Below are positions 1-64,000 of a stretch of 64,000 bases of DNA, piece after piece. The notes under the pieces are model-generated. The model was not told the DNA's origin, ran no database searches, and worked only from the letters and a program-made list of their open reading frames with translations. The first letter of the stretch is position 1. Each line of letters starts with the position of its first letter. This DNA is from Pseudomonadota bacterium (GTDB lineage: Bacteria; Pseudomonadota; Gammaproteobacteria; Steroidobacterales; Steroidobacteraceae), in the NCBI GenBank assembly GCA_023423065.1, contig JAFAGC010000130.1, positions 60,118 to 124,117 on the forward strand, in the 5' to 3' direction. Both the position numbers and the translations under genes were made by a program.

Positions 1-547
1 CATCCCGATCTTCGGAGACGAGACATTCGACGCCATCGGCAATATTGGCAATGGCCGTCGCATCGAACTGCAGTGCGATCTGACGGTGCCATTCAAGACG
101 GGGCTATTGCGGAATGCCACGCTCAAAGCAAACGTTCTCTGGCGTGACAGCCGCGCCATCGATCCAGTCTCCGGAGTTCCGCGATCGATTTCGGAGAACT
201 TGCCGTGGGAGGGCAGCCTCGAATTTCGCAAGAACATCGATTCCCGAAACCTTCACTGGAGTTTCGAGTACACGCTTCCCAGTGTTTCGCGGGAATATCG
301 CTTCGACGAAGTCAGAACCGAGCGCCTGGGCGAAATGGTCAACCTCTCGGCCGGCTGGAAACCCACGCCGCATTGGGACATGCGAGTGTACGCTAACAAC
401 CTTCTGAACCGGGCGGCCACCCGGGAACGTCTCGTTTATCCAGCATCGCGCGCAAGTTCGTCCCCTTCATATGTCGAAGTGCGCATGCTGAAGGTGGGCG
501 TCTACGCGGGCTTGTCCATCACCAGGATCTTCGGCGAGCGGGACTAG
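1..547 (+). CDS. TonB-dependent receptor, C-terminal fragment (5' end lies outside the window)
   Basis: Frame 2 is open from base 2 (IPIFGDETFDAIGNIGNGRRIELQCDL...) to the stop at 545-547. The sequence has the alternating beta-strand character of a TBDR barrel end. The listed ORF 86..547 only begins at the first in-frame start-like codon. Confidence 0.6.
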   Translation, partial: IPIFGDETFDAIGNIGNGRRIELQCDLTVPFKTGLLRNATLKANVLWRDSRAIDPVSGVPRSISENLPWEGSLEFRKNIDSRNLHWSFEYTLPSVSREYRFDEVRTERLGEMVNLSAGWKPTPHWDMRVYANNLLNRAATRERLVYPASRASSSPSYVEVRMLKVGVYAGLSITRIFGERD

Positions 548-847
548 CAATCCGGCTTAATCAGCGGGTACTAAAGTTTCAGCGCTGGTAGCCGATAGAG
601 CGGCGCACGCTGTAGATAGTTTCCGATTTGCTGGCGTACGGCGAAAGACCTCCAGCGTGAGGCTCCCCTCGCACCTTCACTATTCGACCGGGCCATCGCC
701 TGGAGTAATCTACTGCTCGTGCCACGCTCCGCCTTCGGTATGCAAGCCACGTATGTCTTGACCGTGGCGTTACTTCCTTCGATCGCCTTTTAGGTAGCTT
801 TCGCGGTCACGTGTGCGATCGAGTGTTCCGTACTTCCCTGGTTATCG

Positions 848-1045
848 ATGATTGGCGGACCAGGAATTGCGATCCTCGCCATCATCGTCATCGGGGTCGT
901 TATCTACAAGAAAGCCGCGAGACTCGATGAGACTGGCCAATGGCGTGTGCGTTTCATGGTCATCTCGTCGCTGGTATGCGGCTGGCCGCTCGCTTACTGC
1001 GTATTTGGCATGAGTCTCCCTCTCGCGCAGAGGCTCGGTAGCTGA
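848..1045 (+). CDS. small hypothetical membrane protein
   Basis: 65-aa ORF with two hydrophobic stretches (IAILAIIVIGVVIY and VISSLVCGWPLAYCVFG). It ends 10 nt before the next same-strand gene. It may be spurious. Confidence 0.3.
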   Translation: MIGGPGIAILAIIVIGVVIYKKAARLDETGQWRVRFMVISSLVCGWPLAYCVFGMSLPLAQRLGS

Positions 1046-1054
1046 GTTTGGCGC

Positions 1055-1777
1055 ATGTCTAGACTTGAATTCGCATTGTTGACGGCTGGATTCGGCGCAC
1101 TGCTGGCTGCGGGTTGCGCTCGACCTCAACCCAAGTTCGACATTCAGTTCCTCGCTTCGGATCTCCATTTGACGATCGGCGGTCACTACGTTGTCGTTCC
1201 CGCAATTGACGTCGACGCGCCCGATCGAGCATTCGATCTCAATGGTCGCCACTCCGGCCTCAGCCGTAAGGATCAGCTCAAGAAGGAAGCCCTCGATCCG
1301 GGTAAGCCAGCGCCGGCGGATAGTCTCGGCCTCAGGATCAAACCCTACAAAGCGGATTACCCTGAATTGCGCGATGTGTGCACTTTGTTGAAGCGGAAGT
1401 GGTCGCGAGCGGTGTGCCTCTCGGAGCAAGGGAGCTTGCTGCGCCGACTGCCGGAGAGATTCCTGCTCCTGGATAGGAAGAGGCTCGAGTTGCTGCAGAA
1501 CTACTGGACGGTAGGGAAGGAGCGTCAGTTCGATCAGGTCAAAGATCTGGCGCTCACGCCTGGCATCACGGAAATCGGCTGCGACCAGGAATCGATATTC
1601 TGCACCGCGGCGGTGGAAGTACTGCCGGGCCTGTTGGCAGTCTGGACTGTGTGGAGCGACGAGAAGACCGGAAGAACTGCTCGCGACATGGCTGAATCGC
1701 AAGGCGCTGCAGTCATTCAGCTCGTTGGCCGTGGGCTGGGAAAGGACGAAGATCCCACGCTGGCTGGTGCCAACTGA
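1055..1777 (+). CDS. hypothetical lipoprotein
   Basis: N-terminal signal peptide with a lipobox (FGALLAAGC). The composition looks protein-like, whereas the 317-aa antisense ORF is R/S/Q-rich junk. No domain recognised. Confidence 0.55.
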   Translation: MSRLEFALLTAGFGALLAAGCARPQPKFDIQFLASDLHLTIGGHYVVVPAIDVDAPDRAFDLNGRHSGLSRKDQLKKEALDPGKPAPADSLGLRIKPYKADYPELRDVCTLLKRKWSRAVCLSEQGSLLRRLPERFLLLDRKRLELLQNYWTVGKERQFDQVKDLALTPGITEIGCDQESIFCTAAVEVLPGLLAVWTVWSDEKTGRTARDMAESQGAAVIQLVGRGLGKDEDPTLAGAN

Positions 1778-1931
1778 TCTCGTGACAACTCTCACGTGCC
1801 GAACAATCGTCTTGGAACCAGAAGCCGGTAGTTAGAGTCTCAGCAAATGAATCCCGGTCGATTCGAATCCCTGCTCTGGAGCGAAATCAGTCGGCCGTCT
1901 CTCGCAATATATTGATTTTAAAGGTAAATTT

Positions 1932-1951
1932 TGGCGGAGAGAGAGGGATTC
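1932..1951 (-). other. tRNA 3'-end-like fragment (possible att scar), not a foldable tRNA
   Basis: TGGCGGAGAGAGAGGGATTC is the reverse complement of ...GAATCCCTCTCTCTCCGCCA, which is an acceptor 3' strand plus half a T-arm plus CCA. The adjoining bases cannot complete a T stem. Confidence 0.3.
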
Positions 1952-2563
1952 ATACCGGCTCCCGGAGAGCTTGTTTCTAAGGGACTTTTCGAATTATCCG
2001 AATATCCATACCTCAGGAAATACCTTGAAACAAAACGTCGATTTGGCCCGCATTCTGCCGTCTTTTTAGCACGACAGCTCACCATCGACCACTCGTACGA
2101 TTCGCGACGTCACCGTCGTATCGCGCTGTTTATCCGCAGACGGCCGGCGACATAGCCGCCGACATTCATGCTGCCTCGAATCGCTGCACCTCCCTTCGCT
2201 ATTCCAGCCGACTCTCAAGGTTCGGAGCAAAAGTAGAAATACACACTCACTGTGAGCTCAAGAGCCTGAGGATCCGTGGGTCGTCGGTACGTAACGTCCA
2301 GGATTTCGATGTCCCCAAGCTGCTCGATGGCGTCGGCAGCTTTTCGTAGGAGCGTAGCCGCATCACCGCCGTGTTCGGTGATCGCGAGGTCCTCGCACTT
2401 CCAATTCTTTGCCTCCTCGCGAAGACGTTCAGACCTTTTCGCGTCGACAAGGGGCCTCGAAGCCAGGCTTCGATAACGCCGTGTCGCGTGCCGCCGCCTT
2501 CAACACTTTCGCGTTCGGGAGGGAATACTTATACTGTCTTTCTTTAATTCCGCCTATAGCCCC

Positions 2564-4081
2564 ATGCCGAACGAAGCCATTTCGTCCATCGTTATCGTCG
2601 GCGGCGGCACGGCTGGCTGGAGCGCTGCTGCCTGCCTGGCCAAGTTCCTTGCCAAGCGGCACACGAGCATCACTCTGGTCGACTCCTCTTCTATCGGGAC
2701 CGTCGGGGTTGGAGAGGCCAGTGTTCCGAACATCCACAATTTCAATGCGTACCTTGGACTCGACGAGCTCGACTTCATCGAGAGCACTCAGGGCACGTTC
2801 AAACTGGGGATCCGTTTCGACCACTGGCGCGAAGCGGGCGCTTCGTTCTTCCATCCATTCGGCCGGTACGGCGTCGGCTTTGAGGGCATGGAATTTCATC
2901 AGTGCCTGGCGAAGGCTCGCGATTCCGGCAAGAAGTCAGTCCTCGAAGACTATTCGCTACCCATCGCGCTGGCGCGTGCGGAACGTTTTGCGCAGCCCGT
3001 CATGGATGCAAAGTCTCCGCTCACCGATTACGGGTACGCATTTCACTTCGACGCGAGTCTCTACGCACGGCGCCTGAAGAAGTACGCCACCGAACGCGGT
3101 GTTCATCACCTGGATCGTCGCATCGCCGACGTGCGGCTGGCTCAAAACGGCGATATCGCAAGTCTGCAGTTCGACGACGGCACAACTCTCGCCGCGGACT
3201 TCTTCATCGACTGTTCGGGCTTCCGCGCCATCCTCATCGAAGGCGCATTGAAGACCGGCTACGAGAGCTGGAAGCACTGGCTGCCCTGCGATGCAGCCGT
3301 CGCCCTGCCCTGCGCGAGACCCCCGGGTGCTTTGAGCCCGTATACGGTCGCCACGGCGCGTGAAGCCGGATGGACCTGGCGCATTCCCCTGCAACACCGC
3401 ATTGGCAATGGCTATGTCTACGCACGCGATTTTCTGGACGAGCAATCCGCGACGAGCACGCTCGTGAACCAGTTGTCGAGCGCGTCATCGGCGCAGCCTA
3501 ATCACCAGCGCTTTACGGCGGGCATGCGCAAGCGATTCTGGAATCGCAATTGCATCGCGCTCGGTCTCGCCGGCGGATTCATCGAGCCGCTCGAGTCCAC
3601 GAGCATCAATCTCGTCCATCGCGCGCTCTCGTTGTTCATGGACTATTACCCGGGCAAAGAGGTCGACTCCCGCCGTGCCGATGCCGCGAATCGGCACTTT
3701 GCACTCGAACAACGGCACATCCGCGACTTCATCATTCTGCACTACAAGCTTTCGAATCGACAGGATTCGGAGTTCTGGCGATATGTGAACGCGATGTCCG
3801 TTCCCGACTCACTGCAGCATCGTATCGATACTTTCCGCAGTTGCGGCGCGCTGCTGCAGTTCGATGCTGAATCGTTCAAGCCGGAAAGCTGGCTCACGAT
3901 GTTCAACGGCTTCGGCGTCAATCAAGAAGGTTACGACTCGCGGGTGGACGACATCGACGTGCAACGCATGCTCGGAGCGCTGGATGTCATCCGGAATTCC
4001 GTGCAGCGCGCCGCCGAGAGCGCCATGCCGCACGCGGATTTCGTTGCGAAATTCTGCCCAGCACCGGCAGACATTCAATGA
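2564..4081 (+). CDS. tryptophan-halogenase-family FAD-dependent protein (paralogue 1)
   Basis: IVIVGGGTAGW dinucleotide-binding motif, GWTWRIPL (WxWxIP signature) and FKLGIRF. About 500 aa, as is typical for the family. Confidence 0.85.
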   Translation: MPNEAISSIVIVGGGTAGWSAAACLAKFLAKRHTSITLVDSSSIGTVGVGEASVPNIHNFNAYLGLDELDFIESTQGTFKLGIRFDHWREAGASFFHPFGRYGVGFEGMEFHQCLAKARDSGKKSVLEDYSLPIALARAERFAQPVMDAKSPLTDYGYAFHFDASLYARRLKKYATERGVHHLDRRIADVRLAQNGDIASLQFDDGTTLAADFFIDCSGFRAILIEGALKTGYESWKHWLPCDAAVALPCARPPGALSPYTVATAREAGWTWRIPLQHRIGNGYVYARDFLDEQSATSTLVNQLSSASSAQPNHQRFTAGMRKRFWNRNCIALGLAGGFIEPLESTSINLVHRALSLFMDYYPGKEVDSRRADAANRHFALEQRHIRDFIILHYKLSNRQDSEFWRYVNAMSVPDSLQHRIDTFRSCGALLQFDAESFKPESWLTMFNGFGVNQEGYDSRVDDIDVQRMLGALDVIRNSVQRAAESAMPHADFVAKFCPAPADIQ

Positions 4082-4182
4082 AATTTGCTGCGGCATTCGC
4101 GTGCGTGGTGATGGCATGGATCGGGTCTGATCGCCGCGGCAGCGAGTGGTCGCAAGCACCCGGCTGCCACAGATAGCCAGTA

Positions 4183-5187
4183 ATGAAGTCTCCCGCGTCA
4201 ATCGCCGAAGTGGTCGCCTCGGACCGCGACGCCTTCGATAAAGCGCGCCTCGACTATCGGCCCTTCGTCATGCGGGGACTATTGCGTGATTGGCCGTTGT
4301 TCAATGCTGGCCGATCCACCGCCACACTCGCCGAGTACCTGCTGGGCTTTTACAACGGCACGCCCATTCACGTGATGACCGGACCGGCCGAGATCGAAGG
4401 GCGACTCTTCTATATGGAGGACTTCCGGCAGCTGAACTTCCAGACTCGGGAAGCCGGCTTCCGGGAGGCCCTCAATGCCATACTGGCGACTTCGGCCCAA
4501 GAAAAGTCGAAGACCATCTACATGGGCTCGGCGGCCGAGAGTAAGCATTGGCCTGGCCTTGCGCGCGCGAACCCCATGCCTCTCGTCGCGAACGACGTGA
4601 ACCCCAATCTCTGGATAGGCGGCCGTGTCGTCGTCGGCCCTCACAACGACTATCCGGAAAACATCGCCTGCGTCGTCGCCGGCCGGCGTCGCTTCCGGCT
4701 CTTCCCTCCCGAGCAGATGGCGAATCTCTATATCGGCCCGATGGAGCTGAATCCCGCCGGGCGACCCGTCAGCTTTGTATCCGTAACGAATCCCGAACTC
4801 GACCGCTATCCTCGCTACTCTCAGGCCATCGAAGCATCTCGGGAAGCCGAGCTCGCACCCGGCGATGCCATCTACATTCCTTCGATGTGGTGGCACAGCG
4901 TCGAATCGCTGGCGCCATTCAATCTGCTCGTCAACTACTGGTGGGAGTCGCCGAACGCAAACGCCCAGCGCGCGGAGGCTGCGCTGATCCACGCGTTGCT
5001 CGCGATGGGATCGCTGACCGTCGCGCAACGGCGCGCCTGGCGAGCGGTGTTCGATCATCTGGTGTTCCATGCCGATGGAAACCCCGTCGAACACATACCT
5101 CCGGCAATTCGCGGCTGGCTCGGCGAGCTGACGCCGGATCTGCGCGACCGAATGCGAAATTTCATCCGGAAGTCGCTTCTTGAGTGA
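4183..5187 (+). CDS. cupin-like / JmjC-like domain protein
   Basis: 334 aa with the GPHNDYPENIACVVAGRRRFRLFPP ... IYIPSMWWHSVESL pattern typical of Cupin_8/JmjC-like proteins found beside TBDR-halogenase genes. Confidence 0.7.
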   Translation: MKSPASIAEVVASDRDAFDKARLDYRPFVMRGLLRDWPLFNAGRSTATLAEYLLGFYNGTPIHVMTGPAEIEGRLFYMEDFRQLNFQTREAGFREALNAILATSAQEKSKTIYMGSAAESKHWPGLARANPMPLVANDVNPNLWIGGRVVVGPHNDYPENIACVVAGRRRFRLFPPEQMANLYIGPMELNPAGRPVSFVSVTNPELDRYPRYSQAIEASREAELAPGDAIYIPSMWWHSVESLAPFNLLVNYWWESPNANAQRAEAALIHALLAMGSLTVAQRRAWRAVFDHLVFHADGNPVEHIPPAIRGWLGELTPDLRDRMRNFIRKSLLE

Positions 5188-5196
5188 GACCATGAA

Positions 5197-7164
5197 ATGA
5201 ATACTTTCAGACCCTCGGACAGGTACACATGCAGCACCTGGGTCTCTTGCTCGATGCTGTCCTGCGCCTCTTTCTTCACGAGTGTTTTCGCGTCGCCGAT
5301 TCCTCCGGACGCCATCGTTCAGGGCGTGCGGGTCCAGGATGTGAGCATCTCGCCCGATGGTCGATACCTGGCGATCGTCGCGCAACAGAACGGCACTGCA
5401 TTTGTGATGGTCAAGGATCGGACTTCCACCGCTGTTCCCATGACTGTCTACGAACCGACCACGCAGTTGCCGTATTTGCCGCGCGTCTGTCATTGGGCTA
5501 AGTCCGCGCGGCTGGTCTGCACGCTATCATTGCTCCTGCCCTCGGGCCGAATGGCACGCCATCTCGATTTGAAAATGATCGCGATCAATCCCGATGGAAG
5601 CAAACCCGTAGTACTGCTCGAAAACGACGACATTGTTTGGCCCGTCAGGCCGCGCGTAATCGACTGGCAGCGCCAGAATCAAACTGAAGTACTGGTCGCA
5701 AACAACTGGTCCTATCCCGAGCCATTTTCCGGTCATGGAAAGCGGAGCAGCGCCTATCTGTCGAAGCTGAATATCGAGACTAACAAGGTATCGTCGGCCG
5801 GCGCCGGATTGCCCCGTGGCAATTACAGGAAGTTCGTCGGCGACGGGCGCGGCAGCGCGATTCTCGCTGCCGGCTTAGAAGATGGCATGGCGCCCAAAGC
5901 CTGGACTGCGGCGGCGCGACTATCGAACTCGGCGCCGTGGATCCGGCTCTCGCGCCTCGCGCCCCATGCCACCGGCCTGAGCTTCGAGCCCGTTGCGCTC
6001 GCTGCCGGCACCACCGATGCCTTCATGCTCTTGGATCACGAGGGCCGCACCGCACTCTGGCGCGTGGACCTCTCCGATCAACGCGACCCGATCCTCGAAC
6101 TGTGGCACAAGGAGTTCAACGTCCATGACGTGCTGAGAGACGGTGACGGCGCCTTAATGGGCGTCCGCCTTGCGACGTCCGCCGCCGGGCCTCTGTACCT
6201 TGACGGCCAGGCTCGCAAACTCGATGCACTGCTGCGCGCAAAATGGCCCGACCGGCGGAACGAATTCCTCGACGCAACCGCCAATCTCAAGGAAGTCGTG
6301 GTTCGCACTTGGGGCGACGGAAGCGTACCTACCTATCATGTGTTTAGTGGCGGCACTGAGAGTCCCAAACTAGACCTTGTCGGATCGTCGGCACCCGAAA
6401 TGGCGAAACTATCGTTGGTGCCTAGCCGGTCGATCATGGTGTCGACAGATACTGGCCGCCACATTTTTGCGCAGCTTACGCTCCCGGCAACGTCCGACGA
6501 ACACAAGCGGCCTCTGGTAGTACTGGTGAGCGACTGGGATGAGGATGGACTGGTATTCGATCCCCTTGCCCAGCTACTGGCGAGCCGGGGCTACGCTGTG
6601 GTGCGTACCCAAGCGGCGAGTAGCAGCGCCGATGAGAGTTGGGAACTCGCCCCTCTCGTTGACTGGGACGGCAAAGTCTATGCGGATATGCTGACTGTAA
6701 TACGCTCCCTGGTCGCCGACGCCAGGCTGGATGCGGGACGTGCTTGTCTGATCGGCGCCGGCTACGGCGGCTACGTCGCCATGCTCGGAAACATCCGCGG
6801 CGACGTGCAACCCGCCTGTGCGATCGGAATCAACACGGTCACGGACCTCGCAAGCGCGCTGGCGAACGCGCGCAACAGTGGGCTGCGCAGGGTCGTCGAA
6901 AGGCCGGGTCGACTCGACCTCCTCGCGAAGGGGGCCGATCCAATCCGCAAACACGCTGTATCCGCGCACGGCCCTACACTCTTGGTAAACGATACTCTCA
7001 TCAAGGAAGCCAAGGCGTTCGCGGCCGCACTTTCGAAGGAAAACAAGAACCAAAAGCTGATCTTCACAGACCTGATAGGCGACGGGTTCGTTGCACAGAC
7101 AAATAGGGAAATTGTGGCGTTCCTTGATGAGCACCTGCCGATCGCGGAGCGTTCAGAAGAGTGA
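5197..7164 (+). CDS. S9 (prolyl oligopeptidase/DPP)-like alpha/beta hydrolase; nucleophile motif reads GAGYGG
   Basis: Signal-like N-terminus, then a beta-propeller-like N-terminal half (ISPDGRYLAIV), then a C-terminal hydrolase fold with LIGAGYGGYVAM where S9 enzymes have GGSYGG. Confidence 0.65.
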   Translation: MNTFRPSDRYTCSTWVSCSMLSCASFFTSVFASPIPPDAIVQGVRVQDVSISPDGRYLAIVAQQNGTAFVMVKDRTSTAVPMTVYEPTTQLPYLPRVCHWAKSARLVCTLSLLLPSGRMARHLDLKMIAINPDGSKPVVLLENDDIVWPVRPRVIDWQRQNQTEVLVANNWSYPEPFSGHGKRSSAYLSKLNIETNKVSSAGAGLPRGNYRKFVGDGRGSAILAAGLEDGMAPKAWTAAARLSNSAPWIRLSRLAPHATGLSFEPVALAAGTTDAFMLLDHEGRTALWRVDLSDQRDPILELWHKEFNVHDVLRDGDGALMGVRLATSAAGPLYLDGQARKLDALLRAKWPDRRNEFLDATANLKEVVVRTWGDGSVPTYHVFSGGTESPKLDLVGSSAPEMAKLSLVPSRSIMVSTDTGRHIFAQLTLPATSDEHKRPLVVLVSDWDEDGLVFDPLAQLLASRGYAVVRTQAASSSADESWELAPLVDWDGKVYADMLTVIRSLVADARLDAGRACLIGAGYGGYVAMLGNIRGDVQPACAIGINTVTDLASALANARNSGLRRVVERPGRLDLLAKGADPIRKHAVSAHGPTLLVNDTLIKEAKAFAAALSKENKNQKLIFTDLIGDGFVAQTNREIVAFLDEHLPIAERSEE

Positions 7165-7207
7165 AGTCTTGATGCAGATGATTTGAAAGTCGCCTCGGGA
7201 AATTGGC

Positions 7208-8755
7208 CTACTCCGATTGTCCGCCACGCGGGGCAGCCATCTCTGTGGGACGCGTCGGCAACCTTATCTCGAAGGTCGTCCCCTCGCCGATTTCCGTGGT
7301 GAAGTCGATCGTTCCGCCGTGCACCTTGACCACCACATTGCGCGCTATCGTCAGACCTTGACCGCTGCCGCGGCCGACTTCTTTCGTTGTAAAGAAGGGG
7401 TCGAAGATACGGTGCCGGATTTCCTCGCGTATGCCGCCACCGGTGTCCGACACTGAGATAACCACGTTATCCCCTTCCGCGCGCGTGCGCACTGTAATCA
7501 GGCCACGCTCACTGCTTCCCTTTACATCGGTGATCGCATGAGCGGCATTTACCAGAAGATTTAGGATGACGATATTGATCTGCCCACCATGACACACGAC
7601 GGGGGGTAGCTCGCCAAGATCGGTCTGGATCTCGGCAACCGCCTGGTACTCGCTGCGCGCCACCACGAGGGTGCTCTTTATCGATTGATTGATATCCACA
7701 GCCGCCATTTCACTGATGTCGGCACGGGCGAAGTCTTTGATGGAGCGGACAACTTCGGCAATGCGCCCGAGCCCGTCGGCAACGCGTTTCAACGCAGAGG
7801 GCAATTCTTGGCGTAGATATCCGATCTCCTCTTCCACATCGCTTGGCCGTTCGGCGCCACCAGCCGGGTTTTCGAGATATTCGAGCAGCTCGTGAACTCC
7901 TTCGTCGATGAATCGAACACTGTCACTGAGATACTGGATGGGGGTATTGATCTCATGAGCTAAACCGGCAGCGAGGCGACCGATGGACTCGTGGCGATCC
8001 ATTGCCATCAGCTTCTGATCCACCGCCTTGCGCTCGGTGATGTCGTACCCCGTGCCAACGATTCCTGTGAGTCTGCCGTTGTCATCCTTCAGTGGAACTT
8101 TGGACGTGAGGATCACCCGATTTTCTCCGCGCACCTTGTCAAAAGCGACTTCCTCGAGATCAATCAAGGGTTGTCCAGAGGCAATGAGCGCCTGCTCTTC
8201 AGCGAAAAACTTCTCCGCCATCTCCCGAGGAAAGAAGTCGAAGTCTGTCTTGCCAATCATCTCTGACGGAATTGTTCCTAATCGCTTCGCGACCAGCGCA
8301 TTGCACGCCGTAAACCGGCTGTGCGCATCTTTCGCATAGATGAATGCCGGAATGAGATCGATCATCGTACGCAGGACAGTGCGCTCGTGGGCCAGGCTTT
8401 CCGCAAGCTTGCGCAGCGCCTCTGGCTCTTCCCCCTTAGAAGGATGCTGCCTAGGCAGCTCGTTCCCAGATTTAGTATCCATGCTTGGCTCTCCTGGCCG
8501 ACCGAAAACATTCATGGCTTGGAACACCCGCGCGTCCCGCATAGCATTCTGCATATCGTAGTGCCACATTGAGCGCAAGCGTCCTGCCAAGGCAATGTTG
8601 ACGGGGAGTAAGATTTCGTAGCGGATGTTGGCCGATGCGGTATTGACTTCGTCGACGAGGCGGCCGGAGGATTGGGCGGTGGCGGCATCGAGCCGCTTGA
8701 GGGGCGCGTCAAGGGCCTCGTCTTCCCGACGACGCAACATGGTGAGAGTTTTCAT
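7208..8755 (-). CDS. PAS-domain sensor histidine kinase (no adjacent response regulator)
   Basis: PAS-like region (IPAFIYAKDAHSRFTACN...GYDITERK), H-box AAGLAHEINTPIQY, and HATPase N/G boxes (LLVNAAHAI, DTGGGI, GSGQGL). Confidence 0.9.
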   Translation of the reverse strand: MKTLTMLRRREDEALDAPLKRLDAATAQSSGRLVDEVNTASANIRYEILLPVNIALAGRLRSMWHYDMQNAMRDARVFQAMNVFGRPGEPSMDTKSGNELPRQHPSKGEEPEALRKLAESLAHERTVLRTMIDLIPAFIYAKDAHSRFTACNALVAKRLGTIPSEMIGKTDFDFFPREMAEKFFAEEQALIASGQPLIDLEEVAFDKVRGENRVILTSKVPLKDDNGRLTGIVGTGYDITERKAVDQKLMAMDRHESIGRLAAGLAHEINTPIQYLSDSVRFIDEGVHELLEYLENPAGGAERPSDVEEEIGYLRQELPSALKRVADGLGRIAEVVRSIKDFARADISEMAAVDINQSIKSTLVVARSEYQAVAEIQTDLGELPPVVCHGGQINIVILNLLVNAAHAITDVKGSSERGLITVRTRAEGDNVVISVSDTGGGIREEIRHRIFDPFFTTKEVGRGSGQGLTIARNVVVKVHGGTIDFTTEIGEGTTFEIRLPTRPTEMAAPRGGQSE

Positions 8756-8893
8756 GCCGCCGTGCGCGACGGTGGTCTACGGGATGGGTTTGGCGGCACC
8801 CACTATGATTTGCCCGCTGCCCTTGAGCATTCCACTGATGTTGGGTAATGCGGAGGCATTCACGCAGCGGCCTCATTCGCTCCCCTTCGGGTT

Positions 8894-10066
8894 CTAGCGG
8901 GAGGTACGTCGAAGTGTGAACGCTCTGCCCTGCGCATTCATGACCAGTGAATCCTCCCGCGGGTCGAAGTCAAAATAGTAGAAGCCTTCGCCAGGCACAA
9001 GCATGTAAAACGACGCGTCGCCCGTGCGCACCGCCGGCAGCGAATCTCCCTGTGATGTGATAACGAGTTCCTTGCTCTCTGCGCTGACACTCACGCTGAC
9101 TGGGGGATCATCCATCACGTAATTGCCGACAAACGTTTCCAGCGGCGCCGTGAGCGAAGCAACAGCTTGCCCCGACGCCGCGCCTACTCGCTTGATCCAA
9201 TCTGCGACAACAGGAAAGGACGTTTCGACGGTGTCATGTCCCGCCGACGAGAACAGCACGTACTCGAACGCATGCTCGTCGCGCTGCAGTTCTTCGAGCC
9301 GCGCGATCGAAAGCGGAACGGGAATACTGCCGTCGCGCCCGCCGAACACCCAGAGCCCCGGCTTATCGAGCTGAGCCAGGCTGTCCACTGAATTCACATC
9401 CTCGCCAAGTTCCGGTGGCCACGCGTACGGCCTCACGCGCTGCGCAACGATCTCCTCGAAGCCCGGCAAGTCGGCGCCATCCCGATCGCTCGTGTAGAGG
9501 CTGAAGATGTCTTCTTCCGAGATCCGGCCCACCATCCCGCTCCAGACCACGGTGAAGGCTTCCTTATCACTTGCTACGGCGGCGAGCGGAATAACCCAGC
9601 CGGCCTGGCTGATGCCGGCAAATCCGAGCTTCGCATCACTGACCTCGCTCTGTGCAGACAGAAACTCGAGCGCCGCCGACGCATCCGCAGCAAGCGCGTT
9701 GAGCGTGACCTCATTGGTGCTGAGCGGACCGGAATACTCGCCTTGCGAATCGCCCACGCCGCGCTTGTCATACGTCAGCACGGCTATGCCGTTTTCGGCG
9801 AGGCGGCGCGCGATCCCCAGGTTGCGCCGAGTGGCCCCGGAGCCATCGACGTACACGATTGCGGCCTGTGCCTTGCCTTCCGCTGGCGTTACAAGTGCCC
9901 CCGCGAGTCGAATGTCGCCGCTGTCGAAACTCACTGTGCGCGTGTGCGTGCCTGGAGGCGTCCCACATGCCGCAAGCGTCACCCCCAGTACGAGGCTCGC
10001 GGTACCAGACAGAAACATCCTATTAGTCGCCCGTCCCCCGCCAGCGTTCGCTCCTTGCCCTTGCAT
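8894..10066 (-). CDS. secreted/lipoprotein alpha/beta hydrolase
   Basis: GISQAGW nucleophile elbow (GxSxG) and a LAACG lipobox. The start at 10066 was chosen because AAAGGGGGAATC precedes ATG CAA GGG. The maximal ORF extends to 10120. Confidence 0.7.
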   Translation of the reverse strand: MQGQGANAGGGRATNRMFLSGTASLVLGVTLAACGTPPGTHTRTVSFDSGDIRLAGALVTPAEGKAQAAIVYVDGSGATRRNLGIARRLAENGIAVLTYDKRGVGDSQGEYSGPLSTNEVTLNALAADASAALEFLSAQSEVSDAKLGFAGISQAGWVIPLAAVASDKEAFTVVWSGMVGRISEEDIFSLYTSDRDGADLPGFEEIVAQRVRPYAWPPELGEDVNSVDSLAQLDKPGLWVFGGRDGSIPVPLSIARLEELQRDEHAFEYVLFSSAGHDTVETSFPVVADWIKRVGAASGQAVASLTAPLETFVGNYVMDDPPVSVSVSAESKELVITSQGDSLPAVRTGDASFYMLVPGEGFYYFDFDPREDSLVMNAQGRAFTLRRTSR

Positions 10067-10097
10067 GATTCCCCCTTTTGTAAACAGAAAAGTCCGG

Positions 10098-10643
10098 CTA
10101 ACCTGGATTACTTGCAGCACCTGGGGCGTCTAAGCTGAGATGTGCTTGCGCGAGAGAATCCAGTGACCCTCGAATCCAGCGTGTGGCAGGTGAATGCTGA
10201 ATCTCCGCCATGAAGCGGCGCACGCAAGGCCGGAAAAATCGCCCGTTAGGCATGATCGCCAGCCAGCAGTGACGGTTGGCAACCAGACAAAGGTCGGATA
10301 CGAAAGCCAAATGTGGCGCGCGGACATCGATGGCGGCCGTGACATTGGCCAACCTGTCTTGTTCGAAGAAGACATCCACATAAGTATCAATGCCGCCCGC
10401 CCAACGCATTTGATGCGTGGTAATCATTTGGGGCTTGTGCAGCCGGCTGTTGAGATCTTCGATCAGCGTATCGGGAAAGCTGACGCTCTCCCACACGCCT
10501 AAAATCTCCGCGTCTGTAATCGCGGTTTCGGGATGAACAAACTTCCGCCCGCGCACTACCGTGGCCTCTGGCCCGAACCCAAACTCGAACAGCCATCTCT
10601 TCACTGCTACCTCTGACGGATGCGGGCCAGTTCGCGGCGACAA
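10098..10643 (-). CDS. hypothetical protein
   Basis: 181-aa ORF with a TTG start. An alternative GTG at 10604 has AGAGG upstream. No motif recognised. Confidence 0.4.
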   Translation of the reverse strand: MSPRTGPHPSEVAVKRWLFEFGFGPEATVVRGRKFVHPETAITDAEILGVWESVSFPDTLIEDLNSRLHKPQMITTHQMRWAGGIDTYVDVFFEQDRLANVTAAIDVRAPHLAFVSDLCLVANRHCWLAIMPNGRFFRPCVRRFMAEIQHSPATRWIRGSLDSLAQAHLSLDAPGAASNPG

Positions 10644-10723
10644 CCCTGCACGTTCGCACCCGGCGCGCCAAGAGCACTGGCCTCGCGCCGTTAGAACGGA
10701 CGCGAAGCCAGGTCTTCAGGACT

Positions 10724-12871
10724 CTATTCCGCTCGCACGTTATCGATGTTGACGGATGCTCCAGCGCCGACATTTACCCAGATGGCGTTTACGTCGCTGA
10801 AGTTCGCGACGTCGCAGGGAGCGCCATTGCCCGTTAGCGATGCGAGATCAAACGCCACGGTCGCCGTCGTACCCGGGTCCTGCCAACCCCAACTACCCTC
10901 GCACCAGAGCCAGTTGCGATCCTGGATTGCAATGTTGACTGAGGTACCGGAAGCCAAAGTGCGCAGGTCATACTTGAATTGTGTCTTGCCCGAGATGTCG
11001 AGAACTTCTTCCGCGACGTTGAGCCCGAACCATCCGCCGCCGGTGGCCGTCACCTGCAAGCTTGCGGCGCCCTGCGTCGCGAAGTCGGTCACGCGCGCCG
11101 TAGTACCCGCATCCGTCTGCCAGCTTGCGGCGGCCCAACCCTGCGCATCGTTCTCGAAGGAATACAACAGGATTGCCCCATTGGGATCCGGCAGGATCTT
11201 GGCGCGAAGTTGCGCCACGTTTGACTTGCGACCGCTCGTATCACGTACCGTGTAACTCGCTTGCGCGTCGCCCTGGAAGCCAGCGACGGGAGTGAAGGTG
11301 ACATCCCCGTTCGCGAGCAGGAAGGTTCCCGCCGCGCTCGTGAGCATGGTCTGTTGGCCGATCGAGGAAGGATCGAGATCGATCGTCGACGGCACAGGTC
11401 TGCGACCTAGATAGCCCACATCGTTCGACGTCGGTGTAAGCGTCACACTCGAGTCAAAGGCTCCTTCCGCAGCATCATCATCCGCGACAGGGGGAAATCC
11501 AAGAATTCGCCCGGTTGCCATGCGGGCCGAGAAGTTGCTCATCGTCGTGCACACCGGGCTCGGGCAATACACCGTCAGGCGATCGTAGTCGGGATAGGGC
11601 GCACCGTTGTCTTCCACATCCGAGAGAATCCAATACAACCCACCGTTGGCGCCGCTGTAAAACAGCGCGCGCGTCCACTCGAAGTACACCGGGTTGCGAA
11701 TATCCTTCGACTTCGTGCCGAACTCGCCCAGATAGACGGCCTTACGCAGCTTCTTTGCCTTGAGCGTGTGCTTGACTATCCAGTCGGTACCCCACTCCGG
11801 CGTCTTGCCCCAGGAATCCGCGTCTGGATAGAGGTGCAACGACATGGCGTCGATATGGGGCAGGGCCGCAAAAGCGTAACTGTCCACACCCTCGCTGCAG
11901 TTGTCGGTCCAGTCCGTGCCATTGGGCAGGCACAAGAACCCTTCGTCGCCCACGGACACGAGGTGGTTCTTGTCGATGCTCTTGATGTATTTCGACATCT
12001 CGCCAGCCCAGGAGACGAGCGTGTCGGTGGTGCAGTTGGGAGAACGCGGATAGCCGTTGGCGCCGCCGCTGCCAATACAGCGCGGCTCGTTCGCCAGCTC
12101 CCACATCATGATCGTCGGGTCGTCCTTGTACCTGAGGCCCGTGATCGAGTTCTTGCGATTGAGCAGGTGCGAGATCCACTCCTTGTACCAGCCCTTGATC
12201 GTCGCGTCCGTATAGAACTCGTCGTGATACTGGCCGCCGCGCCAGCGCACGTACTGGTTCATGCCGCCGAATTCGTTCCAGTTGTTCACCAGCGGCAGGA
12301 CCAGTTTGATTTTCCGTTTGGCGGCCTCGGCGACCACAAAGTCGAGGCGCTGCAGGCCATCCGGGCCGTCATTGAAGGCGGGGGCGGCGCCGTCCCAGTA
12401 ATGGAAGTAGACGCCTTCCTTGATTCCATCGACGGAATTGCTGCCATCCTGATTGCCGATGACAACGGTGGACCAAACGCGCATCACTGCGAAGTCGCTG
12501 ACCGCCGCTTTGTCCAGCAAAGCCGTGACCATCAAGGGCGACTTGTAGATAGGGTAGTAATTGTTGGATCCCGCGAACCGAAACCGCCTACCCTGAAGAT
12601 AGAGATCGGATCCCTCTCGGGTAACAAACGAGCTTCGCCCCTTGCGATCGGAATCGTGATCACGATCGTGGCCGAGATTCCGGTCGTCTTTGCGATCATG
12701 GTCGCGATTCCGATCGTCCTTGCGCTCATGGCCGTAATCGTGGTTCCGGTCTTCCTTGCGATCGTGGTTGCGGTCTTGGGTTGTGACCTTGCTGCCAGCC
12801 AGCGCAAACATTCCAGCGGCGCAGAGCAGCCAGATCCAGCGAGCGCGGTGAAAAACTTTTGTTCGTTCCAT
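10724..12871 (-). CDS. GH5 endo-beta-mannanase-like glycoside hydrolase with C-terminal Ig/CBM-like domains
   Basis: FVTREGSDLYLQGRRFRFAGSNNYY opening, acid/base WELANEPRC, nucleophile region VYLGEFG, and a signal peptide. The ATG at 12871 is preceded by GAGGGG. The maximal ORF (TTG) extends to 12895. Confidence 0.8.
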   Translation of the reverse strand: MERTKVFHRARWIWLLCAAGMFALAGSKVTTQDRNHDRKEDRNHDYGHERKDDRNRDHDRKDDRNLGHDRDHDSDRKGRSSFVTREGSDLYLQGRRFRFAGSNNYYPIYKSPLMVTALLDKAAVSDFAVMRVWSTVVIGNQDGSNSVDGIKEGVYFHYWDGAAPAFNDGPDGLQRLDFVVAEAAKRKIKLVLPLVNNWNEFGGMNQYVRWRGGQYHDEFYTDATIKGWYKEWISHLLNRKNSITGLRYKDDPTIMMWELANEPRCIGSGGANGYPRSPNCTTDTLVSWAGEMSKYIKSIDKNHLVSVGDEGFLCLPNGTDWTDNCSEGVDSYAFAALPHIDAMSLHLYPDADSWGKTPEWGTDWIVKHTLKAKKLRKAVYLGEFGTKSKDIRNPVYFEWTRALFYSGANGGLYWILSDVEDNGAPYPDYDRLTVYCPSPVCTTMSNFSARMATGRILGFPPVADDDAAEGAFDSSVTLTPTSNDVGYLGRRPVPSTIDLDPSSIGQQTMLTSAAGTFLLANGDVTFTPVAGFQGDAQASYTVRDTSGRKSNVAQLRAKILPDPNGAILLYSFENDAQGWAAASWQTDAGTTARVTDFATQGAASLQVTATGGGWFGLNVAEEVLDISGKTQFKYDLRTLASGTSVNIAIQDRNWLWCEGSWGWQDPGTTATVAFDLASLTGNGAPCDVANFSDVNAIWVNVGAGASVNIDNVRAE

Positions 12872-12891
12872 CGTGTTTCCCCTCATACGTG

Positions 12892-13596
12892 TCAATGACT
12901 GTTCGGACGCAGAAACCCAAATCCGTTGATAGTGAGGCGCCCTTGTCTTGGGTCTTCGCTCAATATCGTGCGCGCAGAAATGTCGCCGGAATGAAGCGCA
13001 TTCCCTTTGTAAATAATGAGTCGATTGAATGCGGCCTCGACTCCATGAAGTCTTTCGAAGAAATGCGTGTGATCAATTACATAGGCTTGTACCGGCGAAT
13101 CGGCCTTCAGCTCATCGACCACCTTGCTGCGATATCGCTCCACATTGTCCGGCGTGATCTCGGCCAGGCCGGTTGCCCGATGGCGATAGAACGAGGTGCC
13201 GCCCTGGTAAGGCGCGCATAGATAGTGAATGAAAGCAATTCGGCTGCGATCGGGCCCGTCGAAATGCGGGATGCGCTGGATGGGCCGCAGCTTTTCGGGC
13301 GCAGTGGTGACCATCGAGAACGCGCACAGGTCGAGATCTGCCTCAGGTGGCGCCCCGAACGCCTGTTCGATGGTTGCAGCCGTGGCGCTGAGCAACGCAT
13401 TCGTATAGGCCTGGGGCGCCGGCGCACGCACACCGGGGTATCGGGAACCCACGTCGATGAACACCGCTTCGCAGGCGATTGCCACCAGCAGCGCGGGATT
13501 GACGCTGAAGTCGTCGATACAGACCACCGGCAATCGTTCCGCGCCAACGTGCGACGTCGACATGGCACTCGACGGACTGACGCGGAAGTCTGGCAT
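12892..13596 (-). CDS. DUF6445-like protein (2OG-oxygenase-like fold suspected), common partner of TBDR/halogenase genes
   Basis: Start taken at MPDFRV (ATG 13596), just downstream of the halogenase stop at 13607. Motifs IQRIPHFDG and FNRLIIYKGNALHSG. The family name is recalled from memory. Confidence 0.55.
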   Translation of the reverse strand: MPDFRVSPSSAMSTSHVGAERLPVVCIDDFSVNPALLVAIACEAVFIDVGSRYPGVRAPAPQAYTNALLSATAATIEQAFGAPPEADLDLCAFSMVTTAPEKLRPIQRIPHFDGPDRSRIAFIHYLCAPYQGGTSFYRHRATGLAEITPDNVERYRSKVVDELKADSPVQAYVIDHTHFFERLHGVEAAFNRLIIYKGNALHSGDISARTILSEDPRQGRLTINGFGFLRPNSH

Positions 13597-13606
13597 GGCG
13601 ACCGGC

Positions 13607-15142
13607 TCAAGCATTGGCCGCCGATTGCATCGGCACAATGGTGGCGCAGTTGGCGCGAATGAATTCCTCGTGCGTGGGCGCGCCGGTAACCGCGTTTTTG
13701 ATGCCCGCCGCCATGCTCTCGAATTCCTTGACGAGTTGCGCATCCGGCACGTCGTCGACGTACGGACTGTAGTAGCGAGGAAGAAGGCCGAACCCCGCGT
13801 ACATCGAAAGCCAGGAGCTGGGACGGAAGAATTCCGTCGCATCCTTTGTGAATCGGCCCGTCGCGCGGAATAATTCGATGCTCTCCGCCAGGCTTTCCGG
13901 GATCGGCATATTCCGGCACTCGTCCCAGAATGGCTCGCCCTCGCGCTTGTTCATTTTGTAGTGCAGGACGATGAAGTCGCGGATGTGATCCCAGTGCGCA
14001 CGGTTCCGGCGGTTGACGTTCTCCTGCAAGGCGGGATTCGGCACAGCCTGGGGGAAGCTGCTCAACAAATACTGGAGGCCGCGTTGAACCAGATAGATGG
14101 ATGTCGACTCGAGCGGCTCCAGGAAGCCGCTCGCAAGCCCGAGGCAAAATACATTGCGATTCCAGATCTTTTTGCGAATACCCGTCTTGAATGGCAACAC
14201 TCGAGGCTCGGCCAGCGCCGGCCCTTCAACACTCGCACGCAACGTCGCGCTCGCTTCATCTTCACTGAGGTGCCGGCTGCAGAAGACATAGCCGTTGCCG
14301 ACGCGATGCTGCAGCGGAATCCGCCACTGCCAGCCGGCTTTGCTGGCAATCGAACGGGTATACGACGTTGGGGGCGATCGGCTTTCACAGGGCATGGCAA
14401 TGGCGCGATCGCAGGGCAGCCAATGTGTCCAGTCCTCGTATCCGGTCTCGAGCGCCTGCTCAATAAGCAGCCCCTGAAAGCCGGAGCAATCGATAAACAG
14501 ATCGCCTGCCAGTTCACGTCCGCCGTCGAGCTCGAGCGCTTCGATGTATCCGGACTCCGGATGCAGGCGTGAACGAAGCACACGTCCTTCAACGTGTTTG
14601 ACCCCTGCGGTCACAGACCAGCTTCTCAGGTATCGCGCGCCCAGCGTCGCATCGAAATGCAGTGCGTAATTGAAGAAGAGGAAGCTCTTGTCCGCGCCCT
14701 GCTTCGGAACCGCGAATTTTCCTGCACGCGCGAGTTCTGACGACAACACGTATCGGTCGATGTCGTCTGCCCACCCCATCGAGCGCAGCTTCACCCAATA
14801 GTGCTGGAATGAAGTGCCGAGCAGCGGGACTCCGTGCTCGGCAAATGGGTGAAAGAACTGCGACCCTTCGCCTGCCCAACCTTCAAACCCGATTGCCAGC
14901 TTGAAAGTGCCGCTCGTTCGCTTGACGAAGTCGACTTCGTTGATCTTGAGCTGCTTCAGGAACTCACGAATGTGCGGCACGGTCGCTTCGCCCACACCCA
15001 CCGTGCCAATGTCCGGCGATTCGACGAGTGTGACGCGCGTGTGGCGATTTGCGCCGAAGCGATCGATGAGAGCGGCGGCCGCCATCCATCCGGCGGTCCC
15101 ACCGCCGACAACTACGATGGATTTGAGTCGGTTGTCGGCCAT
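13607..15142 (-). CDS. tryptophan-halogenase-family FAD-dependent protein (paralogue 2)
   Basis: IVVVGGGTAGW, GWQWRIPL and FKLAIGF. Clearly paralogous to 2564..4081. Confidence 0.85.
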   Translation of the reverse strand: MADNRLKSIVVVGGGTAGWMAAAALIDRFGANRHTRVTLVESPDIGTVGVGEATVPHIREFLKQLKINEVDFVKRTSGTFKLAIGFEGWAGEGSQFFHPFAEHGVPLLGTSFQHYWVKLRSMGWADDIDRYVLSSELARAGKFAVPKQGADKSFLFFNYALHFDATLGARYLRSWSVTAGVKHVEGRVLRSRLHPESGYIEALELDGGRELAGDLFIDCSGFQGLLIEQALETGYEDWTHWLPCDRAIAMPCESRSPPTSYTRSIASKAGWQWRIPLQHRVGNGYVFCSRHLSEDEASATLRASVEGPALAEPRVLPFKTGIRKKIWNRNVFCLGLASGFLEPLESTSIYLVQRGLQYLLSSFPQAVPNPALQENVNRRNRAHWDHIRDFIVLHYKMNKREGEPFWDECRNMPIPESLAESIELFRATGRFTKDATEFFRPSSWLSMYAGFGLLPRYYSPYVDDVPDAQLVKEFESMAAGIKNAVTGAPTHEEFIRANCATIVPMQSAANA

Positions 15143-15169
15143 GCGCCTTCATCCCAAGCTTTGAAAAAT

Positions 15170-15195
15170 GGCAGGGCAGCTTTCACTGCCCTGCC
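15170..15195 (-). terminator. intrinsic terminator/attenuator-like hairpin downstream of the TBDR gene
   Basis: Perfect 10-bp stem GGCAGGGCAG/CTGCCCTGCC with a 6-nt loop. On the minus strand it is followed by ATTTTTCAA. Confidence 0.55.
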
Positions 15196-15229
15196 AGATG
15201 GAGGTGTACCGGGAGGGGGTACGCCTTGT

Positions 15230-18200
15230 TTAGAACTTCGCTCTCACGCCAGCCGTGATGACACGCTCGTACTGGTTCCAGTTCAGATGCGCCTGCTGCC
15301 ACTGCACGTAGTTGGTAGGCGCCTCTTCCGTCAAGTTGGACCCCTGCAGGAACACCTGGAAGTTGTCGTTGATGTCGAATGACGCACCTGCGTCGATGTA
15401 CAACGTCTCATCCTGCCACTGTGCCAGCCCCGAATTCGGCGCGGTGAACGACCAGTGACTGAAGGTTCCCTGGTATTGCTTCGACAAGTAGTTTGCCGCC
15501 ACGCGAGCCTGGAAGCGCGAGTCCTGGTAGAAGAGCACCAGGTTCACCTGATCCTCGGCCGTGTTGTTGAACGGCGCGTCCGACCCGTCGGCGAGAATGA
15601 TCTTCTCGCCGGTGGCTGCATTGCGACCTGCCTGGCTTGGCGTGAATGTGTAGTTGAAATTGATACCTGTGTTCTTCAGGAACCCAGGCAGAAAGTCGAA
15701 CGTCGCTTGGTATCCGAACTCAAACCCGTAGTAACTCGCGCCTTCGCCCTGTGCGATGTCCTGTGTCTGGGCGCCATTGCGCACGATGCCATCAGAATCC
15801 GGCGCGGTCACATCCGTGCCAATTTCGGTGTACGTGTAACTGTCGATATCCGTATAGAACACGCCGAGGGAGAGCAACGTGTGCTCGCGCGCATACCATT
15901 CGACGCTCGAGGACAGCGACCGTGAGAGCCAAGGTTCCAGGCGCGGATTGCCCAGACGCTGGATGCTGCTGACACGCTGCCAAGTCTCACCGATCTGCTC
16001 GCCGTTGTAGAACGTGATCGGACCACGGCCGAGATTCTCCAGGGGCTGCAGCGCCTGCGTTTCATAGTAGGCGGTCTTCAATCGCCACTCATCACCGAAA
16101 TCGAAGTTAATGTTGAAACTCGGCAAGGCCCGCGTGCGATCAGTGGTCGTATACACATCACCCAGATCGGTATAAGCGGTGTGGTTCGGATCGGCACCTG
16201 CAAGAATGCGAGGATCGAGCTGCGTGCCGTCAGTCAGGTTCTGGAAGACGCGGACATTCGTGTTCACGATTCGCACGCCGACGTTGCCCGACATGCGGAC
16301 GGTGCCCGTGAGCTCCGCGTCGTAGTTAGCCATGAAGTACAGGCTGGTTTGCGCCTCTTCCACTCCATAGGTGCGATCGGGCGCGGCAATGTACAGGCCC
16401 TCGCCGTAGAGCGCGTCGCGCAACGCCTCCGGTTGCGTCAGGGCGCGTGTGTCGATCATCGGGAAACCGGTGTGTAAGCCATTTACCCCGAATTCCGAAA
16501 CGGTCGTCACAAAACCCTGGAGCTCCGGCGATGCGAGCGTGAATCGCGGCAGCGGATCGTAGTCGAAACCGGCCGTGTTGGACGTCTGATTGATGCCGTA
16601 GCCGACTTCCTGGTACTTCGCGAGCAGGCCATTGAGACCCGACGGCGAGAAGAAATCAGCGCGCTCCTCGTTCATCTCGCGTTCGGAGTAACGCAATCCG
16701 AAATTGAATGAGAAACCGTCGCTAATGTCGAACTTTCCGTCGAAACGCAGTACATCCATGTCGAGTTCTTCGGAGTTGCGCTCAAGCCAGCTCGAGTGCA
16801 AGCGCCAAGCAGAAGGCTGCGCCGCAAGCGTGCGCAGCTGGTCGCCGATGACGAAATTCATCTGCTCGTCGCCGAGACTGTTCGAGATCTGGTAGGTGAG
16901 CGTGGTCGGAATTGCGGTCGGATTGATGTCCGTGCACGCGTCCGCGTCGGCTTGAGCCTGCGAAGTCGGGAAGCATTGCGTATCCGTCTGCTGCGCGACG
17001 GTCAATGCCTTGGACTGACGCTCTGCATCGGCATGCACCCAGCGCACGGCGCCCGAAAACTTCTCGCCCTTGCCGAAGCGGAACTCAACGTTGGTATTCA
17101 GTGCCTCGGTATCGCGGTAGGTGGACTGTACGCCGCCGCGCAGGCCGTTGGTGAAGCCGGTGAAGTCGGTAACGAAATTCGCGCGGCTCGCAAGGCCATC
17201 CGTATCGAAGGAGTTGAGCACCGAGGGGTTGCCGGTGGTCTGCGTGTACGGCGCAAAGACCTGCCGGCCACCGAAGTTGCCGTTCACAAAGAGCTGCTGA
17301 CCGTGCTGGTCCTCGTTCATCTCGTTGTAGAACGCATCGACGATGAATTCCATCGAGTCAGCGATTTCCATGTTGAAGTTGTACCCGACGCCGAGCCGCT
17401 CGCGGTCGTATTGGCGGGAATTCACAAACGTATTCCAGCCCATCGGAATCAAGAACTCGTCCGTCGCGTCACCGTCACCGTTGAGATCGCCGGCGGGCAC
17501 GTTGCCTGGATTGATCCAGCCTGAGAATTCATCGACCAGGTCGAGCTCGGCGGACTGGAAGCTGCTCGCCGAAGCGCTGTCGCTCCAGGAAGCCGTGAGC
17601 GCCATCGCGACGCGATCGCTGAATTTGTAACCGAGCAATCCGTCGAAGCGTTTATCCGTGCCATCTTCGATGCTGCCCCAGCTCGCCTGGCCAGCGAGGC
17701 TCGCGGTCAGCCCGTCCTCAGGAAGCTTCAACGCCCGGACCGATTGCAAATCCATCAAGCCGCCGAGTCCGCCATCGGTCTGCGAGGCGTTCTGCGACTT
17801 GTAGACATTCACGCCCGTAATGAGGCTCGACGGAATGTCTTCGAAGCTGACAGTGCTGTTGAGGATGTTCTCTGCCGTGACGAAGCGCTCGCCATTCATT
17901 GTCGCCATGACCTGCGGGGCGCCACGGATCGACACGAACGAACCTTCGCCGGCGGCGCGCGAGATCTGGATTCCTGGCACGCGTTGCAACGCGTCAGTGA
18001 TGGTGACGTCCGGCAGCTTGCCGATGTCCTCCATCACGATGGAATCGGAAATTTCGGCGGTAGCGCGCTTGATATCGATACCGGCTTCCTGAGCGCCGCG
18101 CACACCGCGAACAATAATCTCTTCGAGCGTGTCTGCCGTCGATGCCTCCTGCTCCTGCGAGTGCGTCGGCATGGCGATGGCGAGCAGATCAAGTGAAACA

Positions 18201-18259
18201 GCGGTGACGAGAGCGGTGCGCGTAATTCGACGCGAGCGCTTTTCCTTACGATGCGACAT
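15230..18259 (-). CDS. TonB-dependent receptor
   Basis: 1009 aa. Signal peptide, a plug region (EEIIVRGVRG...ISDSIVMEDIGKLPDVTITDALQRVPGIQI), a long barrel, and a C-terminal aromatic residue (...GVRAKF). Confidence 0.9.
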   Translation of the reverse strand: MSHRKEKRSRRITRTALVTAVSLDLLAIAMPTHSQEQEASTADTLEEIIVRGVRGAQEAGIDIKRATAEISDSIVMEDIGKLPDVTITDALQRVPGIQISRAAGEGSFVSIRGAPQVMATMNGERFVTAENILNSTVSFEDIPSSLITGVNVYKSQNASQTDGGLGGLMDLQSVRALKLPEDGLTASLAGQASWGSIEDGTDKRFDGLLGYKFSDRVAMALTASWSDSASASSFQSAELDLVDEFSGWINPGNVPAGDLNGDGDATDEFLIPMGWNTFVNSRQYDRERLGVGYNFNMEIADSMEFIVDAFYNEMNEDQHGQQLFVNGNFGGRQVFAPYTQTTGNPSVLNSFDTDGLASRANFVTDFTGFTNGLRGGVQSTYRDTEALNTNVEFRFGKGEKFSGAVRWVHADAERQSKALTVAQQTDTQCFPTSQAQADADACTDINPTAIPTTLTYQISNSLGDEQMNFVIGDQLRTLAAQPSAWRLHSSWLERNSEELDMDVLRFDGKFDISDGFSFNFGLRYSEREMNEERADFFSPSGLNGLLAKYQEVGYGINQTSNTAGFDYDPLPRFTLASPELQGFVTTVSEFGVNGLHTGFPMIDTRALTQPEALRDALYGEGLYIAAPDRTYGVEEAQTSLYFMANYDAELTGTVRMSGNVGVRIVNTNVRVFQNLTDGTQLDPRILAGADPNHTAYTDLGDVYTTTDRTRALPSFNINFDFGDEWRLKTAYYETQALQPLENLGRGPITFYNGEQIGETWQRVSSIQRLGNPRLEPWLSRSLSSSVEWYAREHTLLSLGVFYTDIDSYTYTEIGTDVTAPDSDGIVRNGAQTQDIAQGEGASYYGFEFGYQATFDFLPGFLKNTGINFNYTFTPSQAGRNAATGEKIILADGSDAPFNNTAEDQVNLVLFYQDSRFQARVAANYLSKQYQGTFSHWSFTAPNSGLAQWQDETLYIDAGASFDINDNFQVFLQGSNLTEEAPTNYVQWQQAHLNWNQYERVITAGVRAKF

Positions 18260-18388
18260 GAAATCCCCCCACTAACAAAGTTTGCGCGATTGAGACCCGC
18301 GCCTATTTCGATCTGGATGCGATCTTGCTTTGTGGGATTTCGCCTTGTCAATAAATAAATACATTTGGTTTTTTTATCGGGACGCAAC

Positions 18389-18400
18389 GGTAGCGCTACC
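18389..18400. promoter_or_regulatory. perfect 12-bp palindrome GGTAGCGCTACC upstream of the TBDR gene (candidate operator)
   Basis: Lies about 130 nt upstream of the TBDR start in the gap between the TBDR gene and the ROK regulator gene on the same strand, next to an AT-rich stretch (AATAAATAAATACATTTGG). Confidence 0.35.
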
Positions 18401-18556
18401 AGCTTTCACTTACCGGTCAGCAGCTGGGTGCCTACCGCGAGTTAGGCCTGATTCTGCAGAGGGATAAATGACAACGGTCGACAAGACCAATGAGCCGACC
18501 GGATGGGTCGTCGGCGAACTATTAGACGTTGCTCGCGTTTGCCTCGAGCGGAGCTC

Positions 18557-19759
18557 TCAGAGAGCCGCGACCTTCATGAGGGCTGTGCGTGTTGGGAGCA
18601 GCCTGTCGCTGAATGGCAGAATGGCCGCGCCAACAGCGGGAGCGTCGTCCGATAGTGCGGCTCGTGATACGGGCGCAATGGCTGGAACCTTGGCAGAGAA
18701 GGAATGCAATTTCTGATTCAGCCGCGTCGCCAGGTTGTCAACGATGTCCGCAGGAAGCCGCCCCCCGATCAGAATCGCCTGAGGATTGAACAGGCAGTTG
18801 ATTGAGATCACCGGCGAGAGGAGCGTGTCCACTGCGTCCTCTGTCCAGACATCGACGATGGCTCGACCACGCTCGTCGAGGCGCATCAGTTCCTGAGGGC
18901 TCGATACGACGATCCCCTGGGCCGACAAACGCCCGAACAACGCGGAAAGTGACACGATTTCTTGAATCTGCCGTTCTCGGCCCGAGGGGTCCCTGCCTTC
19001 GAGAAGACCGAGCTCGCCGCTGCGTCCGGACGCGCCTCGGTAGTGGTGACCCTCCATAACGATGCTCCCGCCCAAGGCGGCCGTGATGAGGATGTAGAAG
19101 AACGTCTGGTACTTTTTGCCGAGGCCGAATTGCATCTCGCCGATGGTGGCCGCGGCAGCATCGTTTTCCACGAACACCGGCACATGCAGGGTCTTTTGCA
19201 GCAGCGCCGGAATGTTAGTCGTCGCCCAGATGTTGTAGTTGGCCGGTTGGTGCGGCAACGTGGCCGCGTGAGGCATGTCATCCGGCGACGCGACACCGAT
19301 GCCGGCGAGTTTCTCGGACCCGGCATCGACTTGAGCGAGAAGCTTGCGCACGCGTTCCTTGAAGAATTTCTCGACATCAGATGGCATCGCGAAGGCGATT
19401 TCGCGAGAGGCGCGAGCGCGCACCTGGCCTGCGAAGTCGAGAACTACTAAGGTAATGTGATCTCGATCGACGTTGAGTCCAATCGAGAACAGGCTGTCCG
19501 GATTGATGACGAGTTTGGTCGCCGGTTGCCCGCGACCTCCCCGGCGGCGCCCAGCCTCCTGGATCAATCCGTCACTAAGCAGCCGCTTGGTGATGTTAGC
19601 GATCGTCGGTGCGGTAAGACCAGTAATCGCCGCCAGTTCTACACGAGTTATCGGCCCGTTGACGCGCACGGCATGCAGCGTCACGCGCTGATTGTGATCG
19701 CCTGCGCGTTGAAGGTTCGAACCTGAAAGATGCGATTGCCCGAAACGTCGCGGCGTCAT
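18557..19759 (-). CDS. ROK-family transcriptional regulator (NagC/Mlc-like)
   Basis: N-terminal winged-HTH (ITRVELAAITGLTAPTIANITKRLL) followed by a ROK sugar-kinase-like body. Confidence 0.85.
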   Translation of the reverse strand: MTPRRFGQSHLSGSNLQRAGDHNQRVTLHAVRVNGPITRVELAAITGLTAPTIANITKRLLSDGLIQEAGRRRGGRGQPATKLVINPDSLFSIGLNVDRDHITLVVLDFAGQVRARASREIAFAMPSDVEKFFKERVRKLLAQVDAGSEKLAGIGVASPDDMPHAATLPHQPANYNIWATTNIPALLQKTLHVPVFVENDAAAATIGEMQFGLGKKYQTFFYILITAALGGSIVMEGHHYRGASGRSGELGLLEGRDPSGRERQIQEIVSLSALFGRLSAQGIVVSSPQELMRLDERGRAIVDVWTEDAVDTLLSPVISINCLFNPQAILIGGRLPADIVDNLATRLNQKLHSFSAKVPAIAPVSRAALSDDAPAVGAAILPFSDRLLPTRTALMKVAAL

Positions 19760-20703
19760 TGCGACACGGTCAACGCCGGCCTGCAGGCCCGTCGTGCGGT
19801 CCCGGCATCAGCGTCTACCGCTAACGCCAGGGCGCCCAGAGGGCCAGACATCGTTCCGAGGCCAGGAGGCACGATGTACTGGGCGATTCCGGCTTCGAGC
19901 TCTTCAGCTTCAATGTAGTGATTGAGACTGACGCTCAGTGCTCTTTGAACTCGTTCGAACAAATGTGCCTGTGCGCTTAACACTCCGCCGCCGAGGAAGA
20001 TGCGCTGGGGCGCAGTCGTCAGCACCATGATGTGCAGCAGCTGAGCGAGATCGTGGGCAACGAAATCCCAAGCGGGATGATCCGTCGCAAGTTTCGATGC
20101 CGGCACGCCCGACCGAGCCTCGATTGCAGGTCCAGAAGCGAGGCCTTCGACACAGTCGCCGTGAAACGTGCAGATGCCTGGAAAACTGTCGCCGGGGCGC
20201 CGTACGGTGCGAATGTGTCCAAGCTCCGTGTGGTTCATACCAAAAATAGTTCTTCCGCCGACTACGGTACCGACTCCGATGCCCGTGCCGACGGTCACAT
20301 ATGCGAAATCGGTGAGCCCAACTCCGGCTCCCCAACGTCCCTCAGCAAGTGCCGCCCCGTTGACGTCGGTATCGAATCCGACGGGTAACCCAAACCTCTT
20401 CTCGAGACGTCGTGCAACGTCTGAATTCCGCCACCCCACCTTCGCGGTGCTGGTGACGAACCCGTAGGTGTTAGATTGCGTTCGCAAGTCCACAGGTCCG
20501 AATGAGGCGACTCCCAACGCCCGAATATTGCCGTATTGGCTTCGCCAGCGCTCAAGAATCCCCTCGATGTCGCGCAAGGTCTCGTCATATGCCCGAGTGG
20601 GCAAACGTTCCACGGCGCGGATGTCATCCGGGCCACTCCCCAGGATGCAGACACACTTTGTGCCGCCCATTTCGACGCCGGCAAACAACTCATTTGCAAT
20701 CAT
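19756..20703 (-). CDS. ROK-family sugar kinase (fructo/mannokinase Mak-like)
   Basis: FAGVEMGGTKCVC N-terminal ATP motif, VTVGTGIGVG, and a Zn motif CTFHGDCVEG. The start was taken at MIANELF (20703). The ORF is open to 20808. Confidence 0.75.
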   Translation of the reverse strand: MIANELFAGVEMGGTKCVCILGSGPDDIRAVERLPTRAYDETLRDIEGILERWRSQYGNIRALGVASFGPVDLRTQSNTYGFVTSTAKVGWRNSDVARRLEKRFGLPVGFDTDVNGAALAEGRWGAGVGLTDFAYVTVGTGIGVGTVVGGRTIFGMNHTELGHIRTVRRPGDSFPGICTFHGDCVEGLASGPAIEARSGVPASKLATDHPAWDFVAHDLAQLLHIMVLTTAPQRIFLGGGVLSAQAHLFERVQRALSVSLNHYIEAEELEAGIAQYIVPPGLGTMSGPLGALALAVDADAGTARRACRPALTVSQ

Positions 20704-20875
20704 TATCTCTACCGCACGGAATTTCCGACCGCCGTGCAATGCGGTCGTAGGGGCCATGAGAATGGCCCCTGACGCTCCAACGCCGCAGCCGCTGATGCTT
20801 GCCACCAATGATTGTCGGGAGGAGTACTCACCTCAGATCCCTGCTCGACGCCTTCCATCACCGTCCGAGGTATTC

Positions 20876-20886
20876 GTCACAGTGAC
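20876..20886. promoter_or_regulatory. palindrome GTCACAGTGAC in the divergent kinase/GH2 promoter region
   Basis: 5-bp arms around one central base, embedded in the AT-rich TATTCGTCACAGTGACAATATAAT. Confidence 0.25.
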
Positions 20887-20944
20887 AATATAATTCGGCA
20901 AGTTGATTTAGTTATAGTACGGCATCTCTAGGAGGGTGGGAACC

Positions 20945-23900
20945 ATGCCGTACTTGCACTCAGTGCCCGCGTTGGCGCTTTTCTCAATCCTGTTTGCGTT
21001 TGCCGTTCCGGCAAATGCAGCCAATCGAGACGATAACTCAGGTCCTTACAACGTCAGGATTCTTGAAGGTGGTGAGGGCCTGTCGCGAAAACTCTCGCCC
21101 GAGACCGCATCGTTGGAGGCAGGCGGTTCGTGGTCCATGACCGGTTGGATAAACCCGACGCGAGTTCAGGCGGAGTTCACGCCTATCTTGTCGGTCGGTG
21201 GGAAAAGTGCCACGGCTCGTGTGCTCGCGCTGGGTGGCGGAAAATTGTCGATGCGTATCGGCGACAACGTCCTTGCAAGCTCTGTAGAAGTACCTGCGGG
21301 CATCTGGACGGCAGTCGCGGCCACATATGACGGCAGTCGGATCCGACTATATGTAAACGGGAAGGAAGTGACCTCAGGGGAAATGAGCGGCCGCGCAGCG
21401 GACCCGCAGCTCGATGTGGCACCGGTCATTCGAGACGACAATGCCGTGCACTTTGGCGGACATCTGGCGGAGCTCAAACTACACAAGAATGCACTGTCGG
21501 CACAGGAAGTACGCGCGCTCGCGGGCTCGAGACCGAACTTCGACTTGACGGTATTTCATGAGGTCGGCGGACACTGGCCCTGGCAGGTGCGACAGTGGAG
21601 AGGACTGCAGGAACCACAAGATCCCTGGACCCTGCCGAAAGGCAAGGCCGCACCCGACAAGCCCGTCGCCAAACCCCTCTTCCTCAAGCCTGAGTTGATT
21701 GCTGCGGGCGGCAACGTATGGACGCTCGGAAGGTGGCGGCTGGCTGAGGCGCCAACGATTTCCGCGACACCAGAAGAAATCTCTCACCCTAACTATTCGG
21801 ATGCCGCGTGGTACCTCGCAACGGTGCCTGGAACCGTACTGACGACCCTCATCGACCGCGGTGTGTATCCAGACTACGACCATGGCCTCAACAATATGGC
21901 CATCCCAGAGCGGCTGGCGCGTCAGGATTACTGGTATCGCACACGTTTCGAGCTACCGGCGGCCCTTGCAGGCAAGCGCCTGACGCTCACGTTTAAGGGA
22001 ATCAATTACGCCGCGGAGGCCTGGATCAATGGCGCGCGGGCGGGGAACATTCGCGGCGCCTTCATCCGCGGCGTGTTCGATGTCACCGAGGTCGTAAACC
22101 CGGGTCAGGTCAACGTCGTTGCTGTGCGCGTGTCACCGCCGCCGCATCCAGGAATTCCGCATGAAGAGTCGATAGCGGCGGGCCCCGGTGAAAATGGCGG
22201 CTGGATAGCCATCGACGGACCCACGTTCGCGGCGGCGGAAGGCTGGGACTGGATCCCAGGCATTCGCGATCGCAATACGGGTCTTTGGCAGGACGTGGAG
22301 TTGCGCGCCAGCGGCGAGGTTCGCCTTCTGGACCCGCAGGTGCTCACGCTGCTGCCGTTGCCGAAAACGGATCGCGCCGAGGTCACGATCGTCGCGCCGC
22401 TCGAGAATACGCATGCTCGCCCGGTCGAAGTCACGGTAACTGCCGCGTTCGAAGGCGCAAACGTCACCAAGACCATTCAGGCCGCGCCGGGACGCAGTGA
22501 AGTCCGCTTTTCACCCTCGGAATTTTCCGCGCTCAACATCCAGAATCCTCGCCTGTGGTGGCCGAACGGATATGGCGAGCCCGCGCTCTACAATCTTAAG
22601 CTCTCGGCCAGCGCCGCAGGCAGCGCATCTGACTCGAAGGAACTTCGTTTTGGCATCCGCCATGTAACCTACGAGTTTTCCTTGTTTGATTCGAATGGGC
22701 GGCTTCGCAGAGTCGAAGTGGACGTAGCGCGGGGTCACGCGCTCGGTGAACGCCTCATCGACAACACACACGAGAAGATCAAGAAGAGCCCAATGGGATG
22801 GGCGGCATCACTCACGCCGGCTGGCGAAAAATCCTCGGCCGTTCGTGAACTCTCCGATCCTCTCGAATATCCGCATCTCACGTTGCGCGTGAACGGCGTG
22901 CGAATTCTCGCGCGCGGCGGCAACTGGGGCATGGACGACTCACGCAAGCGAATCCAACGCGAGCGCCTCGAGCCCTATTTCAAGCTTCAAAAGGCCGCGA
23001 ATCTGAACGTGATCCGCAACTGGATGGGCACCAACACTCAGGATTCGTTCTACGAGCTCTGCGACGAGTATGGAATGATGGTGCTCAACGACTTCTGGGC
23101 GTCCACGCAGGACTTCCAGGTCGAGCCGCAGGATCCGCAGCTGTTCCTCGAGAACGCGATCGATACGGTGCAGCGTTATCGCAATCACCCGTCGATCGTG
23201 CTCTGGTTCGGCCGCAACGAAGGCGTGCCGCAACCGATCCTCAACGAGGGGCTCGGCGACGTCGTGGCGGAATATGATGGCACACGGCACTTCATGGGCA
23301 GCTCGAACGTCGTCAACCTTTCGGGCTCGGGGCCTTACAACTACCGGCCGCCCGTGGGCTACTTCACGGACCTGGCACCGGGCTTCTCCGTGGAGACGGG
23401 TACGCCTTCACTGGCTACCTTGGAGGCCATCGAGGCCATGGTGCCGAAAGAGGATCGCTGGCCCATCTCCGACGCCCTCGCCTATCACGACTGGCATTTC
23501 GGCGGAAACGGGGACATCAAGACTTTCATGGAGACGCTCGCGACGCGTTACGGTGAAGGAAAGAGCCTGGAGGATTTCGAGCGCAAGGCGCAGATGATGA
23601 ACTACGAGACCTACCGCGCGATGTTCGAGGGTCTACAGGCTCATCTTTGGACTAAAAATTCCGGACGGCTCCTGTGGATGTCGCATCCTGCCTGGCCATC
23701 GAATCACTGGCAGATCTACAGCCACGACTACGACACGCACGCGGCGTACTACGGCGTGAAGAAGGCAACCGAGCCGATGCACGTGCAGATGAATCTCCCC
23801 GACTTCACGCTGAGCGTAGTCAACACGACTCTGGAAGCTCACCGAGGGCTCAAGCTCGTTTCGGAAATAAAAACACTCGACAACCAGAGCCTTTCGCGAC

Positions 23901-24388
23901 GGGAAGACTCAATCGAGGCGGTGGCGAACTCCGTGACACACACTCCCGCACTGCCGTTGGACAGCTTGCTGCAGAAGCATCCGGTCGTACTCGTGCGGCT
24001 CGCGCTACGCGACGCCGCGGGCAAGACCCTCTCTGAAAACACGTACGTTCAGAGCAAGGACAATGCCAGCCTGCAGGCGCTCAACGAACTTGCTCAGCAG
24101 AAGCTTGCCGTCGAGTCGAGCGTGGAGCGGAACGCTGACGAGCAATTGGTCCGGATTCGAATCTCCAATCAGGGCAACTCGCCGACACTGTCCGTGAAAC
24201 TGACGCTGGTCGATGGAAAAGGCGCGCGCATTCTTCCCGCGCTCTACAGTGACAATTATCTGGATTTGTTTCCGGGTGAAACGCGTCAGGTCGAAATCCG
24301 CTATCCCGCAACTGCGGACGCCCGCCCGTCACTCAAGATCCGTGGCTGGAATACGCAATCGCGCACGGTTCGCGTAGCGGCTCGCTAA
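20945..24388 (+). CDS. GH2 glycoside hydrolase (beta-mannosidase / exo-glucosaminidase-like) with an N-terminal LamG/ConA-like domain
   Basis: GGAGG lies 9 nt before ATG 20945. Signal peptide, LamG-like SRIRLYVNGKEV, GH2 sugar-binding and TIM regions, and the WFGRNEG acid/base motif. Confidence 0.8.
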   Translation: MPYLHSVPALALFSILFAFAVPANAANRDDNSGPYNVRILEGGEGLSRKLSPETASLEAGGSWSMTGWINPTRVQAEFTPILSVGGKSATARVLALGGGKLSMRIGDNVLASSVEVPAGIWTAVAATYDGSRIRLYVNGKEVTSGEMSGRAADPQLDVAPVIRDDNAVHFGGHLAELKLHKNALSAQEVRALAGSRPNFDLTVFHEVGGHWPWQVRQWRGLQEPQDPWTLPKGKAAPDKPVAKPLFLKPELIAAGGNVWTLGRWRLAEAPTISATPEEISHPNYSDAAWYLATVPGTVLTTLIDRGVYPDYDHGLNNMAIPERLARQDYWYRTRFELPAALAGKRLTLTFKGINYAAEAWINGARAGNIRGAFIRGVFDVTEVVNPGQVNVVAVRVSPPPHPGIPHEESIAAGPGENGGWIAIDGPTFAAAEGWDWIPGIRDRNTGLWQDVELRASGEVRLLDPQVLTLLPLPKTDRAEVTIVAPLENTHARPVEVTVTAAFEGANVTKTIQAAPGRSEVRFSPSEFSALNIQNPRLWWPNGYGEPALYNLKLSASAAGSASDSKELRFGIRHVTYEFSLFDSNGRLRRVEVDVARGHALGERLIDNTHEKIKKSPMGWAASLTPAGEKSSAVRELSDPLEYPHLTLRVNGVRILARGGNWGMDDSRKRIQRERLEPYFKLQKAANLNVIRNWMGTNTQDSFYELCDEYGMMVLNDFWASTQDFQVEPQDPQLFLENAIDTVQRYRNHPSIVLWFGRNEGVPQPILNEGLGDVVAEYDGTRHFMGSSNVVNLSGSGPYNYRPPVGYFTDLAPGFSVETGTPSLATLEAIEAMVPKEDRWPISDALAYHDWHFGGNGDIKTFMETLATRYGEGKSLEDFERKAQMMNYETYRAMFEGLQAHLWTKNSGRLLWMSHPAWPSNHWQIYSHDYDTHAAYYGVKKATEPMHVQMNLPDFTLSVVNTTLEAHRGLKLVSEIKTLDNQSLSRREDSIEAVANSVTHTPALPLDSLLQKHPVVLVRLALRDAAGKTLSENTYVQSKDNASLQALNELAQQKLAVESSVERNADEQLVRIRISNQGNSPTLSVKLTLVDGKGARILPALYSDNYLDLFPGETRQVEIRYPATADARPSLKIRGWNTQSRTVRVAAR

Positions 24389-24432
24389 CGAAGGGGTTCC
24401 TCATGCGCTCGATGAAGATGGCGAAGGGCTTC

Positions 24433-24734
24433 TCAGGATAAGGCGATTGCGAATGCGCGCTTGCCCAGTGCTCGTTTATGCGCCGATGGATCGATTCCAT
24501 TCGCGAGCATGGAGCGCGCCGCCTGGTGACGAGCCCTCGCCTCCTCTAGCGAAACATCCGGCCTGGTGCCGAGAGCGAGGGTGTTGTACCTGCCACAAAA
24601 TCGGTAGTTATATCGCCAATACCGACCCCCATTTGGCATCACTAACAAGTACAAGCCACCGCCATGGAATACTTTTCGCGAGTAGCGCAGAGGCGCCGTG
24701 TCATCAGGCGCTTTGCTGCGTTTCTTTAAGTATG
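24433..24734 (-). pseudogene. P4-type tyrosine integrase remnant (N-terminal DUF4102/arm-binding region only)
   Basis: GGGLYLLVMPNGGRYWRYNYRFCGRYNTLALGTRPDVSLEEARARHQAARSMLANGIDPS is the hallmark N-terminus of P4-like integrases. There is no catalytic domain, the stop is at 24433-24435, and the 5' end abuts the IS. Confidence 0.75.
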
Positions 24735-25515
24735 AGATCTGGTGCATTGGCGGTCGGGCCGGAGGAAGCCGCCTTCGCGGGGAGCTCCACGACAAAGGGT
24801 TCGCCAAAGCGTGATCCCAGAGAGACTTCAGCGACAAGCGCCCATTAGACCGACCGCCAAAGGAGAACTGTCGTTTGTGTATACGGTGCGCGAGTTCGAC
24901 GCCAGCAAGTGCAGTAGCGGCCGTCTCCAATGACTTGAAGCCCAACATTGAAGCGCAGCGACGTTTAATCGCACGGTGATCTTGCTCCACAATGTTGTTG
25001 AGATAGCGGCAACTTCTTACCAGTACCGATTTCCATCTCGTGTCCTCGTCAGTTAGCAGGCGAACTGCCCGATGACTTGCGGCGTGACCGTCGAGAGTGA
25101 TTTTCCGCGGCCACACTGATTGCTGGGTTGCGACCGCCTTGCGGAAAAATGCCTGCGCGGCTTCGATTCCTCGATCCTCTCGCAACAGTGAATCGACGGA
25201 CTTGCCGTGTTTATCGACAGCACGATAGAGATATGCCGATTTGCCGCAAACGCGGATGGCAGTCTCATCCATGCGCCAAGAGGAATTCACCCGAGTCGCG
25301 TACCTGGCCCACCTTCTTTCGTATTCCGGTACGTAGCGCAACACCCAGCGCATGATCGTCGTATGCGTCACGACGATGCCGCGCTCGGCCATCATGGCAG
25401 CCAAGTCTCGGTAGCTCAGTCGGTAGGTTATGTACCAGCGGACGCAGAGCTCAATGGTTTCGGTCTGGAACCTGCGACCTCGATAGATCGGGTCGCGCTC
25501 GATTGGCTGAGTCAT
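24433..25515 (-). CDS. IS6-family DDE transposase; the ORF lacks its own stop and reads through the IS end into the integrase remnant
   Basis: WRMDETAIRV (D), ITLDGHAAS (D) and YLNNIVEQDHRAIKRR (E) match IS6/IS26-type motifs. The transposase-like sequence ends near ...SLWDHALA, and the remaining ~100 aa are the integrase fragment. Confidence 0.8.
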   Translation of the reverse strand: MTQPIERDPIYRGRRFQTETIELCVRWYITYRLSYRDLAAMMAERGIVVTHTTIMRWVLRYVPEYERRWARYATRVNSSWRMDETAIRVCGKSAYLYRAVDKHGKSVDSLLREDRGIEAAQAFFRKAVATQQSVWPRKITLDGHAASHRAVRLLTDEDTRWKSVLVRSCRYLNNIVEQDHRAIKRRCASMLGFKSLETAATALAGVELAHRIHKRQFSFGGRSNGRLSLKSLWDHALANPLSWSSPRRRLPPARPPMHQISYLKKRSKAPDDTAPLRYSRKVFHGGGLYLLVMPNGGRYWRYNYRFCGRYNTLALGTRPDVSLEEARARHQAARSMLANGIDPSAHKRALGKRAFAIALS

Positions 25516-25572
25516 TCATGCTCTCCTTAAAAGGCACGAATTCCTCCGCTTTTCCGCCAACGCACCAGAACC
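24735..25572 (-). mobile_element. IS6-family insertion sequence (about 838 bp)
   Basis: Imperfect terminal inverted repeats. On the minus strand 25572->25533 reads GGTTCTGGTGCGTTGGCGGAAAAGCGGAGGAATTCGTGCC. On the plus strand 24735->24773 reads AGATCTGGTGCATTGGCGGTCGGGCCGGAGGAAGCCGCC. The element contains a single DDE transposase gene. Confidence 0.75.
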
Positions 25573-25863
25573 TCGAAATACCCTACGCTCGCACACTGGT
25601 TGTCGGCGACATGATGCCAAAACGTTGCTTCATTTCGGACTCTTTTCGCTCATTGTGCGCAGTATTGCAATCGCCCTTTCGCCATTCTCCTTTGATCAAG
25701 CCGACGCGCCCTGGGCGGCACGATTTGATGGTTCAATTTTCTCTGAACAGACTATGGGTCGGCACGTGCGTGTCAGAGCAACTGGCCTGGGACCGACGAT
25801 TCCGGCGGTCGCAATGAACCGATCTCAACTATGCCGTGTGCCGATTGTCAGAAGCTCCCCTGC

Positions 25864-27171
25864 CTAGCGCTGGCCATGCCGTGCCTTCTCTTCCGGTGAT
25901 TGCCACTGGTCGAATTGCTCGAGTACATCCGCAGTGCTCATGAGCATTCGTCCGTGTTTTAACTGGTCAAGGATCCGTTCCCGGCGCAAGCCCGACAATT
26001 CTGCAGCCCGCAATTCCACATCTTTGAAGAATGCCTCTCTGTCGCGAGCTTCCACCCAAGCAGACATGATGCGGCGCAACTCGGCGTGACTTTGCTTCTG
26101 CGCTTCGGCGATTCGGCGTTGCTCCTCTTCATGCCGCCACTTTTCGCGTTGCTCTTCCCAGTCTTGCCGCTGCAGTTCGAGCTTTCGAAGCGTCTCGTTT
26201 ATTTGCCTTGTCACTTCCCCAACGGACCTCTCGAGTGTCGTCACGATCGACTCGGCACTTGCATCCAGCGGCTGATCCTTCTCATCCCAAAGTCGCTTCC
26301 ATTGCGTACCTCTGAATGCGGAATAGATCTGCAGCCGGAGGCGCCCAGTCGGAAACTGCCGTTTGGTTGTCCAGGTCGTGTCAAGTCCGTACCGTCGCTT
26401 AGAAGGTTTGTATTCCGAGTCCCGGATGTACTTGCCATCGACATATCTCGCGATGACTTCTTCAGCCATCTCGATTGTTGTGAGGCCGAACTCGACTTCA
26501 CCGACATAGACCACCGTTGGGCACGACGGCGACCAAAGATTGGTGTAGCTATCTAGCGGTCCCGGCGGTTTCTCAAGCATGTCGGGCGCGCGCCGCTGAT
26601 TTTCTTCGTAATCTCGCTCAAACAAGACTCGATGCCCGCGGGCCTCGAAAGCTTGAAACAACGTATTGGCGAATGTCAGCGCGCGATCCAGCATCGGCCG
26701 AGTCACGATGACGTCAACAAGAGCCTTCTTGTCTGGCTTTAAGTATCCCAGCTCGTGGGAGAAGCGCCCTTTCTCGAAGTGCGCCTTTGCACCCGAGATC
26801 ATGTGATGCAGGCTCGCTTTTTCAGGCTGCGCCGATCGAAGTTGCGAGCTGAGTTTCGCTCCTGTTGATGACGGCGTGCCTGGCGCTGGAAGGCTGACTG
26901 ATATCCCCTTCATCCAGCTCAGCTGGTCACCGGGCTTAGCCGGCGGCAGTGCCGGTGCTGCTGGAGCGCGACCAACCGCTGCTTTCCCCCAATAGCCCGC
27001 CGCTGGCCGAGGAACATTCAGCGCCGTACAGACACGTGCCATGTAGCTCGATGACACGCCGAAAGCCGAAGCAACTCTAAGCATCGGCTTAGACCAGACG
27101 AGTTCGTAGAGCGCTTCGCGGCTGATGGGCTGATGGGTACTAAGCGGTTGTTTCTTGTCGTCCGGCTTCAC
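25864..27171 (-). CDS. hypothetical protein with an HTH-like N-terminus and a charged coiled-coil C-terminus
   Basis: Start assigned to GTG 27171 (VKPDDKK...). The conserved-looking ISREALYELVWSKPMLRVASAFGVSSSYMARVCTALNVPRPAAGYWGK module recurs in uncharacterised proteins. The C-terminus reads QRQDWEEQREKWRHEEEQRRIAEAQKQ. Confidence 0.55.
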   Translation of the reverse strand: MKPDDKKQPLSTHQPISREALYELVWSKPMLRVASAFGVSSSYMARVCTALNVPRPAAGYWGKAAVGRAPAAPALPPAKPGDQLSWMKGISVSLPAPGTPSSTGAKLSSQLRSAQPEKASLHHMISGAKAHFEKGRFSHELGYLKPDKKALVDVIVTRPMLDRALTFANTLFQAFEARGHRVLFERDYEENQRRAPDMLEKPPGPLDSYTNLWSPSCPTVVYVGEVEFGLTTIEMAEEVIARYVDGKYIRDSEYKPSKRRYGLDTTWTTKRQFPTGRLRLQIYSAFRGTQWKRLWDEKDQPLDASAESIVTTLERSVGEVTRQINETLRKLELQRQDWEEQREKWRHEEEQRRIAEAQKQSHAELRRIMSAWVEARDREAFFKDVELRAAELSGLRRERILDQLKHGRMLMSTADVLEQFDQWQSPEEKARHGQR

Positions 27172-27260
27172 GAGATGTTCCAGATAGGTGCAATGGATGG
27201 GATGGGTAACTAGGCTCGAGTGCGTTGTTCCACGTTGTTCTTGACTCCCGCTACGAGCGG

Positions 27261-27280
27261 CGGTACAACGCGGTACAACG
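27261..27280. promoter_or_regulatory. tandem direct repeat CGGTACAACG x2 in a divergent intergenic region
   Basis: Two exact adjacent 10-mers lie 15 nt upstream of the ATG at 27295, between the divergent genes. Confidence 0.35.
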
Positions 27281-27294
27281 CATTCGAGGCCCCT

Positions 27295-29559
27295 ATGGAC
27301 GATACATACACCGCAACGAAGACACGCTCTAACAGACCCGGCTGGAGCGTAATTTTCCGGCACCCCCTTCGGCGAGATACGCGCGGCAAGGCTGGACTTA
27401 AGGTCCGACGCGGGCTCGATACCACTGACGACGCCCGCGCAGATGAGCTCGTCGGACAGCTCAATGCGCTACTTGGCGACCGACGCTGGTGGAGTGCCGA
27501 TCGCCGGGCCGATGCCGAACGTGAATTCGCCGCACTAGTCGTCTCGGCCTTCTATGACGGAATTGAAGTGGGCCGCGTCGATACTGCGGCTCTTCGAGAA
27601 TCGAAGATCCCACTCCCCAGCCGCGACCAGGGGTATTCGCGCATCCTCCTGGTCGGCACGACAGGCGCCGGCAAGACCACGCTATCTCGTCATCTCATCG
27701 GCTCGAATCACAGTTCAGATCGCTTTCCGTCCACGTCAACCGCGCGAACCACAATTGCAGATACCGAAATAGTGACGTCCGAAGGTTCGTTTGAGGGTGT
27801 CGTCACCTTCATGTCGGAATTCGAAGTGCGCGCACACATCGACGAGTGCATCGAAGCAGCGTGCCTCGCGACCATTGAAGGGCAACCAGCGGAAAAGATC
27901 GCGAGTGCATTGATGACACACCGCGAGCAACGCTTTCGACTCACTTACATCCTCGGCGAGTTATCGCTCGCAGAGCCTTCAGCCGAGGAGGAAAGCGAGT
28001 TTGAATTTGATGACACGCCGGCAGACGCCGGCGATGAGAATGCTGTTTCAACTGAGGATCGCGCTACGAATGCGTCGCGGCTGCGCACCTACTTAGAGCG
28101 CATAGAGGCCCTCGCGGCGACAACCGCTGAAGAAATGGCCGCGGATTTCGGGACGTTGTCTGCGCAAGGAACGCCCGATGACGCGGCTGCCTGGCTCGAG
28201 CTGTACAGCGACAAGCTGTTTGAGAGCGAAGAGTTTGCAAAACTTTCGCTAGATATCAAGGACGACATCGAGAGTCGCTTCGACCGCCTAGACGCGAATA
28301 TTCTGGACCGATCCGCCACGGGATGGCCGCAGTTCGCCACCTTCCAAAGTGAAGATCGCGAGACGTTTCTTGATCAGGTGCGCTGGTTCAGCAGCAATCA
28401 GTCGACGCAGTTCGGGCGGCTGTTGACGCCACTCGTCGATGGCATTCGCGTGAGAGGTCCATTCAAACCATTGAATCCGGATCTGCACATTGCAGATCGC
28501 ATCGTGCTAATCGATGGCGAAGGTCTCGGCCACACGGCCGAGTCAGCATCGAGCGTGTCAACGAAAATAACGCGGCGTTTTGCAGACGTTGATCTAATCC
28601 TGGTAGTCGACAGCGCTCAGCAGCCGATGCAGGCTGCGCCAATCGCGCTGCTGCAAGCTGCAGGAAGCGCGGGATACGGCGACAAGATCGCGGTCGCCTT
28701 CTCTCATTTCGATCAAGTCAGGGGGGACAATCTGAAAACGGTCGCACAAAAGCGCAGCCACGTACTCGCGAGCGTCGGCAATGCCATGACAAGCCTCCGG
28801 CAGCGACTCGGCGCGCCCGTCGCGACAGCACTCGAGCGTCGACTTAATGAAAGAGCGTTTCTATTCGGTGCGCTTGATCGCGAACTAGATTCCATTCCCA
28901 GCGGTGTGATTAGTGAGATGGGTCGCTTGATGAACCTGTTTCGCGAGGCGTCACTGCCCGAGAAGCGTGCCGAAGCGACGCCGATCTATGCCACTGGTGG
29001 CCTCGAGCTCGCGCTGCGGGATGCAGTGGAAAGCTTCTTGCGTCCGTGGGAAGCGCGCCTTGGACTCGCTTCGCGCGATGGAATCCGCACGGAACATTGG
29101 ACACGAGTCAAAGCTCTGACGCGTCGATTCGCGAACAGCTGGGGTGATGAGTACGACACGCTACGGCCCGCGAGTGACTTGATCGGCCGTATTCAAGAAG
29201 AAATCTCACGCTGGCTCGACAGCCCTTCTGGCTGGACCCGAGATCCGGGCGACGAAGATGAAAGAGTCTCCGCGCTGAATGCCGTCCGCAACGGCGTGTT
29301 CAACGCCCTGCACACTCTGGTAACAGATCGTTTGGGCGAACAGCACCGTGCGGAATGGATGTTAGCCTACACTTTTTCTGGGCGAGGCTCAGGGTCGCGC
29401 CGCGCCAGCGAGATCAGGCGAATCTACGAAGCAAGCGCACCACCGATCAGCGCTTCAATGCAACCCACCGCGCGCGCGTTCATGTCAGATGTAGTCAGCA
29501 TTGTACGAGACGCTGTTGAGAAATCTGGTGGACGCTTTGAGGTAGCGCAGGCGGCGTAA
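27295..29559 (+). CDS. large P-loop NTPase (GTPase-like) with an integrase-arm-like N-terminal domain
   Basis: GAGG lies 5 nt before ATG 27295. The N-terminus RPGWSVIFRHPLRRDTRGKAGLKVRRGLDTTDDARADELVGQLNALL resembles the N-terminal arm domains of tyrosine recombinases. Walker A is LLVGTTGAGKTT. A DxxG/Walker-B-like IVLIDGEGLGH lies about 290 aa later, followed by an NKxD-like FSHFDQV. Confidence 0.65.
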   Translation: MDDTYTATKTRSNRPGWSVIFRHPLRRDTRGKAGLKVRRGLDTTDDARADELVGQLNALLGDRRWWSADRRADAEREFAALVVSAFYDGIEVGRVDTAALRESKIPLPSRDQGYSRILLVGTTGAGKTTLSRHLIGSNHSSDRFPSTSTARTTIADTEIVTSEGSFEGVVTFMSEFEVRAHIDECIEAACLATIEGQPAEKIASALMTHREQRFRLTYILGELSLAEPSAEEESEFEFDDTPADAGDENAVSTEDRATNASRLRTYLERIEALAATTAEEMAADFGTLSAQGTPDDAAAWLELYSDKLFESEEFAKLSLDIKDDIESRFDRLDANILDRSATGWPQFATFQSEDRETFLDQVRWFSSNQSTQFGRLLTPLVDGIRVRGPFKPLNPDLHIADRIVLIDGEGLGHTAESASSVSTKITRRFADVDLILVVDSAQQPMQAAPIALLQAAGSAGYGDKIAVAFSHFDQVRGDNLKTVAQKRSHVLASVGNAMTSLRQRLGAPVATALERRLNERAFLFGALDRELDSIPSGVISEMGRLMNLFREASLPEKRAEATPIYATGGLELALRDAVESFLRPWEARLGLASRDGIRTEHWTRVKALTRRFANSWGDEYDTLRPASDLIGRIQEEISRWLDSPSGWTRDPGDEDERVSALNAVRNGVFNALHTLVTDRLGEQHRAEWMLAYTFSGRGSGSRRASEIRRIYEASAPPISASMQPTARAFMSDVVSIVRDAVEKSGGRFEVAQAA

Positions 29560-29649
29560 CAAGGATCGCAGGGACTTCCGAACTCCCTTTGTTGGTGAGA
29601 CAAAGTGCATTCAGTCCGGGTGTACTTCGAGAGCCGAGCGAATACTGCC

Positions 29650-30021
29650 TTAGATCAAACGCGGGGTAGTCGAGATCACTCTGTCCATCGTCCTTGCCCA
29701 ACCTTCCACTTCACTGGAAAGCTCGTAGCCCTGATCTTCTTTGCGGCTCCATGAAGAACATTGCGGAAAGCTGAGGTCAAAGGCGGCGATATTGCGACAG
29801 AGAAGTTCCAAATCTGTCGCAGACGATTGATTTGCTAGGAGCGAATACACTGTCGGTTGTAGCAGTGTGGTCACTCGCGCGTAGATCTCTGGTGCGGGAA
29901 CTGGAACAGCGGGATTACTTACGTCCCAAAGCGCTGCACTGAACGCCTCGCCCTGACACCGCAAACTTGCGGCAAGCAACACCGAAATGATGTCGTGAAA
30001 GCCTGTTCGCTCCCCGGGCAA
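29650..30021 (-). CDS. hypothetical protein or gene remnant
   Basis: 123-aa ORF from a TTG. The frame stays open upstream to 30171 with no ATG or GTG. Confidence 0.25.
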   Translation of the reverse strand: MPGERTGFHDIISVLLAASLRCQGEAFSAALWDVSNPAVPVPAPEIYARVTTLLQPTVYSLLANQSSATDLELLCRNIAAFDLSFPQCSSWSRKEDQGYELSSEVEGWARTMDRVISTTPRLI

Positions 30022-30217
30022 GTCCCAAGAAGTCGTTCGGCAGAAGAGTACTATGAGAAACGCATCTTCAGAAAATTGCCTGCCGCGAATTCTTGTCAGT
30101 AGTCCGCTCGCGTTAATGGTGAACCCATTGTCGCTACTCTGAAAATCCAGCCCTTGCGCTTTGGCGATTTTTCAAATCTCGTCCGACATTTTGCCCGCGC
30201 CTATCGAGCAGTGCCCG

Positions 30218-31468
30218 TCAAATCAGCTTGTCAGGAAGCTTCACCTTTTCCGCTGAACTCGCACCTAGCGCGAGTTTGTACTTATCAAGCAGGCCGTCAT
30301 CGGCGGGAAGCCCAGCCATATGACGCAGCAGCTCACGCGCCAAACTTTTGCCTCTGCCAATAACCGTCTGACGTACCGGGTCCCAAACAACTGATCTGTA
30401 TGGGGGCTTCGCAATATCCATTGGAAGCACTTTCAGCTGGTGAACTGCCTCGACCAAATTGATTTCGTGCGTATTTGCGAACGCGATCGCGGTTCGTGTG
30501 AAGGTATCCAGTCCAATTGGTCTGAAAAGAAAGTGACCTCCATGAGGGCCGCGCTGCTTCGCGGCAATCCCGTCAGGGTTGGCACTGGTGAGCACCTCTC
30601 CCACTGGCTTGAAGGCTTTACCCATTGACTCGAAGTATGAGACCGCCAAGTCGTAGAACTGACCTAAGCGGGCATCAGCTGGTCTGTTGAACCGAAGACT
30701 GCGATCACTGCGCTGTTTGACATCGTTAAGAAAAAGCAGTTTTAGCGTATCGTAGAGACTGGTAATTGTCGTCAAGCAAGTTCGGTTCGTTGCCGGAATG
30801 TTTTGACTCGAGATCACAGCGATCTTCGGATCTCGAAAATGTGGATTTGTCTCGACGAGACGTCGCGCGATGATCGCCATGACATCGTCTTCGTCCAAGG
30901 CAATGATGTCGCGTTTTCTGACGGGCACGGCAGTCTTGTTTAGAGTCGTAAAAAGTCTGCGCGTGCGCTGCATGCCAGCAGCATCTCGTTTATGTCCTAC
31001 TAGTAGTACGGCTACCTGCTCCTTTTCTAGATTGACTCCCTCCGCGATCGCTCGTTTGATTCCCGCCACCCGATGCTGGCCGTCCACCGCAAATATTTTT
31101 TCCGAGCCAGACAAGCTTAAGAAACCCAGGCTATCCATCGCTGCTGCCGGAATCAGCTTCACAATTTCAGGCCGACTAGTTGACTGAAAGCCACCGACCT
31201 CAAGCCATTCGGGGCTACCTTTATAGGTAGCGAGGACCAACGCATTGAAGAAGCGCTCTTTAGTGTTCGCGAGGTATTCCGCGATGTGCTTGGAACGCGG
31301 CCCTTCCAGGCTTCGCTGAATTAGCTGGGACAACGCCTTGTCAGGATGGATTTCTTCCGCGAACTGAACGCGAGTCCCCACCTCCTTGATCGGCATCAGA
31401 CAGGCGTAATAGATCCAGTCTCCGATCGAGCCGCGAATCGCCGGGAGTACAAGAGGATTTTGGTTCAT
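30218..31468 (-). CDS. DGQHR-domain protein (DndB-like paralogue)
   Basis: LPAIRGSIGDWIYYACLMPIKEV opening (compare DndB FPAIKGVQACREYYVSMCPL), FAVDGQHRVAGIKRAI and FTTLNKTAVPV motifs. Its ATG overlaps the stop of the upstream gene by 1 nt (TAATG). Confidence 0.8.
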   Translation of the reverse strand: MNQNPLVLPAIRGSIGDWIYYACLMPIKEVGTRVQFAEEIHPDKALSQLIQRSLEGPRSKHIAEYLANTKERFFNALVLATYKGSPEWLEVGGFQSTSRPEIVKLIPAAAMDSLGFLSLSGSEKIFAVDGQHRVAGIKRAIAEGVNLEKEQVAVLLVGHKRDAAGMQRTRRLFTTLNKTAVPVRKRDIIALDEDDVMAIIARRLVETNPHFRDPKIAVISSQNIPATNRTCLTTITSLYDTLKLLFLNDVKQRSDRSLRFNRPADARLGQFYDLAVSYFESMGKAFKPVGEVLTSANPDGIAAKQRGPHGGHFLFRPIGLDTFTRTAIAFANTHEINLVEAVHQLKVLPMDIAKPPYRSVVWDPVRQTVIGRGKSLARELLRHMAGLPADDGLLDKYKLALGASSAEKVKLPDKLI

Positions 31469-31974
31469 TAGAACGCCGCCGCCTTAGGCGCACGAATTCT
31501 AGCTTCAAGGTCCCGTTTGTTGACGGGAGGCATCACGGAGTTGATGAATGCCTTCTCGATGCGCGCCAGATCCACATTCTTCTTGGGCAAGGGCACAAAA
31601 TTGAAGAAGAGGTCGCCCCACCAATTCTTGAGCATGTAGTGGACCGCCGGGCGGCCGTCCTCGTTCTTGTAGTCAAGTAGATATTGAGCGTATCGCTTGT
31701 GTAGATCTTGCGCGGACGTATCCCCTGTAATGCCGACGTACATGATGTATCCATGCACAGGCAACTTGGCCGGCGAGACTTCGATGGTGAAGACATATAT
31801 CCCTCTCTCCTTGGGAACCAAACCGTGCGTATCTTCGCCGAAGCGAATCTTTTGCCATTCCAGTTTGTACTTGCTCTTGAACTTCTTCCAGGTACGCAAG
31901 TTCAAAAAGAATGCGTGTAGGTCTCCTTTGTACTTCTTCGTGAGATCGACCAGATCGTGATGCTTCCCCGCCAA
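31468..31974 (-). CDS. GIY-YIG-superfamily nuclease-like protein
   Basis: ERGIYVF...GYIMYVGIT, a conserved Arg (LHKRYAQYL), and a C-terminal EKAFINSVMPPVNKR (E...P.N). The TTG start is preceded by AAGGTGGGAG. Confidence 0.6.
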   Translation of the reverse strand: MAGKHHDLVDLTKKYKGDLHAFFLNLRTWKKFKSKYKLEWQKIRFGEDTHGLVPKERGIYVFTIEVSPAKLPVHGYIMYVGITGDTSAQDLHKRYAQYLLDYKNEDGRPAVHYMLKNWWGDLFFNFVPLPKKNVDLARIEKAFINSVMPPVNKRDLEARIRAPKAAAF

Positions 31975-32136
31975 ACGTCACTCCCACCTTCTTTGAGCCA
32001 CTCGAGATGTATCAGCTGCTGAACCTTCGACTATAGTGCCCAGGCTAGCAACGTATCGCTACGTTGTGAGCGTTAGCGCCCTTTGGACATTTTGAAGCAT
32101 AATCTGACGGACTATCGAGATATTAGGCCATTCTCC

Positions 32137-32310
32137 ATGATCCCGAAGCTCGTACAAACAGACCCGACGGAAAGGACATGCACTGCCTGTCGAACCCGCA
32201 AGCCACTCACGGAGTTTCATCACTTCGGCAGGCGGCGTGAGCGTATCGGGAAGTGGTGTGAGCCCTGCTTTCAACACATAAATGGCAGACGAAAGCGGTG
32301 CGCCCACTGA
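32137..32310 (+). CDS. possible small zinc-ribbon protein
   Basis: CTAC...(17 aa)...CEPC two-CxxC arrangement (TCTACRTRKPLTEFHHF...GKWCEPC). It lies in the 361-nt gap between minus-strand genes. It may be spurious. Confidence 0.25.
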   Translation: MIPKLVQTDPTERTCTACRTRKPLTEFHHFGRRRERIGKWCEPCFQHINGRRKRCAH

Positions 32311-32335
32311 TACTCCAAGATCGCAGCCGACCGCT

Positions 32336-32890
32336 CTAGGTCAGCTTCGCAGAGGGAGCGCCCACGACGATCTTGCGCTGCAGTATTTGCGCGAACTCAT
32401 CGACATGTGTGTCGTTGATATCCAGAGAACGAAGTTCCTCTTGCACCTTGAGCACATAGTCCGCGCATGAGCCGCTAGCACCACTCGCCGCCAACGCCAT
32501 TTGCACTCGCTGATCAATAGCCAGGTTGCCAATATATGTGCGGGACTGACGATCGTTCACGGGAACAATCCCTTGCACAGCCCTGCCATCTGGCAGCAAT
32601 ATTTCGTGAGTTTCGAGTGTAAACGAACGCCCTTCGCGGCGAGCGAGGGTAGCTAGTATGGCCTGACGCCTATCTTTACCGAACTCAAACGCGATACCCA
32701 CCACCTCGGCGTCTTGATCTGGTTCCAAGCCCAAAGTTGGTCCGCGTTTCTCACTTGTGCCCCAGTTCTTGCTTGAGGCTTTGTTGAAAGCGCGACGAAA
32801 TCCACGAAGCAGTGCGCCAGGCAACCTGTCGCCACTGAACGGCTTCTCCCAACCGTCCCACATCAATGACCCGTACCCGAAGACCCACAT
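32336..32890 (-). CDS. ChaC/gamma-glutamylcyclotransferase-like protein
   Basis: MWVFGYGSLMWDGW opening, typical of ChaC/GGCT (YGSL motif), and GLEPD...GIAFEF. GAGGAG lies about 10 nt before the ATG. The gene starts 30 nt after the dndE stop on the same strand. Confidence 0.75.
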   Translation of the reverse strand: MWVFGYGSLMWDGWEKPFSGDRLPGALLRGFRRAFNKASSKNWGTSEKRGPTLGLEPDQDAEVVGIAFEFGKDRRQAILATLARREGRSFTLETHEILLPDGRAVQGIVPVNDRQSRTYIGNLAIDQRVQMALAASGASGSCADYVLKVQEELRSLDINDTHVDEFAQILQRKIVVGAPSAKLT

Positions 32891-32920
32891 TCTTTACTGT
32901 CTCCTCGCGGGCGGCCTTGC

Positions 32921-33298
32921 TCAATCCACAAGTCCAATTAGGTCATCAATTTTTCGCAATTTCTTATTAGCGGCCAGGTAGGAAATTCCCCTGTGCAAAT
33001 GAAGACGGAACTGCTGGCTTAAGGACTCGGCATCACTCTCAAGCTTGTCGCGCACACAACGCTCTTTGAGTAAGGCCAAATAAATCTCGGAATACCTTCC
33101 AGCAAAGACCTTCCAGCTCATCTCGACATTGCTGTCGGCAGGCACCTTTGCCCGGGGCGGCACGCTCTTCTCTGCGAGAGAGACACAGAACGCCCACCGG
33201 CAGAGCGTGTTCCAGTGCTCAATGCCAGTGACTCGCTTGAGCTTGATCAGTTGATCCTTCGCCTGTTGCGAAAGCCGGATGTGGTCAATGGCGCTCAT
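32921..33298 (-). CDS. dndE: DNA sulfur modification protein DndE
   Basis: IRLSQQAKDQLIKLKRVTGIEHWNTLCRWAFCVSLAE is DndE-like. ATG 33298 overlaps the dndD stop (ATGA). Confidence 0.85.
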   Translation of the reverse strand: MSAIDHIRLSQQAKDQLIKLKRVTGIEHWNTLCRWAFCVSLAEKSVPPRAKVPADSNVEMSWKVFAGRYSEIYLALLKERCVRDKLESDAESLSQQFRLHLHRGISYLAANKKLRKIDDLIGLVD

Positions 33299-35286
33299 GC
33301 GGCTGCTCGCGTCTCGAAGTAGCCAGGTACAACTCGTGTGCAACCCTGCTTGTCGTCATACTCAAGCCGATATGTGCGGCCAATCCATGGATCAAGGCGG
33401 CGCAAGTATTCGCCCGAGATCTCTTCGTCTGTTGAGAGGAGGATCACTTGATGGCTCGCAAACGGAAAGTAGCGTTCGACTAGGTGGATGCGGTGATCCG
33501 TGTCGAGACGACCGAGCGGAGTATCTATTGCAGTTGGCAAGGGACGTCCGGATGCCTTAGCCAAGCCCCAAAGCAATGCAATCGCCAATAGCTGCCGCTC
33601 ACCAGCAGAGAGGCGCTCTGCAGTGAGGACCTTGTCGTCGCGACCAAACAGGGTGAGCGAGTACGTTTCTGCATCAATCGTAAGTCGGGTGACAAGAGAA
33701 GACTTCCTCAACAGCTGGCGATAGCTCTCAAGGACCAGCTGCTCAATTCGGCGTACATGCCGTGCCGTCACGGCACGACGAAAGGCACCCAAGGTTTCGC
33801 GGATCTTGCTCGAATGATGCAGGATGCGCGAGCGATCCTGTCGGTCGCCTTCCGCGCGAGCACCTTCTTCTAATAGCCGTGTGAGTGCCTGCCCTTTCCG
33901 TTCGATCTCGCGGAACACCCGTTCGATCTCGCTGCCAATAATGGCGTACTGCGACTCAAGCGCCGCGATCTCCAAGCGCAGCGCATCGCACTTCGAAGCT
34001 ATTTCTGCAACAGTGTCTGCACCTGGAATGCTGTCGAACTTGAGACGTAAACGTTCCGCGCGCACCGTCGCATCGCGCTGCTGCTTCACTTTGACAGCCG
34101 CCTCTTTTGATGTAGAGGCAAGTTCCTCGCGCAGCAAGGCATGCAGATCGGTTCGAGTTTCAGGCAGCAGATCCAGCACCGGCTGGTCTCCGCTCAAGGC
34201 TTCGCGCTTCTGCCTATCCTTCTCGAGAAACTTCTTCACGTCCTCGAGGGCGCCTTTGGTCAAACCTTGTTTGCGCAAGTGCTTGATCATCCCCTCGTCT
34301 CGCTCACGCAGCGTCTGAGCTACCTCACGCGCTTGACGAGCCTCTTCTTCAGACCGATCTCGAGCCGCGACGGCCTTCAATAGATCGCGAACGAGCAGCA
34401 ACGGAGCGGCACCAGCGGCTAGCTCACGAAGGGCCTCGGCACGCTGGGAAACTTCGTCGTCCGCTGCTTTGCGGTCGCGCTCAATCTCGGCTCGTTGCTC
34501 GTAAAGCTCACCGCCGAGCTTTCGGAATTGCTCTTCAAGCTTTGACAGCGTTTTCCGCTTCTGATCTATCTGATGTGTTCGCAACGAGGCGCGTTCCTCA
34601 GCGAGTTTTTCGGAACGGGTTCGCAGGTCCGTCAGTTCGTTCTCGGCGGCAGCGATTTCCGTCCGGGCGACATCATCGCGTTCTTGCGTGCGTTTGCGTC
34701 TCTCATAGACCTGCAGGTCTTTGTCGAGCTGATCAACAATGTCGAGCCCCAGTAGATTCTGGATCGCTGCGCCGATGAGAGAGGAAGAATTGGCGAAAGA
34801 GGCGTAGCTTTCGATCTGTTCACCGTCGAACAAGAACAGGTGTGCAATATTTGGCGGCATCAGGTCTTCGACCTGTGTGATCCAATTGTCCGCCAGTGCA
34901 GGTTCAAGTTGCCCATTGCGCCAAACTTCAAACTGCTCCTTGCAGCCGCTCTCGGTCACGCGCCAAGCGCGCCTCAACCGATAGTGATCCTCGTGCCCTT
35001 CCACGGTGTGCCTGAACGCAAGCTCGATCGAAGCGGCGCGATCTGTAGCGCTGCGATGAATACTTCTGCTCAGATACTCCGGATATCCGATCGATCCGCG
35101 GTTGGAGATCCGAGCGTGCGGACCATACAAGCAAAGCTGGAGCGCATCGAGAAGCGTTGTCTTACCACCGCCGTTCAGTCCACCGATCAGCACAACCGGC
35201 TTCGACGCCGACGGCGGGGTGAAGCAAAGCGTTTGTCGATCGGCATAGAGGCCAAAATTCTGTAACGTGATCTCGTCAAGAATCAT
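33295..35286 (-). CDS. dndD: DNA sulfur modification protein DndD (SMC-like ATPase)
   Basis: MILDEITLQNFGLY...GGLNGGGKTT Walker A, a long coiled-coil middle, LSAGERQLLAIALLW signature, and AIDTPLGRLD. Confidence 0.9.
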   Translation of the reverse strand: MILDEITLQNFGLYADRQTLCFTPPSASKPVVLIGGLNGGGKTTLLDALQLCLYGPHARISNRGSIGYPEYLSRSIHRSATDRAASIELAFRHTVEGHEDHYRLRRAWRVTESGCKEQFEVWRNGQLEPALADNWITQVEDLMPPNIAHLFLFDGEQIESYASFANSSSLIGAAIQNLLGLDIVDQLDKDLQVYERRKRTQERDDVARTEIAAAENELTDLRTRSEKLAEERASLRTHQIDQKRKTLSKLEEQFRKLGGELYEQRAEIERDRKAADDEVSQRAEALRELAAGAAPLLLVRDLLKAVAARDRSEEEARQAREVAQTLRERDEGMIKHLRKQGLTKGALEDVKKFLEKDRQKREALSGDQPVLDLLPETRTDLHALLREELASTSKEAAVKVKQQRDATVRAERLRLKFDSIPGADTVAEIASKCDALRLEIAALESQYAIIGSEIERVFREIERKGQALTRLLEEGARAEGDRQDRSRILHHSSKIRETLGAFRRAVTARHVRRIEQLVLESYRQLLRKSSLVTRLTIDAETYSLTLFGRDDKVLTAERLSAGERQLLAIALLWGLAKASGRPLPTAIDTPLGRLDTDHRIHLVERYFPFASHQVILLSTDEEISGEYLRRLDPWIGRTYRLEYDDKQGCTRVVPGYFETRAAA

Positions 35287-36833
35287 GCGGGTACTTCCAC
35301 TCTTCCTGGCAATTCATGGCTCTCCTGGGCGTTGGGGGGCGTCGGATCGAGAGCGCGCACGCGAGCATCACCTAACGCATCACGTCGCTCACGAGCACGT
35401 TCGACGGCATCATCCTCACTCGAATAGAAGCCTCGATGGAACGCTTGCTCCATCGCATCGAAGAGGCCTGCCCGGCGCAACATCGATTTGTACTGCTTTT
35501 CGATTGAAAGGAGCTCACGGGCGAGCTGAAAGTGAATCTCGTCAGTCCCGCAGATTTCACGTAACAGAGCTACCTCTGCTGCGCCCATGACGAGATTGTC
35601 GTCGATGCGACCGCCCGGATACTTTTCGCCGACCGCATCTTCGTAGATGCCTGGCAGCGTGTCCTCGATTTCATGTTTGTCGACGACCCAGATGCGGCGA
35701 ATCTCTTCGAGCTCAGCGATGGTGATGAGTTGCAGATCGCGAACCTCCGGCGGACCGTTCTCGCGAATATGCCGCTGCGCGCGCAGCACCTTCCGCAGCC
35801 AGGTGGCGCGTACCTCCTGCTTGTAGGGGCCGGGGATCGGCCGATCATTGAAGAGCTGTACGGCGCCGTTCATTCGCCTGAAATCGCGCAGCGGGCGATC
35901 GGCGTCCGGAGTCTTCGGCGGATCTAACTCATTACGGAGTTCTAGGAGCGGCAGCATCCACTCCTTCTCCTCGTCGTTCTGAATCATGGCTTGCATCGAC
36001 TTGTCCTTCTCGACAAGTGTGCACACCCAGCAGCCAAAGCGACTATCACCGCAACTCGGCGTACTAGTGTCGACGACCAGGGGACACTCGCCATCAGCGG
36101 AAGCCCCTTGATACATAGTCAACAAATCCTTGTTGTTAAAACCCCAGGGATTACGTACTTGCATCAAGAAGAGCCAAACATCATCGTTGCTCCAGTCCTC
36201 AAGCGGCGAATACACGAATGAGTTCGGGAGGCTGCCGTTGGGGCTCAACCGATCCCTGACTCGCTTGCGCTCAAACTGCTCCATTACCCGTGCGCGCGCC
36301 GCACTTTCGGCCTTGCGTGTCCCGAGTACGAGAATGGCCTCACCGTGCTTCTGCACGACCGAACTAATGAACTGAGTGGACGGCATGATCTTTAGGCGCT
36401 CAGTGCACCAGCGGAATTTGGGCCGCGGCGCGGGATATCCGCGTCCGATCAAGTTAACCCAGAACGTGTTTGTTGCTTCGGGTGTCAGCCGATGCGGGGT
36501 GATCGGCATATTCTGTTTGGCCGCCTCTGTACCGATTTTCTCCAGCGACTTTGATACCCAAAGCGCGACGATTGGGTTCTCGACCAAGGTGTCGGTACTA
36601 ATGACATAGACCGGCTTACGACGTTGCTCTGCAGGCACCTGCGAGAGGGCAAGCCAAATCAGTTGAAGCGCTGCTGTCGAGTCCTTACCTCCGCTGTATC
36701 CCACAACCCACGGGATATCATCGCTGGTGTAGAGCGCCGTCACCTCATTCATCAGGTGCGCGAGCGTCGACTTCATTCCATGCTCGGTGAATGCCGAGCC
36801 AGCGTTACCGTTCTTTTGATTCTTCTGAGCCAT
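35283..36833 (-). CDS. dndC: DNA phosphorothioation sulfurtransferase DndC (PP-loop ATPase)
   Basis: VVGYSGGKDS PP-loop and a Cys cluster (CGDSRFGCWVC). ATG 36833 is preceded by GAGGGGAAA. The maximal TTG ORF extends to 36893. Confidence 0.9.
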   Translation of the reverse strand: MAQKNQKNGNAGSAFTEHGMKSTLAHLMNEVTALYTSDDIPWVVGYSGGKDSTAALQLIWLALSQVPAEQRRKPVYVISTDTLVENPIVALWVSKSLEKIGTEAAKQNMPITPHRLTPEATNTFWVNLIGRGYPAPRPKFRWCTERLKIMPSTQFISSVVQKHGEAILVLGTRKAESAARARVMEQFERKRVRDRLSPNGSLPNSFVYSPLEDWSNDDVWLFLMQVRNPWGFNNKDLLTMYQGASADGECPLVVDTSTPSCGDSRFGCWVCTLVEKDKSMQAMIQNDEEKEWMLPLLELRNELDPPKTPDADRPLRDFRRMNGAVQLFNDRPIPGPYKQEVRATWLRKVLRAQRHIRENGPPEVRDLQLITIAELEEIRRIWVVDKHEIEDTLPGIYEDAVGEKYPGGRIDDNLVMGAAEVALLREICGTDEIHFQLARELLSIEKQYKSMLRRAGLFDAMEQAFHRGFYSSEDDAVERARERRDALGDARVRALDPTPPNAQESHELPGRVEVPA

Positions 36834-37917
36834 TTTCCCCTCGTCGGAATGCATCCTCGGTCCGCTGCTCCTCTGCCGAGAGCGCGAGCCCAAGATGATT
36901 CTTGATTGCGTTCGTTGTCAGGACCACATTCTGTTGCGACTTTGAAACGCGACCGCCCAGCAAGGCTCGGCCTTCCCACAAGCTGCTATTGCTTCGGCTC
37001 CAGTCCATTGACTGCAGGGCAGTAAGCTTCTTCGACCACTGCTTCGGATATTTTTGGATGAGAGCATTGCCCGCGCGCGCGAGAGCCTGAAGCACCACGC
37101 CATGCGTGTGAATGAAGTCCGTTCGAACCTCACCCGCCGTCATCTCGCCACGCCGAACGCGATCCCATTCGTTCATGTATTTCGCAACGGCTTCCCAAAA
37201 ATTCAAGGCAAGCTCGGCGCTCTCCTGCGGGTCCTCGAGCCCGAGTCCATCGAGCAGATCGCTGGTCGCATGATAGATGGCACTCAGTGTGAAAAGCCGG
37301 CGCGAGCGTGGCGAGAGCGCAGTCTTTTCCATTTCCACGACGTCGCGAAATACGGGCGATTTTGCGATCAATGACTTCGCCATTTCGGCGACGGTGTCGC
37401 GGTGGTCATAGAGGATGCCGAGGGAGGGCGAGGGCCGGATGGCATACCGATTGAGGTCGGCAAACATCTGCTGGCAGCGCTTGAGGCCGACGTCGAGGAA
37501 GAAGACTACTGCGATGCTTTCGTCGCCGAGTTCGGGCCGCTCGCGCAACGCCATCTCGATGGCTGCGCGGCGATGTTGACCATCATTGATGATAAATCGG
37601 GCCTGCATCGGAATACGAAGGAGCCCAATGCGACTCGCCTCACCTTCTTGGGCAAGCTGCTCAAACTGCACCGCGGCGTCGATCGAGGCAGTGATCGCGG
37701 AAAAGACATAGTTCTCGTTGTTGTCGATTACGTAACGTGACATCTCCGGGAGCCGCGCCCGATTGAGGTGGCGCTGCGCCCGCAACTCAGGCACCAGTTC
37801 CTCTTCGTTAAACAGGAACAGTTTCGGAAGCAGCCGCAACGGGCACATCGAGACGTAATATTCGCGACACGCCTGGACGCCCTTGATGGCTGGGAATACG
37901 TACTCGAAGCCGCTCAT
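36805..37917 (-). CDS. dndB: DNA sulfur modification protein DndB
   Basis: MSGFEYVFPAIKGVQACREYYVSMCPL opening, INDGQHRRAAIEMAL, and QQMFADLNRYAIRPS. Confidence 0.9.
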   Translation of the reverse strand: MSGFEYVFPAIKGVQACREYYVSMCPLRLLPKLFLFNEEELVPELRAQRHLNRARLPEMSRYVIDNNENYVFSAITASIDAAVQFEQLAQEGEASRIGLLRIPMQARFIINDGQHRRAAIEMALRERPELGDESIAVVFFLDVGLKRCQQMFADLNRYAIRPSPSLGILYDHRDTVAEMAKSLIAKSPVFRDVVEMEKTALSPRSRRLFTLSAIYHATSDLLDGLGLEDPQESAELALNFWEAVAKYMNEWDRVRRGEMTAGEVRTDFIHTHGVVLQALARAGNALIQKYPKQWSKKLTALQSMDWSRSNSSLWEGRALLGGRVSKSQQNVVLTTNAIKNHLGLALSAEEQRTEDAFRRGENGSEESKER

Positions 37918-37946
37918 GCGTCTTGAACTAAAGAGGGTTGTGCGAT

Positions 37947-37979
37947 ACAAACATAATGAGTGATGTGCGCAATGTTTGT
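37947..37979. promoter_or_regulatory. inverted repeat ACAAACAT-N17-ATGTTTGT in the dndA/dndB divergent region
   Basis: Perfect 8-bp arms at 37947-37954 and 37972-37979. The repeat lies just upstream of the preferred dndA start. Confidence 0.3.
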
Positions 37980-37985
37980 CAAACC

Positions 37986-39155
37986 ATGAACCAAACGTTT
38001 GTATCTCAACACACACAAGATGCAGCGGCTTACTTGGACTGCAACGCGACGACCCCTGTCGAGCCGGCAGTGCAGGCCCTTGTGGCACGGCACTTTGGCG
38101 AAGAGTTCGGCAACGCCGGCAGTCGAACACACGAATACGGCCTAAGGGCGAGCAAGACTGTGCAGCTGGCGCGCGAGCGCGTGGCGACAGTCGTTTCGGC
38201 GAAGGCTGAAGAGGTTATTTTCACCGCCGGCGCGACCGAAGCCAACAACCTGGCGATTCTCGGGCTCGCCGAGCATGGCGAAAAAACGGGCTGCCGGCAT
38301 ATCGTTTCTACGGCAATCGAACACAAGGCGGTCTTGGAGCCGCTTCAGGCCCTCAGCGCGCGCGGTTTCGATGTGACCTTGCTCCGGCCTAAAGAGAATG
38401 GGGCGGTAGATCCCACCGCCATAGCCGCGGCCCTAAAGCCCGAGACCCTATTGGTCTCGGTCATGCAGGCGAATAACGAAACCGGTATTCGCCAACCGAT
38501 CACGGAAATCGCCGCTGCGTTAGCTGGGCACGACGCCTACTTTCATGTCGACGCGGCGCAAGGTTTTGGCAAAGACCTTGAATCGTTGCGCTCGACGCGT
38601 ATCGATCTACTCAGCGTGAGCTCGCACAAGATTTTCGGACCCGTGGGGGTGGGGGCGCTCATTGCCCGACGACGTGGCTTTCGCAAGCCGCCGCTACAAC
38701 CGCTGATGTTTGGCGGCGGTCAGGAACGCGGTCTACGGCCAGGTACGCTTCCTGTGCCACTAATCGCAGGTTTTGGATTGGCTGCCGAGATGGCTGTTAC
38801 TCAAAACGCCCAACGGCGGTCGCGATGCGAGGCCATGCGTTTCGACGCGCTGGCCGCGCTACGCCCGCTCAACCTTTTCATGCATGGCAATCCCGACAAC
38901 GCCCTGCCGCACGTCCTCAACTTCTCCATCGATGGCCTCGACTCCGAGGCAATCATGGTCGCCCTGAAGGGCATCGCTGCCATCTCTAACGGCTCGGCCT
39001 GCACCTCGCAGAGCTACAAACCTAGCCATGTCCTGCAGGCGATGGGGCTGACTGACGCGCAAATCGCGGGCGCGGTACGGATCTCCTGGTGTCATCTAAC
39101 ACCTGACCCTGACTGGCATACCATCGCGGCGAGGCTCGCGCAGATTCAGCGTTGA
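37986..39155 (+). CDS. dndA: cysteine desulfurase DndA (IscS/NifS-like)
   Basis: YLDCNATTPVEP, SSHKIFGPVG (PLP lysine) and SNGSACTS (active-site Cys). Divergent from dndB, as in classical dnd loci. The start is uncertain, with alternatives at 37938 and 37956. Confidence 0.85.
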   Translation: MNQTFVSQHTQDAAAYLDCNATTPVEPAVQALVARHFGEEFGNAGSRTHEYGLRASKTVQLARERVATVVSAKAEEVIFTAGATEANNLAILGLAEHGEKTGCRHIVSTAIEHKAVLEPLQALSARGFDVTLLRPKENGAVDPTAIAAALKPETLLVSVMQANNETGIRQPITEIAAALAGHDAYFHVDAAQGFGKDLESLRSTRIDLLSVSSHKIFGPVGVGALIARRRGFRKPPLQPLMFGGGQERGLRPGTLPVPLIAGFGLAAEMAVTQNAQRRSRCEAMRFDALAALRPLNLFMHGNPDNALPHVLNFSIDGLDSEAIMVALKGIAAISNGSACTSQSYKPSHVLQAMGLTDAQIAGAVRISWCHLTPDPDWHTIAARLAQIQR

Positions 39156-39163
39156 GGGCAGCC

Positions 39164-40429
39164 TTAGGCTGCCGCATCCGCCTCCATCATCCGCAGGTAA
39201 TGCTCCGTCAGAGAGCCAATCTCCACGAGCGTTGGCTTCAGGAAGTTGGACTGGGTGATCATCGTCTCACCCTTGAGTTCCTTTAGCGCCTCAAGCAATG
39301 ACTGCAGCGTATTGAGTGGTGTCTGTCGAGCCTTCTGATGCAGATACTCCGCCTCGACGAGGCGCATCGGCTTCGTGGCCTTCTCAGGGTTGGATACGTC
39401 GAATTGCGAGGCGAACCCGGTACCGTTCTCCGAGTCGTACTTTGACATGTCATTCCACAAACGGATGTTCTCGGCCTTGTAAAAGACGTTTGGATTCTTG
39501 TCCTCATCTTTGCGAGGTTGCGAAAAGGCCCACTGAAAAAGCGCCTTCTCGGCCTCATCCGAGAGGTAGAGCCGGTCTTTAGTGAACGCGAACTGTTCCT
39601 GTGCGTACTTGTGCTGGAGGATGTTCTCGAAGAAGTACTGATCGCTATCTGAGAACTCCTCTCCCTCAGGCAATTGATCGTCGTAGTGTCGCTTGAAGTG
39701 GCTGAAGGCAGAGGCTGCCTGGATGTTGCGACGAGTCTTGGTCTCGCCGAGCGACACCATTGATGCCACGCGTGCGATCAAGTGTTGCTCGAGCCGAAGC
39801 GGCTCTTCATCGCCGTACTGGTCGCGAAACAGTCGCTCGTAGAGCGAGGTAATGTAGAGATTCGTCGCGTAGGGACCCCACTGACGCGCATGCGTGATGT
39901 GCCGAACACCCAGCAGCCGCGGCAGCTTCTCTTCCAATTCCGCAGCCGTGGCCGCGTTCACCGGATAAACCTGAAGCCTGTCGGTGTCATTGAAGATCGC
40001 TTCCAGGCGTTCGACATGAAGCTGTTGCTGCTTGATTTCCTCGGCGGGCATCTTGCTGCCCTTCGTGAACTTCGAGAGCTTCGCTTTCTCTCGCTCAAGA
40101 CGTGGTCCGCGAATGCTGCGCAGAACCGATACGCGCGTATTGCCCTCGACCACAATGTAGTGGCCTTTGCGATCGGGATGCTCCCACACAATGATCGGAT
40201 CGATCGGCACCCAGCCCTGGGCGATGATCGCATCTTCAAGATCGCCGGCCTGGTAGACCGTATAGACCTTCGTGGTCAGGTCTTTTTGCAGGTTCTCCTC
40301 GAAGATTTCTTCGGGATCTTCGTAACGCGTCGCGCGATCCGGCGCAATGCGTGGATTGTTAGGGTCGAGAAAGATCTTCGAAAAGGGGACGGTGATGGCC
40401 TTTCCCAGATCGCCAAATGATTTAATCAT
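39164..40429 (-). CDS. ParB/Srx-fold (ParB N-terminal-like) domain protein
   Basis: KIFLDPNNPRI ... IVWEHPDRKGHYIVVEGNTRVSVLR resembles the ParB-like nuclease/NTPase domain. Its ATG overlaps the helicase stop (GATGATTAA), which suggests translational coupling. Confidence 0.6.
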   Translation of the reverse strand: MIKSFGDLGKAITVPFSKIFLDPNNPRIAPDRATRYEDPEEIFEENLQKDLTTKVYTVYQAGDLEDAIIAQGWVPIDPIIVWEHPDRKGHYIVVEGNTRVSVLRSIRGPRLEREKAKLSKFTKGSKMPAEEIKQQQLHVERLEAIFNDTDRLQVYPVNAATAAELEEKLPRLLGVRHITHARQWGPYATNLYITSLYERLFRDQYGDEEPLRLEQHLIARVASMVSLGETKTRRNIQAASAFSHFKRHYDDQLPEGEEFSDSDQYFFENILQHKYAQEQFAFTKDRLYLSDEAEKALFQWAFSQPRKDEDKNPNVFYKAENIRLWNDMSKYDSENGTGFASQFDVSNPEKATKPMRLVEAEYLHQKARQTPLNTLQSLLEALKELKGETMITQSNFLKPTLVEIGSLTEHYLRMMEADAAA

Positions 40430-42872
40430 CGTTGTTCTCCTCAGCGTGTGCCGAAAGTTTCGAAAGATGAAGCACACGCACGGCGTAGTTGTGTTCACCC
40501 AAGAAGGCTGCGAGATTCAGGAATAGTCGAGTAGGAAGCTCACGCGCGTCACGGCTCGCGAGAAAGCGCGCCAACACTCCGAACTGCTCGGCCGGCGCGA
40601 CCATTTGCAGGTCGGTGGTCGCAGCCGTTGTACATCTATCCAACGCGAAAGCTTCCTCGCTCGATAGCAGCCAGCCTTCGTGGCCCCCGAGCGGCAAGGG
40701 AATCTTGACCGCGAGTACAAAGGGCGTTGCGTCGCTAAGGTAGCTAGCGACGAGTTCCTGTCGGTTATAGCAATCCGCCAGGAAGTTTTGCAGCGCCTCC
40801 GGCAGCAGCGGGCGGAAATGAAAGGTTACGTACCGAAGCCAGGTTGTGGGACCGTGACGCTTCGAGGGCCTCGACTCCTTGGCCATCTTGTTCGAACCGT
40901 AGATCTCCTCGCGGGCGAAGTACGACGCGGTGAGCACCTGCATGAGTTCCGCCCACGCACTACCGGGTGTCAGGTCCTTTGAGACGCCGAATCGCGCGCC
41001 TTCACGCGTCAGAAAGTCTGACGGATCTGAGAGGGTCGCGCCACGCTCGGAGAAAGAATTGAAGACACCGCGAAAGGCCACGCTGTTCTGCGGATACTCC
41101 AGGAAGGCACCCCATGTTGCCTGCTCATCAAATCGCTCTGGGGCACCGTAGTACGGCAGACCATAGAGAAGCAGCCGGCACTTGTCGTCTGAGCCAAGAG
41201 CGGCAACTCGGCCGGTGATGCGCTGGCGAGCCGCCCCACCGACGTTGTAGCGATCAAGCATGTTGGTGACCTTCTGCTTGAGGTCATCCAGGCTTGAGTA
41301 GTCGATATCAATCAGCTCGGGGCGCAGATAGTCGCTGATCTCCTGATACAGCCAGCGCTGCTCGAAGTAGTACGCAAGTTCATCACGACGCGCCTGAACG
41401 ACGTACGCCGCAGTCTTGGACGGTGAGTATCGAACGCAGCGTCCCGCCGCCTGCATCAATCGCACCAGACTCGAGGTCGGATATGTCAGCACCACGGTAT
41501 TGATGCTTGGATCGTCAAATCCTTCGAGCAACAGCTGCGCAGAAACCAGAATCGCGCGTGGCTTCTCCGCGAAGATGTCCAGGAAATCGTCGTTGTCGAT
41601 ATGAAGCGAGTTACCGCTGCCATGGATGAACCCGATATCGGACACATCTAGGGGATGCCCATCGGCTTGGGCGGTTGCGAGGGCTTCGAGCAGAGCATCG
41701 TGGAACTCCACGACGCGCTCGATGCGCGGCGCGAGAACCAGAACTTTCGTGAACTCTCCGCCGCAGCGATCGATGACGTAGTCCGCGAGATCTTGAACCT
41801 GAGATTCCGACCACTCGAAATCCTGAACAGGGAATGGCTCGAACTTGGGCATGACGATGCAGCCGCGTTCCTCGAGCTCTCGATACGTGATAGTGAATGC
41901 GACCTCGTCGATGCCGATCGGCAGCAGGTCTGCACGATTCGGCGTTGCGGTGAGAAAAAGCGCTGGAACGGGATAGGTCGCCTCAAAAATCGGTTGGTAG
42001 GTGGGCGCAGCGGCGTGGTGAGCTTCATCGACGACCACAAGTACAGGCGGCACAGCATCTTCGGCAAGAATAGTTGTCAGCTCACTTACCATGACAAAGC
42101 GAATCCGCTTGGCGAGCAGTGACGCCGCATCATCTGGCACCGCGCTGCGACTGGTGGATAACAACTTCTGAAGTTCTCGGTGCGCCTGAGTACGCAGGTT
42201 CTTGCGATGCGTGACCCAGTAAACGAGCCCTGCGGCGTTCGCTGACTTGGCCAGCATTTCCAGGACGATGCGAAGCGCCGTGCGCGTCTTTCCAGCACCG
42301 GTGGGAAGGATCAGTCCAACCTTCGAGTGTGGTCGTTGGCGAAACGCATCGAGGCAATGCGAGACAGCGACGTCTTGGTAGCTCCAGTCTGGCGTCGTGC
42401 CGCGAGAGCGACCCGCAGTCTCCGGCTTAAGCGCCACCGCAACGGCACCGCCGATCGTCGTCGCGGCGGGCTCCGTTGAGAGAACGTGACGAAGGACGGC
42501 CGGAGGTAATCCCAACCGCCTGATGAGGTCCTCGCGTGGAAGCCGACGGTCGTCTTGCAAGTGGCGAACCTCTGCTCGAAGTTCTACCAAGCGCTTTTCC
42601 GAGCGCTGCCGCCAACCCGAGTCGGAGACTGTATAGGTGGCAACCGCCGCCTCAACGAGCCCGATGGTTGCGTCATTCACACCGCGGGAAACGTCGTCCG
42701 ACAACAAGGCATGAAGACGATTCGGATGAATGACCTCCCCATCACGCTTATCGAGCGCCAAGTTCAATGTCTTGCAGAGGGCCGCGGTGTTGCGCTCGGC
42801 GAGAAAGAGCGGAACAAGCTGCCCGTCGACGAGCTCACGGATGCGGGGGTCATGAATGCTGATACGGGCCAT
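40422..42872 (-). CDS. SF2 (DEAH / type III restriction Res-like) helicase, dnd-adjacent
   Basis: Motif I ILPTGAGKT, motif II VVVDEAHH, motif III LTATPNR, motif VI QAAGRCVRY. About 160 aa at the N-terminus and about 330 aa at the C-terminus are unassigned. Confidence 0.8.
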   Translation of the reverse strand: MARISIHDPRIRELVDGQLVPLFLAERNTAALCKTLNLALDKRDGEVIHPNRLHALLSDDVSRGVNDATIGLVEAAVATYTVSDSGWRQRSEKRLVELRAEVRHLQDDRRLPREDLIRRLGLPPAVLRHVLSTEPAATTIGGAVAVALKPETAGRSRGTTPDWSYQDVAVSHCLDAFRQRPHSKVGLILPTGAGKTRTALRIVLEMLAKSANAAGLVYWVTHRKNLRTQAHRELQKLLSTSRSAVPDDAASLLAKRIRFVMVSELTTILAEDAVPPVLVVVDEAHHAAAPTYQPIFEATYPVPALFLTATPNRADLLPIGIDEVAFTITYRELEERGCIVMPKFEPFPVQDFEWSESQVQDLADYVIDRCGGEFTKVLVLAPRIERVVEFHDALLEALATAQADGHPLDVSDIGFIHGSGNSLHIDNDDFLDIFAEKPRAILVSAQLLLEGFDDPSINTVVLTYPTSSLVRLMQAAGRCVRYSPSKTAAYVVQARRDELAYYFEQRWLYQEISDYLRPELIDIDYSSLDDLKQKVTNMLDRYNVGGAARQRITGRVAALGSDDKCRLLLYGLPYYGAPERFDEQATWGAFLEYPQNSVAFRGVFNSFSERGATLSDPSDFLTREGARFGVSKDLTPGSAWAELMQVLTASYFAREEIYGSNKMAKESRPSKRHGPTTWLRYVTFHFRPLLPEALQNFLADCYNRQELVASYLSDATPFVLAVKIPLPLGGHEGWLLSSEEAFALDRCTTAATTDLQMVAPAEQFGVLARFLASRDARELPTRLFLNLAAFLGEHNYAVRVLHLSKLSAHAEENNDD

Positions 42873-42932
42873 TTTTCTTGGTAACCAACGTCTATACGCG
42901 AAGGGGCCGAAGTGGCTGAAAATGATATTCCG

Positions 42933-42967
42933 TAATTATGGAATTGCAAGCTCGTGAATCCATAATT
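42933..42967. promoter_or_regulatory. inverted repeat AATTATGGA...TCCATAATT in an AT-rich divergent promoter region
   Basis: TAATTATGGAATT (42933-42945) faces GAATCCATAATTTT (42957-42970). It lies between the helicase operon and the methyltransferase gene. Confidence 0.35.
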
Positions 42968-43140
42968 TTGGAATACATAGGAAAAACAGAGCGATAGAAG
43001 CGTGCAGGCCGTTTACCTGCAGGGCTAAACCTCTTTCGCACGTGCTTGGATGGCTCATCCGTCTTGTGCCCAAAAGGTGCTTGGTGCATAGGTCGGCGTT
43101 CAAATGCCGGACGGAAAGGGACCGTGAAGGAAGCAGTGCC

Positions 43141-45804
43141 TTGAATGGCGAAGCACAACGCGCCCCCGCGCCAGACACATCGGCAAGACTCGGTAAGCAG
43201 GTTGCCGACAGGTGCTACGTCCACGTCAGCGGCATTGACGAGCTCGATGAGATATCGCGCGACCTGGCGAGTGAAGGCATCCGAATTTCGGGGCTCACGC
43301 CTGGGCACGATTTCAACGTCGTTCGAGTGCGGCCTTCTTGCGGTGAAGTCGCCCTCCTCGACTATGCTCAGTTCTTCGTCGAGGCGTTCCCAGCATTGGC
43401 CCGCAGCTGGCGAGTACATATTCCAACGGAGACCGTTCGTCTCCGCGACTACTCCGCGTCTCTCAATCCGCCGATCCTGCATCGTAAAGAGCTGTTGCTG
43501 ACCGCGACGCATCCTGACCGCGCGCAATTCGCCGCACTCACCGCCTCTGCCGAATCGTTGGGGTTATTCGATGACCCGCATCGCATTGGTTTCAAGGCGC
43601 AGTGGCACGAGATCCTGCAACGCCGTGGATACATGGTGTTGGACCACGCATTGCTTCCTATCGGAAATGCCGAGCCTTCGGCAGATGACACCGAGATCGT
43701 TGAGCTCCGCCAGATCCAGCGCCACCTTACGGCGCTATCGCGCACCTCTCTTTCGGCGCCGATTCAGAGCTTGTTGCGCGACGATCTCCTGAAACCGGGC
43801 ACCACATTCTTTGACTACGGATGCGGAAAAGGCGATGACCTTCGAGGACTCGAGGCGCTGAGCATTTCAGGCAGCGGTTGGGACCCGTATCACCATCCGA
43901 CTGGTATTCGCGTGGAGGCGGATGTCATCAACCTCGGATTCGTAATTAACGTGATCGAAGACTTCGATGAACGCGTCGAAGCGCTCCTCGGTGCCTTCAA
44001 GTTGTGTCGTCAAGTCCTGGCGGTTTCTGCGATGTTGGAGGGGGCCGGGAAACCCGGTCGGCCGTTTCGCGATGGGCTACTTACGGGACGCAACACGTTC
44101 CAGAAGTATTTCACTCAAAGCCAACTCCAGCAGTTCATCGAGGCGGTGTTGGACGAGGAAGCGATTCCAGCGGCCCCGGGTGTCTTCTATGTGTTTCGAG
44201 ACCGACTCTTTGAGCAACGCTTCCTCGTTCATCGTCAGAGCAGCCGACTCCGCCGCCACCGCGCTCTGCCTAACCGCTCAACAATCGTTGCGCCGAACCA
44301 ATGGACAGAGCCGACGCCGCATCGCGTGCAACGCCGGGAAGCGCACACAGCAACGCCTCAGGATGAGGTCAGACCTCCACGTCTAAGACATGCCCGTTCG
44401 CCACCCGCGATCGATCAAGCCAAGCAAGAATGTGCATTGCAGTTGTGGAATCGCTGTATCGAGCTTGGGCGGAGCCCAGAGCCTGATGAAGTGGAAGGGC
44501 TTCCGGAAGTCGAGGCCCAATTCAGCTCTTTAGGCAAGGCAGTGAGGTATTGCCTCAAGAACTTCGATCGAGACGCGCTCGATAGATCAGGTCATGCACG
44601 ACGTGACGAGATACTGGTGATCTTGGCAATCGCGCGTTTCTCCAAGCGTCGTCGCTTCCACGACTTCGAAACGCGCCTTCAACGCGACATCAAAGCTTTC
44701 TTTGGATCATTGGCGAACGCCGAACGCGACGCACAGGCGCTGCTGTTTTCCGTAGGTGATCCTCTTGTACTTAGCGCGGCATGTTCGGATGCCGCGACAC
44801 ACGGGTTAGGCTACCTGGAGGAAGGCCAATCTCTTCAACTTCACACCTCCTTGGTGGAGCGGCTCTCGCCTGTGCTTCGGGTGTATATCGCTTGTGCAAC
44901 AGCACTCTTTGGCGACGTAAGAAATGTGGACTTGGTGAAGCTGCACATCAGTTCTGGAAAAGTAACGTTGATGCGCTTCGATGACTTCGTGAACAAGCCG
45001 CTCCCCGCAATGACCGAGCGAATCAAGGTAAAGCTCAAAGAGCAGGACATGGACATCTTCCGATACGGAGGTGATTTTCCGGAGCCCCTGCTCTACGAAA
45101 AGTCGCGCTTCATAAATGAGGAGTTCCCAAACTACGCCGAGCAAATCGCATTCGAAGAGAATCTTGCCCAACTCGCGCTAGTCGACGTCTCCGGGTACGG
45201 CCCCTCTGCAAGAGTTATCAACACCGCGCTTAGAACTGCTCGTTGGGAGATTGATGGTTTTGAGCTGCGACGAAGCCGCACATTGCCTGGTCTCGAAGAA
45301 AGATGCAGCCGATACTTCACGTATCGCGAACTCATCGAAGTAGGCGATACGTGGTCAAACACGAGGACCCCGAATGTCCCAGCGTCACCGGATACCTTCA
45401 ACGCGATCGGGGATCTTGCCCGACTGGTGCTTGATCCCGTCGTGGAGTATTTCGGCAAGATCGAAATCACATACGGCTTCTGCTCGGCAACGCTGGCGCG
45501 GCAGATCAAGCGCGGCATAGATCCGAAACTCGATCAGCACGCATCATATGAGCTCAATACGCGGGGCAAGCGCATCTGCGATCGCGGGGGGGCCGCCGTT
45601 GATTTCATTGTTCAAGACGAAAACATGCTGGAGGTCGCTCAATGGATCGCCACGAATACACCCTTCGATCGCCTTTACTACTACGGACAGTCTCGACCGC
45701 TTCATGTGAGTTTCGGCCCTGATGCACGCCGCGAGTTGATTGAAATCGAGGAGATTAATGGACGAAGAATGCCGCGAAGGTGGCGCCACTCATCGGCGAA
45801 CTAA
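43141..45804 (+). CDS. dnd-associated putative SAM methyltransferase fused to a C-terminal M15 (Zn DD-peptidase/Hedgehog-fold)-like domain
   Basis: NPPILHRKELLL and FFDYGCGKGDDLRGL (motif I). The C-terminal KIEITYGFCS...LDQHASYE...GGAAVDFIV...PLHVSF matches the order of the H/D/H metal ligands in M15A. The TTG at 43141 has AAGGAAG upstream. The maximal ORF (GTG) starts at 43042. Confidence 0.65.
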   Translation: MNGEAQRAPAPDTSARLGKQVADRCYVHVSGIDELDEISRDLASEGIRISGLTPGHDFNVVRVRPSCGEVALLDYAQFFVEAFPALARSWRVHIPTETVRLRDYSASLNPPILHRKELLLTATHPDRAQFAALTASAESLGLFDDPHRIGFKAQWHEILQRRGYMVLDHALLPIGNAEPSADDTEIVELRQIQRHLTALSRTSLSAPIQSLLRDDLLKPGTTFFDYGCGKGDDLRGLEALSISGSGWDPYHHPTGIRVEADVINLGFVINVIEDFDERVEALLGAFKLCRQVLAVSAMLEGAGKPGRPFRDGLLTGRNTFQKYFTQSQLQQFIEAVLDEEAIPAAPGVFYVFRDRLFEQRFLVHRQSSRLRRHRALPNRSTIVAPNQWTEPTPHRVQRREAHTATPQDEVRPPRLRHARSPPAIDQAKQECALQLWNRCIELGRSPEPDEVEGLPEVEAQFSSLGKAVRYCLKNFDRDALDRSGHARRDEILVILAIARFSKRRRFHDFETRLQRDIKAFFGSLANAERDAQALLFSVGDPLVLSAACSDAATHGLGYLEEGQSLQLHTSLVERLSPVLRVYIACATALFGDVRNVDLVKLHISSGKVTLMRFDDFVNKPLPAMTERIKVKLKEQDMDIFRYGGDFPEPLLYEKSRFINEEFPNYAEQIAFEENLAQLALVDVSGYGPSARVINTALRTARWEIDGFELRRSRTLPGLEERCSRYFTYRELIEVGDTWSNTRTPNVPASPDTFNAIGDLARLVLDPVVEYFGKIEITYGFCSATLARQIKRGIDPKLDQHASYELNTRGKRICDRGGAAVDFIVQDENMLEVAQWIATNTPFDRLYYYGQSRPLHVSFGPDARRELIEIEEINGRRMPRRWRHSSAN

Positions 45805-45854
45805 CAGCTCAGAATCCGAATTGGGCGATCGATTGCTGGTCGCTTGCCAGAAGG

Positions 45855-46868
45855 CTATCGCACGCGAGGAGGTTTCTCCCGAGAGCTGTCGGAAAGCCCG
45901 GTAGCGATCCACTCCCGATCCGTTTGTGGTTCTGACATGCGCTCGATGAACTTCAAGACTTCGTCAGCTAGCTGGCGATGCCCGCCTTCTACCAACCGAT
46001 CTGTCGTTGCGCGCCATCCGTGTTTGACGTTCTCGCGAGTCGTGAGCAAAGCACTTTTACCCTGCTCAATGCGAATATTGCCGCGCGACAGTTCGGCGGC
46101 GACTGACTCGACCCGCTCTCGCACGTGGCTTGAGGCCCCTCGCAGGCTGGCTCGAAAGATTCCGTCCTTCGCCGATTTTCTGTCTTGTCCACGAACTGCA
46201 CGCTCGGTAGCGTTCGCCGGCACACCGAGTTGCCGCAAATTCTTCGCGAACTCGGACCGCCAATGCCGCAGTTTTGCTTTTCTAATATTCAGACGCACAC
46301 CTTGCTCGTTCATCGCTTTCAGCACTAGGTGAACGTGCGGATGGTCTTCGTCTGTATGCAGGACGAACGCGTATCGGTGCTGCCCCCAGAACTCTTCCCG
46401 CGCCAGGTTACGAACGGCAGTGAGCACTTTGTCCGGCGGCGTTCCGGCAGGCATCGAAAACATCAGCTTATGAACCAACTTCGCTGGAGTTCTTCCTTGC
46501 GTCCCAGCGAGCGCGGTTTGGCGCCGAGCATCGTCGATATCCAGATCCCATTCCTCTAAGAGTGCCATTCCCCTTTCATCTTGGAGTCCAAGTCCGGAAT
46601 CAGTTTCTAACTCGAGCCCTCCGTATCGACTGATGTAGTCGAGATGGTTTGCTGCGGCCTTCAGGTCGTTGCTCGCTCGCGGAAGTACCTTCACCATCAC
46701 TTCGGGCGTGCGCTTTACTGTCCGGCGAATCTGCTCTACCTGTTCATGTGTTAGACGACCACCGTTTTCACGCGGCCCACCACGACCGTAGGACACGATG
46801 TCGAACAGTGCTTCGCCTCCGCTTGGAACCCTAAACTTGGGCATGGCCAACGCTCCAGCTTGTGACAT
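45855..46868 (-). CDS. relaxase/mobilisation nuclease (VirD2/MOBP-like)
   Basis: The histidine triad region FVLHTDEDHPHVHLVLKA and the N-terminal region preceding it are relaxase-like. An alternative start lies at 46844. Confidence 0.8.
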   Translation of the reverse strand: MSQAGALAMPKFRVPSGGEALFDIVSYGRGGPRENGGRLTHEQVEQIRRTVKRTPEVMVKVLPRASNDLKAAANHLDYISRYGGLELETDSGLGLQDERGMALLEEWDLDIDDARRQTALAGTQGRTPAKLVHKLMFSMPAGTPPDKVLTAVRNLAREEFWGQHRYAFVLHTDEDHPHVHLVLKAMNEQGVRLNIRKAKLRHWRSEFAKNLRQLGVPANATERAVRGQDRKSAKDGIFRASLRGASSHVRERVESVAAELSRGNIRIEQGKSALLTTRENVKHGWRATTDRLVEGGHRQLADEVLKFIERMSEPQTDREWIATGLSDSSREKPPRVR

Positions 46869-47376
46869 TGGCCTTCAGAAGCTCCCTAGTGCTCTCACGT
46901 AGCGCTTCGCAGATCTTGAGCATCGCCCGCAACTCTTCACGCACCGAGCTAGGCAATCTGCCACCCTCGTTTGCGACCTTGGCGATCTGATTGATGTTCC
47001 GCCCGATGGAAGCGAGCTCTGCGATGCTTCGCTTTAGCGCCAGCAGCTCGCCCTTCGGCAATGGCGATTGCGAGCGTAGGTGGGCGCGCACAAGGACGGA
47101 GACATAGGTCGCCGCTGGCAATGCCCGGGCAGCCGCGCGCTCACGCAATAGCCTTTCATCCTCCGCTTGCAGGCGAACGGTTAAGCGTACTGGTCGCTTG
47201 GCGTTTTCTCCCGGCAAGTCCACAGCGCGCTCCGGACCATCGGCACCTCGGAGCATGACTCCGAGCAGCTGTTTGAGGAGCGCTGATTCAGTCTTGTTCT
47301 CGCGATGCGCGAGTGTCCGAAAGGCCTCCTTCATCTCCGGTGAGACTTGAACTGCGATAAGTGCGCGCGATGACAT
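46831..47376 (-). CDS. mobC: MobC-family relaxosome accessory protein (RHH)
   Basis: LASIGRNINQIAKVAN (compare MobC RIGNNLNQIAR), plus two RHH-like segments. Confidence 0.75.
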   Translation of the reverse strand: MSSRALIAVQVSPEMKEAFRTLAHRENKTESALLKQLLGVMLRGADGPERAVDLPGENAKRPVRLTVRLQAEDERLLRERAAARALPAATYVSVLVRAHLRSQSPLPKGELLALKRSIAELASIGRNINQIAKVANEGGRLPSSVREELRAMLKICEALRESTRELLKANVTSWSVGHAQV

Positions 47377-47464
47377 TGAGCGGAAGTGTTAAACACCAGC
47401 GGCCGCGAGGCTATCCTGCATTTCGCTCAAAATTGCGCCGAAACTTCACGCTCGCTCCACGTCG
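47377..47464 (+). other. candidate oriT with the nick motif TATCCTG/C
   Basis: The intergenic DNA immediately upstream of mobC contains TATCCTGC (47412-47419), which matches the MOBP/IncP nic consensus YATCCTG/Y. It is preceded by the palindromes GTGTTAAACAC (47386-47396) and GCGGCCGC (47399-47406). Confidence 0.5.
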
Positions 47465-47773
47465 TTACTTCTCCTCGTGAGGCTGCCTGGAAGCTTGCCG
47501 TGATTTGCCCGTTGCCTTCCCCGACCTCGGTACCTTGCTCGGACGTGGCGGCTGACGGAACAAAAATGCGTCCACAATCTCGGGCCATGCCGCTCGAAAC
47601 GCGGCCTCGCCCTCCTGCGTATCGAGCGACCGCAGCAAGTCCGCCGGCATGTGCTCGGCTGAGGATTGGGCAATTAGTCGGGCGAGGCGGTTAAGGATCT
47701 CCTGCCCCTCCGGACTCTTTAGGCGCTCATCAAGTGCTTTCCGGGACGCATCATCCAGCTTCAGTTCAGCCAT
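47465..47773 (-). CDS. hypothetical protein (first gene of the leading region)
   Basis: 102-aa ORF with plausible composition. No motif recognised. Confidence 0.45.
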   Translation of the reverse strand: MAELKLDDASRKALDERLKSPEGQEILNRLARLIAQSSAEHMPADLLRSLDTQEGEAAFRAAWPEIVDAFLFRQPPRPSKVPRSGKATGKSRQASRQPHEEK

Positions 47774-47841
47774 GAAATCTCCCCTGCTCCGTCAATTCCG
47801 GGAAGAGGGTACCTGCGAGCACCCCCTCCCCGGCAACCGGA

Positions 47842-48666
47842 CTACCCTACCAGCGCCTCCCGGGCCATATCCCAGAGCGCTCCATTGAGCTTCACGTCCT
47901 GGCGGATCGAAGTGATTCGACGTGTGCGCGTCAGCCTTCCGGTTGCAGACCGCCGGCTCAATCCACCGGTAAGCAGGTTTTCCTGGACCCGATTGAGCAC
48001 GCTCCAGAGGTCATCGCCAGCATCGTCTGGTCGCCGGCAAGTCAGCAGCTGCGACGGCTGCATGCCGCTCTCCACTGGCACCGGGAATCGCAACGCGAGG
48101 GCGCGCTCCGCGAAAGCGATCTGTTCATCCAAGAACATGGCCCGCTCCTCCATGCGTTCGACCTGGCGCGCGAGGCCTTCGAACTGCTCGCAGATCTTGA
48201 GCGCGCCAGTGACGACCTCGTCAACCACATCGCCGCGGTGTGAGACGCAGTACGCCGGAAACGCACCGTGAGAGACGATGAGTCCATTGGTGCAGACGAC
48301 TCGATACAGGCCCATCCTCAGTTGATAGGCGCTGGTGCCATCGTGACTGTTCAGAAAGACGATCTCCGGAATCGAGTCCTTGAGCTGAACCGTCTCGAAC
48401 CGCCGGCGCAGCCGAAGCGCATGGCGTGCATGCTGCGGACTGGTCGTGCGCGTTTGCGCCTGGCGGACGTCCATCGGCACAAAGCCAGCGCTCATGAGAC
48501 CTGACAGCACGCGCTCGGTAGGAATGAAGGTGTACTTGGAACTTGTGCGCTCATGCGCGCCGCTGGCGAACACAGCCGGTGCGCGTTCGCGTAAGGCATC
48601 GAGCGTCAGCGGCTGAGTGAACGCACTGGCGCGCGACGAGAATGACGTATCTGACATCGTATTCAT
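47842..48666 (-). CDS. DUF932-family protein (typical of ICEs and plasmids)
   Basis: LTLDALRERAPAVFASGAHERTSSKYTFIPTERVLSGLMSAGFVP is the typical DUF932 opening. The start was taken at MNTMSD (48666). The upstream part of the listed ORF is the translated repeat. Confidence 0.75.
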   Translation of the reverse strand: MNTMSDTSFSSRASAFTQPLTLDALRERAPAVFASGAHERTSSKYTFIPTERVLSGLMSAGFVPMDVRQAQTRTTSPQHARHALRLRRRFETVQLKDSIPEIVFLNSHDGTSAYQLRMGLYRVVCTNGLIVSHGAFPAYCVSHRGDVVDEVVTGALKICEQFEGLARQVERMEERAMFLDEQIAFAERALALRFPVPVESGMQPSQLLTCRRPDDAGDDLWSVLNRVQENLLTGGLSRRSATGRLTRTRRITSIRQDVKLNGALWDMAREALVG

Positions 48667-48685
48667 GGATTGATCCTCGAGAAGC

Positions 48686-48840
48686 TTCTTGGGCGGGATT
48701 GCCCAGAGCCCCCGGATCACGGCGCGCGCAGCGGTCAAGGATCGAAGACCGCCGCAGGCGGCGAGTGCGTCCGCACTCGTCCTTGACGGCGAGCACGTCG
48801 TGATAGGCTGCAATCGAATCAGACAATCCCGCCCTCTTCC
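48686..48840 (-). repeat. structured 5'-leader repeat, copy 1 (ssDNA-promoter-like / radC-motif-like)
   Basis: Nested complementary segments: 48691-48700/48825-48834, 48716-48721/48799-48804 and 48734-48741/48780-48787, plus two inner hairpins. Two more copies lie at 49364 and 50724. Confidence 0.75.
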
Positions 48841-48933
48841 TTTCAGTTCTGCACTCTGGCTTCACTGACGATGTGCGTGGACCTATGAAGGGAAAGTGCG
48901 CCGAACCCAAGGCGGGCCCGGCGCACAGGGAAC

Positions 48934-49347
48934 TCAGTCAATAGCCGAAAAGATCAGTGCCGCCTCCTCATGGTTCAACCCGAACTCCCGCAGCCGGTGG
49001 AAGTGCTCGCTGAAGGTGTCGTTTGAGTATTCGAATGACAGTTGGCTGAAGGCAAACAAACACACTGCGATTCCCGCAGCATCGGCGCTCATCCGTTCCG
49101 AGAATCCGTTGCTGTCGATCCGTAGCTCGTACGCGGCTTCCGGCGGCGCCATGTAGAAACCGCCATTGCTGAGCTCGTAGAACTTCCAAAGACCACCGTC
49201 ATATGCACTCGCGAACCGCGACATGAAGTCGTAGATGCGCTCTTCAACGGTGAGCATGTGCATTCCGAAGTGCCGCGGCAAGGTTCCGATTCGCGCATGC
49301 TCCAATACCAGGTACGCCTCAATCTTCGTGGGTGAGCTCGTCGTCAT
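48934..49347 (-). CDS. anti-restriction protein (ArdB/KlcA family)
   Basis: YDGGLWKFYELSNGGFYMAP ... AAGIAVCLFAFSQLSF is typical of the Antirestrict (KlcA/ArdB) family. Confidence 0.8.
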   Translation of the reverse strand: MTTSSPTKIEAYLVLEHARIGTLPRHFGMHMLTVEERIYDFMSRFASAYDGGLWKFYELSNGGFYMAPPEAAYELRIDSNGFSERMSADAAGIAVCLFAFSQLSFEYSNDTFSEHFHRLREFGLNHEEAALIFSAID

Positions 49348-49363
49348 GGATTTCTCCGATGGG

Positions 49364-49516
49364 TCTTGGGCGGGATTGCCCGCGACTCCCGGATCACGGC
49401 GCGCGCAGCGGTCAAGGATCGACGACCGCCGTTAGGCGGCGAGTGCGTCCGCACTCGTCCTTGACGGCGAGCACGGCGTGATAGGCTGAAGCAATAAGTA
49501 ATCCCGCCCTCTTCTT
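49364..49516 (-). repeat. structured 5'-leader repeat, copy 2
   Basis: Nearly identical to copy 1 (GGGCGGGATTGCCC...CGGTCAAGGATCG...TCCTTGACGGCGAGCACGGCGTGATAGGCTG...AATCCCGCCC). It sits immediately 5' of the anti-restriction gene. Confidence 0.75.
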
Positions 49517-49579
49517 CTTCGCCTCCCTGGTTCAAACTACCGCGAGCGTTAGATTTCGCGGTCTAAGAGGAGAAGCCTG

Positions 49580-50128
49580 ATGCGCTGCGCAATGACCGGT
49601 CTTCCGATGCGTGACACGTCGGAAGGCATCTACGACGACGGTGAGTGGATCAGCTGGGACTGGATCAATGGTCAGATCGCCGATCAGGAGCTGCAGCGTG
49701 AGTTTCCGAAGGCGAACGTCGAGGTTGTGAAGATCTTTCACGATCTCGTAACCCTGGCTGAGGCCTACAAGCATGAGACAGGTCGCTACCTTCAGATCTG
49801 GGGAGAGCTCGGGGAGCTCTATGCGGAGATCAAGTTTGGCGTCGAGCGTCATCGACCCGGAACGAAAGGTTCCGACGGTCGCCTTGGCAATGATTGGATA
49901 GAGGTCAAGACAATCTCCCCCGAGAAGGGAGGCGAAACCGTTCATGTAAAGAGGGCGGGCAACTTCAACAAGCTCTTGGTCGTCAGGGTCAGCGAGGATT
50001 TCGAGTTCGAAGCGAAGCTCATTGATAGAAAGCTTCTCGGCAAGTCCAAGGGCAAACTGGCCAAGGTCAAGTGGTCGCGCCACCCGGGTCTTGAGGAGAA
50101 GGATCCGGAGGCAACCCTTCTCCCCTGA
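49580..50128 (+). CDS. hypothetical protein with a PD-(D/E)xK-like motif
   Basis: GELGELYAEIKFG ... GSDGRLGNDWIEVKT shows the E / D / ExK arrangement. It is the only plus-strand gene within the minus-strand leading region. Confidence 0.5.
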   Translation: MRCAMTGLPMRDTSEGIYDDGEWISWDWINGQIADQELQREFPKANVEVVKIFHDLVTLAEAYKHETGRYLQIWGELGELYAEIKFGVERHRPGTKGSDGRLGNDWIEVKTISPEKGGETVHVKRAGNFNKLLVVRVSEDFEFEAKLIDRKLLGKSKGKLAKVKWSRHPGLEEKDPEATLLP

Positions 50129-50136
50129 ACCGGACG

Positions 50137-50703
50137 CTAGAGCAGGCCTCGTTCCGCGAAAGACAGCGTCTGTCCCGCTCCGACCACCAGGTGGTCGAGC
50201 GTCCGAATGTCGACGAGTGCCAGCGCATCTCGCAACCGCCGCGTGATGAGTTCGTCGGCCTGACTGGCCTCCGCCACTCCGCTTGGGTGATTGTGCGCAA
50301 AGATCACCGCGGCGGCGTTGTGGCGCAGCGCGCACTTCACGACTTCGCGAGGGTGGACGCTCGCGCCATCGATGGTGCCAGCAAACAGAATGTCGCTGGC
50401 AATTAACCGATGTCGATTGTCGAGAGCGAGAACGATGAACAGCTCCCGTTCCTGCGGAGCCAGCATTGTCTTCAGGTACTCGCGGGTCGCGCTCGGCGCA
50501 TTTAGAGAAACGCCACTCGCACCGGCGAGGCGAAGGAGAATGCCGCGCGCCTGCTCGAGTACCTGTGTCTCGTCGGCGGTCAGCCGTGAGTTCGCTTGCA
50601 GCAGATCAATACCGGACTCGACAAGATAGGTTCGACGCACTCGAGGCCTGCGAACCGAAGACTGTTGTGAGGAGCTTTCGCTCGCCCGTGTTTCATTGTT
50701 CAT
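50137..50703 (-). CDS. radC: RadC-family JAB/MPN domain protein
   Basis: [23 protein letters not shown] (JAMM motif HxHPSG...D). The start was taken at MNNETR (50703). Confidence 0.85.
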
Positions 50704-50723
50704 GACGACAGATCCTTGGATTC

Positions 50724-50875
50724 TCTTGGGCGGAATTGCCCGGATCGTCGGCATCACGGCGCGCGCAGCCGTCAAGGATCGAAGACCGCCGGAGGCGGCG
50801 AGCGCCTCCGCGCTCGTCCTTGACGGCGAGCACGGCGTGATAGGCTCAAGATTTACTGCAATCCGCCCGCCTATT
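50724..50875 (-). repeat. structured 5'-leader repeat, copy 3 (more diverged, with compensatory changes)
   Basis: Same architecture as copies 1 and 2. The inner hairpin reads CGAGCGC-CTCC-GCGCTCG, against CGAGTGC-GTCC-GCACTCG in copies 1 and 2. Confidence 0.7.
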
Positions 50876-51138
50876 TCTATTTGTTAGGGATTGCGTCTTT
50901 GGATTGACTCGTATGAGCATCGTCATATTTGGTCCGCTGCTCGAAATGCTGATAGTCAGTTCAGGCCGCCTCGTCCTAAGCCGCCGAGCGAAAACTGTGC
51001 GTCAGTTTGCATTCTTATCGATCGAATCGCCGACTAGCTGGCTCAACCTGCGGACCAGCAGGGCAAAATTCCGTGGTTTCGTTACCGTGTGGCACGTACA
51101 CAAATACTTTTGGCGGCATTCCAACAGGGACTAAGCAC

Positions 51139-52572
51139 GTGAAGTTGAACGATCTGATCCTTTTCGCTGCACTCCTTTTGCCGCTCACGGCGCTCGGGGG
51201 CCAGCAGAACGAAGAACAAGTAAGCGCAACGGAGTCATCACTTGATGAAATCGTTCAGCTCGCCGGGAAAGGCAATGCCGAAGCCCAATCGAAACTCGGC
51301 GCCGCCTACGCTCTCGGGAAGGGATTACCGCAAGACTCTTCGCTGGCGATTAGTTGGTTCCGGAAATCGGCCGAGCAAGGCCATGCCCAAGGCCAATATA
51401 ACCTTGGGGTGGCTTACTACCTCGGTGAGGGCGTGCAGCAGGACTACGCTCAGGCCGTCAGCTGGTTTCGCAAGGCAGCCGCACAAGGTCTTTCTGAAGC
51501 ACAAGCCTACCTTGGCATTTCTTACCGGCACGGGCACGGCGTGCCTCGAGACAATGGGCAGGCCGCGAGTTGGTACCGCAAAGCCGCCGAACAGGGGAAT
51601 GCATTTGCGCAAAATGAGTTCGGCGTTGCGCACCGTGACGGAGTCGGCGTGCCGAAGAACTACGCACAGGCCGTTAATTGGTTCCGTAAAGCCGCCGAGC
51701 AAGGGAATGCCGATGCGCAAACTTCTCTCGGCCGTGCTTACCAGAATGGAGAAGGTGTACCGCAGGACCAAGGGCTAGCTGTTAGTTGGTTCCGCAAGGC
51801 CGCCGAACAGGGGAATGCCGATGCGCAAGACAACCTCGGGCTTGCTTACGCCAACGCAAAGGGTGTACCTCAGGATTTCGCGCAGGCTACCGATTGGTTC
51901 CGCAAGGCTGCAGAACAGGGACACGCAGCCGCTCAAGTCAGGCTAGGCTTCGCCTATCGCTCCCAGGATCCTGCGCAGGCAGTAAGTTGGTTCCGAAAGG
52001 CAGCAGACCAAGGAGACGCCAGCGGGCAATTCATGCTCGGCATGGCTTACTCCCAAGGAAGCGGCGTACTGCAGGACTTTGTGCAGGCTGCCAGCTGGTT
52101 TCGCAAGGCAGCCGACCAAGGAAACGCCAGCGCGCAATTCATGCTCGGAAGCGCTTACGCCGGGGGACAGGGCGTGCCCCAGGATTACGCTCAGTCTACC
52201 AACTGGTACCGCAAGGCCGCCGAACAAGGAGACGCCGATGCGCAAGCCAAGATGGGACGCGCATATGCAGGAGGACACGGCGTACCGCAGGATTACAAGC
52301 TAGCTGCCCATTGGCTCCGTAAGGCGGCCGAACAAGGGAATGCCGAAGCGCAAGTTGGCCTCGGCCTTCACTACGGCGCGGGGTTCGGTGTACCGCAAGA
52401 TTCTGTGCTCGCATATGCTTGGCTGAATCTTGCGGCATCCCAAGGCAAAGACGGCGCCTCAGCGTCGCGCGACAGGGAAGCAGAGCGGCTCTCGCGATCG
52501 CAACTTGCCGAAGCTCAACGCCTCAGCAGCAATTGGCGTAAAGGCAAATCTCTCCAGCGGGAAGCCAAGTAG
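51139..52572 (+). CDS. secreted Sel1-like repeat (SLR) protein
   Basis: At least 12 tandem ~36-aa units of the form AQxxLGxAYxxGxGVPQDYAQAxxWFRKAAEQGxAxAQ. GTG 51139 follows AGGGA. There is a signal-like LILFAALLLPLTALGG. Confidence 0.8.
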   Translation: MKLNDLILFAALLLPLTALGGQQNEEQVSATESSLDEIVQLAGKGNAEAQSKLGAAYALGKGLPQDSSLAISWFRKSAEQGHAQGQYNLGVAYYLGEGVQQDYAQAVSWFRKAAAQGLSEAQAYLGISYRHGHGVPRDNGQAASWYRKAAEQGNAFAQNEFGVAHRDGVGVPKNYAQAVNWFRKAAEQGNADAQTSLGRAYQNGEGVPQDQGLAVSWFRKAAEQGNADAQDNLGLAYANAKGVPQDFAQATDWFRKAAEQGHAAAQVRLGFAYRSQDPAQAVSWFRKAADQGDASGQFMLGMAYSQGSGVLQDFVQAASWFRKAADQGNASAQFMLGSAYAGGQGVPQDYAQSTNWYRKAAEQGDADAQAKMGRAYAGGHGVPQDYKLAAHWLRKAAEQGNAEAQVGLGLHYGAGFGVPQDSVLAYAWLNLAASQGKDGASASRDREAERLSRSQLAEAQRLSSNWRKGKSLQREAK

Positions 52573-52625
52573 TGATAAGCGCCAGCGGAAGAACGGAACG
52601 CCAATAAAGAACGGGAGCCGCTGCG

Positions 52626-53204
52626 ATGGCGATGATGAAGATCCTACGTTCCCTTCTGTCTGGCCTAGCCGCGTTCCGTCGAGCCTTTGAGAAAACTACT
52701 ACGCGCATTGGGCATGAGAATCATGTTGCCCTGCTGAAAGCGCAGCTATTGGGGCCAATTCGGACGCACATGGAAATTGCATCAGTTCGTTGTGAAATAG
52801 ATGTTGAACTGCAAGATCCTAAGCTTCGCGAAGCCTATACCTCAATTGAACTCCACAACTCCTCAGAGGGCATGCCACCCTTTCCATGTGTAGACGTTGC
52901 CGAAATGCTTGGTGGAATTGAGCGGGCGTGCCGAAGGGACTCTCGGTTTCCAGAACTGCTGGCTCAGGCGCGGCAGGAGTTCTCAAATGAACTGCGAAAA
53001 ACTCGAAGAAGATTGCAAGACGACCGCAGATTTCGAGAAATGTTCTGCCGGATATTCAATGCGCGCAACTCTCTTAACGGCCTCAAAGCCCTTGGCTTGC
53101 TGGAGAAACCAGGATTACCCCCGTCTCATGACTTGATCTTGGAGACTGATCAACTAGCAACGCTACTTGAGATCCAGCACCTCTCGCAGACGCGCATCGA
53201 GTAG
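52626..53204 (+). CDS. hypothetical protein
   Basis: 192-aa ORF lying 54 nt after the SLR gene. No motif recognised. Confidence 0.45.
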   Translation: MAMMKILRSLLSGLAAFRRAFEKTTTRIGHENHVALLKAQLLGPIRTHMEIASVRCEIDVELQDPKLREAYTSIELHNSSEGMPPFPCVDVAEMLGGIERACRRDSRFPELLAQARQEFSNELRKTRRRLQDDRRFREMFCRIFNARNSLNGLKALGLLEKPGLPPSHDLILETDQLATLLEIQHLSQTRIE

Positions 53205-53363
53205 CGCCGCGAGTACGAGCGCATCATTCAAGGCGTCAACTGGGTCACGGCGCAGCGAAGCGATCAGTGCCGACTTGAGCCAGTCCGACGCAGCCGGGTC
53301 CGCCAAAACCTCAGGAATCTCGGCACCCGACGTATCCGCGACTTCAACGGGTCGGCTCATCAC
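53163..53363 (-). CDS. small hypothetical protein
   Basis: 66-aa acidic ORF that overlaps the end of the upstream minus-strand gene by 20 nt. Confidence 0.35.
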   Translation of the reverse strand: MMSRPVEVADTSGAEIPEVLADPAASDWLKSALIASLRRDPVDALNDALVLAALLDARLREVLDLK

Positions 53364-53997
53364 GCTTCGCCGATCTTACGGTTGATCGTTTCGGCTCACT
53401 TCGCAGCCGCACCGAAGGAAGTGGCTCGCCCTGCTTGATCGAGCCGGCGATCGCACCTCTGATCAATTCCAGAAACTTGGCCCGATCCGCCTCGTTCGCG
53501 ATCCGCTTGCTCGCGAATTCTTCGGCCGCTCTCACGCTCAAGAATGCGGAACGCAGCTCGGGATGCGCGCGTACGGACTCTCGAACATCAGCTTGCTCAT
53601 CGCGGAGCCGCCGCGCCATGCGCGCCCGCTCGGCGAAGAACTGCACCTTCTCTACCACCCAATGCGTGCGATGCGCCTGGCGCTCCGCCTGGCTCACAAC
53701 CTGGCCCGCGGCGTCGCGCAGCCTCTTTGTGATTGTCACGGCCTCGCGCGAAGCGCGGCGGGCACCGACCAAGTCGCCGACCGCCGGGCGGGTCTCGGCA
53801 TCGACCAAGGCACGTTCCAGATCCTTGCCCCACAGCGTGCGTTCGCCGCGGCTTGTAAGGAGCTTTAGATAGTAGGAGGGCTCCTCGGTCGCACGGAACT
53901 GATAGTTCGCACGTCCATGCGCCGCAAGACGACCTATCAGCAACTCACCATCACGGCGCCCAGCCGGCTCACGTGCTCGATTGGAGGCGTCTGACAA
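53344..53997 (-). CDS. hypothetical protein, paralogous to the C-terminal half of 54009..55238
   Basis: GRLAAHGRANYQF...YYLKLLTSRGERTLWGKDLERAL...GDLVG...THWVVEK aligns with GTLVEHGRAPYHH...YYAKVETSTGERTVWGVDLERAF...GDLVG...NRWIVEK. Confidence 0.6.
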   Translation of the reverse strand: MSDASNRAREPAGRRDGELLIGRLAAHGRANYQFRATEEPSYYLKLLTSRGERTLWGKDLERALVDAETRPAVGDLVGARRASREAVTITKRLRDAAGQVVSQAERQAHRTHWVVEKVQFFAERARMARRLRDEQADVRESVRAHPELRSAFLSVRAAEEFASKRIANEADRAKFLELIRGAIAGSIKQGEPLPSVRLRSEPKRSTVRSAKRDEPTR

Positions 53998-54008
53998 GTG
54001 CGTGCCCG

Positions 54009-55238
54009 TTAACCACGCACCAACTCAGCATCTCTGTCTCGAGCGGGCCGCATGCTCGGTGGCTTAGATGCGGGCTTCTCGCTCGCCCCTTGGGTGCGCC
54101 CGCGTTCCTTCAGCCGAGCCGGCGGCAACGCGTCCCCGCGAGCAACGGAGGTTGCGAGTGCTTCGCGCACTTTCTGAACAAAACGCTTCTGATCTTCGGG
54201 GTCGCGAAGTTGTTTGGCGGCGATCTCGGCAGCGTGCATTTGCAGATAGGTTCCCACCAACTCTGGATGCTTGCGTGCACCCTGCTTGGGATCGATCGAC
54301 GAATCTCGCAGGGTCTCTGCCGCGGCTGCTCGCTCTTGGAGGAACTCGCGCTTCTCGACGATCCAACGGTTCCGCACAGTTTGGAGGTCACGTTCGCGGA
54401 CAACCTTACCTTCGGCATCACGCTCGCGCGTCTTGACCGTAACAGGCTCTTGGCGCACCGCTCGCAATCCCACCAAATCGCCCGTCACCGGCTTGCTAAG
54501 AGACTCTTTGAAAGCCCGCTCCAGGTCTACGCCCCATACGGTCCGCTCGCCGGTCGAAGTCTCGACCTTCGCGTAATACGACATCGCCTCTTTCCTGTCG
54601 TGGTGATAGGGAGCGCGGCCGTGTTCGACAAGCGTTCCTACTAGCAATCCGCGAGGCCTGTTATCTCGCGCCGATCGATCTTGTGGCTGACCTACTTTCG
54701 CACGAACCCGCTGCTCCGCATGTGGTTCGGCAACTCGCAGCACGCCGGCCGCAGATTCCTTGGCCATAGAGCGCACCAGACGACTCTGCTCGAACTCGCT
54801 GGGTTTGTACCCTCTGGTCTCGAGTCCGGCAGCTTGTGCAGCCGCCCATGCCTCACGACGGAATCTCTCCGAGCCCTGCACTCGAACCTCGCCCCACCCT
54901 CGCGACTGCGCGATTGTGATCAGGCTTCGAATGACCTCCGTGTTCTCGCTCTGGGTCGTAAGCTTGTCGCCGCGGTCCGTGAATGCCTTGGCGCCATCCG
55001 GAAAAAAGTATTCATCCTTAACCTGCACGAAGCGACGGCGCACGTCTTCCGGCACAGCTGGCCTGGCTTCCGGCAGCCTTTCACGCGCCGCCGGCTTCGA
55101 CTGCTTGGGCTGCGCGGCAGCTTTGGGTGCGGCAGTCGGCTTCACGCGGCGCCGCGCAGGCCCGATGGAGTTTTCCTCAAGTTCCGGTGTTTCGGCAGCG
55201 CGTTTCACCGAAGGGGCGCTGTCGCGAGCGTTGCTCAT
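54009..55238 (-). CDS. LPD7-domain protein (conjugative-element associated)
   Basis: YFFPDGAKAFTDRGDKLTTQSENTEVIRSLITIAQSRGWGEVRVQGSERFRREAW...GLETRGYKPSEFE fits the large polyvalent protein-associated domain 7. Confidence 0.65.
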   Translation of the reverse strand: MSNARDSAPSVKRAAETPELEENSIGPARRRVKPTAAPKAAAQPKQSKPAARERLPEARPAVPEDVRRRFVQVKDEYFFPDGAKAFTDRGDKLTTQSENTEVIRSLITIAQSRGWGEVRVQGSERFRREAWAAAQAAGLETRGYKPSEFEQSRLVRSMAKESAAGVLRVAEPHAEQRVRAKVGQPQDRSARDNRPRGLLVGTLVEHGRAPYHHDRKEAMSYYAKVETSTGERTVWGVDLERAFKESLSKPVTGDLVGLRAVRQEPVTVKTRERDAEGKVVRERDLQTVRNRWIVEKREFLQERAAAAETLRDSSIDPKQGARKHPELVGTYLQMHAAEIAAKQLRDPEDQKRFVQKVREALATSVARGDALPPARLKERGRTQGASEKPASKPPSMRPARDRDAELVRG

Positions 55239-57250
55239 CGCGTTCTCTCCTCACCTTTCAGGCTCGACAAGAAGCTTTCCACCGCCGCATCGAGTGCCTG
55301 ATCGCTCAGGCGTTCACCGGCCTCGGTCGGAGACACATCGACACGAGAGAAGTCGGCGTCGAAGTCATCCAATGTCAAAGACTCCAGACGATCCAAGTCC
55401 TCAATCGTTGCTACGCGGGTCTGCGGACCTGAATCGAGAGCTTCACTAAGGCTCTTGTCTACGCCCGGTGGACCGCCATCGGGAGGGGGAGTTTCGCGGG
55501 AAATTGGTGCGATACCCGGTGCAAGGGCCGGTGGCTCAAGTAGCCTGGCTCGGAAGCGTCGGTCCTCGAAATACCGAATCTTTCGGCAACGGATGGGCCT
55601 GAGTCCCTCCAGAAAAATGACCGCCTCATGAGGACCCAGCTCTTTCACCTCCTGCGGAAGCAGAAGCGCCCGACGCTGCTCGCTCACGTTTACGCTGCGC
55701 CCCCGAGCGCCTTTCCCCGACGAAAAGTTGTGCAATGGCTTCGACAGCGTTCGGACCTTGACAGTCGTGTTACCGAGCTCGTCGGATATCTCCCGCGCAT
55801 CCGCGAAGTCTTTGGGCGCAAAAACAATCCGAGCTGCCAGGCTCTTGAGCATCGTTTCAGCGCCATTGACTCCATACACTTCTCGCAGCTGCGCTGGCGT
55901 CTGAATCACGAGCAGCACGCGAACGTTGTACCCGGGCAGATAGCTGATGGACTCCGCGATGATGGGAATACGCCCCAGCGCAGTGAACTCATCGAGTAGC
56001 ATCAATACCTGGCGCTTCAGAGTTGGATCATGCTCGGGTAGCGCTCGAGTCTGGAGTCCAATCGCCTGTTGAAAGAAGAGACTGAGCACGGGTCGCAGGC
56101 GATGGAGATCGTCCGGATTGACGCCAACATATAGCGATAGCGCTCGTCGCCGCAGGTCACGCAGGTCGAAATCATTTCCCGATGTGGCGGCATCGAGAAT
56201 TGGGTTCAGCCACAGATCGAGACGGCTAGTGAACGTCTTGCGGATGCTCGACGCCGTGACTGGCGCGAGGTCGATGACGTCATAGAGTGCGCGCACGCAT
56301 TCGGAGGACAGCGGGAATCGCCCGCTGTTTCGTCCCTCGATAACACGCTTCCAATGCGCACCGAATCCTTCGTCGTCGGAGGCCATGCCCTGGCGCAGTA
56401 CCTCGCCGATAGTCTTGAGCATCGAAGGCGTCTCGAAGAGATATAGCGCGATTCCCAGAAACAACGACCGTGCACTAGCCGTCCAGAAAGGATCGACGTT
56501 GGGCGGATCTGGATAGAGCATCTCAGCAATCCGCTGCAGATCGTTCACGCGTCGCCGTGGATCCGCTGACACGTAGAAAAATGGATTCCAGCGCGCCGTA
56601 CACCCATCCTCGGCGAAAGGGTCGAAGAGAAAGCACTCTTGCCCGGACTGGCTTCGGAAGCCGGCCGTGGCGACCCAGTTCTCTCGTTTGATGTCGACGC
56701 AAATAACCGAGTCGGGCCAATTCAGAAGGTTCGGGATAACGACGCCAGTGCCCTTTCCAGCTCTGGGCGGAGCGGCGAGTGCTACCCCCTGCTGGCCTGG
56801 CAACATCAGGCAACGGCGCCCGAGCCGGCCGAGGATGATTCCATGATCGCCCAGCAAGCCTGCTCTCCCAATTTCACCTCGGCGGGCGAACCGTGCGTCG
56901 CCGTGTAACGAGCGTCGTCGCGGCAACAGAACAGCAAGACCGCCCAGAGCCACGACGACCATTCCGGCGACGGATGCCAGCAGGAGCTTCTTGCGAATAT
57001 CGGCGCGATCGCGGAAGTAGTAGGCGTATCGCACTACCGTGATAGGGCTCGCGGCCTTCGCATCTAGCCGAACGGACCATAGGAATAGAAATCCAGCCAA
57101 ATACTGAGAAACAAGAAGTCCGGCGACTACCGCCGCGGCCCAGCGCCAAGGGAATCGCCGCGTCGGCTTACCGGGCGGACGCCAGGCTGCGGCGCTTGCG
57201 CTCTGGGTCATACCAGATTTCCTTGACGAAGCGCTGGTGGCGCTCGACAC
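55235..57250 (-). CDS. virD4: type IV coupling protein VirD4/TraG
   Basis: N-terminal TM helices, Walker A APPRAGKGTGVVIPN, and Walker B VLMLLDEF. Confidence 0.9.
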   Translation of the reverse strand: MSSATSASSRKSGMTQSASAAAWRPPGKPTRRFPWRWAAAVVAGLLVSQYLAGFLFLWSVRLDAKAASPITVVRYAYYFRDRADIRKKLLLASVAGMVVVALGGLAVLLPRRRSLHGDARFARRGEIGRAGLLGDHGIILGRLGRRCLMLPGQQGVALAAPPRAGKGTGVVIPNLLNWPDSVICVDIKRENWVATAGFRSQSGQECFLFDPFAEDGCTARWNPFFYVSADPRRRVNDLQRIAEMLYPDPPNVDPFWTASARSLFLGIALYLFETPSMLKTIGEVLRQGMASDDEGFGAHWKRVIEGRNSGRFPLSSECVRALYDVIDLAPVTASSIRKTFTSRLDLWLNPILDAATSGNDFDLRDLRRRALSLYVGVNPDDLHRLRPVLSLFFQQAIGLQTRALPEHDPTLKRQVLMLLDEFTALGRIPIIAESISYLPGYNVRVLLVIQTPAQLREVYGVNGAETMLKSLAARIVFAPKDFADAREISDELGNTTVKVRTLSKPLHNFSSGKGARGRSVNVSEQRRALLLPQEVKELGPHEAVIFLEGLRPIRCRKIRYFEDRRFRARLLEPPALAPGIAPISRETPPPDGGPPGVDKSLSEALDSGPQTRVATIEDLDRLESLTLDDFDADFSRVDVSPTEAGERLSDQALDAAVESFLSSLKGEERTR

Positions 57251-58241
57251 CGAACTGAATCACGACGTCAACCAGTAGGTAGAGAAGATTCTTGATGTCC
57301 GCCCGTGCCATTTCTTGCCCGCCGCGGCTCTGCTTGACTAGGAGGACGAGCTGCTCGAAGGCGAGCTCCGCGCTCGCAGCGTGGACGCTCGTAATGGAAC
57401 CGGGGTGCCCACTGTTGACGTTGCGCAGATAGTCGAATGCTTCCTCCGCTCGCAACTCGGCGAGCAAGATGCGATCCGGCTTCATGCGAAGACACGACTC
57501 GAGAAGCTGTTTCGGCGTGACTCGCGCGAGTCCCTGATCATCCTTGGAATAGAACAGGCGAACATGATTCGGATGCCGGTCGAGCACCAGTTCCTTGGCG
57601 TCTTCGATCGTGATCAACCGCTCCTCGGCCGGGATTTCTCTGATCAGCGCTTTTGTGTACGTTGTCTTTCCCGAACCGGTCGGACCCGACACCAGAATGT
57701 TCTTGCGGGCGTTCACAGCCAGGCGCATGAAATCCACGTAAGCCTGCTTCTCGAGTAGCGTCAACAACTCTCGCTCTGTTTCATCGAGCGAGTCTGCCGC
57801 GCGCCGGGTAGCGCGAAAGATTCCGCTCTTCGTGAGTTCGTCTATCGACCAGACCTGATCCGATGGGCGCCGAATTGTGATGGCCACGCAGTCCTGGCTC
57901 GTTGCCGGTGGCAAGACGATCTGAATTCTCTCCCCACTCGGCAATGAGGCCGACAGCAAAGGCGATTCCGCGTCAACTCGTTGGCGAGTTGAATTTGCGA
58001 CCAGCTTCGCGAGTCGCAAACACCAATCAAAGTCCGCAAACGGCAGCGCTTGGCGCCGCCAGCCCGAGCGAAGCTCGACGAACGCTTCACCCGGCCGATT
58101 GATGCAAAGCTCCGTGACCTCGGGATTCGCCAACAACGGCCGCAGGGCGCGCAACGTGAGATCGAGTGCGGAGCTCTCACGGGACTGATCGCATCGATCC
58201 GAGGCCGACTCAGCGAACTCGGGCTGTTGGCTTGAGTTCAT
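57168..58241 (-). CDS. virB11: type IV secretion ATPase VirB11
   Basis: VSGPTGSGKTT Walker A, LRMKPDRILLAELR, and NSGHPGSITSVHA. Confidence 0.9.
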   Translation of the reverse strand: MNSSQQPEFAESASDRCDQSRESSALDLTLRALRPLLANPEVTELCINRPGEAFVELRSGWRRQALPFADFDWCLRLAKLVANSTRQRVDAESPLLSASLPSGERIQIVLPPATSQDCVAITIRRPSDQVWSIDELTKSGIFRATRRAADSLDETERELLTLLEKQAYVDFMRLAVNARKNILVSGPTGSGKTTYTKALIREIPAEERLITIEDAKELVLDRHPNHVRLFYSKDDQGLARVTPKQLLESCLRMKPDRILLAELRAEEAFDYLRNVNSGHPGSITSVHAASAELAFEQLVLLVKQSRGGQEMARADIKNLLYLLVDVVIQFGVERHQRFVKEIWYDPERKRRSLASAR

Positions 58242-59475
58242 ACACACTTCTGAAGTCGAGATCGCGCGCCACCAGAATCTGTATTCGGTCACCGTTGCGT
58301 TTGGTTACGGTCGGACGGATGTTGACGGTGCTCTTGAGGACTTCGGTCATGACGTCGGAGGATGTCGAAGGGTTGTAGATCACGGAGTTTCCGTCGCCCG
58401 AGGACTGGGCGGCACCCTGAACCACTCCGTCGATTACAGAAATCAGGATCGCGGCTCCGAATCGTTCAAAGAAATGCCGATTCACTTCTCCTTCGAGACC
58501 CGAACGCCCTAGCTCATCGGTACCGGGCGAGGCTAACGGAATCACCACGCCCGTCGGTGTTCTCGCTTCCGTCCACAATACAAACACGCGCGCCTTGCCC
58601 TGTTGGACCTCGCCTTTGGTCTCCCCGACTAGTTTTGATCCACGCTCCAGTAGTACAGCTGTGCCATCGACACCGAAGGTATCTGTAGCAGTGACGCAGG
58701 TTGTCATGCCAGGCAGTGAAGAATCGATCGCTGTCTCGAGCGTGCAATCGATGAACGACCCCTTCGCGAGAAGCAGCCGCTGCGTTGGAAGGACTCGCGC
58801 CAGCGCAGCAGGCGTCGCGGTCGGCTTGAGAAGGCTATCGAGTGCGGCGCCCGACGCACTACCCGGCGATGTGGGTGCCCCACTCTCGGGAGTCCAGGGT
58901 TGAGAAGCGCCCAGGCTCGGTGAGCTTGTCGAGGCCGTCCCTGATCTGGCCGAACTGTCGGTGAGCCGCGAGTAAGCAGCCCCGGACAGCTTACGCTCGA
59001 GCTCGATCTGTTCTGGAGACTTGCCTGGTGGCTGCGACGAGTATCGGGCCGGCGGATCCCCCGCCGGTCGGAGCCACGCTTCAGGTATGTCTTCTGGCGG
59101 CGGTTCCTCGGGCTCCGGACCCAACACTGTCGCAGTGAGTCCGGGGTTTTCGGCTCTCACCACGGAAGGCGGATCTATCCTTCCCAACGGAGGCAACGGC
59201 ATTTCGCCGCGCGCCTTACCGCGAGAGGCCGATTGGGCATTCTCTCGCGCTTGCGCGTGGTTTGAGTATGTCCTCACGTAGTACCAGCCCAGCAGCCCGA
59301 TTCCGAGCGTCGCCATGAGTCCGATTGCAAGCAAATTGCTGACGCGCGACTGCAGTGAGCGCACGCGGTTGATCGATCCGATGCCACGTTCACCAGCGAC
59401 TGTTTCAGGAGGCGGCTGATCATCCGCCGGCGATGGCGCGGGCGCCTGGTCCTCCCTGACCGCGGCATCACTCAC
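58210..59475 (-). CDS. virB10: VirB10/TrbI
   Basis: Pro-rich N-terminus, one TM helix, and a C-terminal TrbI-like domain (GSFIDCTLETAIDSSLPG). Confidence 0.85.
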   Translation of the reverse strand: MSDAAVREDQAPAPSPADDQPPPETVAGERGIGSINRVRSLQSRVSNLLAIGLMATLGIGLLGWYYVRTYSNHAQARENAQSASRGKARGEMPLPPLGRIDPPSVVRAENPGLTATVLGPEPEEPPPEDIPEAWLRPAGDPPARYSSQPPGKSPEQIELERKLSGAAYSRLTDSSARSGTASTSSPSLGASQPWTPESGAPTSPGSASGAALDSLLKPTATPAALARVLPTQRLLLAKGSFIDCTLETAIDSSLPGMTTCVTATDTFGVDGTAVLLERGSKLVGETKGEVQQGKARVFVLWTEARTPTGVVIPLASPGTDELGRSGLEGEVNRHFFERFGAAILISVIDGVVQGAAQSSGDGNSVIYNPSTSSDVMTEVLKSTVNIRPTVTKRNGDRIQILVARDLDFRSVYELKPTARVR

Positions 59476-60280
59476 GGCTCGCTCCCTTGCGCTCGCGCGT
59501 CACCGTCGGCGTGATAGTTCCTGACTCGAGCCGCTCGCCACCGCCAGCAAAACTCTTGTTCACGACGCACCCGACGAGCTTCCCGCGTCTCAATATCAGC
59601 CTCGCAGCGACGCGATGAACGACGACGTCCCCATCGTCGATACTGAAGTTCAGCAGAGATTCGCTTCCATCATCATTGCGTACGAAGATTGCCGGCAGCT
59701 CTCCTTTGGCGCCGAATCGGAGTCGCGTATGCACCCCATCATCGGAGGCCGCCACTGGCTTGATGGATCGGCTCCCGCAGAACCAGTAATCGACATTTGT
59801 GCCACGAGCCTCTCGGGCCGCGGCGAGATCGCGCGCTACCTGTTCGGCCGGAGTCAGCGCATTTTCCGCCGCTGGCGGATACACAAACCGCACTGCATAC
59901 ATCACTTCATCGCCGAAGCGATTTGGAGTTCGTGAATAGATCGTGTAGTCGAAGTAGTAGCGTCTCTTCGTGGTTGTCACGGTCAAGTTCATTTGCGCGG
60001 TGGGCGCTCTCGGCCGAAGCGTGAGCACATTCTCGTGAGCGCTATACGTGATGGCTTCGGGATCGCCCGCACTGATGCCTACGAAAGATTCATCCGCTTC
60101 AAACTCCAGATCAACGAGATAGCCGACGAATCCGGACAGACGATAGACCTCATCAGCGTTGTACATCGCCGTGCGAATGCGCGAGTCCGTGTCGCCTCGA
60201 CGTGGCAGGGAATCAGCGCCCGATGGCCCTGCAAGGCTCATGAACCCGAATACCGCCACTGCCGAGATGATCCTCATCAA
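59468..60280 (-). CDS. virB9: VirB9/TrbG
   Basis: Signal peptide, a size of 270 aa, position between virB8 and virB10, and YNADEVYRL/RRYYFDY beta-rich motifs. Confidence 0.8.
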   Translation of the reverse strand: MMRIISAVAVFGFMSLAGPSGADSLPRRGDTDSRIRTAMYNADEVYRLSGFVGYLVDLEFEADESFVGISAGDPEAITYSAHENVLTLRPRAPTAQMNLTVTTTKRRYYFDYTIYSRTPNRFGDEVMYAVRFVYPPAAENALTPAEQVARDLAAAREARGTNVDYWFCGSRSIKPVAASDDGVHTRLRFGAKGELPAIFVRNDDGSESLLNFSIDDGDVVVHRVAARLILRRGKLVGCVVNKSFAGGGERLESGTITPTVTRERKGASRE

Positions 60281-61014
60281 TTGCCATCCTGTGTGGCACG
60301 CCCGACTGCAGCGACTGATTCGGATGCGGAAACTGCTTCTGGCTCTGGCCGAAACTCCACAACTTTGAAGCCCAGCGGATTCCAGCGGCGGGTCTTCGGA
60401 TCTTTAGACGGCTCCGCGAATGCATACTGAATGTTTGCAATCCAGTAGCTGCGCTGCTCCTCAGTGCCACCTGACGGGCGCTTCGCTTTCATGTATCGCA
60501 CTTGTGCGAGGTCGGAGACTCCGTTTGCTCGCGCGAAGAAGCTCACGGACGTGACCTGCGCACGTACAGTTGTGCCGTCCTTGTAGAGATTCAGCGGAGA
60601 AAGCGGATTCGACTTGCTCCACGTTGAATACCAGGCCTGGTTACGTTGCGGCGTATTGAAGGCACCGCATTCCTCGTAGTCGCTCTCGGCCGTTGAAAAG
60701 TTGAATCGCTCGCACACAGTCACATAGTGGTCCAAGAAGTACCGCGACACGGCCTCTGGCATCTCCGCCTTGCCTGCGTAGACCGGGACCACATCCACCA
60801 GGCCAGTTGTGTTGTCCACGCGGATCACGAAAGGATCAACGCGTTTCAACGGCATGAGCAGCATCAGCGCGAACGCGACAGCAATAGCGCATGTCCAGCC
60901 TGCCCCGGCCACCCACCAAGCGATTCGCGTTGTACGCCGTGTCTGCGCGATTCGATCTGCGTCCCACGAAGCCGCCTCGGAAAAGTACGCTTCCAGCGCG
61001 GCGTCACGACTCAT
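60277..61014 (-). CDS. virB8: VirB8
   Basis: One TM helix and VSRYFLDHYVTVCERFNFSTAESDY, which is VirB8-like. The start was taken at MSRDAALEAYF. Confidence 0.8.
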   Translation of the reverse strand: MSRDAALEAYFSEAASWDADRIAQTRRTTRIAWWVAGAGWTCAIAVAFALMLLMPLKRVDPFVIRVDNTTGLVDVVPVYAGKAEMPEAVSRYFLDHYVTVCERFNFSTAESDYEECGAFNTPQRNQAWYSTWSKSNPLSPLNLYKDGTTVRAQVTSVSFFARANGVSDLAQVRYMKAKRPSGGTEEQRSYWIANIQYAFAEPSKDPKTRRWNPLGFKVVEFRPEPEAVSASESVAAVGRATQDGN

Positions 61015-61199
61015 GGGGACACCTTGGCGGTGGACTCCGCCCTCGAGCTCGACGACGCCGATTTCTTGGCTGGCGAGTTGATTGGCTCGAGCCTTCCATC
61101 GCAAGGGACACGCGCTGCTGGAGCGACGCAGGCCTCAAGCGATCCGGTCAAGACGATTGCCGCCAACGTGCCCACCAAACCCCGAACTTTGAAGTTCAC
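61011..61199 (-). CDS. VirB7-like small lipoprotein
   Basis: 62 aa, signal peptide with a Cys (LTGSLEAC), located between virB6 and virB8. Confidence 0.55.
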   Translation of the reverse strand: MNFKVRGLVGTLAAIVLTGSLEACVAPAARVPCDGRLEPINSPAKKSASSSSRAESTAKVSP

Positions 61200-62203
61200 G
61201 TACGAACCCTCCGCACGCTGTTCTCGCGCCAGCGACGTGCGATCCGACCGATGCCAGCACCCACCCCGCGCCGTAGACTGTTCACGGGCCGCTGACCGTC
61301 GCCGTTTGGCCTCCCTGTTCCAATACCTTTGAGAAGTCGACCGGTACCGCGGGTCGCGCTACCGAAACCCCACAGTAGAGCGGCACTGACCACGCCAAAG
61401 CTGCTCAGTGCGAGACCACTCGCAAGGCCTGCCGCCATTGGCATGACTTGCCGCATAACGAGAAAAGTCAGTCCAGCGGCCATGCACACGCGCACTGCGT
61501 GAGCAATTTCAATATCGCCCTCGGCTGCGGCTGCCTGCTGAGCAGCCGCTGATACCAGCGTCAGCATGAGCGCTGCCATCAAGACAGTGAGGATCGTTAT
61601 GAATGCATAGTTGGCTAGCTGCGCGATCCAGGACTCGAAGAATCGCTTCGTCGTCTCGAAAAATAGCAGAGCGATAAAGAGAGGGCCGAGCGCCAGCAGG
61701 ACAGAAAGCGCGATTCGCGAAAGCGCCAAAAGGAAGATCGTGTAGATCGCAGTGAGACCGACGATGAGATAGACGCCAAACCCCGCGATGTAATACGAGA
61801 AGTCTCCGTTGAGGATGCCGCCTTTTTCGATGAGGCGTGAAGCCGCGTCATCGCCGGAGAAAATGATCTGATCGACTATCGTGACCGAGTCGGGCGAACC
61901 AATGACCGCCGCGGCAAGCGCGCCAGGTGCCTCGAAGAACGTGTCCACTATGACCGAGTTGTACAGCCACAGATGAAGCGCCGCTCCCAAAATGACGGCA
62001 AGCATGATGATCCGCTTGAGACCCGCGACGAACGGCTCCTGAATCTGCCCCATGAGCTGCAGGTATCCCCACACCATGAGGTAAAGCACTCCGAGAGTGA
62101 TGACGGCTGGCTCGAGTGCTCCGGCGATTCGCGCAGTGGTGTCGCCAATGTATGTGGCGAGGATGCCGTTGAGCCACGCGCTGAATTCTGCGAAGAATCC
62201 CAT
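61196..62203 (-). CDS. virB6: VirB6/TrbL-family polytopic membrane protein
   Basis: Multiple TM helices. The start was taken at MGFFAEFSAWLNGIL. Confidence 0.8.
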   Translation of the reverse strand: MGFFAEFSAWLNGILATYIGDTTARIAGALEPAVITLGVLYLMVWGYLQLMGQIQEPFVAGLKRIIMLAVILGAALHLWLYNSVIVDTFFEAPGALAAAVIGSPDSVTIVDQIIFSGDDAASRLIEKGGILNGDFSYYIAGFGVYLIVGLTAIYTIFLLALSRIALSVLLALGPLFIALLFFETTKRFFESWIAQLANYAFITILTVLMAALMLTLVSAAAQQAAAAEGDIEIAHAVRVCMAAGLTFLVMRQVMPMAAGLASGLALSSFGVVSAALLWGFGSATRGTGRLLKGIGTGRPNGDGQRPVNSLRRGVGAGIGRIARRWRENSVRRVRT

Positions 62204-62213
62204 CGATTGCCTC

Positions 62214-62513
62214 TCACGATCCGTTTGAAGGCTTTCCGTCACCGGACAGATCCAGCGGAGGCAGCTCTCTTTGCGACCCAATTCCTTCCAGTCGAGCTGC
62301 CTGTTTCGCGTTGACGCAATCAACGCGATCTCCGATAGCACCTGCGTTGTCGACGCACTTCCTGAGCTGCGCTTCCCTCTCCGCCGCGTGTTTACGGTAG
62401 TACGTCACCGTCTTCTCCTGATCCGGCACCGGTGCACAGGAAACGGCGGCGCTGACCGTGACAACGATCCCTAAGCGATTCCGCACGCGCTGTGCACCGG
62501 GCCGAAACTTCAC
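62214..62513 (-). CDS. EexN-like entry-exclusion lipoprotein
   Basis: Lipobox-like VSAAVSCAP, then TVTYYRKHAAEREAQLRKCVDN...CVNAKQA, which is typical of EexN family lipoproteins. Confidence 0.6.
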   Translation of the reverse strand: MKFRPGAQRVRNRLGIVVTVSAAVSCAPVPDQEKTVTYYRKHAAEREAQLRKCVDNAGAIGDRVDCVNAKQAARLEGIGSQRELPPLDLSGDGKPSNGS

Positions 62514-63229
62514 GGCTGCAGCCCCATCGGCGGCAGCCGTCGCAGCGACCCTATGTCTGCCAATGCCTGCTCGCGCAGGCGTTGCTTGCGCGCCATCTCT
62601 TCGGCCTGCGCGATCTGCTGCAGAACATTGAGCTTGGTCTGTTCATTGGCGAGCATGGCTTGCTCGGCTGAGATCCTTGCCTGCAAGTCGAGAATCGCCT
62701 TCTGATCTTGCGCCGCAGGAATCGCGTCCACGAGTTGCTGAAGCGCCTGGAATCTACCGCTGGTGGCTTCGAGAGCTTGCCGCGAGGTGGCCTGGAACAT
62801 CGCAGCTGTTCGACGGGCTGCCTGAAGCTGCTCGCGCTCCAGCGGAGTTAGCGCGGCGATACGCTCCTCGCTCAAGAGGGCATTGTCGTTGAGGATTGAC
62901 TGAAGGCGCGCACCGAGCACGCGATAAGCACCGTCAGCGCGCTGCACGGCCGCTTCGAGCTGGGCCCAATACGCTGGCAGATAGTTTCGATCGGCTCCCG
63001 AAAGCAGACGCTCCATGCCTCTGCCGCCTGTCGTTGCACGATACTGCTGCTCTGCCTGGCGCAACGTACTTCTCGCAGTCTCGAGCTGCTGGTACATGGT
63101 TGCGATCTGTTCGACCAGCTGCGCGATCGCCCCTACGTCGATGACTGCCCACTGAGCACGGACTGCAGGAGCTCCGAATGACAGCAGTAGAACTGCGGCC
63201 AACAATCCAAACTTCTTTCGCGTATTCAT
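62510..63229 (-). CDS. virB5: VirB5/TrbJ-like minor pilin/adhesin
   Basis: Signal peptide, then a helical/coiled-coil sequence (WAVIDVGAIAQLVEQIATMYQQLE). Confidence 0.7.
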   Translation of the reverse strand: MNTRKKFGLLAAVLLLSFGAPAVRAQWAVIDVGAIAQLVEQIATMYQQLETARSTLRQAEQQYRATTGGRGMERLLSGADRNYLPAYWAQLEAAVQRADGAYRVLGARLQSILNDNALLSEERIAALTPLEREQLQAARRTAAMFQATSRQALEATSGRFQALQQLVDAIPAAQDQKAILDLQARISAEQAMLANEQTKLNVLQQIAQAEEMARKQRLREQALADIGSLRRLPPMGLQP

Positions 63230-63278
63230 ACTCCTTACTCCTTCAATCTTGGGACGAGTTCTTCTTTCTGGCGGGCGC

Positions 63279-64000
63279 TCACCCCGAGCCTTCAAGAAAG
63301 CGCGGGAGCCAATCGGCTGGATCGGCGCCATGAACTTCGATGAGCTGATTAACGCGGGCCACGGAACTTGCTCGCCCAGAGATCACTGCGAGTTCGGCGT
63401 TGAATCCCTTGAGGTCGAGCTCGCAGACGACACTTGAATGCCCCTGCTTGACGAGAAACATGCGAGTTCCTGGCTCGAGCTGCTCTTTGATCAACTTGAA
63501 CTCGCGCTCCGTAAGACCGAAACCATCGATGTAGTCGGCCGCGGCAGCGTCGGGATTCGGAAAGAAGATCTTTGTCGGCGTCTGCTCGATGATGGTTCTG
63601 CTGATAGGACTCGAAAGTGCATCGCTCGGACTTTGTGTGGCTGCGCAGAAAACGCCGTTGAGCTTTCGCCAAACCTTTAGTCCGTCTTTGGCGAATTGTT
63701 CGAAGGCTGAATCGGCGAGCAATCGCGAGAACTCGTCTGCCCAGCAAACGAAGGGTTGACCTGTGAGCAGGCTTCGTACGCAGAAGAAGAGGTAGAGCGT
63801 GATTGGTGAGCGCACAGTTTCGTGGTCCAGAAACTCAGTGACATCGAAACCGATCACTCGCCGTCCACCAATTTTCTGCGCCAGTGAGTCTTCTGGGTTG
63901 TCGAAGACCCACGCGTAGTCTCCCCCAGTGCTCGCGCACCAGCGCGAAAGGCGCGCGTGAATTCCCTCCGGGCGAGTCGAGTCCGTGAATTCGATGAGTC
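63279..64000 (-). CDS. virB4: VirB4 ATPase, C-terminal part (5' end lies outside the window)
   Basis: The frame is open from 63279 to the window edge (…GGDYAWVFDNPEDSL…VIGFDVTEFLD…FVCWADEF…CAATQSPSD…). The listed M is a GTG inside the gene. Confidence 0.85.
   Translation of the reverse strand, partial: LIEFTDSTRPEGIHARLSRWCASTGGDYAWVFDNPEDSLAQKIGGRRVIGFDVTEFLDHETVRSPITLYLFFCVRSLLTGQPFVCWADEFSRLLADSAFEQFAKDGLKVWRKLNGVFCAATQSPSDALSSPISRTIIEQTPTKIFFPNPDAAAADYIDGFGLTEREFKLIKEQLEPGTRMFLVKQGHSSVVCELDLKGFNAELAVISGRASSVARVNQLIEVHGADPADWLPRFLEGSG

Follow-up and report, generated by a model that had tools for sequence, protein, structure and literature searches.

A multi-stem hairpin repeated ahead of DUF932, ArdB and RadC genes next to an oriT is a candidate single-stranded-DNA promoter

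The window, i.e. the whole stretch of 64 kb of DNA that was analysed, holds exactly three copies of an element of about 150 bases, on which a repeat search, a MAFFT alignment and a covariance-model search agreed. All three lie on the plus strand within a span of 2.2 kb and end 20-25 nt ahead of the start codons of minus-strand genes for DUF932, ArdB and RadC proteins, an arrangement that had been claimed in the first-pass annotation and was borne out by Pfam (Table 1). The small ORF downstream of the DUF932 gene is probably co-transcribed with it. No ordinary sigma-70-like promoter was found in 47300-51100.

Table 1 Positions of the element copies, the genes behind them and the oriT region in the window.
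Feature	Position	Strand	Details
MobA/VirD2-type relaxase gene	45855-46868	-	Pfam
MobC/NikA-like gene	46831-47376	-	Pfam
oriT core	47386-47419	+	inverted repeat GTGTTAAACAC at 47386-47396, then nick-region sequence
Nick-region stretch of oriT		+	GGCTATCCTGCATT
RP4/Ti-type nick sequence	47412-47419	+	GGCTATCCTG/C (TATCCTGC); predicted nick between G47418 and C47419
Small ORF downstream of DUF932 gene	47465-47773	-	
DUF932 gene	47842-48666	-	Pfam PF06067, E 6e-34; behind copy 1
Copy 1	48686-48840	+ (transferred strand)	5' of DUF932; model match 149 bits; covariance-model extent 48680-48847
Copy 1, outer stem	48691-48701/48824-48834	+	
Copy 1, stem S1	48716-48724/48796-48804	+	
Copy 1, -35 stem	48734-48741/48780-48787	+	
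Copy 1, hairpins	H1 48749-48761; H2 48762-48779	+	
Copy 1, promoter-like arm	48783-48809	+	-35 TTGACG 48783-48788, paired; then 15-nt spacer
Copy 1, extended -10	48801-48809	+	TG 48801-48802, paired; -10 TAGGCT 48804-48809
Terminator-like hairpin after ArdB gene	48896-48926	-	
ArdB/KlcA-type antirestriction gene (Antirestrict)	48934-49347	-	Pfam PF03230, E 2e-33; behind copy 2
Copy 2	49364-49516	+	5' of ArdB; model match 148 bits; covariance-model extent 49357-49522
Copy 2, outer stem	49368-49378/49499-49509	+	
Copy 2, -35 stem	49411-49418/49458-49465	+	
Copy 2, hairpins	H1 49426-49439; H2 49440-49457	+	
Copy 2, promoter-like arm		+	-35 TTGACG 49461-49466; TG 49479-49480; -10 TAGGCT 49482-49487
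RadC-like JAB-domain gene	50137-50703	-	Pfam PF04002, E 3e-42; behind copy 3
Copy 3	50724-50875	+	5' of RadC; model match 141 bits; covariance-model extent 50717-50881
Copy 3, outer stem	50728-50738/50859-50868	+	one bulge
Copy 3, -35 stem	50771-50778/50817-50824	+	
Copy 3, hairpins	H1 50786-50798; H2 50799-50816	+	
Copy 3, promoter-like arm		+	-35 TTGACG 50820-50825; TG 50838-50839; -10 TAGGCT 50841-50846

In the oriT region, the sequence TATCCTG/C (slash at the nick) with its 5' inverted repeat adjoins the mobC and relaxase genes and lies 1.3 kb 5' of copy 1 on the same strand. Both relaxosome genes (45855-47376) read away from oriT and are transferred last, the plus-strand DNA 3' of the predicted nick entering the recipient first. 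The earlier oriT call gained support from related loci: in the window and nine of these, the nick sequence and the inverted repeat preceding it shared the strand of the elements and lay 0.7-3.6 kb 5' of them, and the repeat covaries among the nine other loci. Since the nick sequence lies on the same strand as the elements and 5' of them, the folding strand is the transferred strand and the template for the genes. This leading-strand geometry is demonstrated for the window-type subfamily only, most relatives being Tn4371-type ICEs, for which oriT and transfer polarity were not located; in a Tn4371-like ICE, the region upstream of rlxS contained no ATCCTG, and YATCCTGY occurred 14 times, mostly within genes.

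Each copy forms a single multi-stem hairpin with an apical three-way junction. The inner stems ATCACG/CGTGAT and then GTCAAGGA/TCCTTGAC were present as first described, and so were hairpin H1 (CCGCC-loop-GGCGG, with the loops GCA, GTTA and GGA) and hairpin H2 (CGAGTGC-GTCC-GCACTCG, in copy 3 CGAGCGC-CTCC-GCGCTCG, a compensatory exchange of T>C and A>G). The outer pairing, originally given as 10 bp in every copy, held for copies 1 and 2, but in copy 3 it is GGGCGGAATTG/CAATCCGCCC with one base bulged and not a perfect 10-mer. In the same way, the 15 nt annotated between TTGACG and an extended -10 are correct for the hexamer TAGGCT, but the gap to TGATAGGCT is 12 nt. Within the -10 of copy 1, T-12 is paired and A-11 (48805) to T-7 (48809) are unpaired. 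The elements are GC-rich (63-72%), multi-stemmed and very stable, with plus-strand ssDNA folds of -44 to -50 kcal/mol (z -4.4 to -5.2 against dinucleotide shuffles). The complementary strand folded as RNA gave z values of -4.6 to -5.1 and, because both strands fold about equally well, folding energy is no guide to the strand. The 5' arm also contains a local hairpin, CGGGC-GGAATT-GCCCG, which could be the 5' stem-loop of an mRNA; covariation is uninformative for it because its bases scarcely vary.

Beta- and Gammaproteobacterial genomes together with metagenomes yielded more than 300 relatives, the genome scan and the metagenome scan comprising at least 120 loci each. In covariance-model alignments, which are biased towards the model structure, 86.6% of the cells were paired in the genome sample compared to 30-46% in slid controls, and 86.8% in the independent metagenome sample compared to 28-43% in controls. 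Twenty pairs were altered on both sides in the former, a result reached in 0 of 500 shuffles, and 38 of 46 base pairs in the latter. The covariation in these two samples confirms the earlier proposal that the structure is under selection, and conservation with compensatory changes spans classes of Proteobacteria.

The conservation of the promoter-like 3' arm was determined in a sample of 109 unique copies chosen solely through the opposite (5') arm. There, TTGA of the -35 was kept in 101-106 of 106 copies, T-15, G-14 and A-11 in 106 of 106 and T-7 in 105 of 106, while -13 and -10 to -8 varied. The only fixed bases within helices were TTGAC(G) and TG, and adjoining pairs covaried freely (directly upstream of the -35: GC 59, AU 27, CG 22, UA 18; at -13: UA 33, CG 16, GC 13; at -12: A:T 64, G:C 19); the only invariant bases in the unpaired bubble were an A and a T, four bases apart. 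Judged by sequence, this pattern is that of a sigma-70 -35 element, an extended -10 TG, A-11 and T-7. Thus, the bases read by sigma-70 are fixed amid freely varying neighbours, also in a sample not selected on that arm, in agreement with the promoter-like arm of the first-pass annotation. The distance between -35 and -10 was constant in 126 of 127 copies on the 3' arm, whereas the facing stretch of the 5' arm ranged from 17 to 19 nt and the apical domain from 28 to 105 nt. With regard to the strand, the first T of TTGACG was paired with G in 84 of 127 and 52 of 122 copies, which would be a C-A mismatch if the other strand folded. G:T exceeded A:C elsewhere as well (83:34 and 113:46), a moderate excess of about 2.5 to 1; one internal A-C position runs against it, but is next to an A-G mismatch and probably part of an internal loop.

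The genes behind the copies encode, among others, RadC, DUF2958, DUF932, ArdB and DNA methyltransferases. In about 150 of 166 and about 100 of 112 copies, an opposite-strand ORF began 2-13 nt past the edge of the model, i.e. the start-codon distance was fixed in about 90% of more than 270 copies, and copies sharing a locus were all co-oriented. Gene-sense sigma-70-like sites within 130 nt upstream were found in one of 161 flanks compared to 1.8 in shuffles. In a Tn4371-like ICE, a diverged paralogue upstream of DUF932 retains TTGACG-16-TACGGT in a long hairpin (z -7.2).

From the observed fold, the selection on this fold, the promoter-type conservation, the fixed start-codon distance and the strand and position relative to oriT, we infer that the copies are probably promoters existing only while the DNA is single-stranded, and likewise how polymerase binding, start site, timing and shut-off would proceed. 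In the window-type subfamily, the element is part of the transferred strand, located 3' of the nick and upstream of genes templated by that strand, and its stable hairpin restores a -35 and an imperfectly paired -10 on the 3' arm, so that the computational tests support the Frpo-type promoter activity suggested in the first-pass annotation. According to this model, the relaxase would nick the plus strand at GGCTATCCTG/C (47418/47419) and lead this strand into the recipient from its 5' end; at 1.3-3.5 kb from the nick, the three elements would be among the earliest DNA to arrive. The single strand would fold to a long imperfect hairpin, the 3' arm of which would act as the non-template strand of a sigma-70 promoter: a duplex stopping at -12 would hold the -35 TTGACG and the extended -10 TG, a bubble of about 15 nt, open from the outset, would contain A-11 to T-7, and the outer stem of 11-12 bp would supply downstream duplex from about +5. 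By combining a duplex -35 and TG, a pre-formed bubble and downstream duplex, the fold would therefore imitate an open promoter complex. Initiation by host RNA polymerase would take place in the 5' arm, close to a conserved CCC, and transcription of the transferred strand would run towards the nick; in copy 1, this puts the predicted start near CCC 48702-48704 of the opposite arm, with transcription towards 48666, the exact site being a guess. The corresponding starts in copies 2 and 3 are predicted near 49379-49381 and 50739-50741, with RNAs that begin with GGG. The transcript would begin with a leader of some 40 nt that includes a Shine-Dalgarno site, continue into DUF932, ArdB or RadC and be made before complementary-strand synthesis. 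This synthesis would abolish the hairpin and leave a weak promoter directed away from the gene, and expression would therefore shut off.

A stable fold of the minus-strand RNA, always directly 5' of the gene and on the gene's side, could alternatively represent a structured 5'-UTR, cis-regulatory like the proposed radC motif, in which a minus-strand transcript from a promoter further upstream would be controlled in its translation or stability. Covariation by itself does not separate RNA from ssDNA, and Weinberg et al. 2010 took an element with the same gene neighbourhood for RNA, but the mismatch discussed above would then interrupt an 8-bp helix at its centre in 40-65% of the copies. The upstream promoter required was not found beyond expectation in the 161 flanks, the Shine-Dalgarno site lies outside the fold, and the element is without an expression platform and has no U-tract after the outer stem. 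An RNA leader does not predict an invariant -35, TG, A-11 and T-7 on the opposite strand with a spacing fixed on that arm only either, and the element matched no Rfam family. We therefore regard this explanation as unlikely.

We consider it very unlikely that the element is an ordinary double-stranded promoter or operator, with TTGACG-15-TAGGCT firing rightwards on the plus strand and the inverted repeat as the site of a regulator. The hexamers do read rightwards in duplex DNA, and plus-strand ORFs do lie to the right of copies 2 and 3 (ORF 49580-50128; Sel1 gene at 51007), but just 33 of 170 copies had a plausible rightward ORF within 300 nt compared to about 90% with a leftward one at fixed distance, and the rightward transcript would be antisense to the neighbouring gene in Tn4371-like ICEs. 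Moreover, the compensatory changes in unconserved stems (H1, H2, the spacer and the base of the -35 stem) imply folding of a single strand and argue against recognition of the duplex by a protein. A spacer of 15 nt (usual 16-18) and a -10 hexamer with 3/6 consensus matches make a poor duplex promoter, a weakness that counts against the single-stranded-DNA promoter too.

There is similarly little likelihood that the hairpin serves mainly in DNA processing, either as a complementary-strand priming site (ssi/sso-like) or as a replication roadblock like ssp2 of F. Frpo primes DNA synthesis and ssp2 stalls double-strand conversion (PMC12672017; bioRxiv 10.64898/2026.01.09.698686), and the GC content, the multiple stems and stability of the element and its several copies in each leading region would suit such roles, but in known cases these accompany a promoter and do not replace it. 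Neither priming nor stalling needs the 2-13-nt coupling to start codons or the layout of one element per gene, and a primer made here could copy just the 1-3 kb back to the nick. Finally, a dispersed MITE- or REP-like repeat without specific function, for which the multi-copy, palindromic and GC-rich nature of the element might speak, is scarcely credible with three co-oriented copies in 64 kb, all within 2.2 kb and at fixed distance from start codons, with terminal inverted repeats and target duplications absent and with compensatory changes conserved across classes of Proteobacteria. The counts thus led us to reject the rightward duplex promoter, the upstream gene-sense promoter and the MITE.

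Returning to the single-stranded-DNA promoter, we tentatively suggest, with rather less confidence than for promoter function as such, that the family could be specifically built to mimic the open promoter complex and could serve ICEs in environmental and clinical Proteobacteria as a general device. The duplex -35 and TG, the fork at -12, the bubble showing only A-11 and T-7 and the clamp stem might permit initiation without DNA melting, the spacer of 15 nt and the 1-3 bases by which the opposite arm is longer might jointly enforce strict dependence on single-stranded DNA, and the swappable GC-rich apical domain might set the duration of the hold-up before double-strand conversion. If so, zygotic induction would not be peculiar to IncF/IncI plasmids, and RadC, DUF2958, DUF932 and an unnamed 130-aa CxxC protein would be early establishment factors of ICEs; RadC-like JAB proteins and the other three are predicted to act in the first minutes after transfer. 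In the literature searched, ssDNA promoters are demonstrated for enterobacterial F/IncI plasmids and have also been reported for the pLS20 family; in the enterobacterial plasmids, the survival of incoming DNA in the face of restriction and other defences depends on them. The present reading, if true, would extend the mechanism to ICEs across Beta- and Gammaproteobacteria, including the Tn4371-like ICEs carried on clinical IncHI2 plasmids and Pseudomonas megaplasmids. The covariation among hundreds of natural variants resembles a mutational scan of the features that RNA polymerase requires in folded ssDNA, and the covariance model provides a tool for annotating leading regions and the polarity of transfer in ICEs with unknown oriT.

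Regarding known RNA families, searches with Rfam 15 at gathering score and at E<=10, covering the window, a 2.6-kb segment, a single copy and 15 related loci, returned noise only (Acido-1, sR20 and miRNA hairpins). The radC RNA motif (RF01754), which had been offered as an alternative identity, gave no match at gathering score in the window, at E<=10 on the 2.6 kb and the single copy, or in the homologous loci. This motif (Weinberg et al. 2010) has the same kinds of genes downstream (radC, methyltransferases, antirestriction genes and integrases, in Proteobacteria), and the element shares its presumed 5'-UTR position, but context alone does not imply membership. In the published seed alignment, its sequence and fold differ (CAUG-U-CCGUCGGC...AGGUAGCC...CAAGGCUAC...GGUGCGU), its distance from the start codon is about 130 nt in one published example, and its TTGAAG sits in a loop. 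STAXI (RF01728), also named at first, consists of tandem pseudoknotted repeats, unlike the single multi-stem hairpin of the element, and was absent from the Rfam matches even at E<=10.

Experiments have established ssDNA promoters in the leading regions of F and IncI1; they belong to several sequence classes unrelated to one another, and some lie upstream of ardB/klcA (PMC9849209, PMC12672017, PMC13478746). In the literature searched, mostly outside subscription journals, there was no prior description of such promoters with radC, ICEs or Tn4371. Like the element, Frpo1/Frpo2 of F and ssi1-3 of ColIb-P9 (class 1) are leading-region hairpins formed by the transferred strand, their 3' arm carries both the -35 and a -10 with mispaired bases, they read back towards oriT into establishment and anti-defence genes, and several copies occur per leading region; that of F likewise carries DUF932, ArdB-like, ParB-like and methylase genes. 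The covariance model of the element (R1), run with filters off against 16 kb of the F leading region, gave no match at Frpo and 6.4 bits at ssp2, its best score of 16.9 bits falling on an unrelated site on the wrong strand, and blastn with word size 7 against Frpo2 and ssp2 of F detected no homology (best E-value 0.19). The element would thus be a functional analogue, and is not a homologue, of the Frpo/ssp promoters. It also differs from class 1 in its hosts (Beta- and Gammaproteobacterial ICEs with a VirD2/MobA-type relaxase versus IncF/IncI plasmids), in its distance to the gene (about 20 nt versus about 150 nt), in its large bubble, which is open beforehand (-11 to about +4) and bounded by a stem downstream, and in having an apical three-way junction and no A+T-rich UP element. 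The class 2 promoter ssp2, located upstream of ardB/klcA and ardA in F and pESBL, is GC-rich and drives an ArdB-type gene, as the element would, and the F sequence, when folded, places TTGCAT-15 nt-TAAGAT in the 3' arm and A-11 inside an internal loop, with a long stem downstream that contains GGGCGG/CCGCCC. The element may share its roadblock property, but ssp2 has a small 3x3 loop at the -10 instead of a 15-nt bubble and was validated by 5' RACE and deletions, whereas the element is a promoter candidate from sequence analysis. In ssoA and ssoU of rolling-circle plasmids and the sso of ICEBs1, folded ssDNA similarly offers -35- and -10-like sequences to host RNA polymerase; these make a short lagging-strand primer and are not coupled to an ORF, whereas the element copies each abut a start codon. 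In light of these comparisons, the family is best read as a new, ICE-borne class of ssDNA promoters unrelated in sequence to Frpo and ssp.

The first-pass annotation had placed three copies of a hairpin element of about 150 nt 5' of the DUF932, ArdB and RadC genes. HMM and covariance-model searches of the entire 64-kb window, together with the gene annotation, recovered exactly these three copies, all on the + strand, with pairwise identities of 77-91% and a distance of 20-25 nt between the end of each copy and the start codon of its minus-strand gene. The copies contain all stems that had been named, and in copy 3 the second apical hairpin shows the paired T>C/A>G changes. Folded as + strand ssDNA, the copies reached -44 to -50 kcal/mol (z-scores -4.4 to -5.2). 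The complementary strand, taken as RNA, folds about equally well, so that the energies do not tell which strand is the relevant one.

Features of the leading region, its surroundings and related loci (window coordinates unless a locus is named)
Feature	Coordinates	Strand	Remarks
Element copy 1	48686-48840	+	upstream of DUF932 gene
Element copy 2	49364-49516	+	upstream of ArdB/KlcA-type antirestriction gene
Element copy 3	50724-50875	+	upstream of RadC-like JAB gene
DUF932 gene	47842-48666	-
ArdB/KlcA-type antirestriction protein gene	48934-49347	-
RadC-like JAB protein gene	50137-50703	-
MobA/VirD2-type relaxase gene	45855-46868	-	left of elements
MobC/NikA-like gene	46831-47376	-	left of elements
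Inverted repeat GTGTTAAACAC	47386-47396		5' of TATCCTGC
Nick-region sequence TATCCTGC	47412-47419	+	in 88-nt gap upstream of mobC
ORF, weak DUF6998 match	49580-50128	+	right of an element copy, in leading region
Sel1-repeat protein, 108-nt tandem periodicity	51007-52572	+	right of an element copy, in leading region
LPD7-domain protein	54009-55238	-	between virD4 and leading region
DNA phosphorothioation-like cluster	30218-42872
ORF with transposase and integrase domains	24433-25515	-
Diverged hairpin TTGACG-16-TACGGT	L124 (NZ_CP027144.1 107001-157000) 43343-43525		upstream of DUF932 gene
Apical-module copies	L017:1883-2095, L020:4236-4451, L030:4455-4669, L088:3498-3712, L130:2963-3174, L183:718-931, others		related loci

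In a search of PLSDB plasmids, the element turned up 5' of radC within Tn4371-like ICEs, whose carriers were IncHI2 plasmids, Pseudomonas megaplasmids and Ralstonia. A genome scan with an exact pattern anchored on the promoter-like 3' arm (one genome per species) yielded at least 120 loci, spread over Beta- and Gammaproteobacteria with a small number in Alphaproteobacteria; they contain at least 181 copies, 1-4 per locus, and the copies of one locus always share a strand. Because of this anchoring, a second scan, of metagenomes, was anchored solely on the 5' arm (GGGCGGRATTGCCC...CACGNCGC) and yielded at least 120 loci. In alignments fitted to the structure of R1, a covariance model built from the element (150 genome and 135 metagenome matches), 86.6% of the cells were paired in the genome sample versus 30-46% in slid controls, and 86.8% versus 28-43% in the metagenome sample. 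Both sides had changed in 20 of the 46 pairs among genomes and in 38 of the 46 (420 cells) among metagenomes, which none of 500 shuffles equalled in either sample; these changes bear out the earlier proposal that the structure is under selection. The apical part, 28-105 nt in length, is replaceable: 17 unique copies have, instead of the two small hairpins, a conserved ~85-nt module (CGTGGAATAAATGG-AGGGG-ACCCGCG-TCTT-CGCGGGG-AGGC-GCCGTTTATGCCGCG-AAAG) without a match in Rfam. The module is borne by an extension of the -35 stem that covaries freely.

The pairing of the first T of TTGACG bears on the choice of the folding strand: its partner is G instead of A in 84/127 genome and 52/122 metagenome copies, which makes a G:T wobble on the + strand and a mid-helix C-A mismatch on the other. 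The ratio of G:T to A:C was 83:34 at all other pairs of the genome sample and 113:46 at the well-paired positions of the metagenome sample apart from this T. These counts favour the + strand, but only moderately.

The direction of transfer was read from the surroundings of the elements, with the mob genes on their left and a virB/virD4 type IV secretion operon on their right. RP4-type and Ti-type (VirD2) systems share the nick-region consensus YATCCTG|Y; such MOBP/MOBQ origins carry a repeat on the 5' side of the nick, and the genes for the relaxase enter last. TATCCTGC occurs once in the whole window. The nick assignment does not depend on this single 8-mer, as GGCTATCCTGC(A/G)TTTC recurs on the elements' strand 0.7-3.6 kb 5' of the elements in 9 related loci, each with an inverted repeat of differing sequence at the equivalent place. 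Nick sequence, repeat, mob genes and related loci together indicate, for the window-type subfamily only, that the + strand is transferred, that the leading region lies above 47419 and that the + strand templates the three minus-strand genes, in agreement with the oriT call of the first-pass annotation. Domains such as the LPD7 domain of the protein next to virD4 are known from large polyvalent proteins that conjugative elements encode.

Conservation of the 3' arm was determined on 109 unique metagenome copies picked via the 5' arm alone, 26 of which fit the genome-scan pattern. The TTGA of the -35 box is kept in 101-106 of 106 copies and the following C and G in 97/105 and 92/105, T-15, G-14 and A-11 each in 106/106, and T-7 in 105/106. 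Position -13 accepts any base, -12 is T (77) or C (21), and -10 to -8 are variable (0.2-0.9 bits). Pair counts show covarying base pairs at -13 (UA/CG/GC) and at -12 (A:T 64, G:C 19), and adjoining TG pairs that never change; the TTGAC pairs are fixed and the three pairs directly above covary freely. Both A-11 and T-7 lie within an unpaired bubble. Sigma region 2 flips A-11 and T-7 into pockets, and makes few base-specific contacts at -10 to -8; recognition of the TG at -15/-14 takes place in duplex DNA. Judged by sequence, the fixed bases of the 3' arm are those that sigma-70 reads. The -35 to -10 spacing is constant in 126/127 copies, with a facing stretch that varies from 17 to 19 nt, and both the -10 and the spacer depart from consensus. 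A strongly diverged paralogue 5' of DUF932 in a Tn4371-like ICE is a long hairpin (z -7.2) that has kept TTGACG-16-TACGGT and little else. The insertion of this ICE into an IncHI2 plasmid separates umuD from umuC, and the backbone of the ICE, from int to trb, is all on one strand.

In the predicted fold, duplex covers the -35 and TG and stops at -12; from A-11 to about +4 the arm is open, in a 15-17-nt bubble facing 14-15 nt, and an 11-12-bp stem closes the bubble from about +5. The modelled structure resembles an open promoter complex. We infer that RNA polymerase would template on the 5' arm, starting near a conserved unpaired CCC and heading to the nick, so that the transcript would consist of a short leader with a Shine-Dalgarno site and then the gene. 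Complementary-strand synthesis would shut the promoter off, leaving a weak one (15-nt spacer, 3/6 in the -10 hexamer) that points the wrong way. The CCC (48702-48704, 49379-49381 and 50739-50741 in copies 1-3) is nearly invariant family-wide and unpaired in the main fold; it could be the start site of an RNA beginning with GGG, or lie in a local hairpin, CGGGC-GGAATT-GCCCG, at the mRNA 5' end. If the analogy extends to other roles of Frpo and ssp2, which are known ssDNA promoters, synthesis of the complementary strand might in addition be primed or held up by the element.

An opposite-strand ORF begins 2-13 nt past the model edge in about 150/166 genome and about 100/112 metagenome copies. It encodes RadC (77 genome and 51 metagenome copies), a 130-aa CxxC protein without a Pfam match (29 and 16), DUF2958 (27 and 11), DUF932 (12 and 13) or ArdB (1 and 5), further families being N6/N4 and DUF3560-linked methyltransferases, DUF6878, a SymE-like protein and small HTH proteins. 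The CxxC family (MSDKSHVSIEQHICLVCGAAFETG...; for example, at L044 ~1095 and L149:4081), among the three commonest, is a candidate for an early role in the establishment of ICEs. Sigma-70-like sites were not enriched in the gene-sense flanks upstream of the elements (1/161 versus 1.8 in shuffles). A plausible right-hand ORF was present in just 33/170 copies; the two + strand ORFs of the window's leading region lie on the strand unreadable from incoming ssDNA, and in principle they could be transcribed from the promoter in its duplex form.

Elsewhere in the window, the phosphorothioation-like cluster comprises two DndB-family genes, a PAPS-reductase/DndC-like gene and an SMC-like DndD, adjoined by a ResIII/DEAD helicase and large unannotated ORFs, probably defence cargo of the same island. 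In the ORF at 24433-25515, a DDE transposase domain of the IS240 type is joined to an Arm-type integrase DNA-binding domain; this ORF may represent a fusion, or a junction, at the island edge.

Contrary to the alternative suggested earlier, the element is distinct from the Rfam radC motif, and it is also distinct from STAXI: it matches neither Rfam family and the radC alignment differs, the gene neighbourhood being what the element and the radC motif share. Experimentally shown ssDNA promoters of F and IncI1 plasmids form three sequence classes, namely Frpo/ssi, ssp2 upstream of ardB/klcA/ardA, and the M.EcoGIX promoter (PMC9849209, PMC12672017, PMC13478746, bioRxiv 10.64898/2026.01.09.698686), and their wider occurrence was predicted by similarity (PMC11541004). 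The proposal of a Frpo-type ssDNA promoter finds support in the sense of a functional analogy: the family has its plan in common with these promoters, without detectable homology to F Frpo2 or ssp2. An earlier description of the element was not found in the literature searched, whose incomplete coverage leaves such absence unproven. The leading region of F has the same layout as that of the window, and several gene families behind the elements are also present there. When folded, F ssp2 (L123, the F plasmid, 4343-4760, - strand) has a 15-nt spacer (TTGCAT...TAAGAT), as in the element family, and a downstream (basal) stem with GGGCGG/CCGCCC. This likeness may be convergence or, alternatively, very remote kinship; the element is a new sequence and structure class within a known kind of element.
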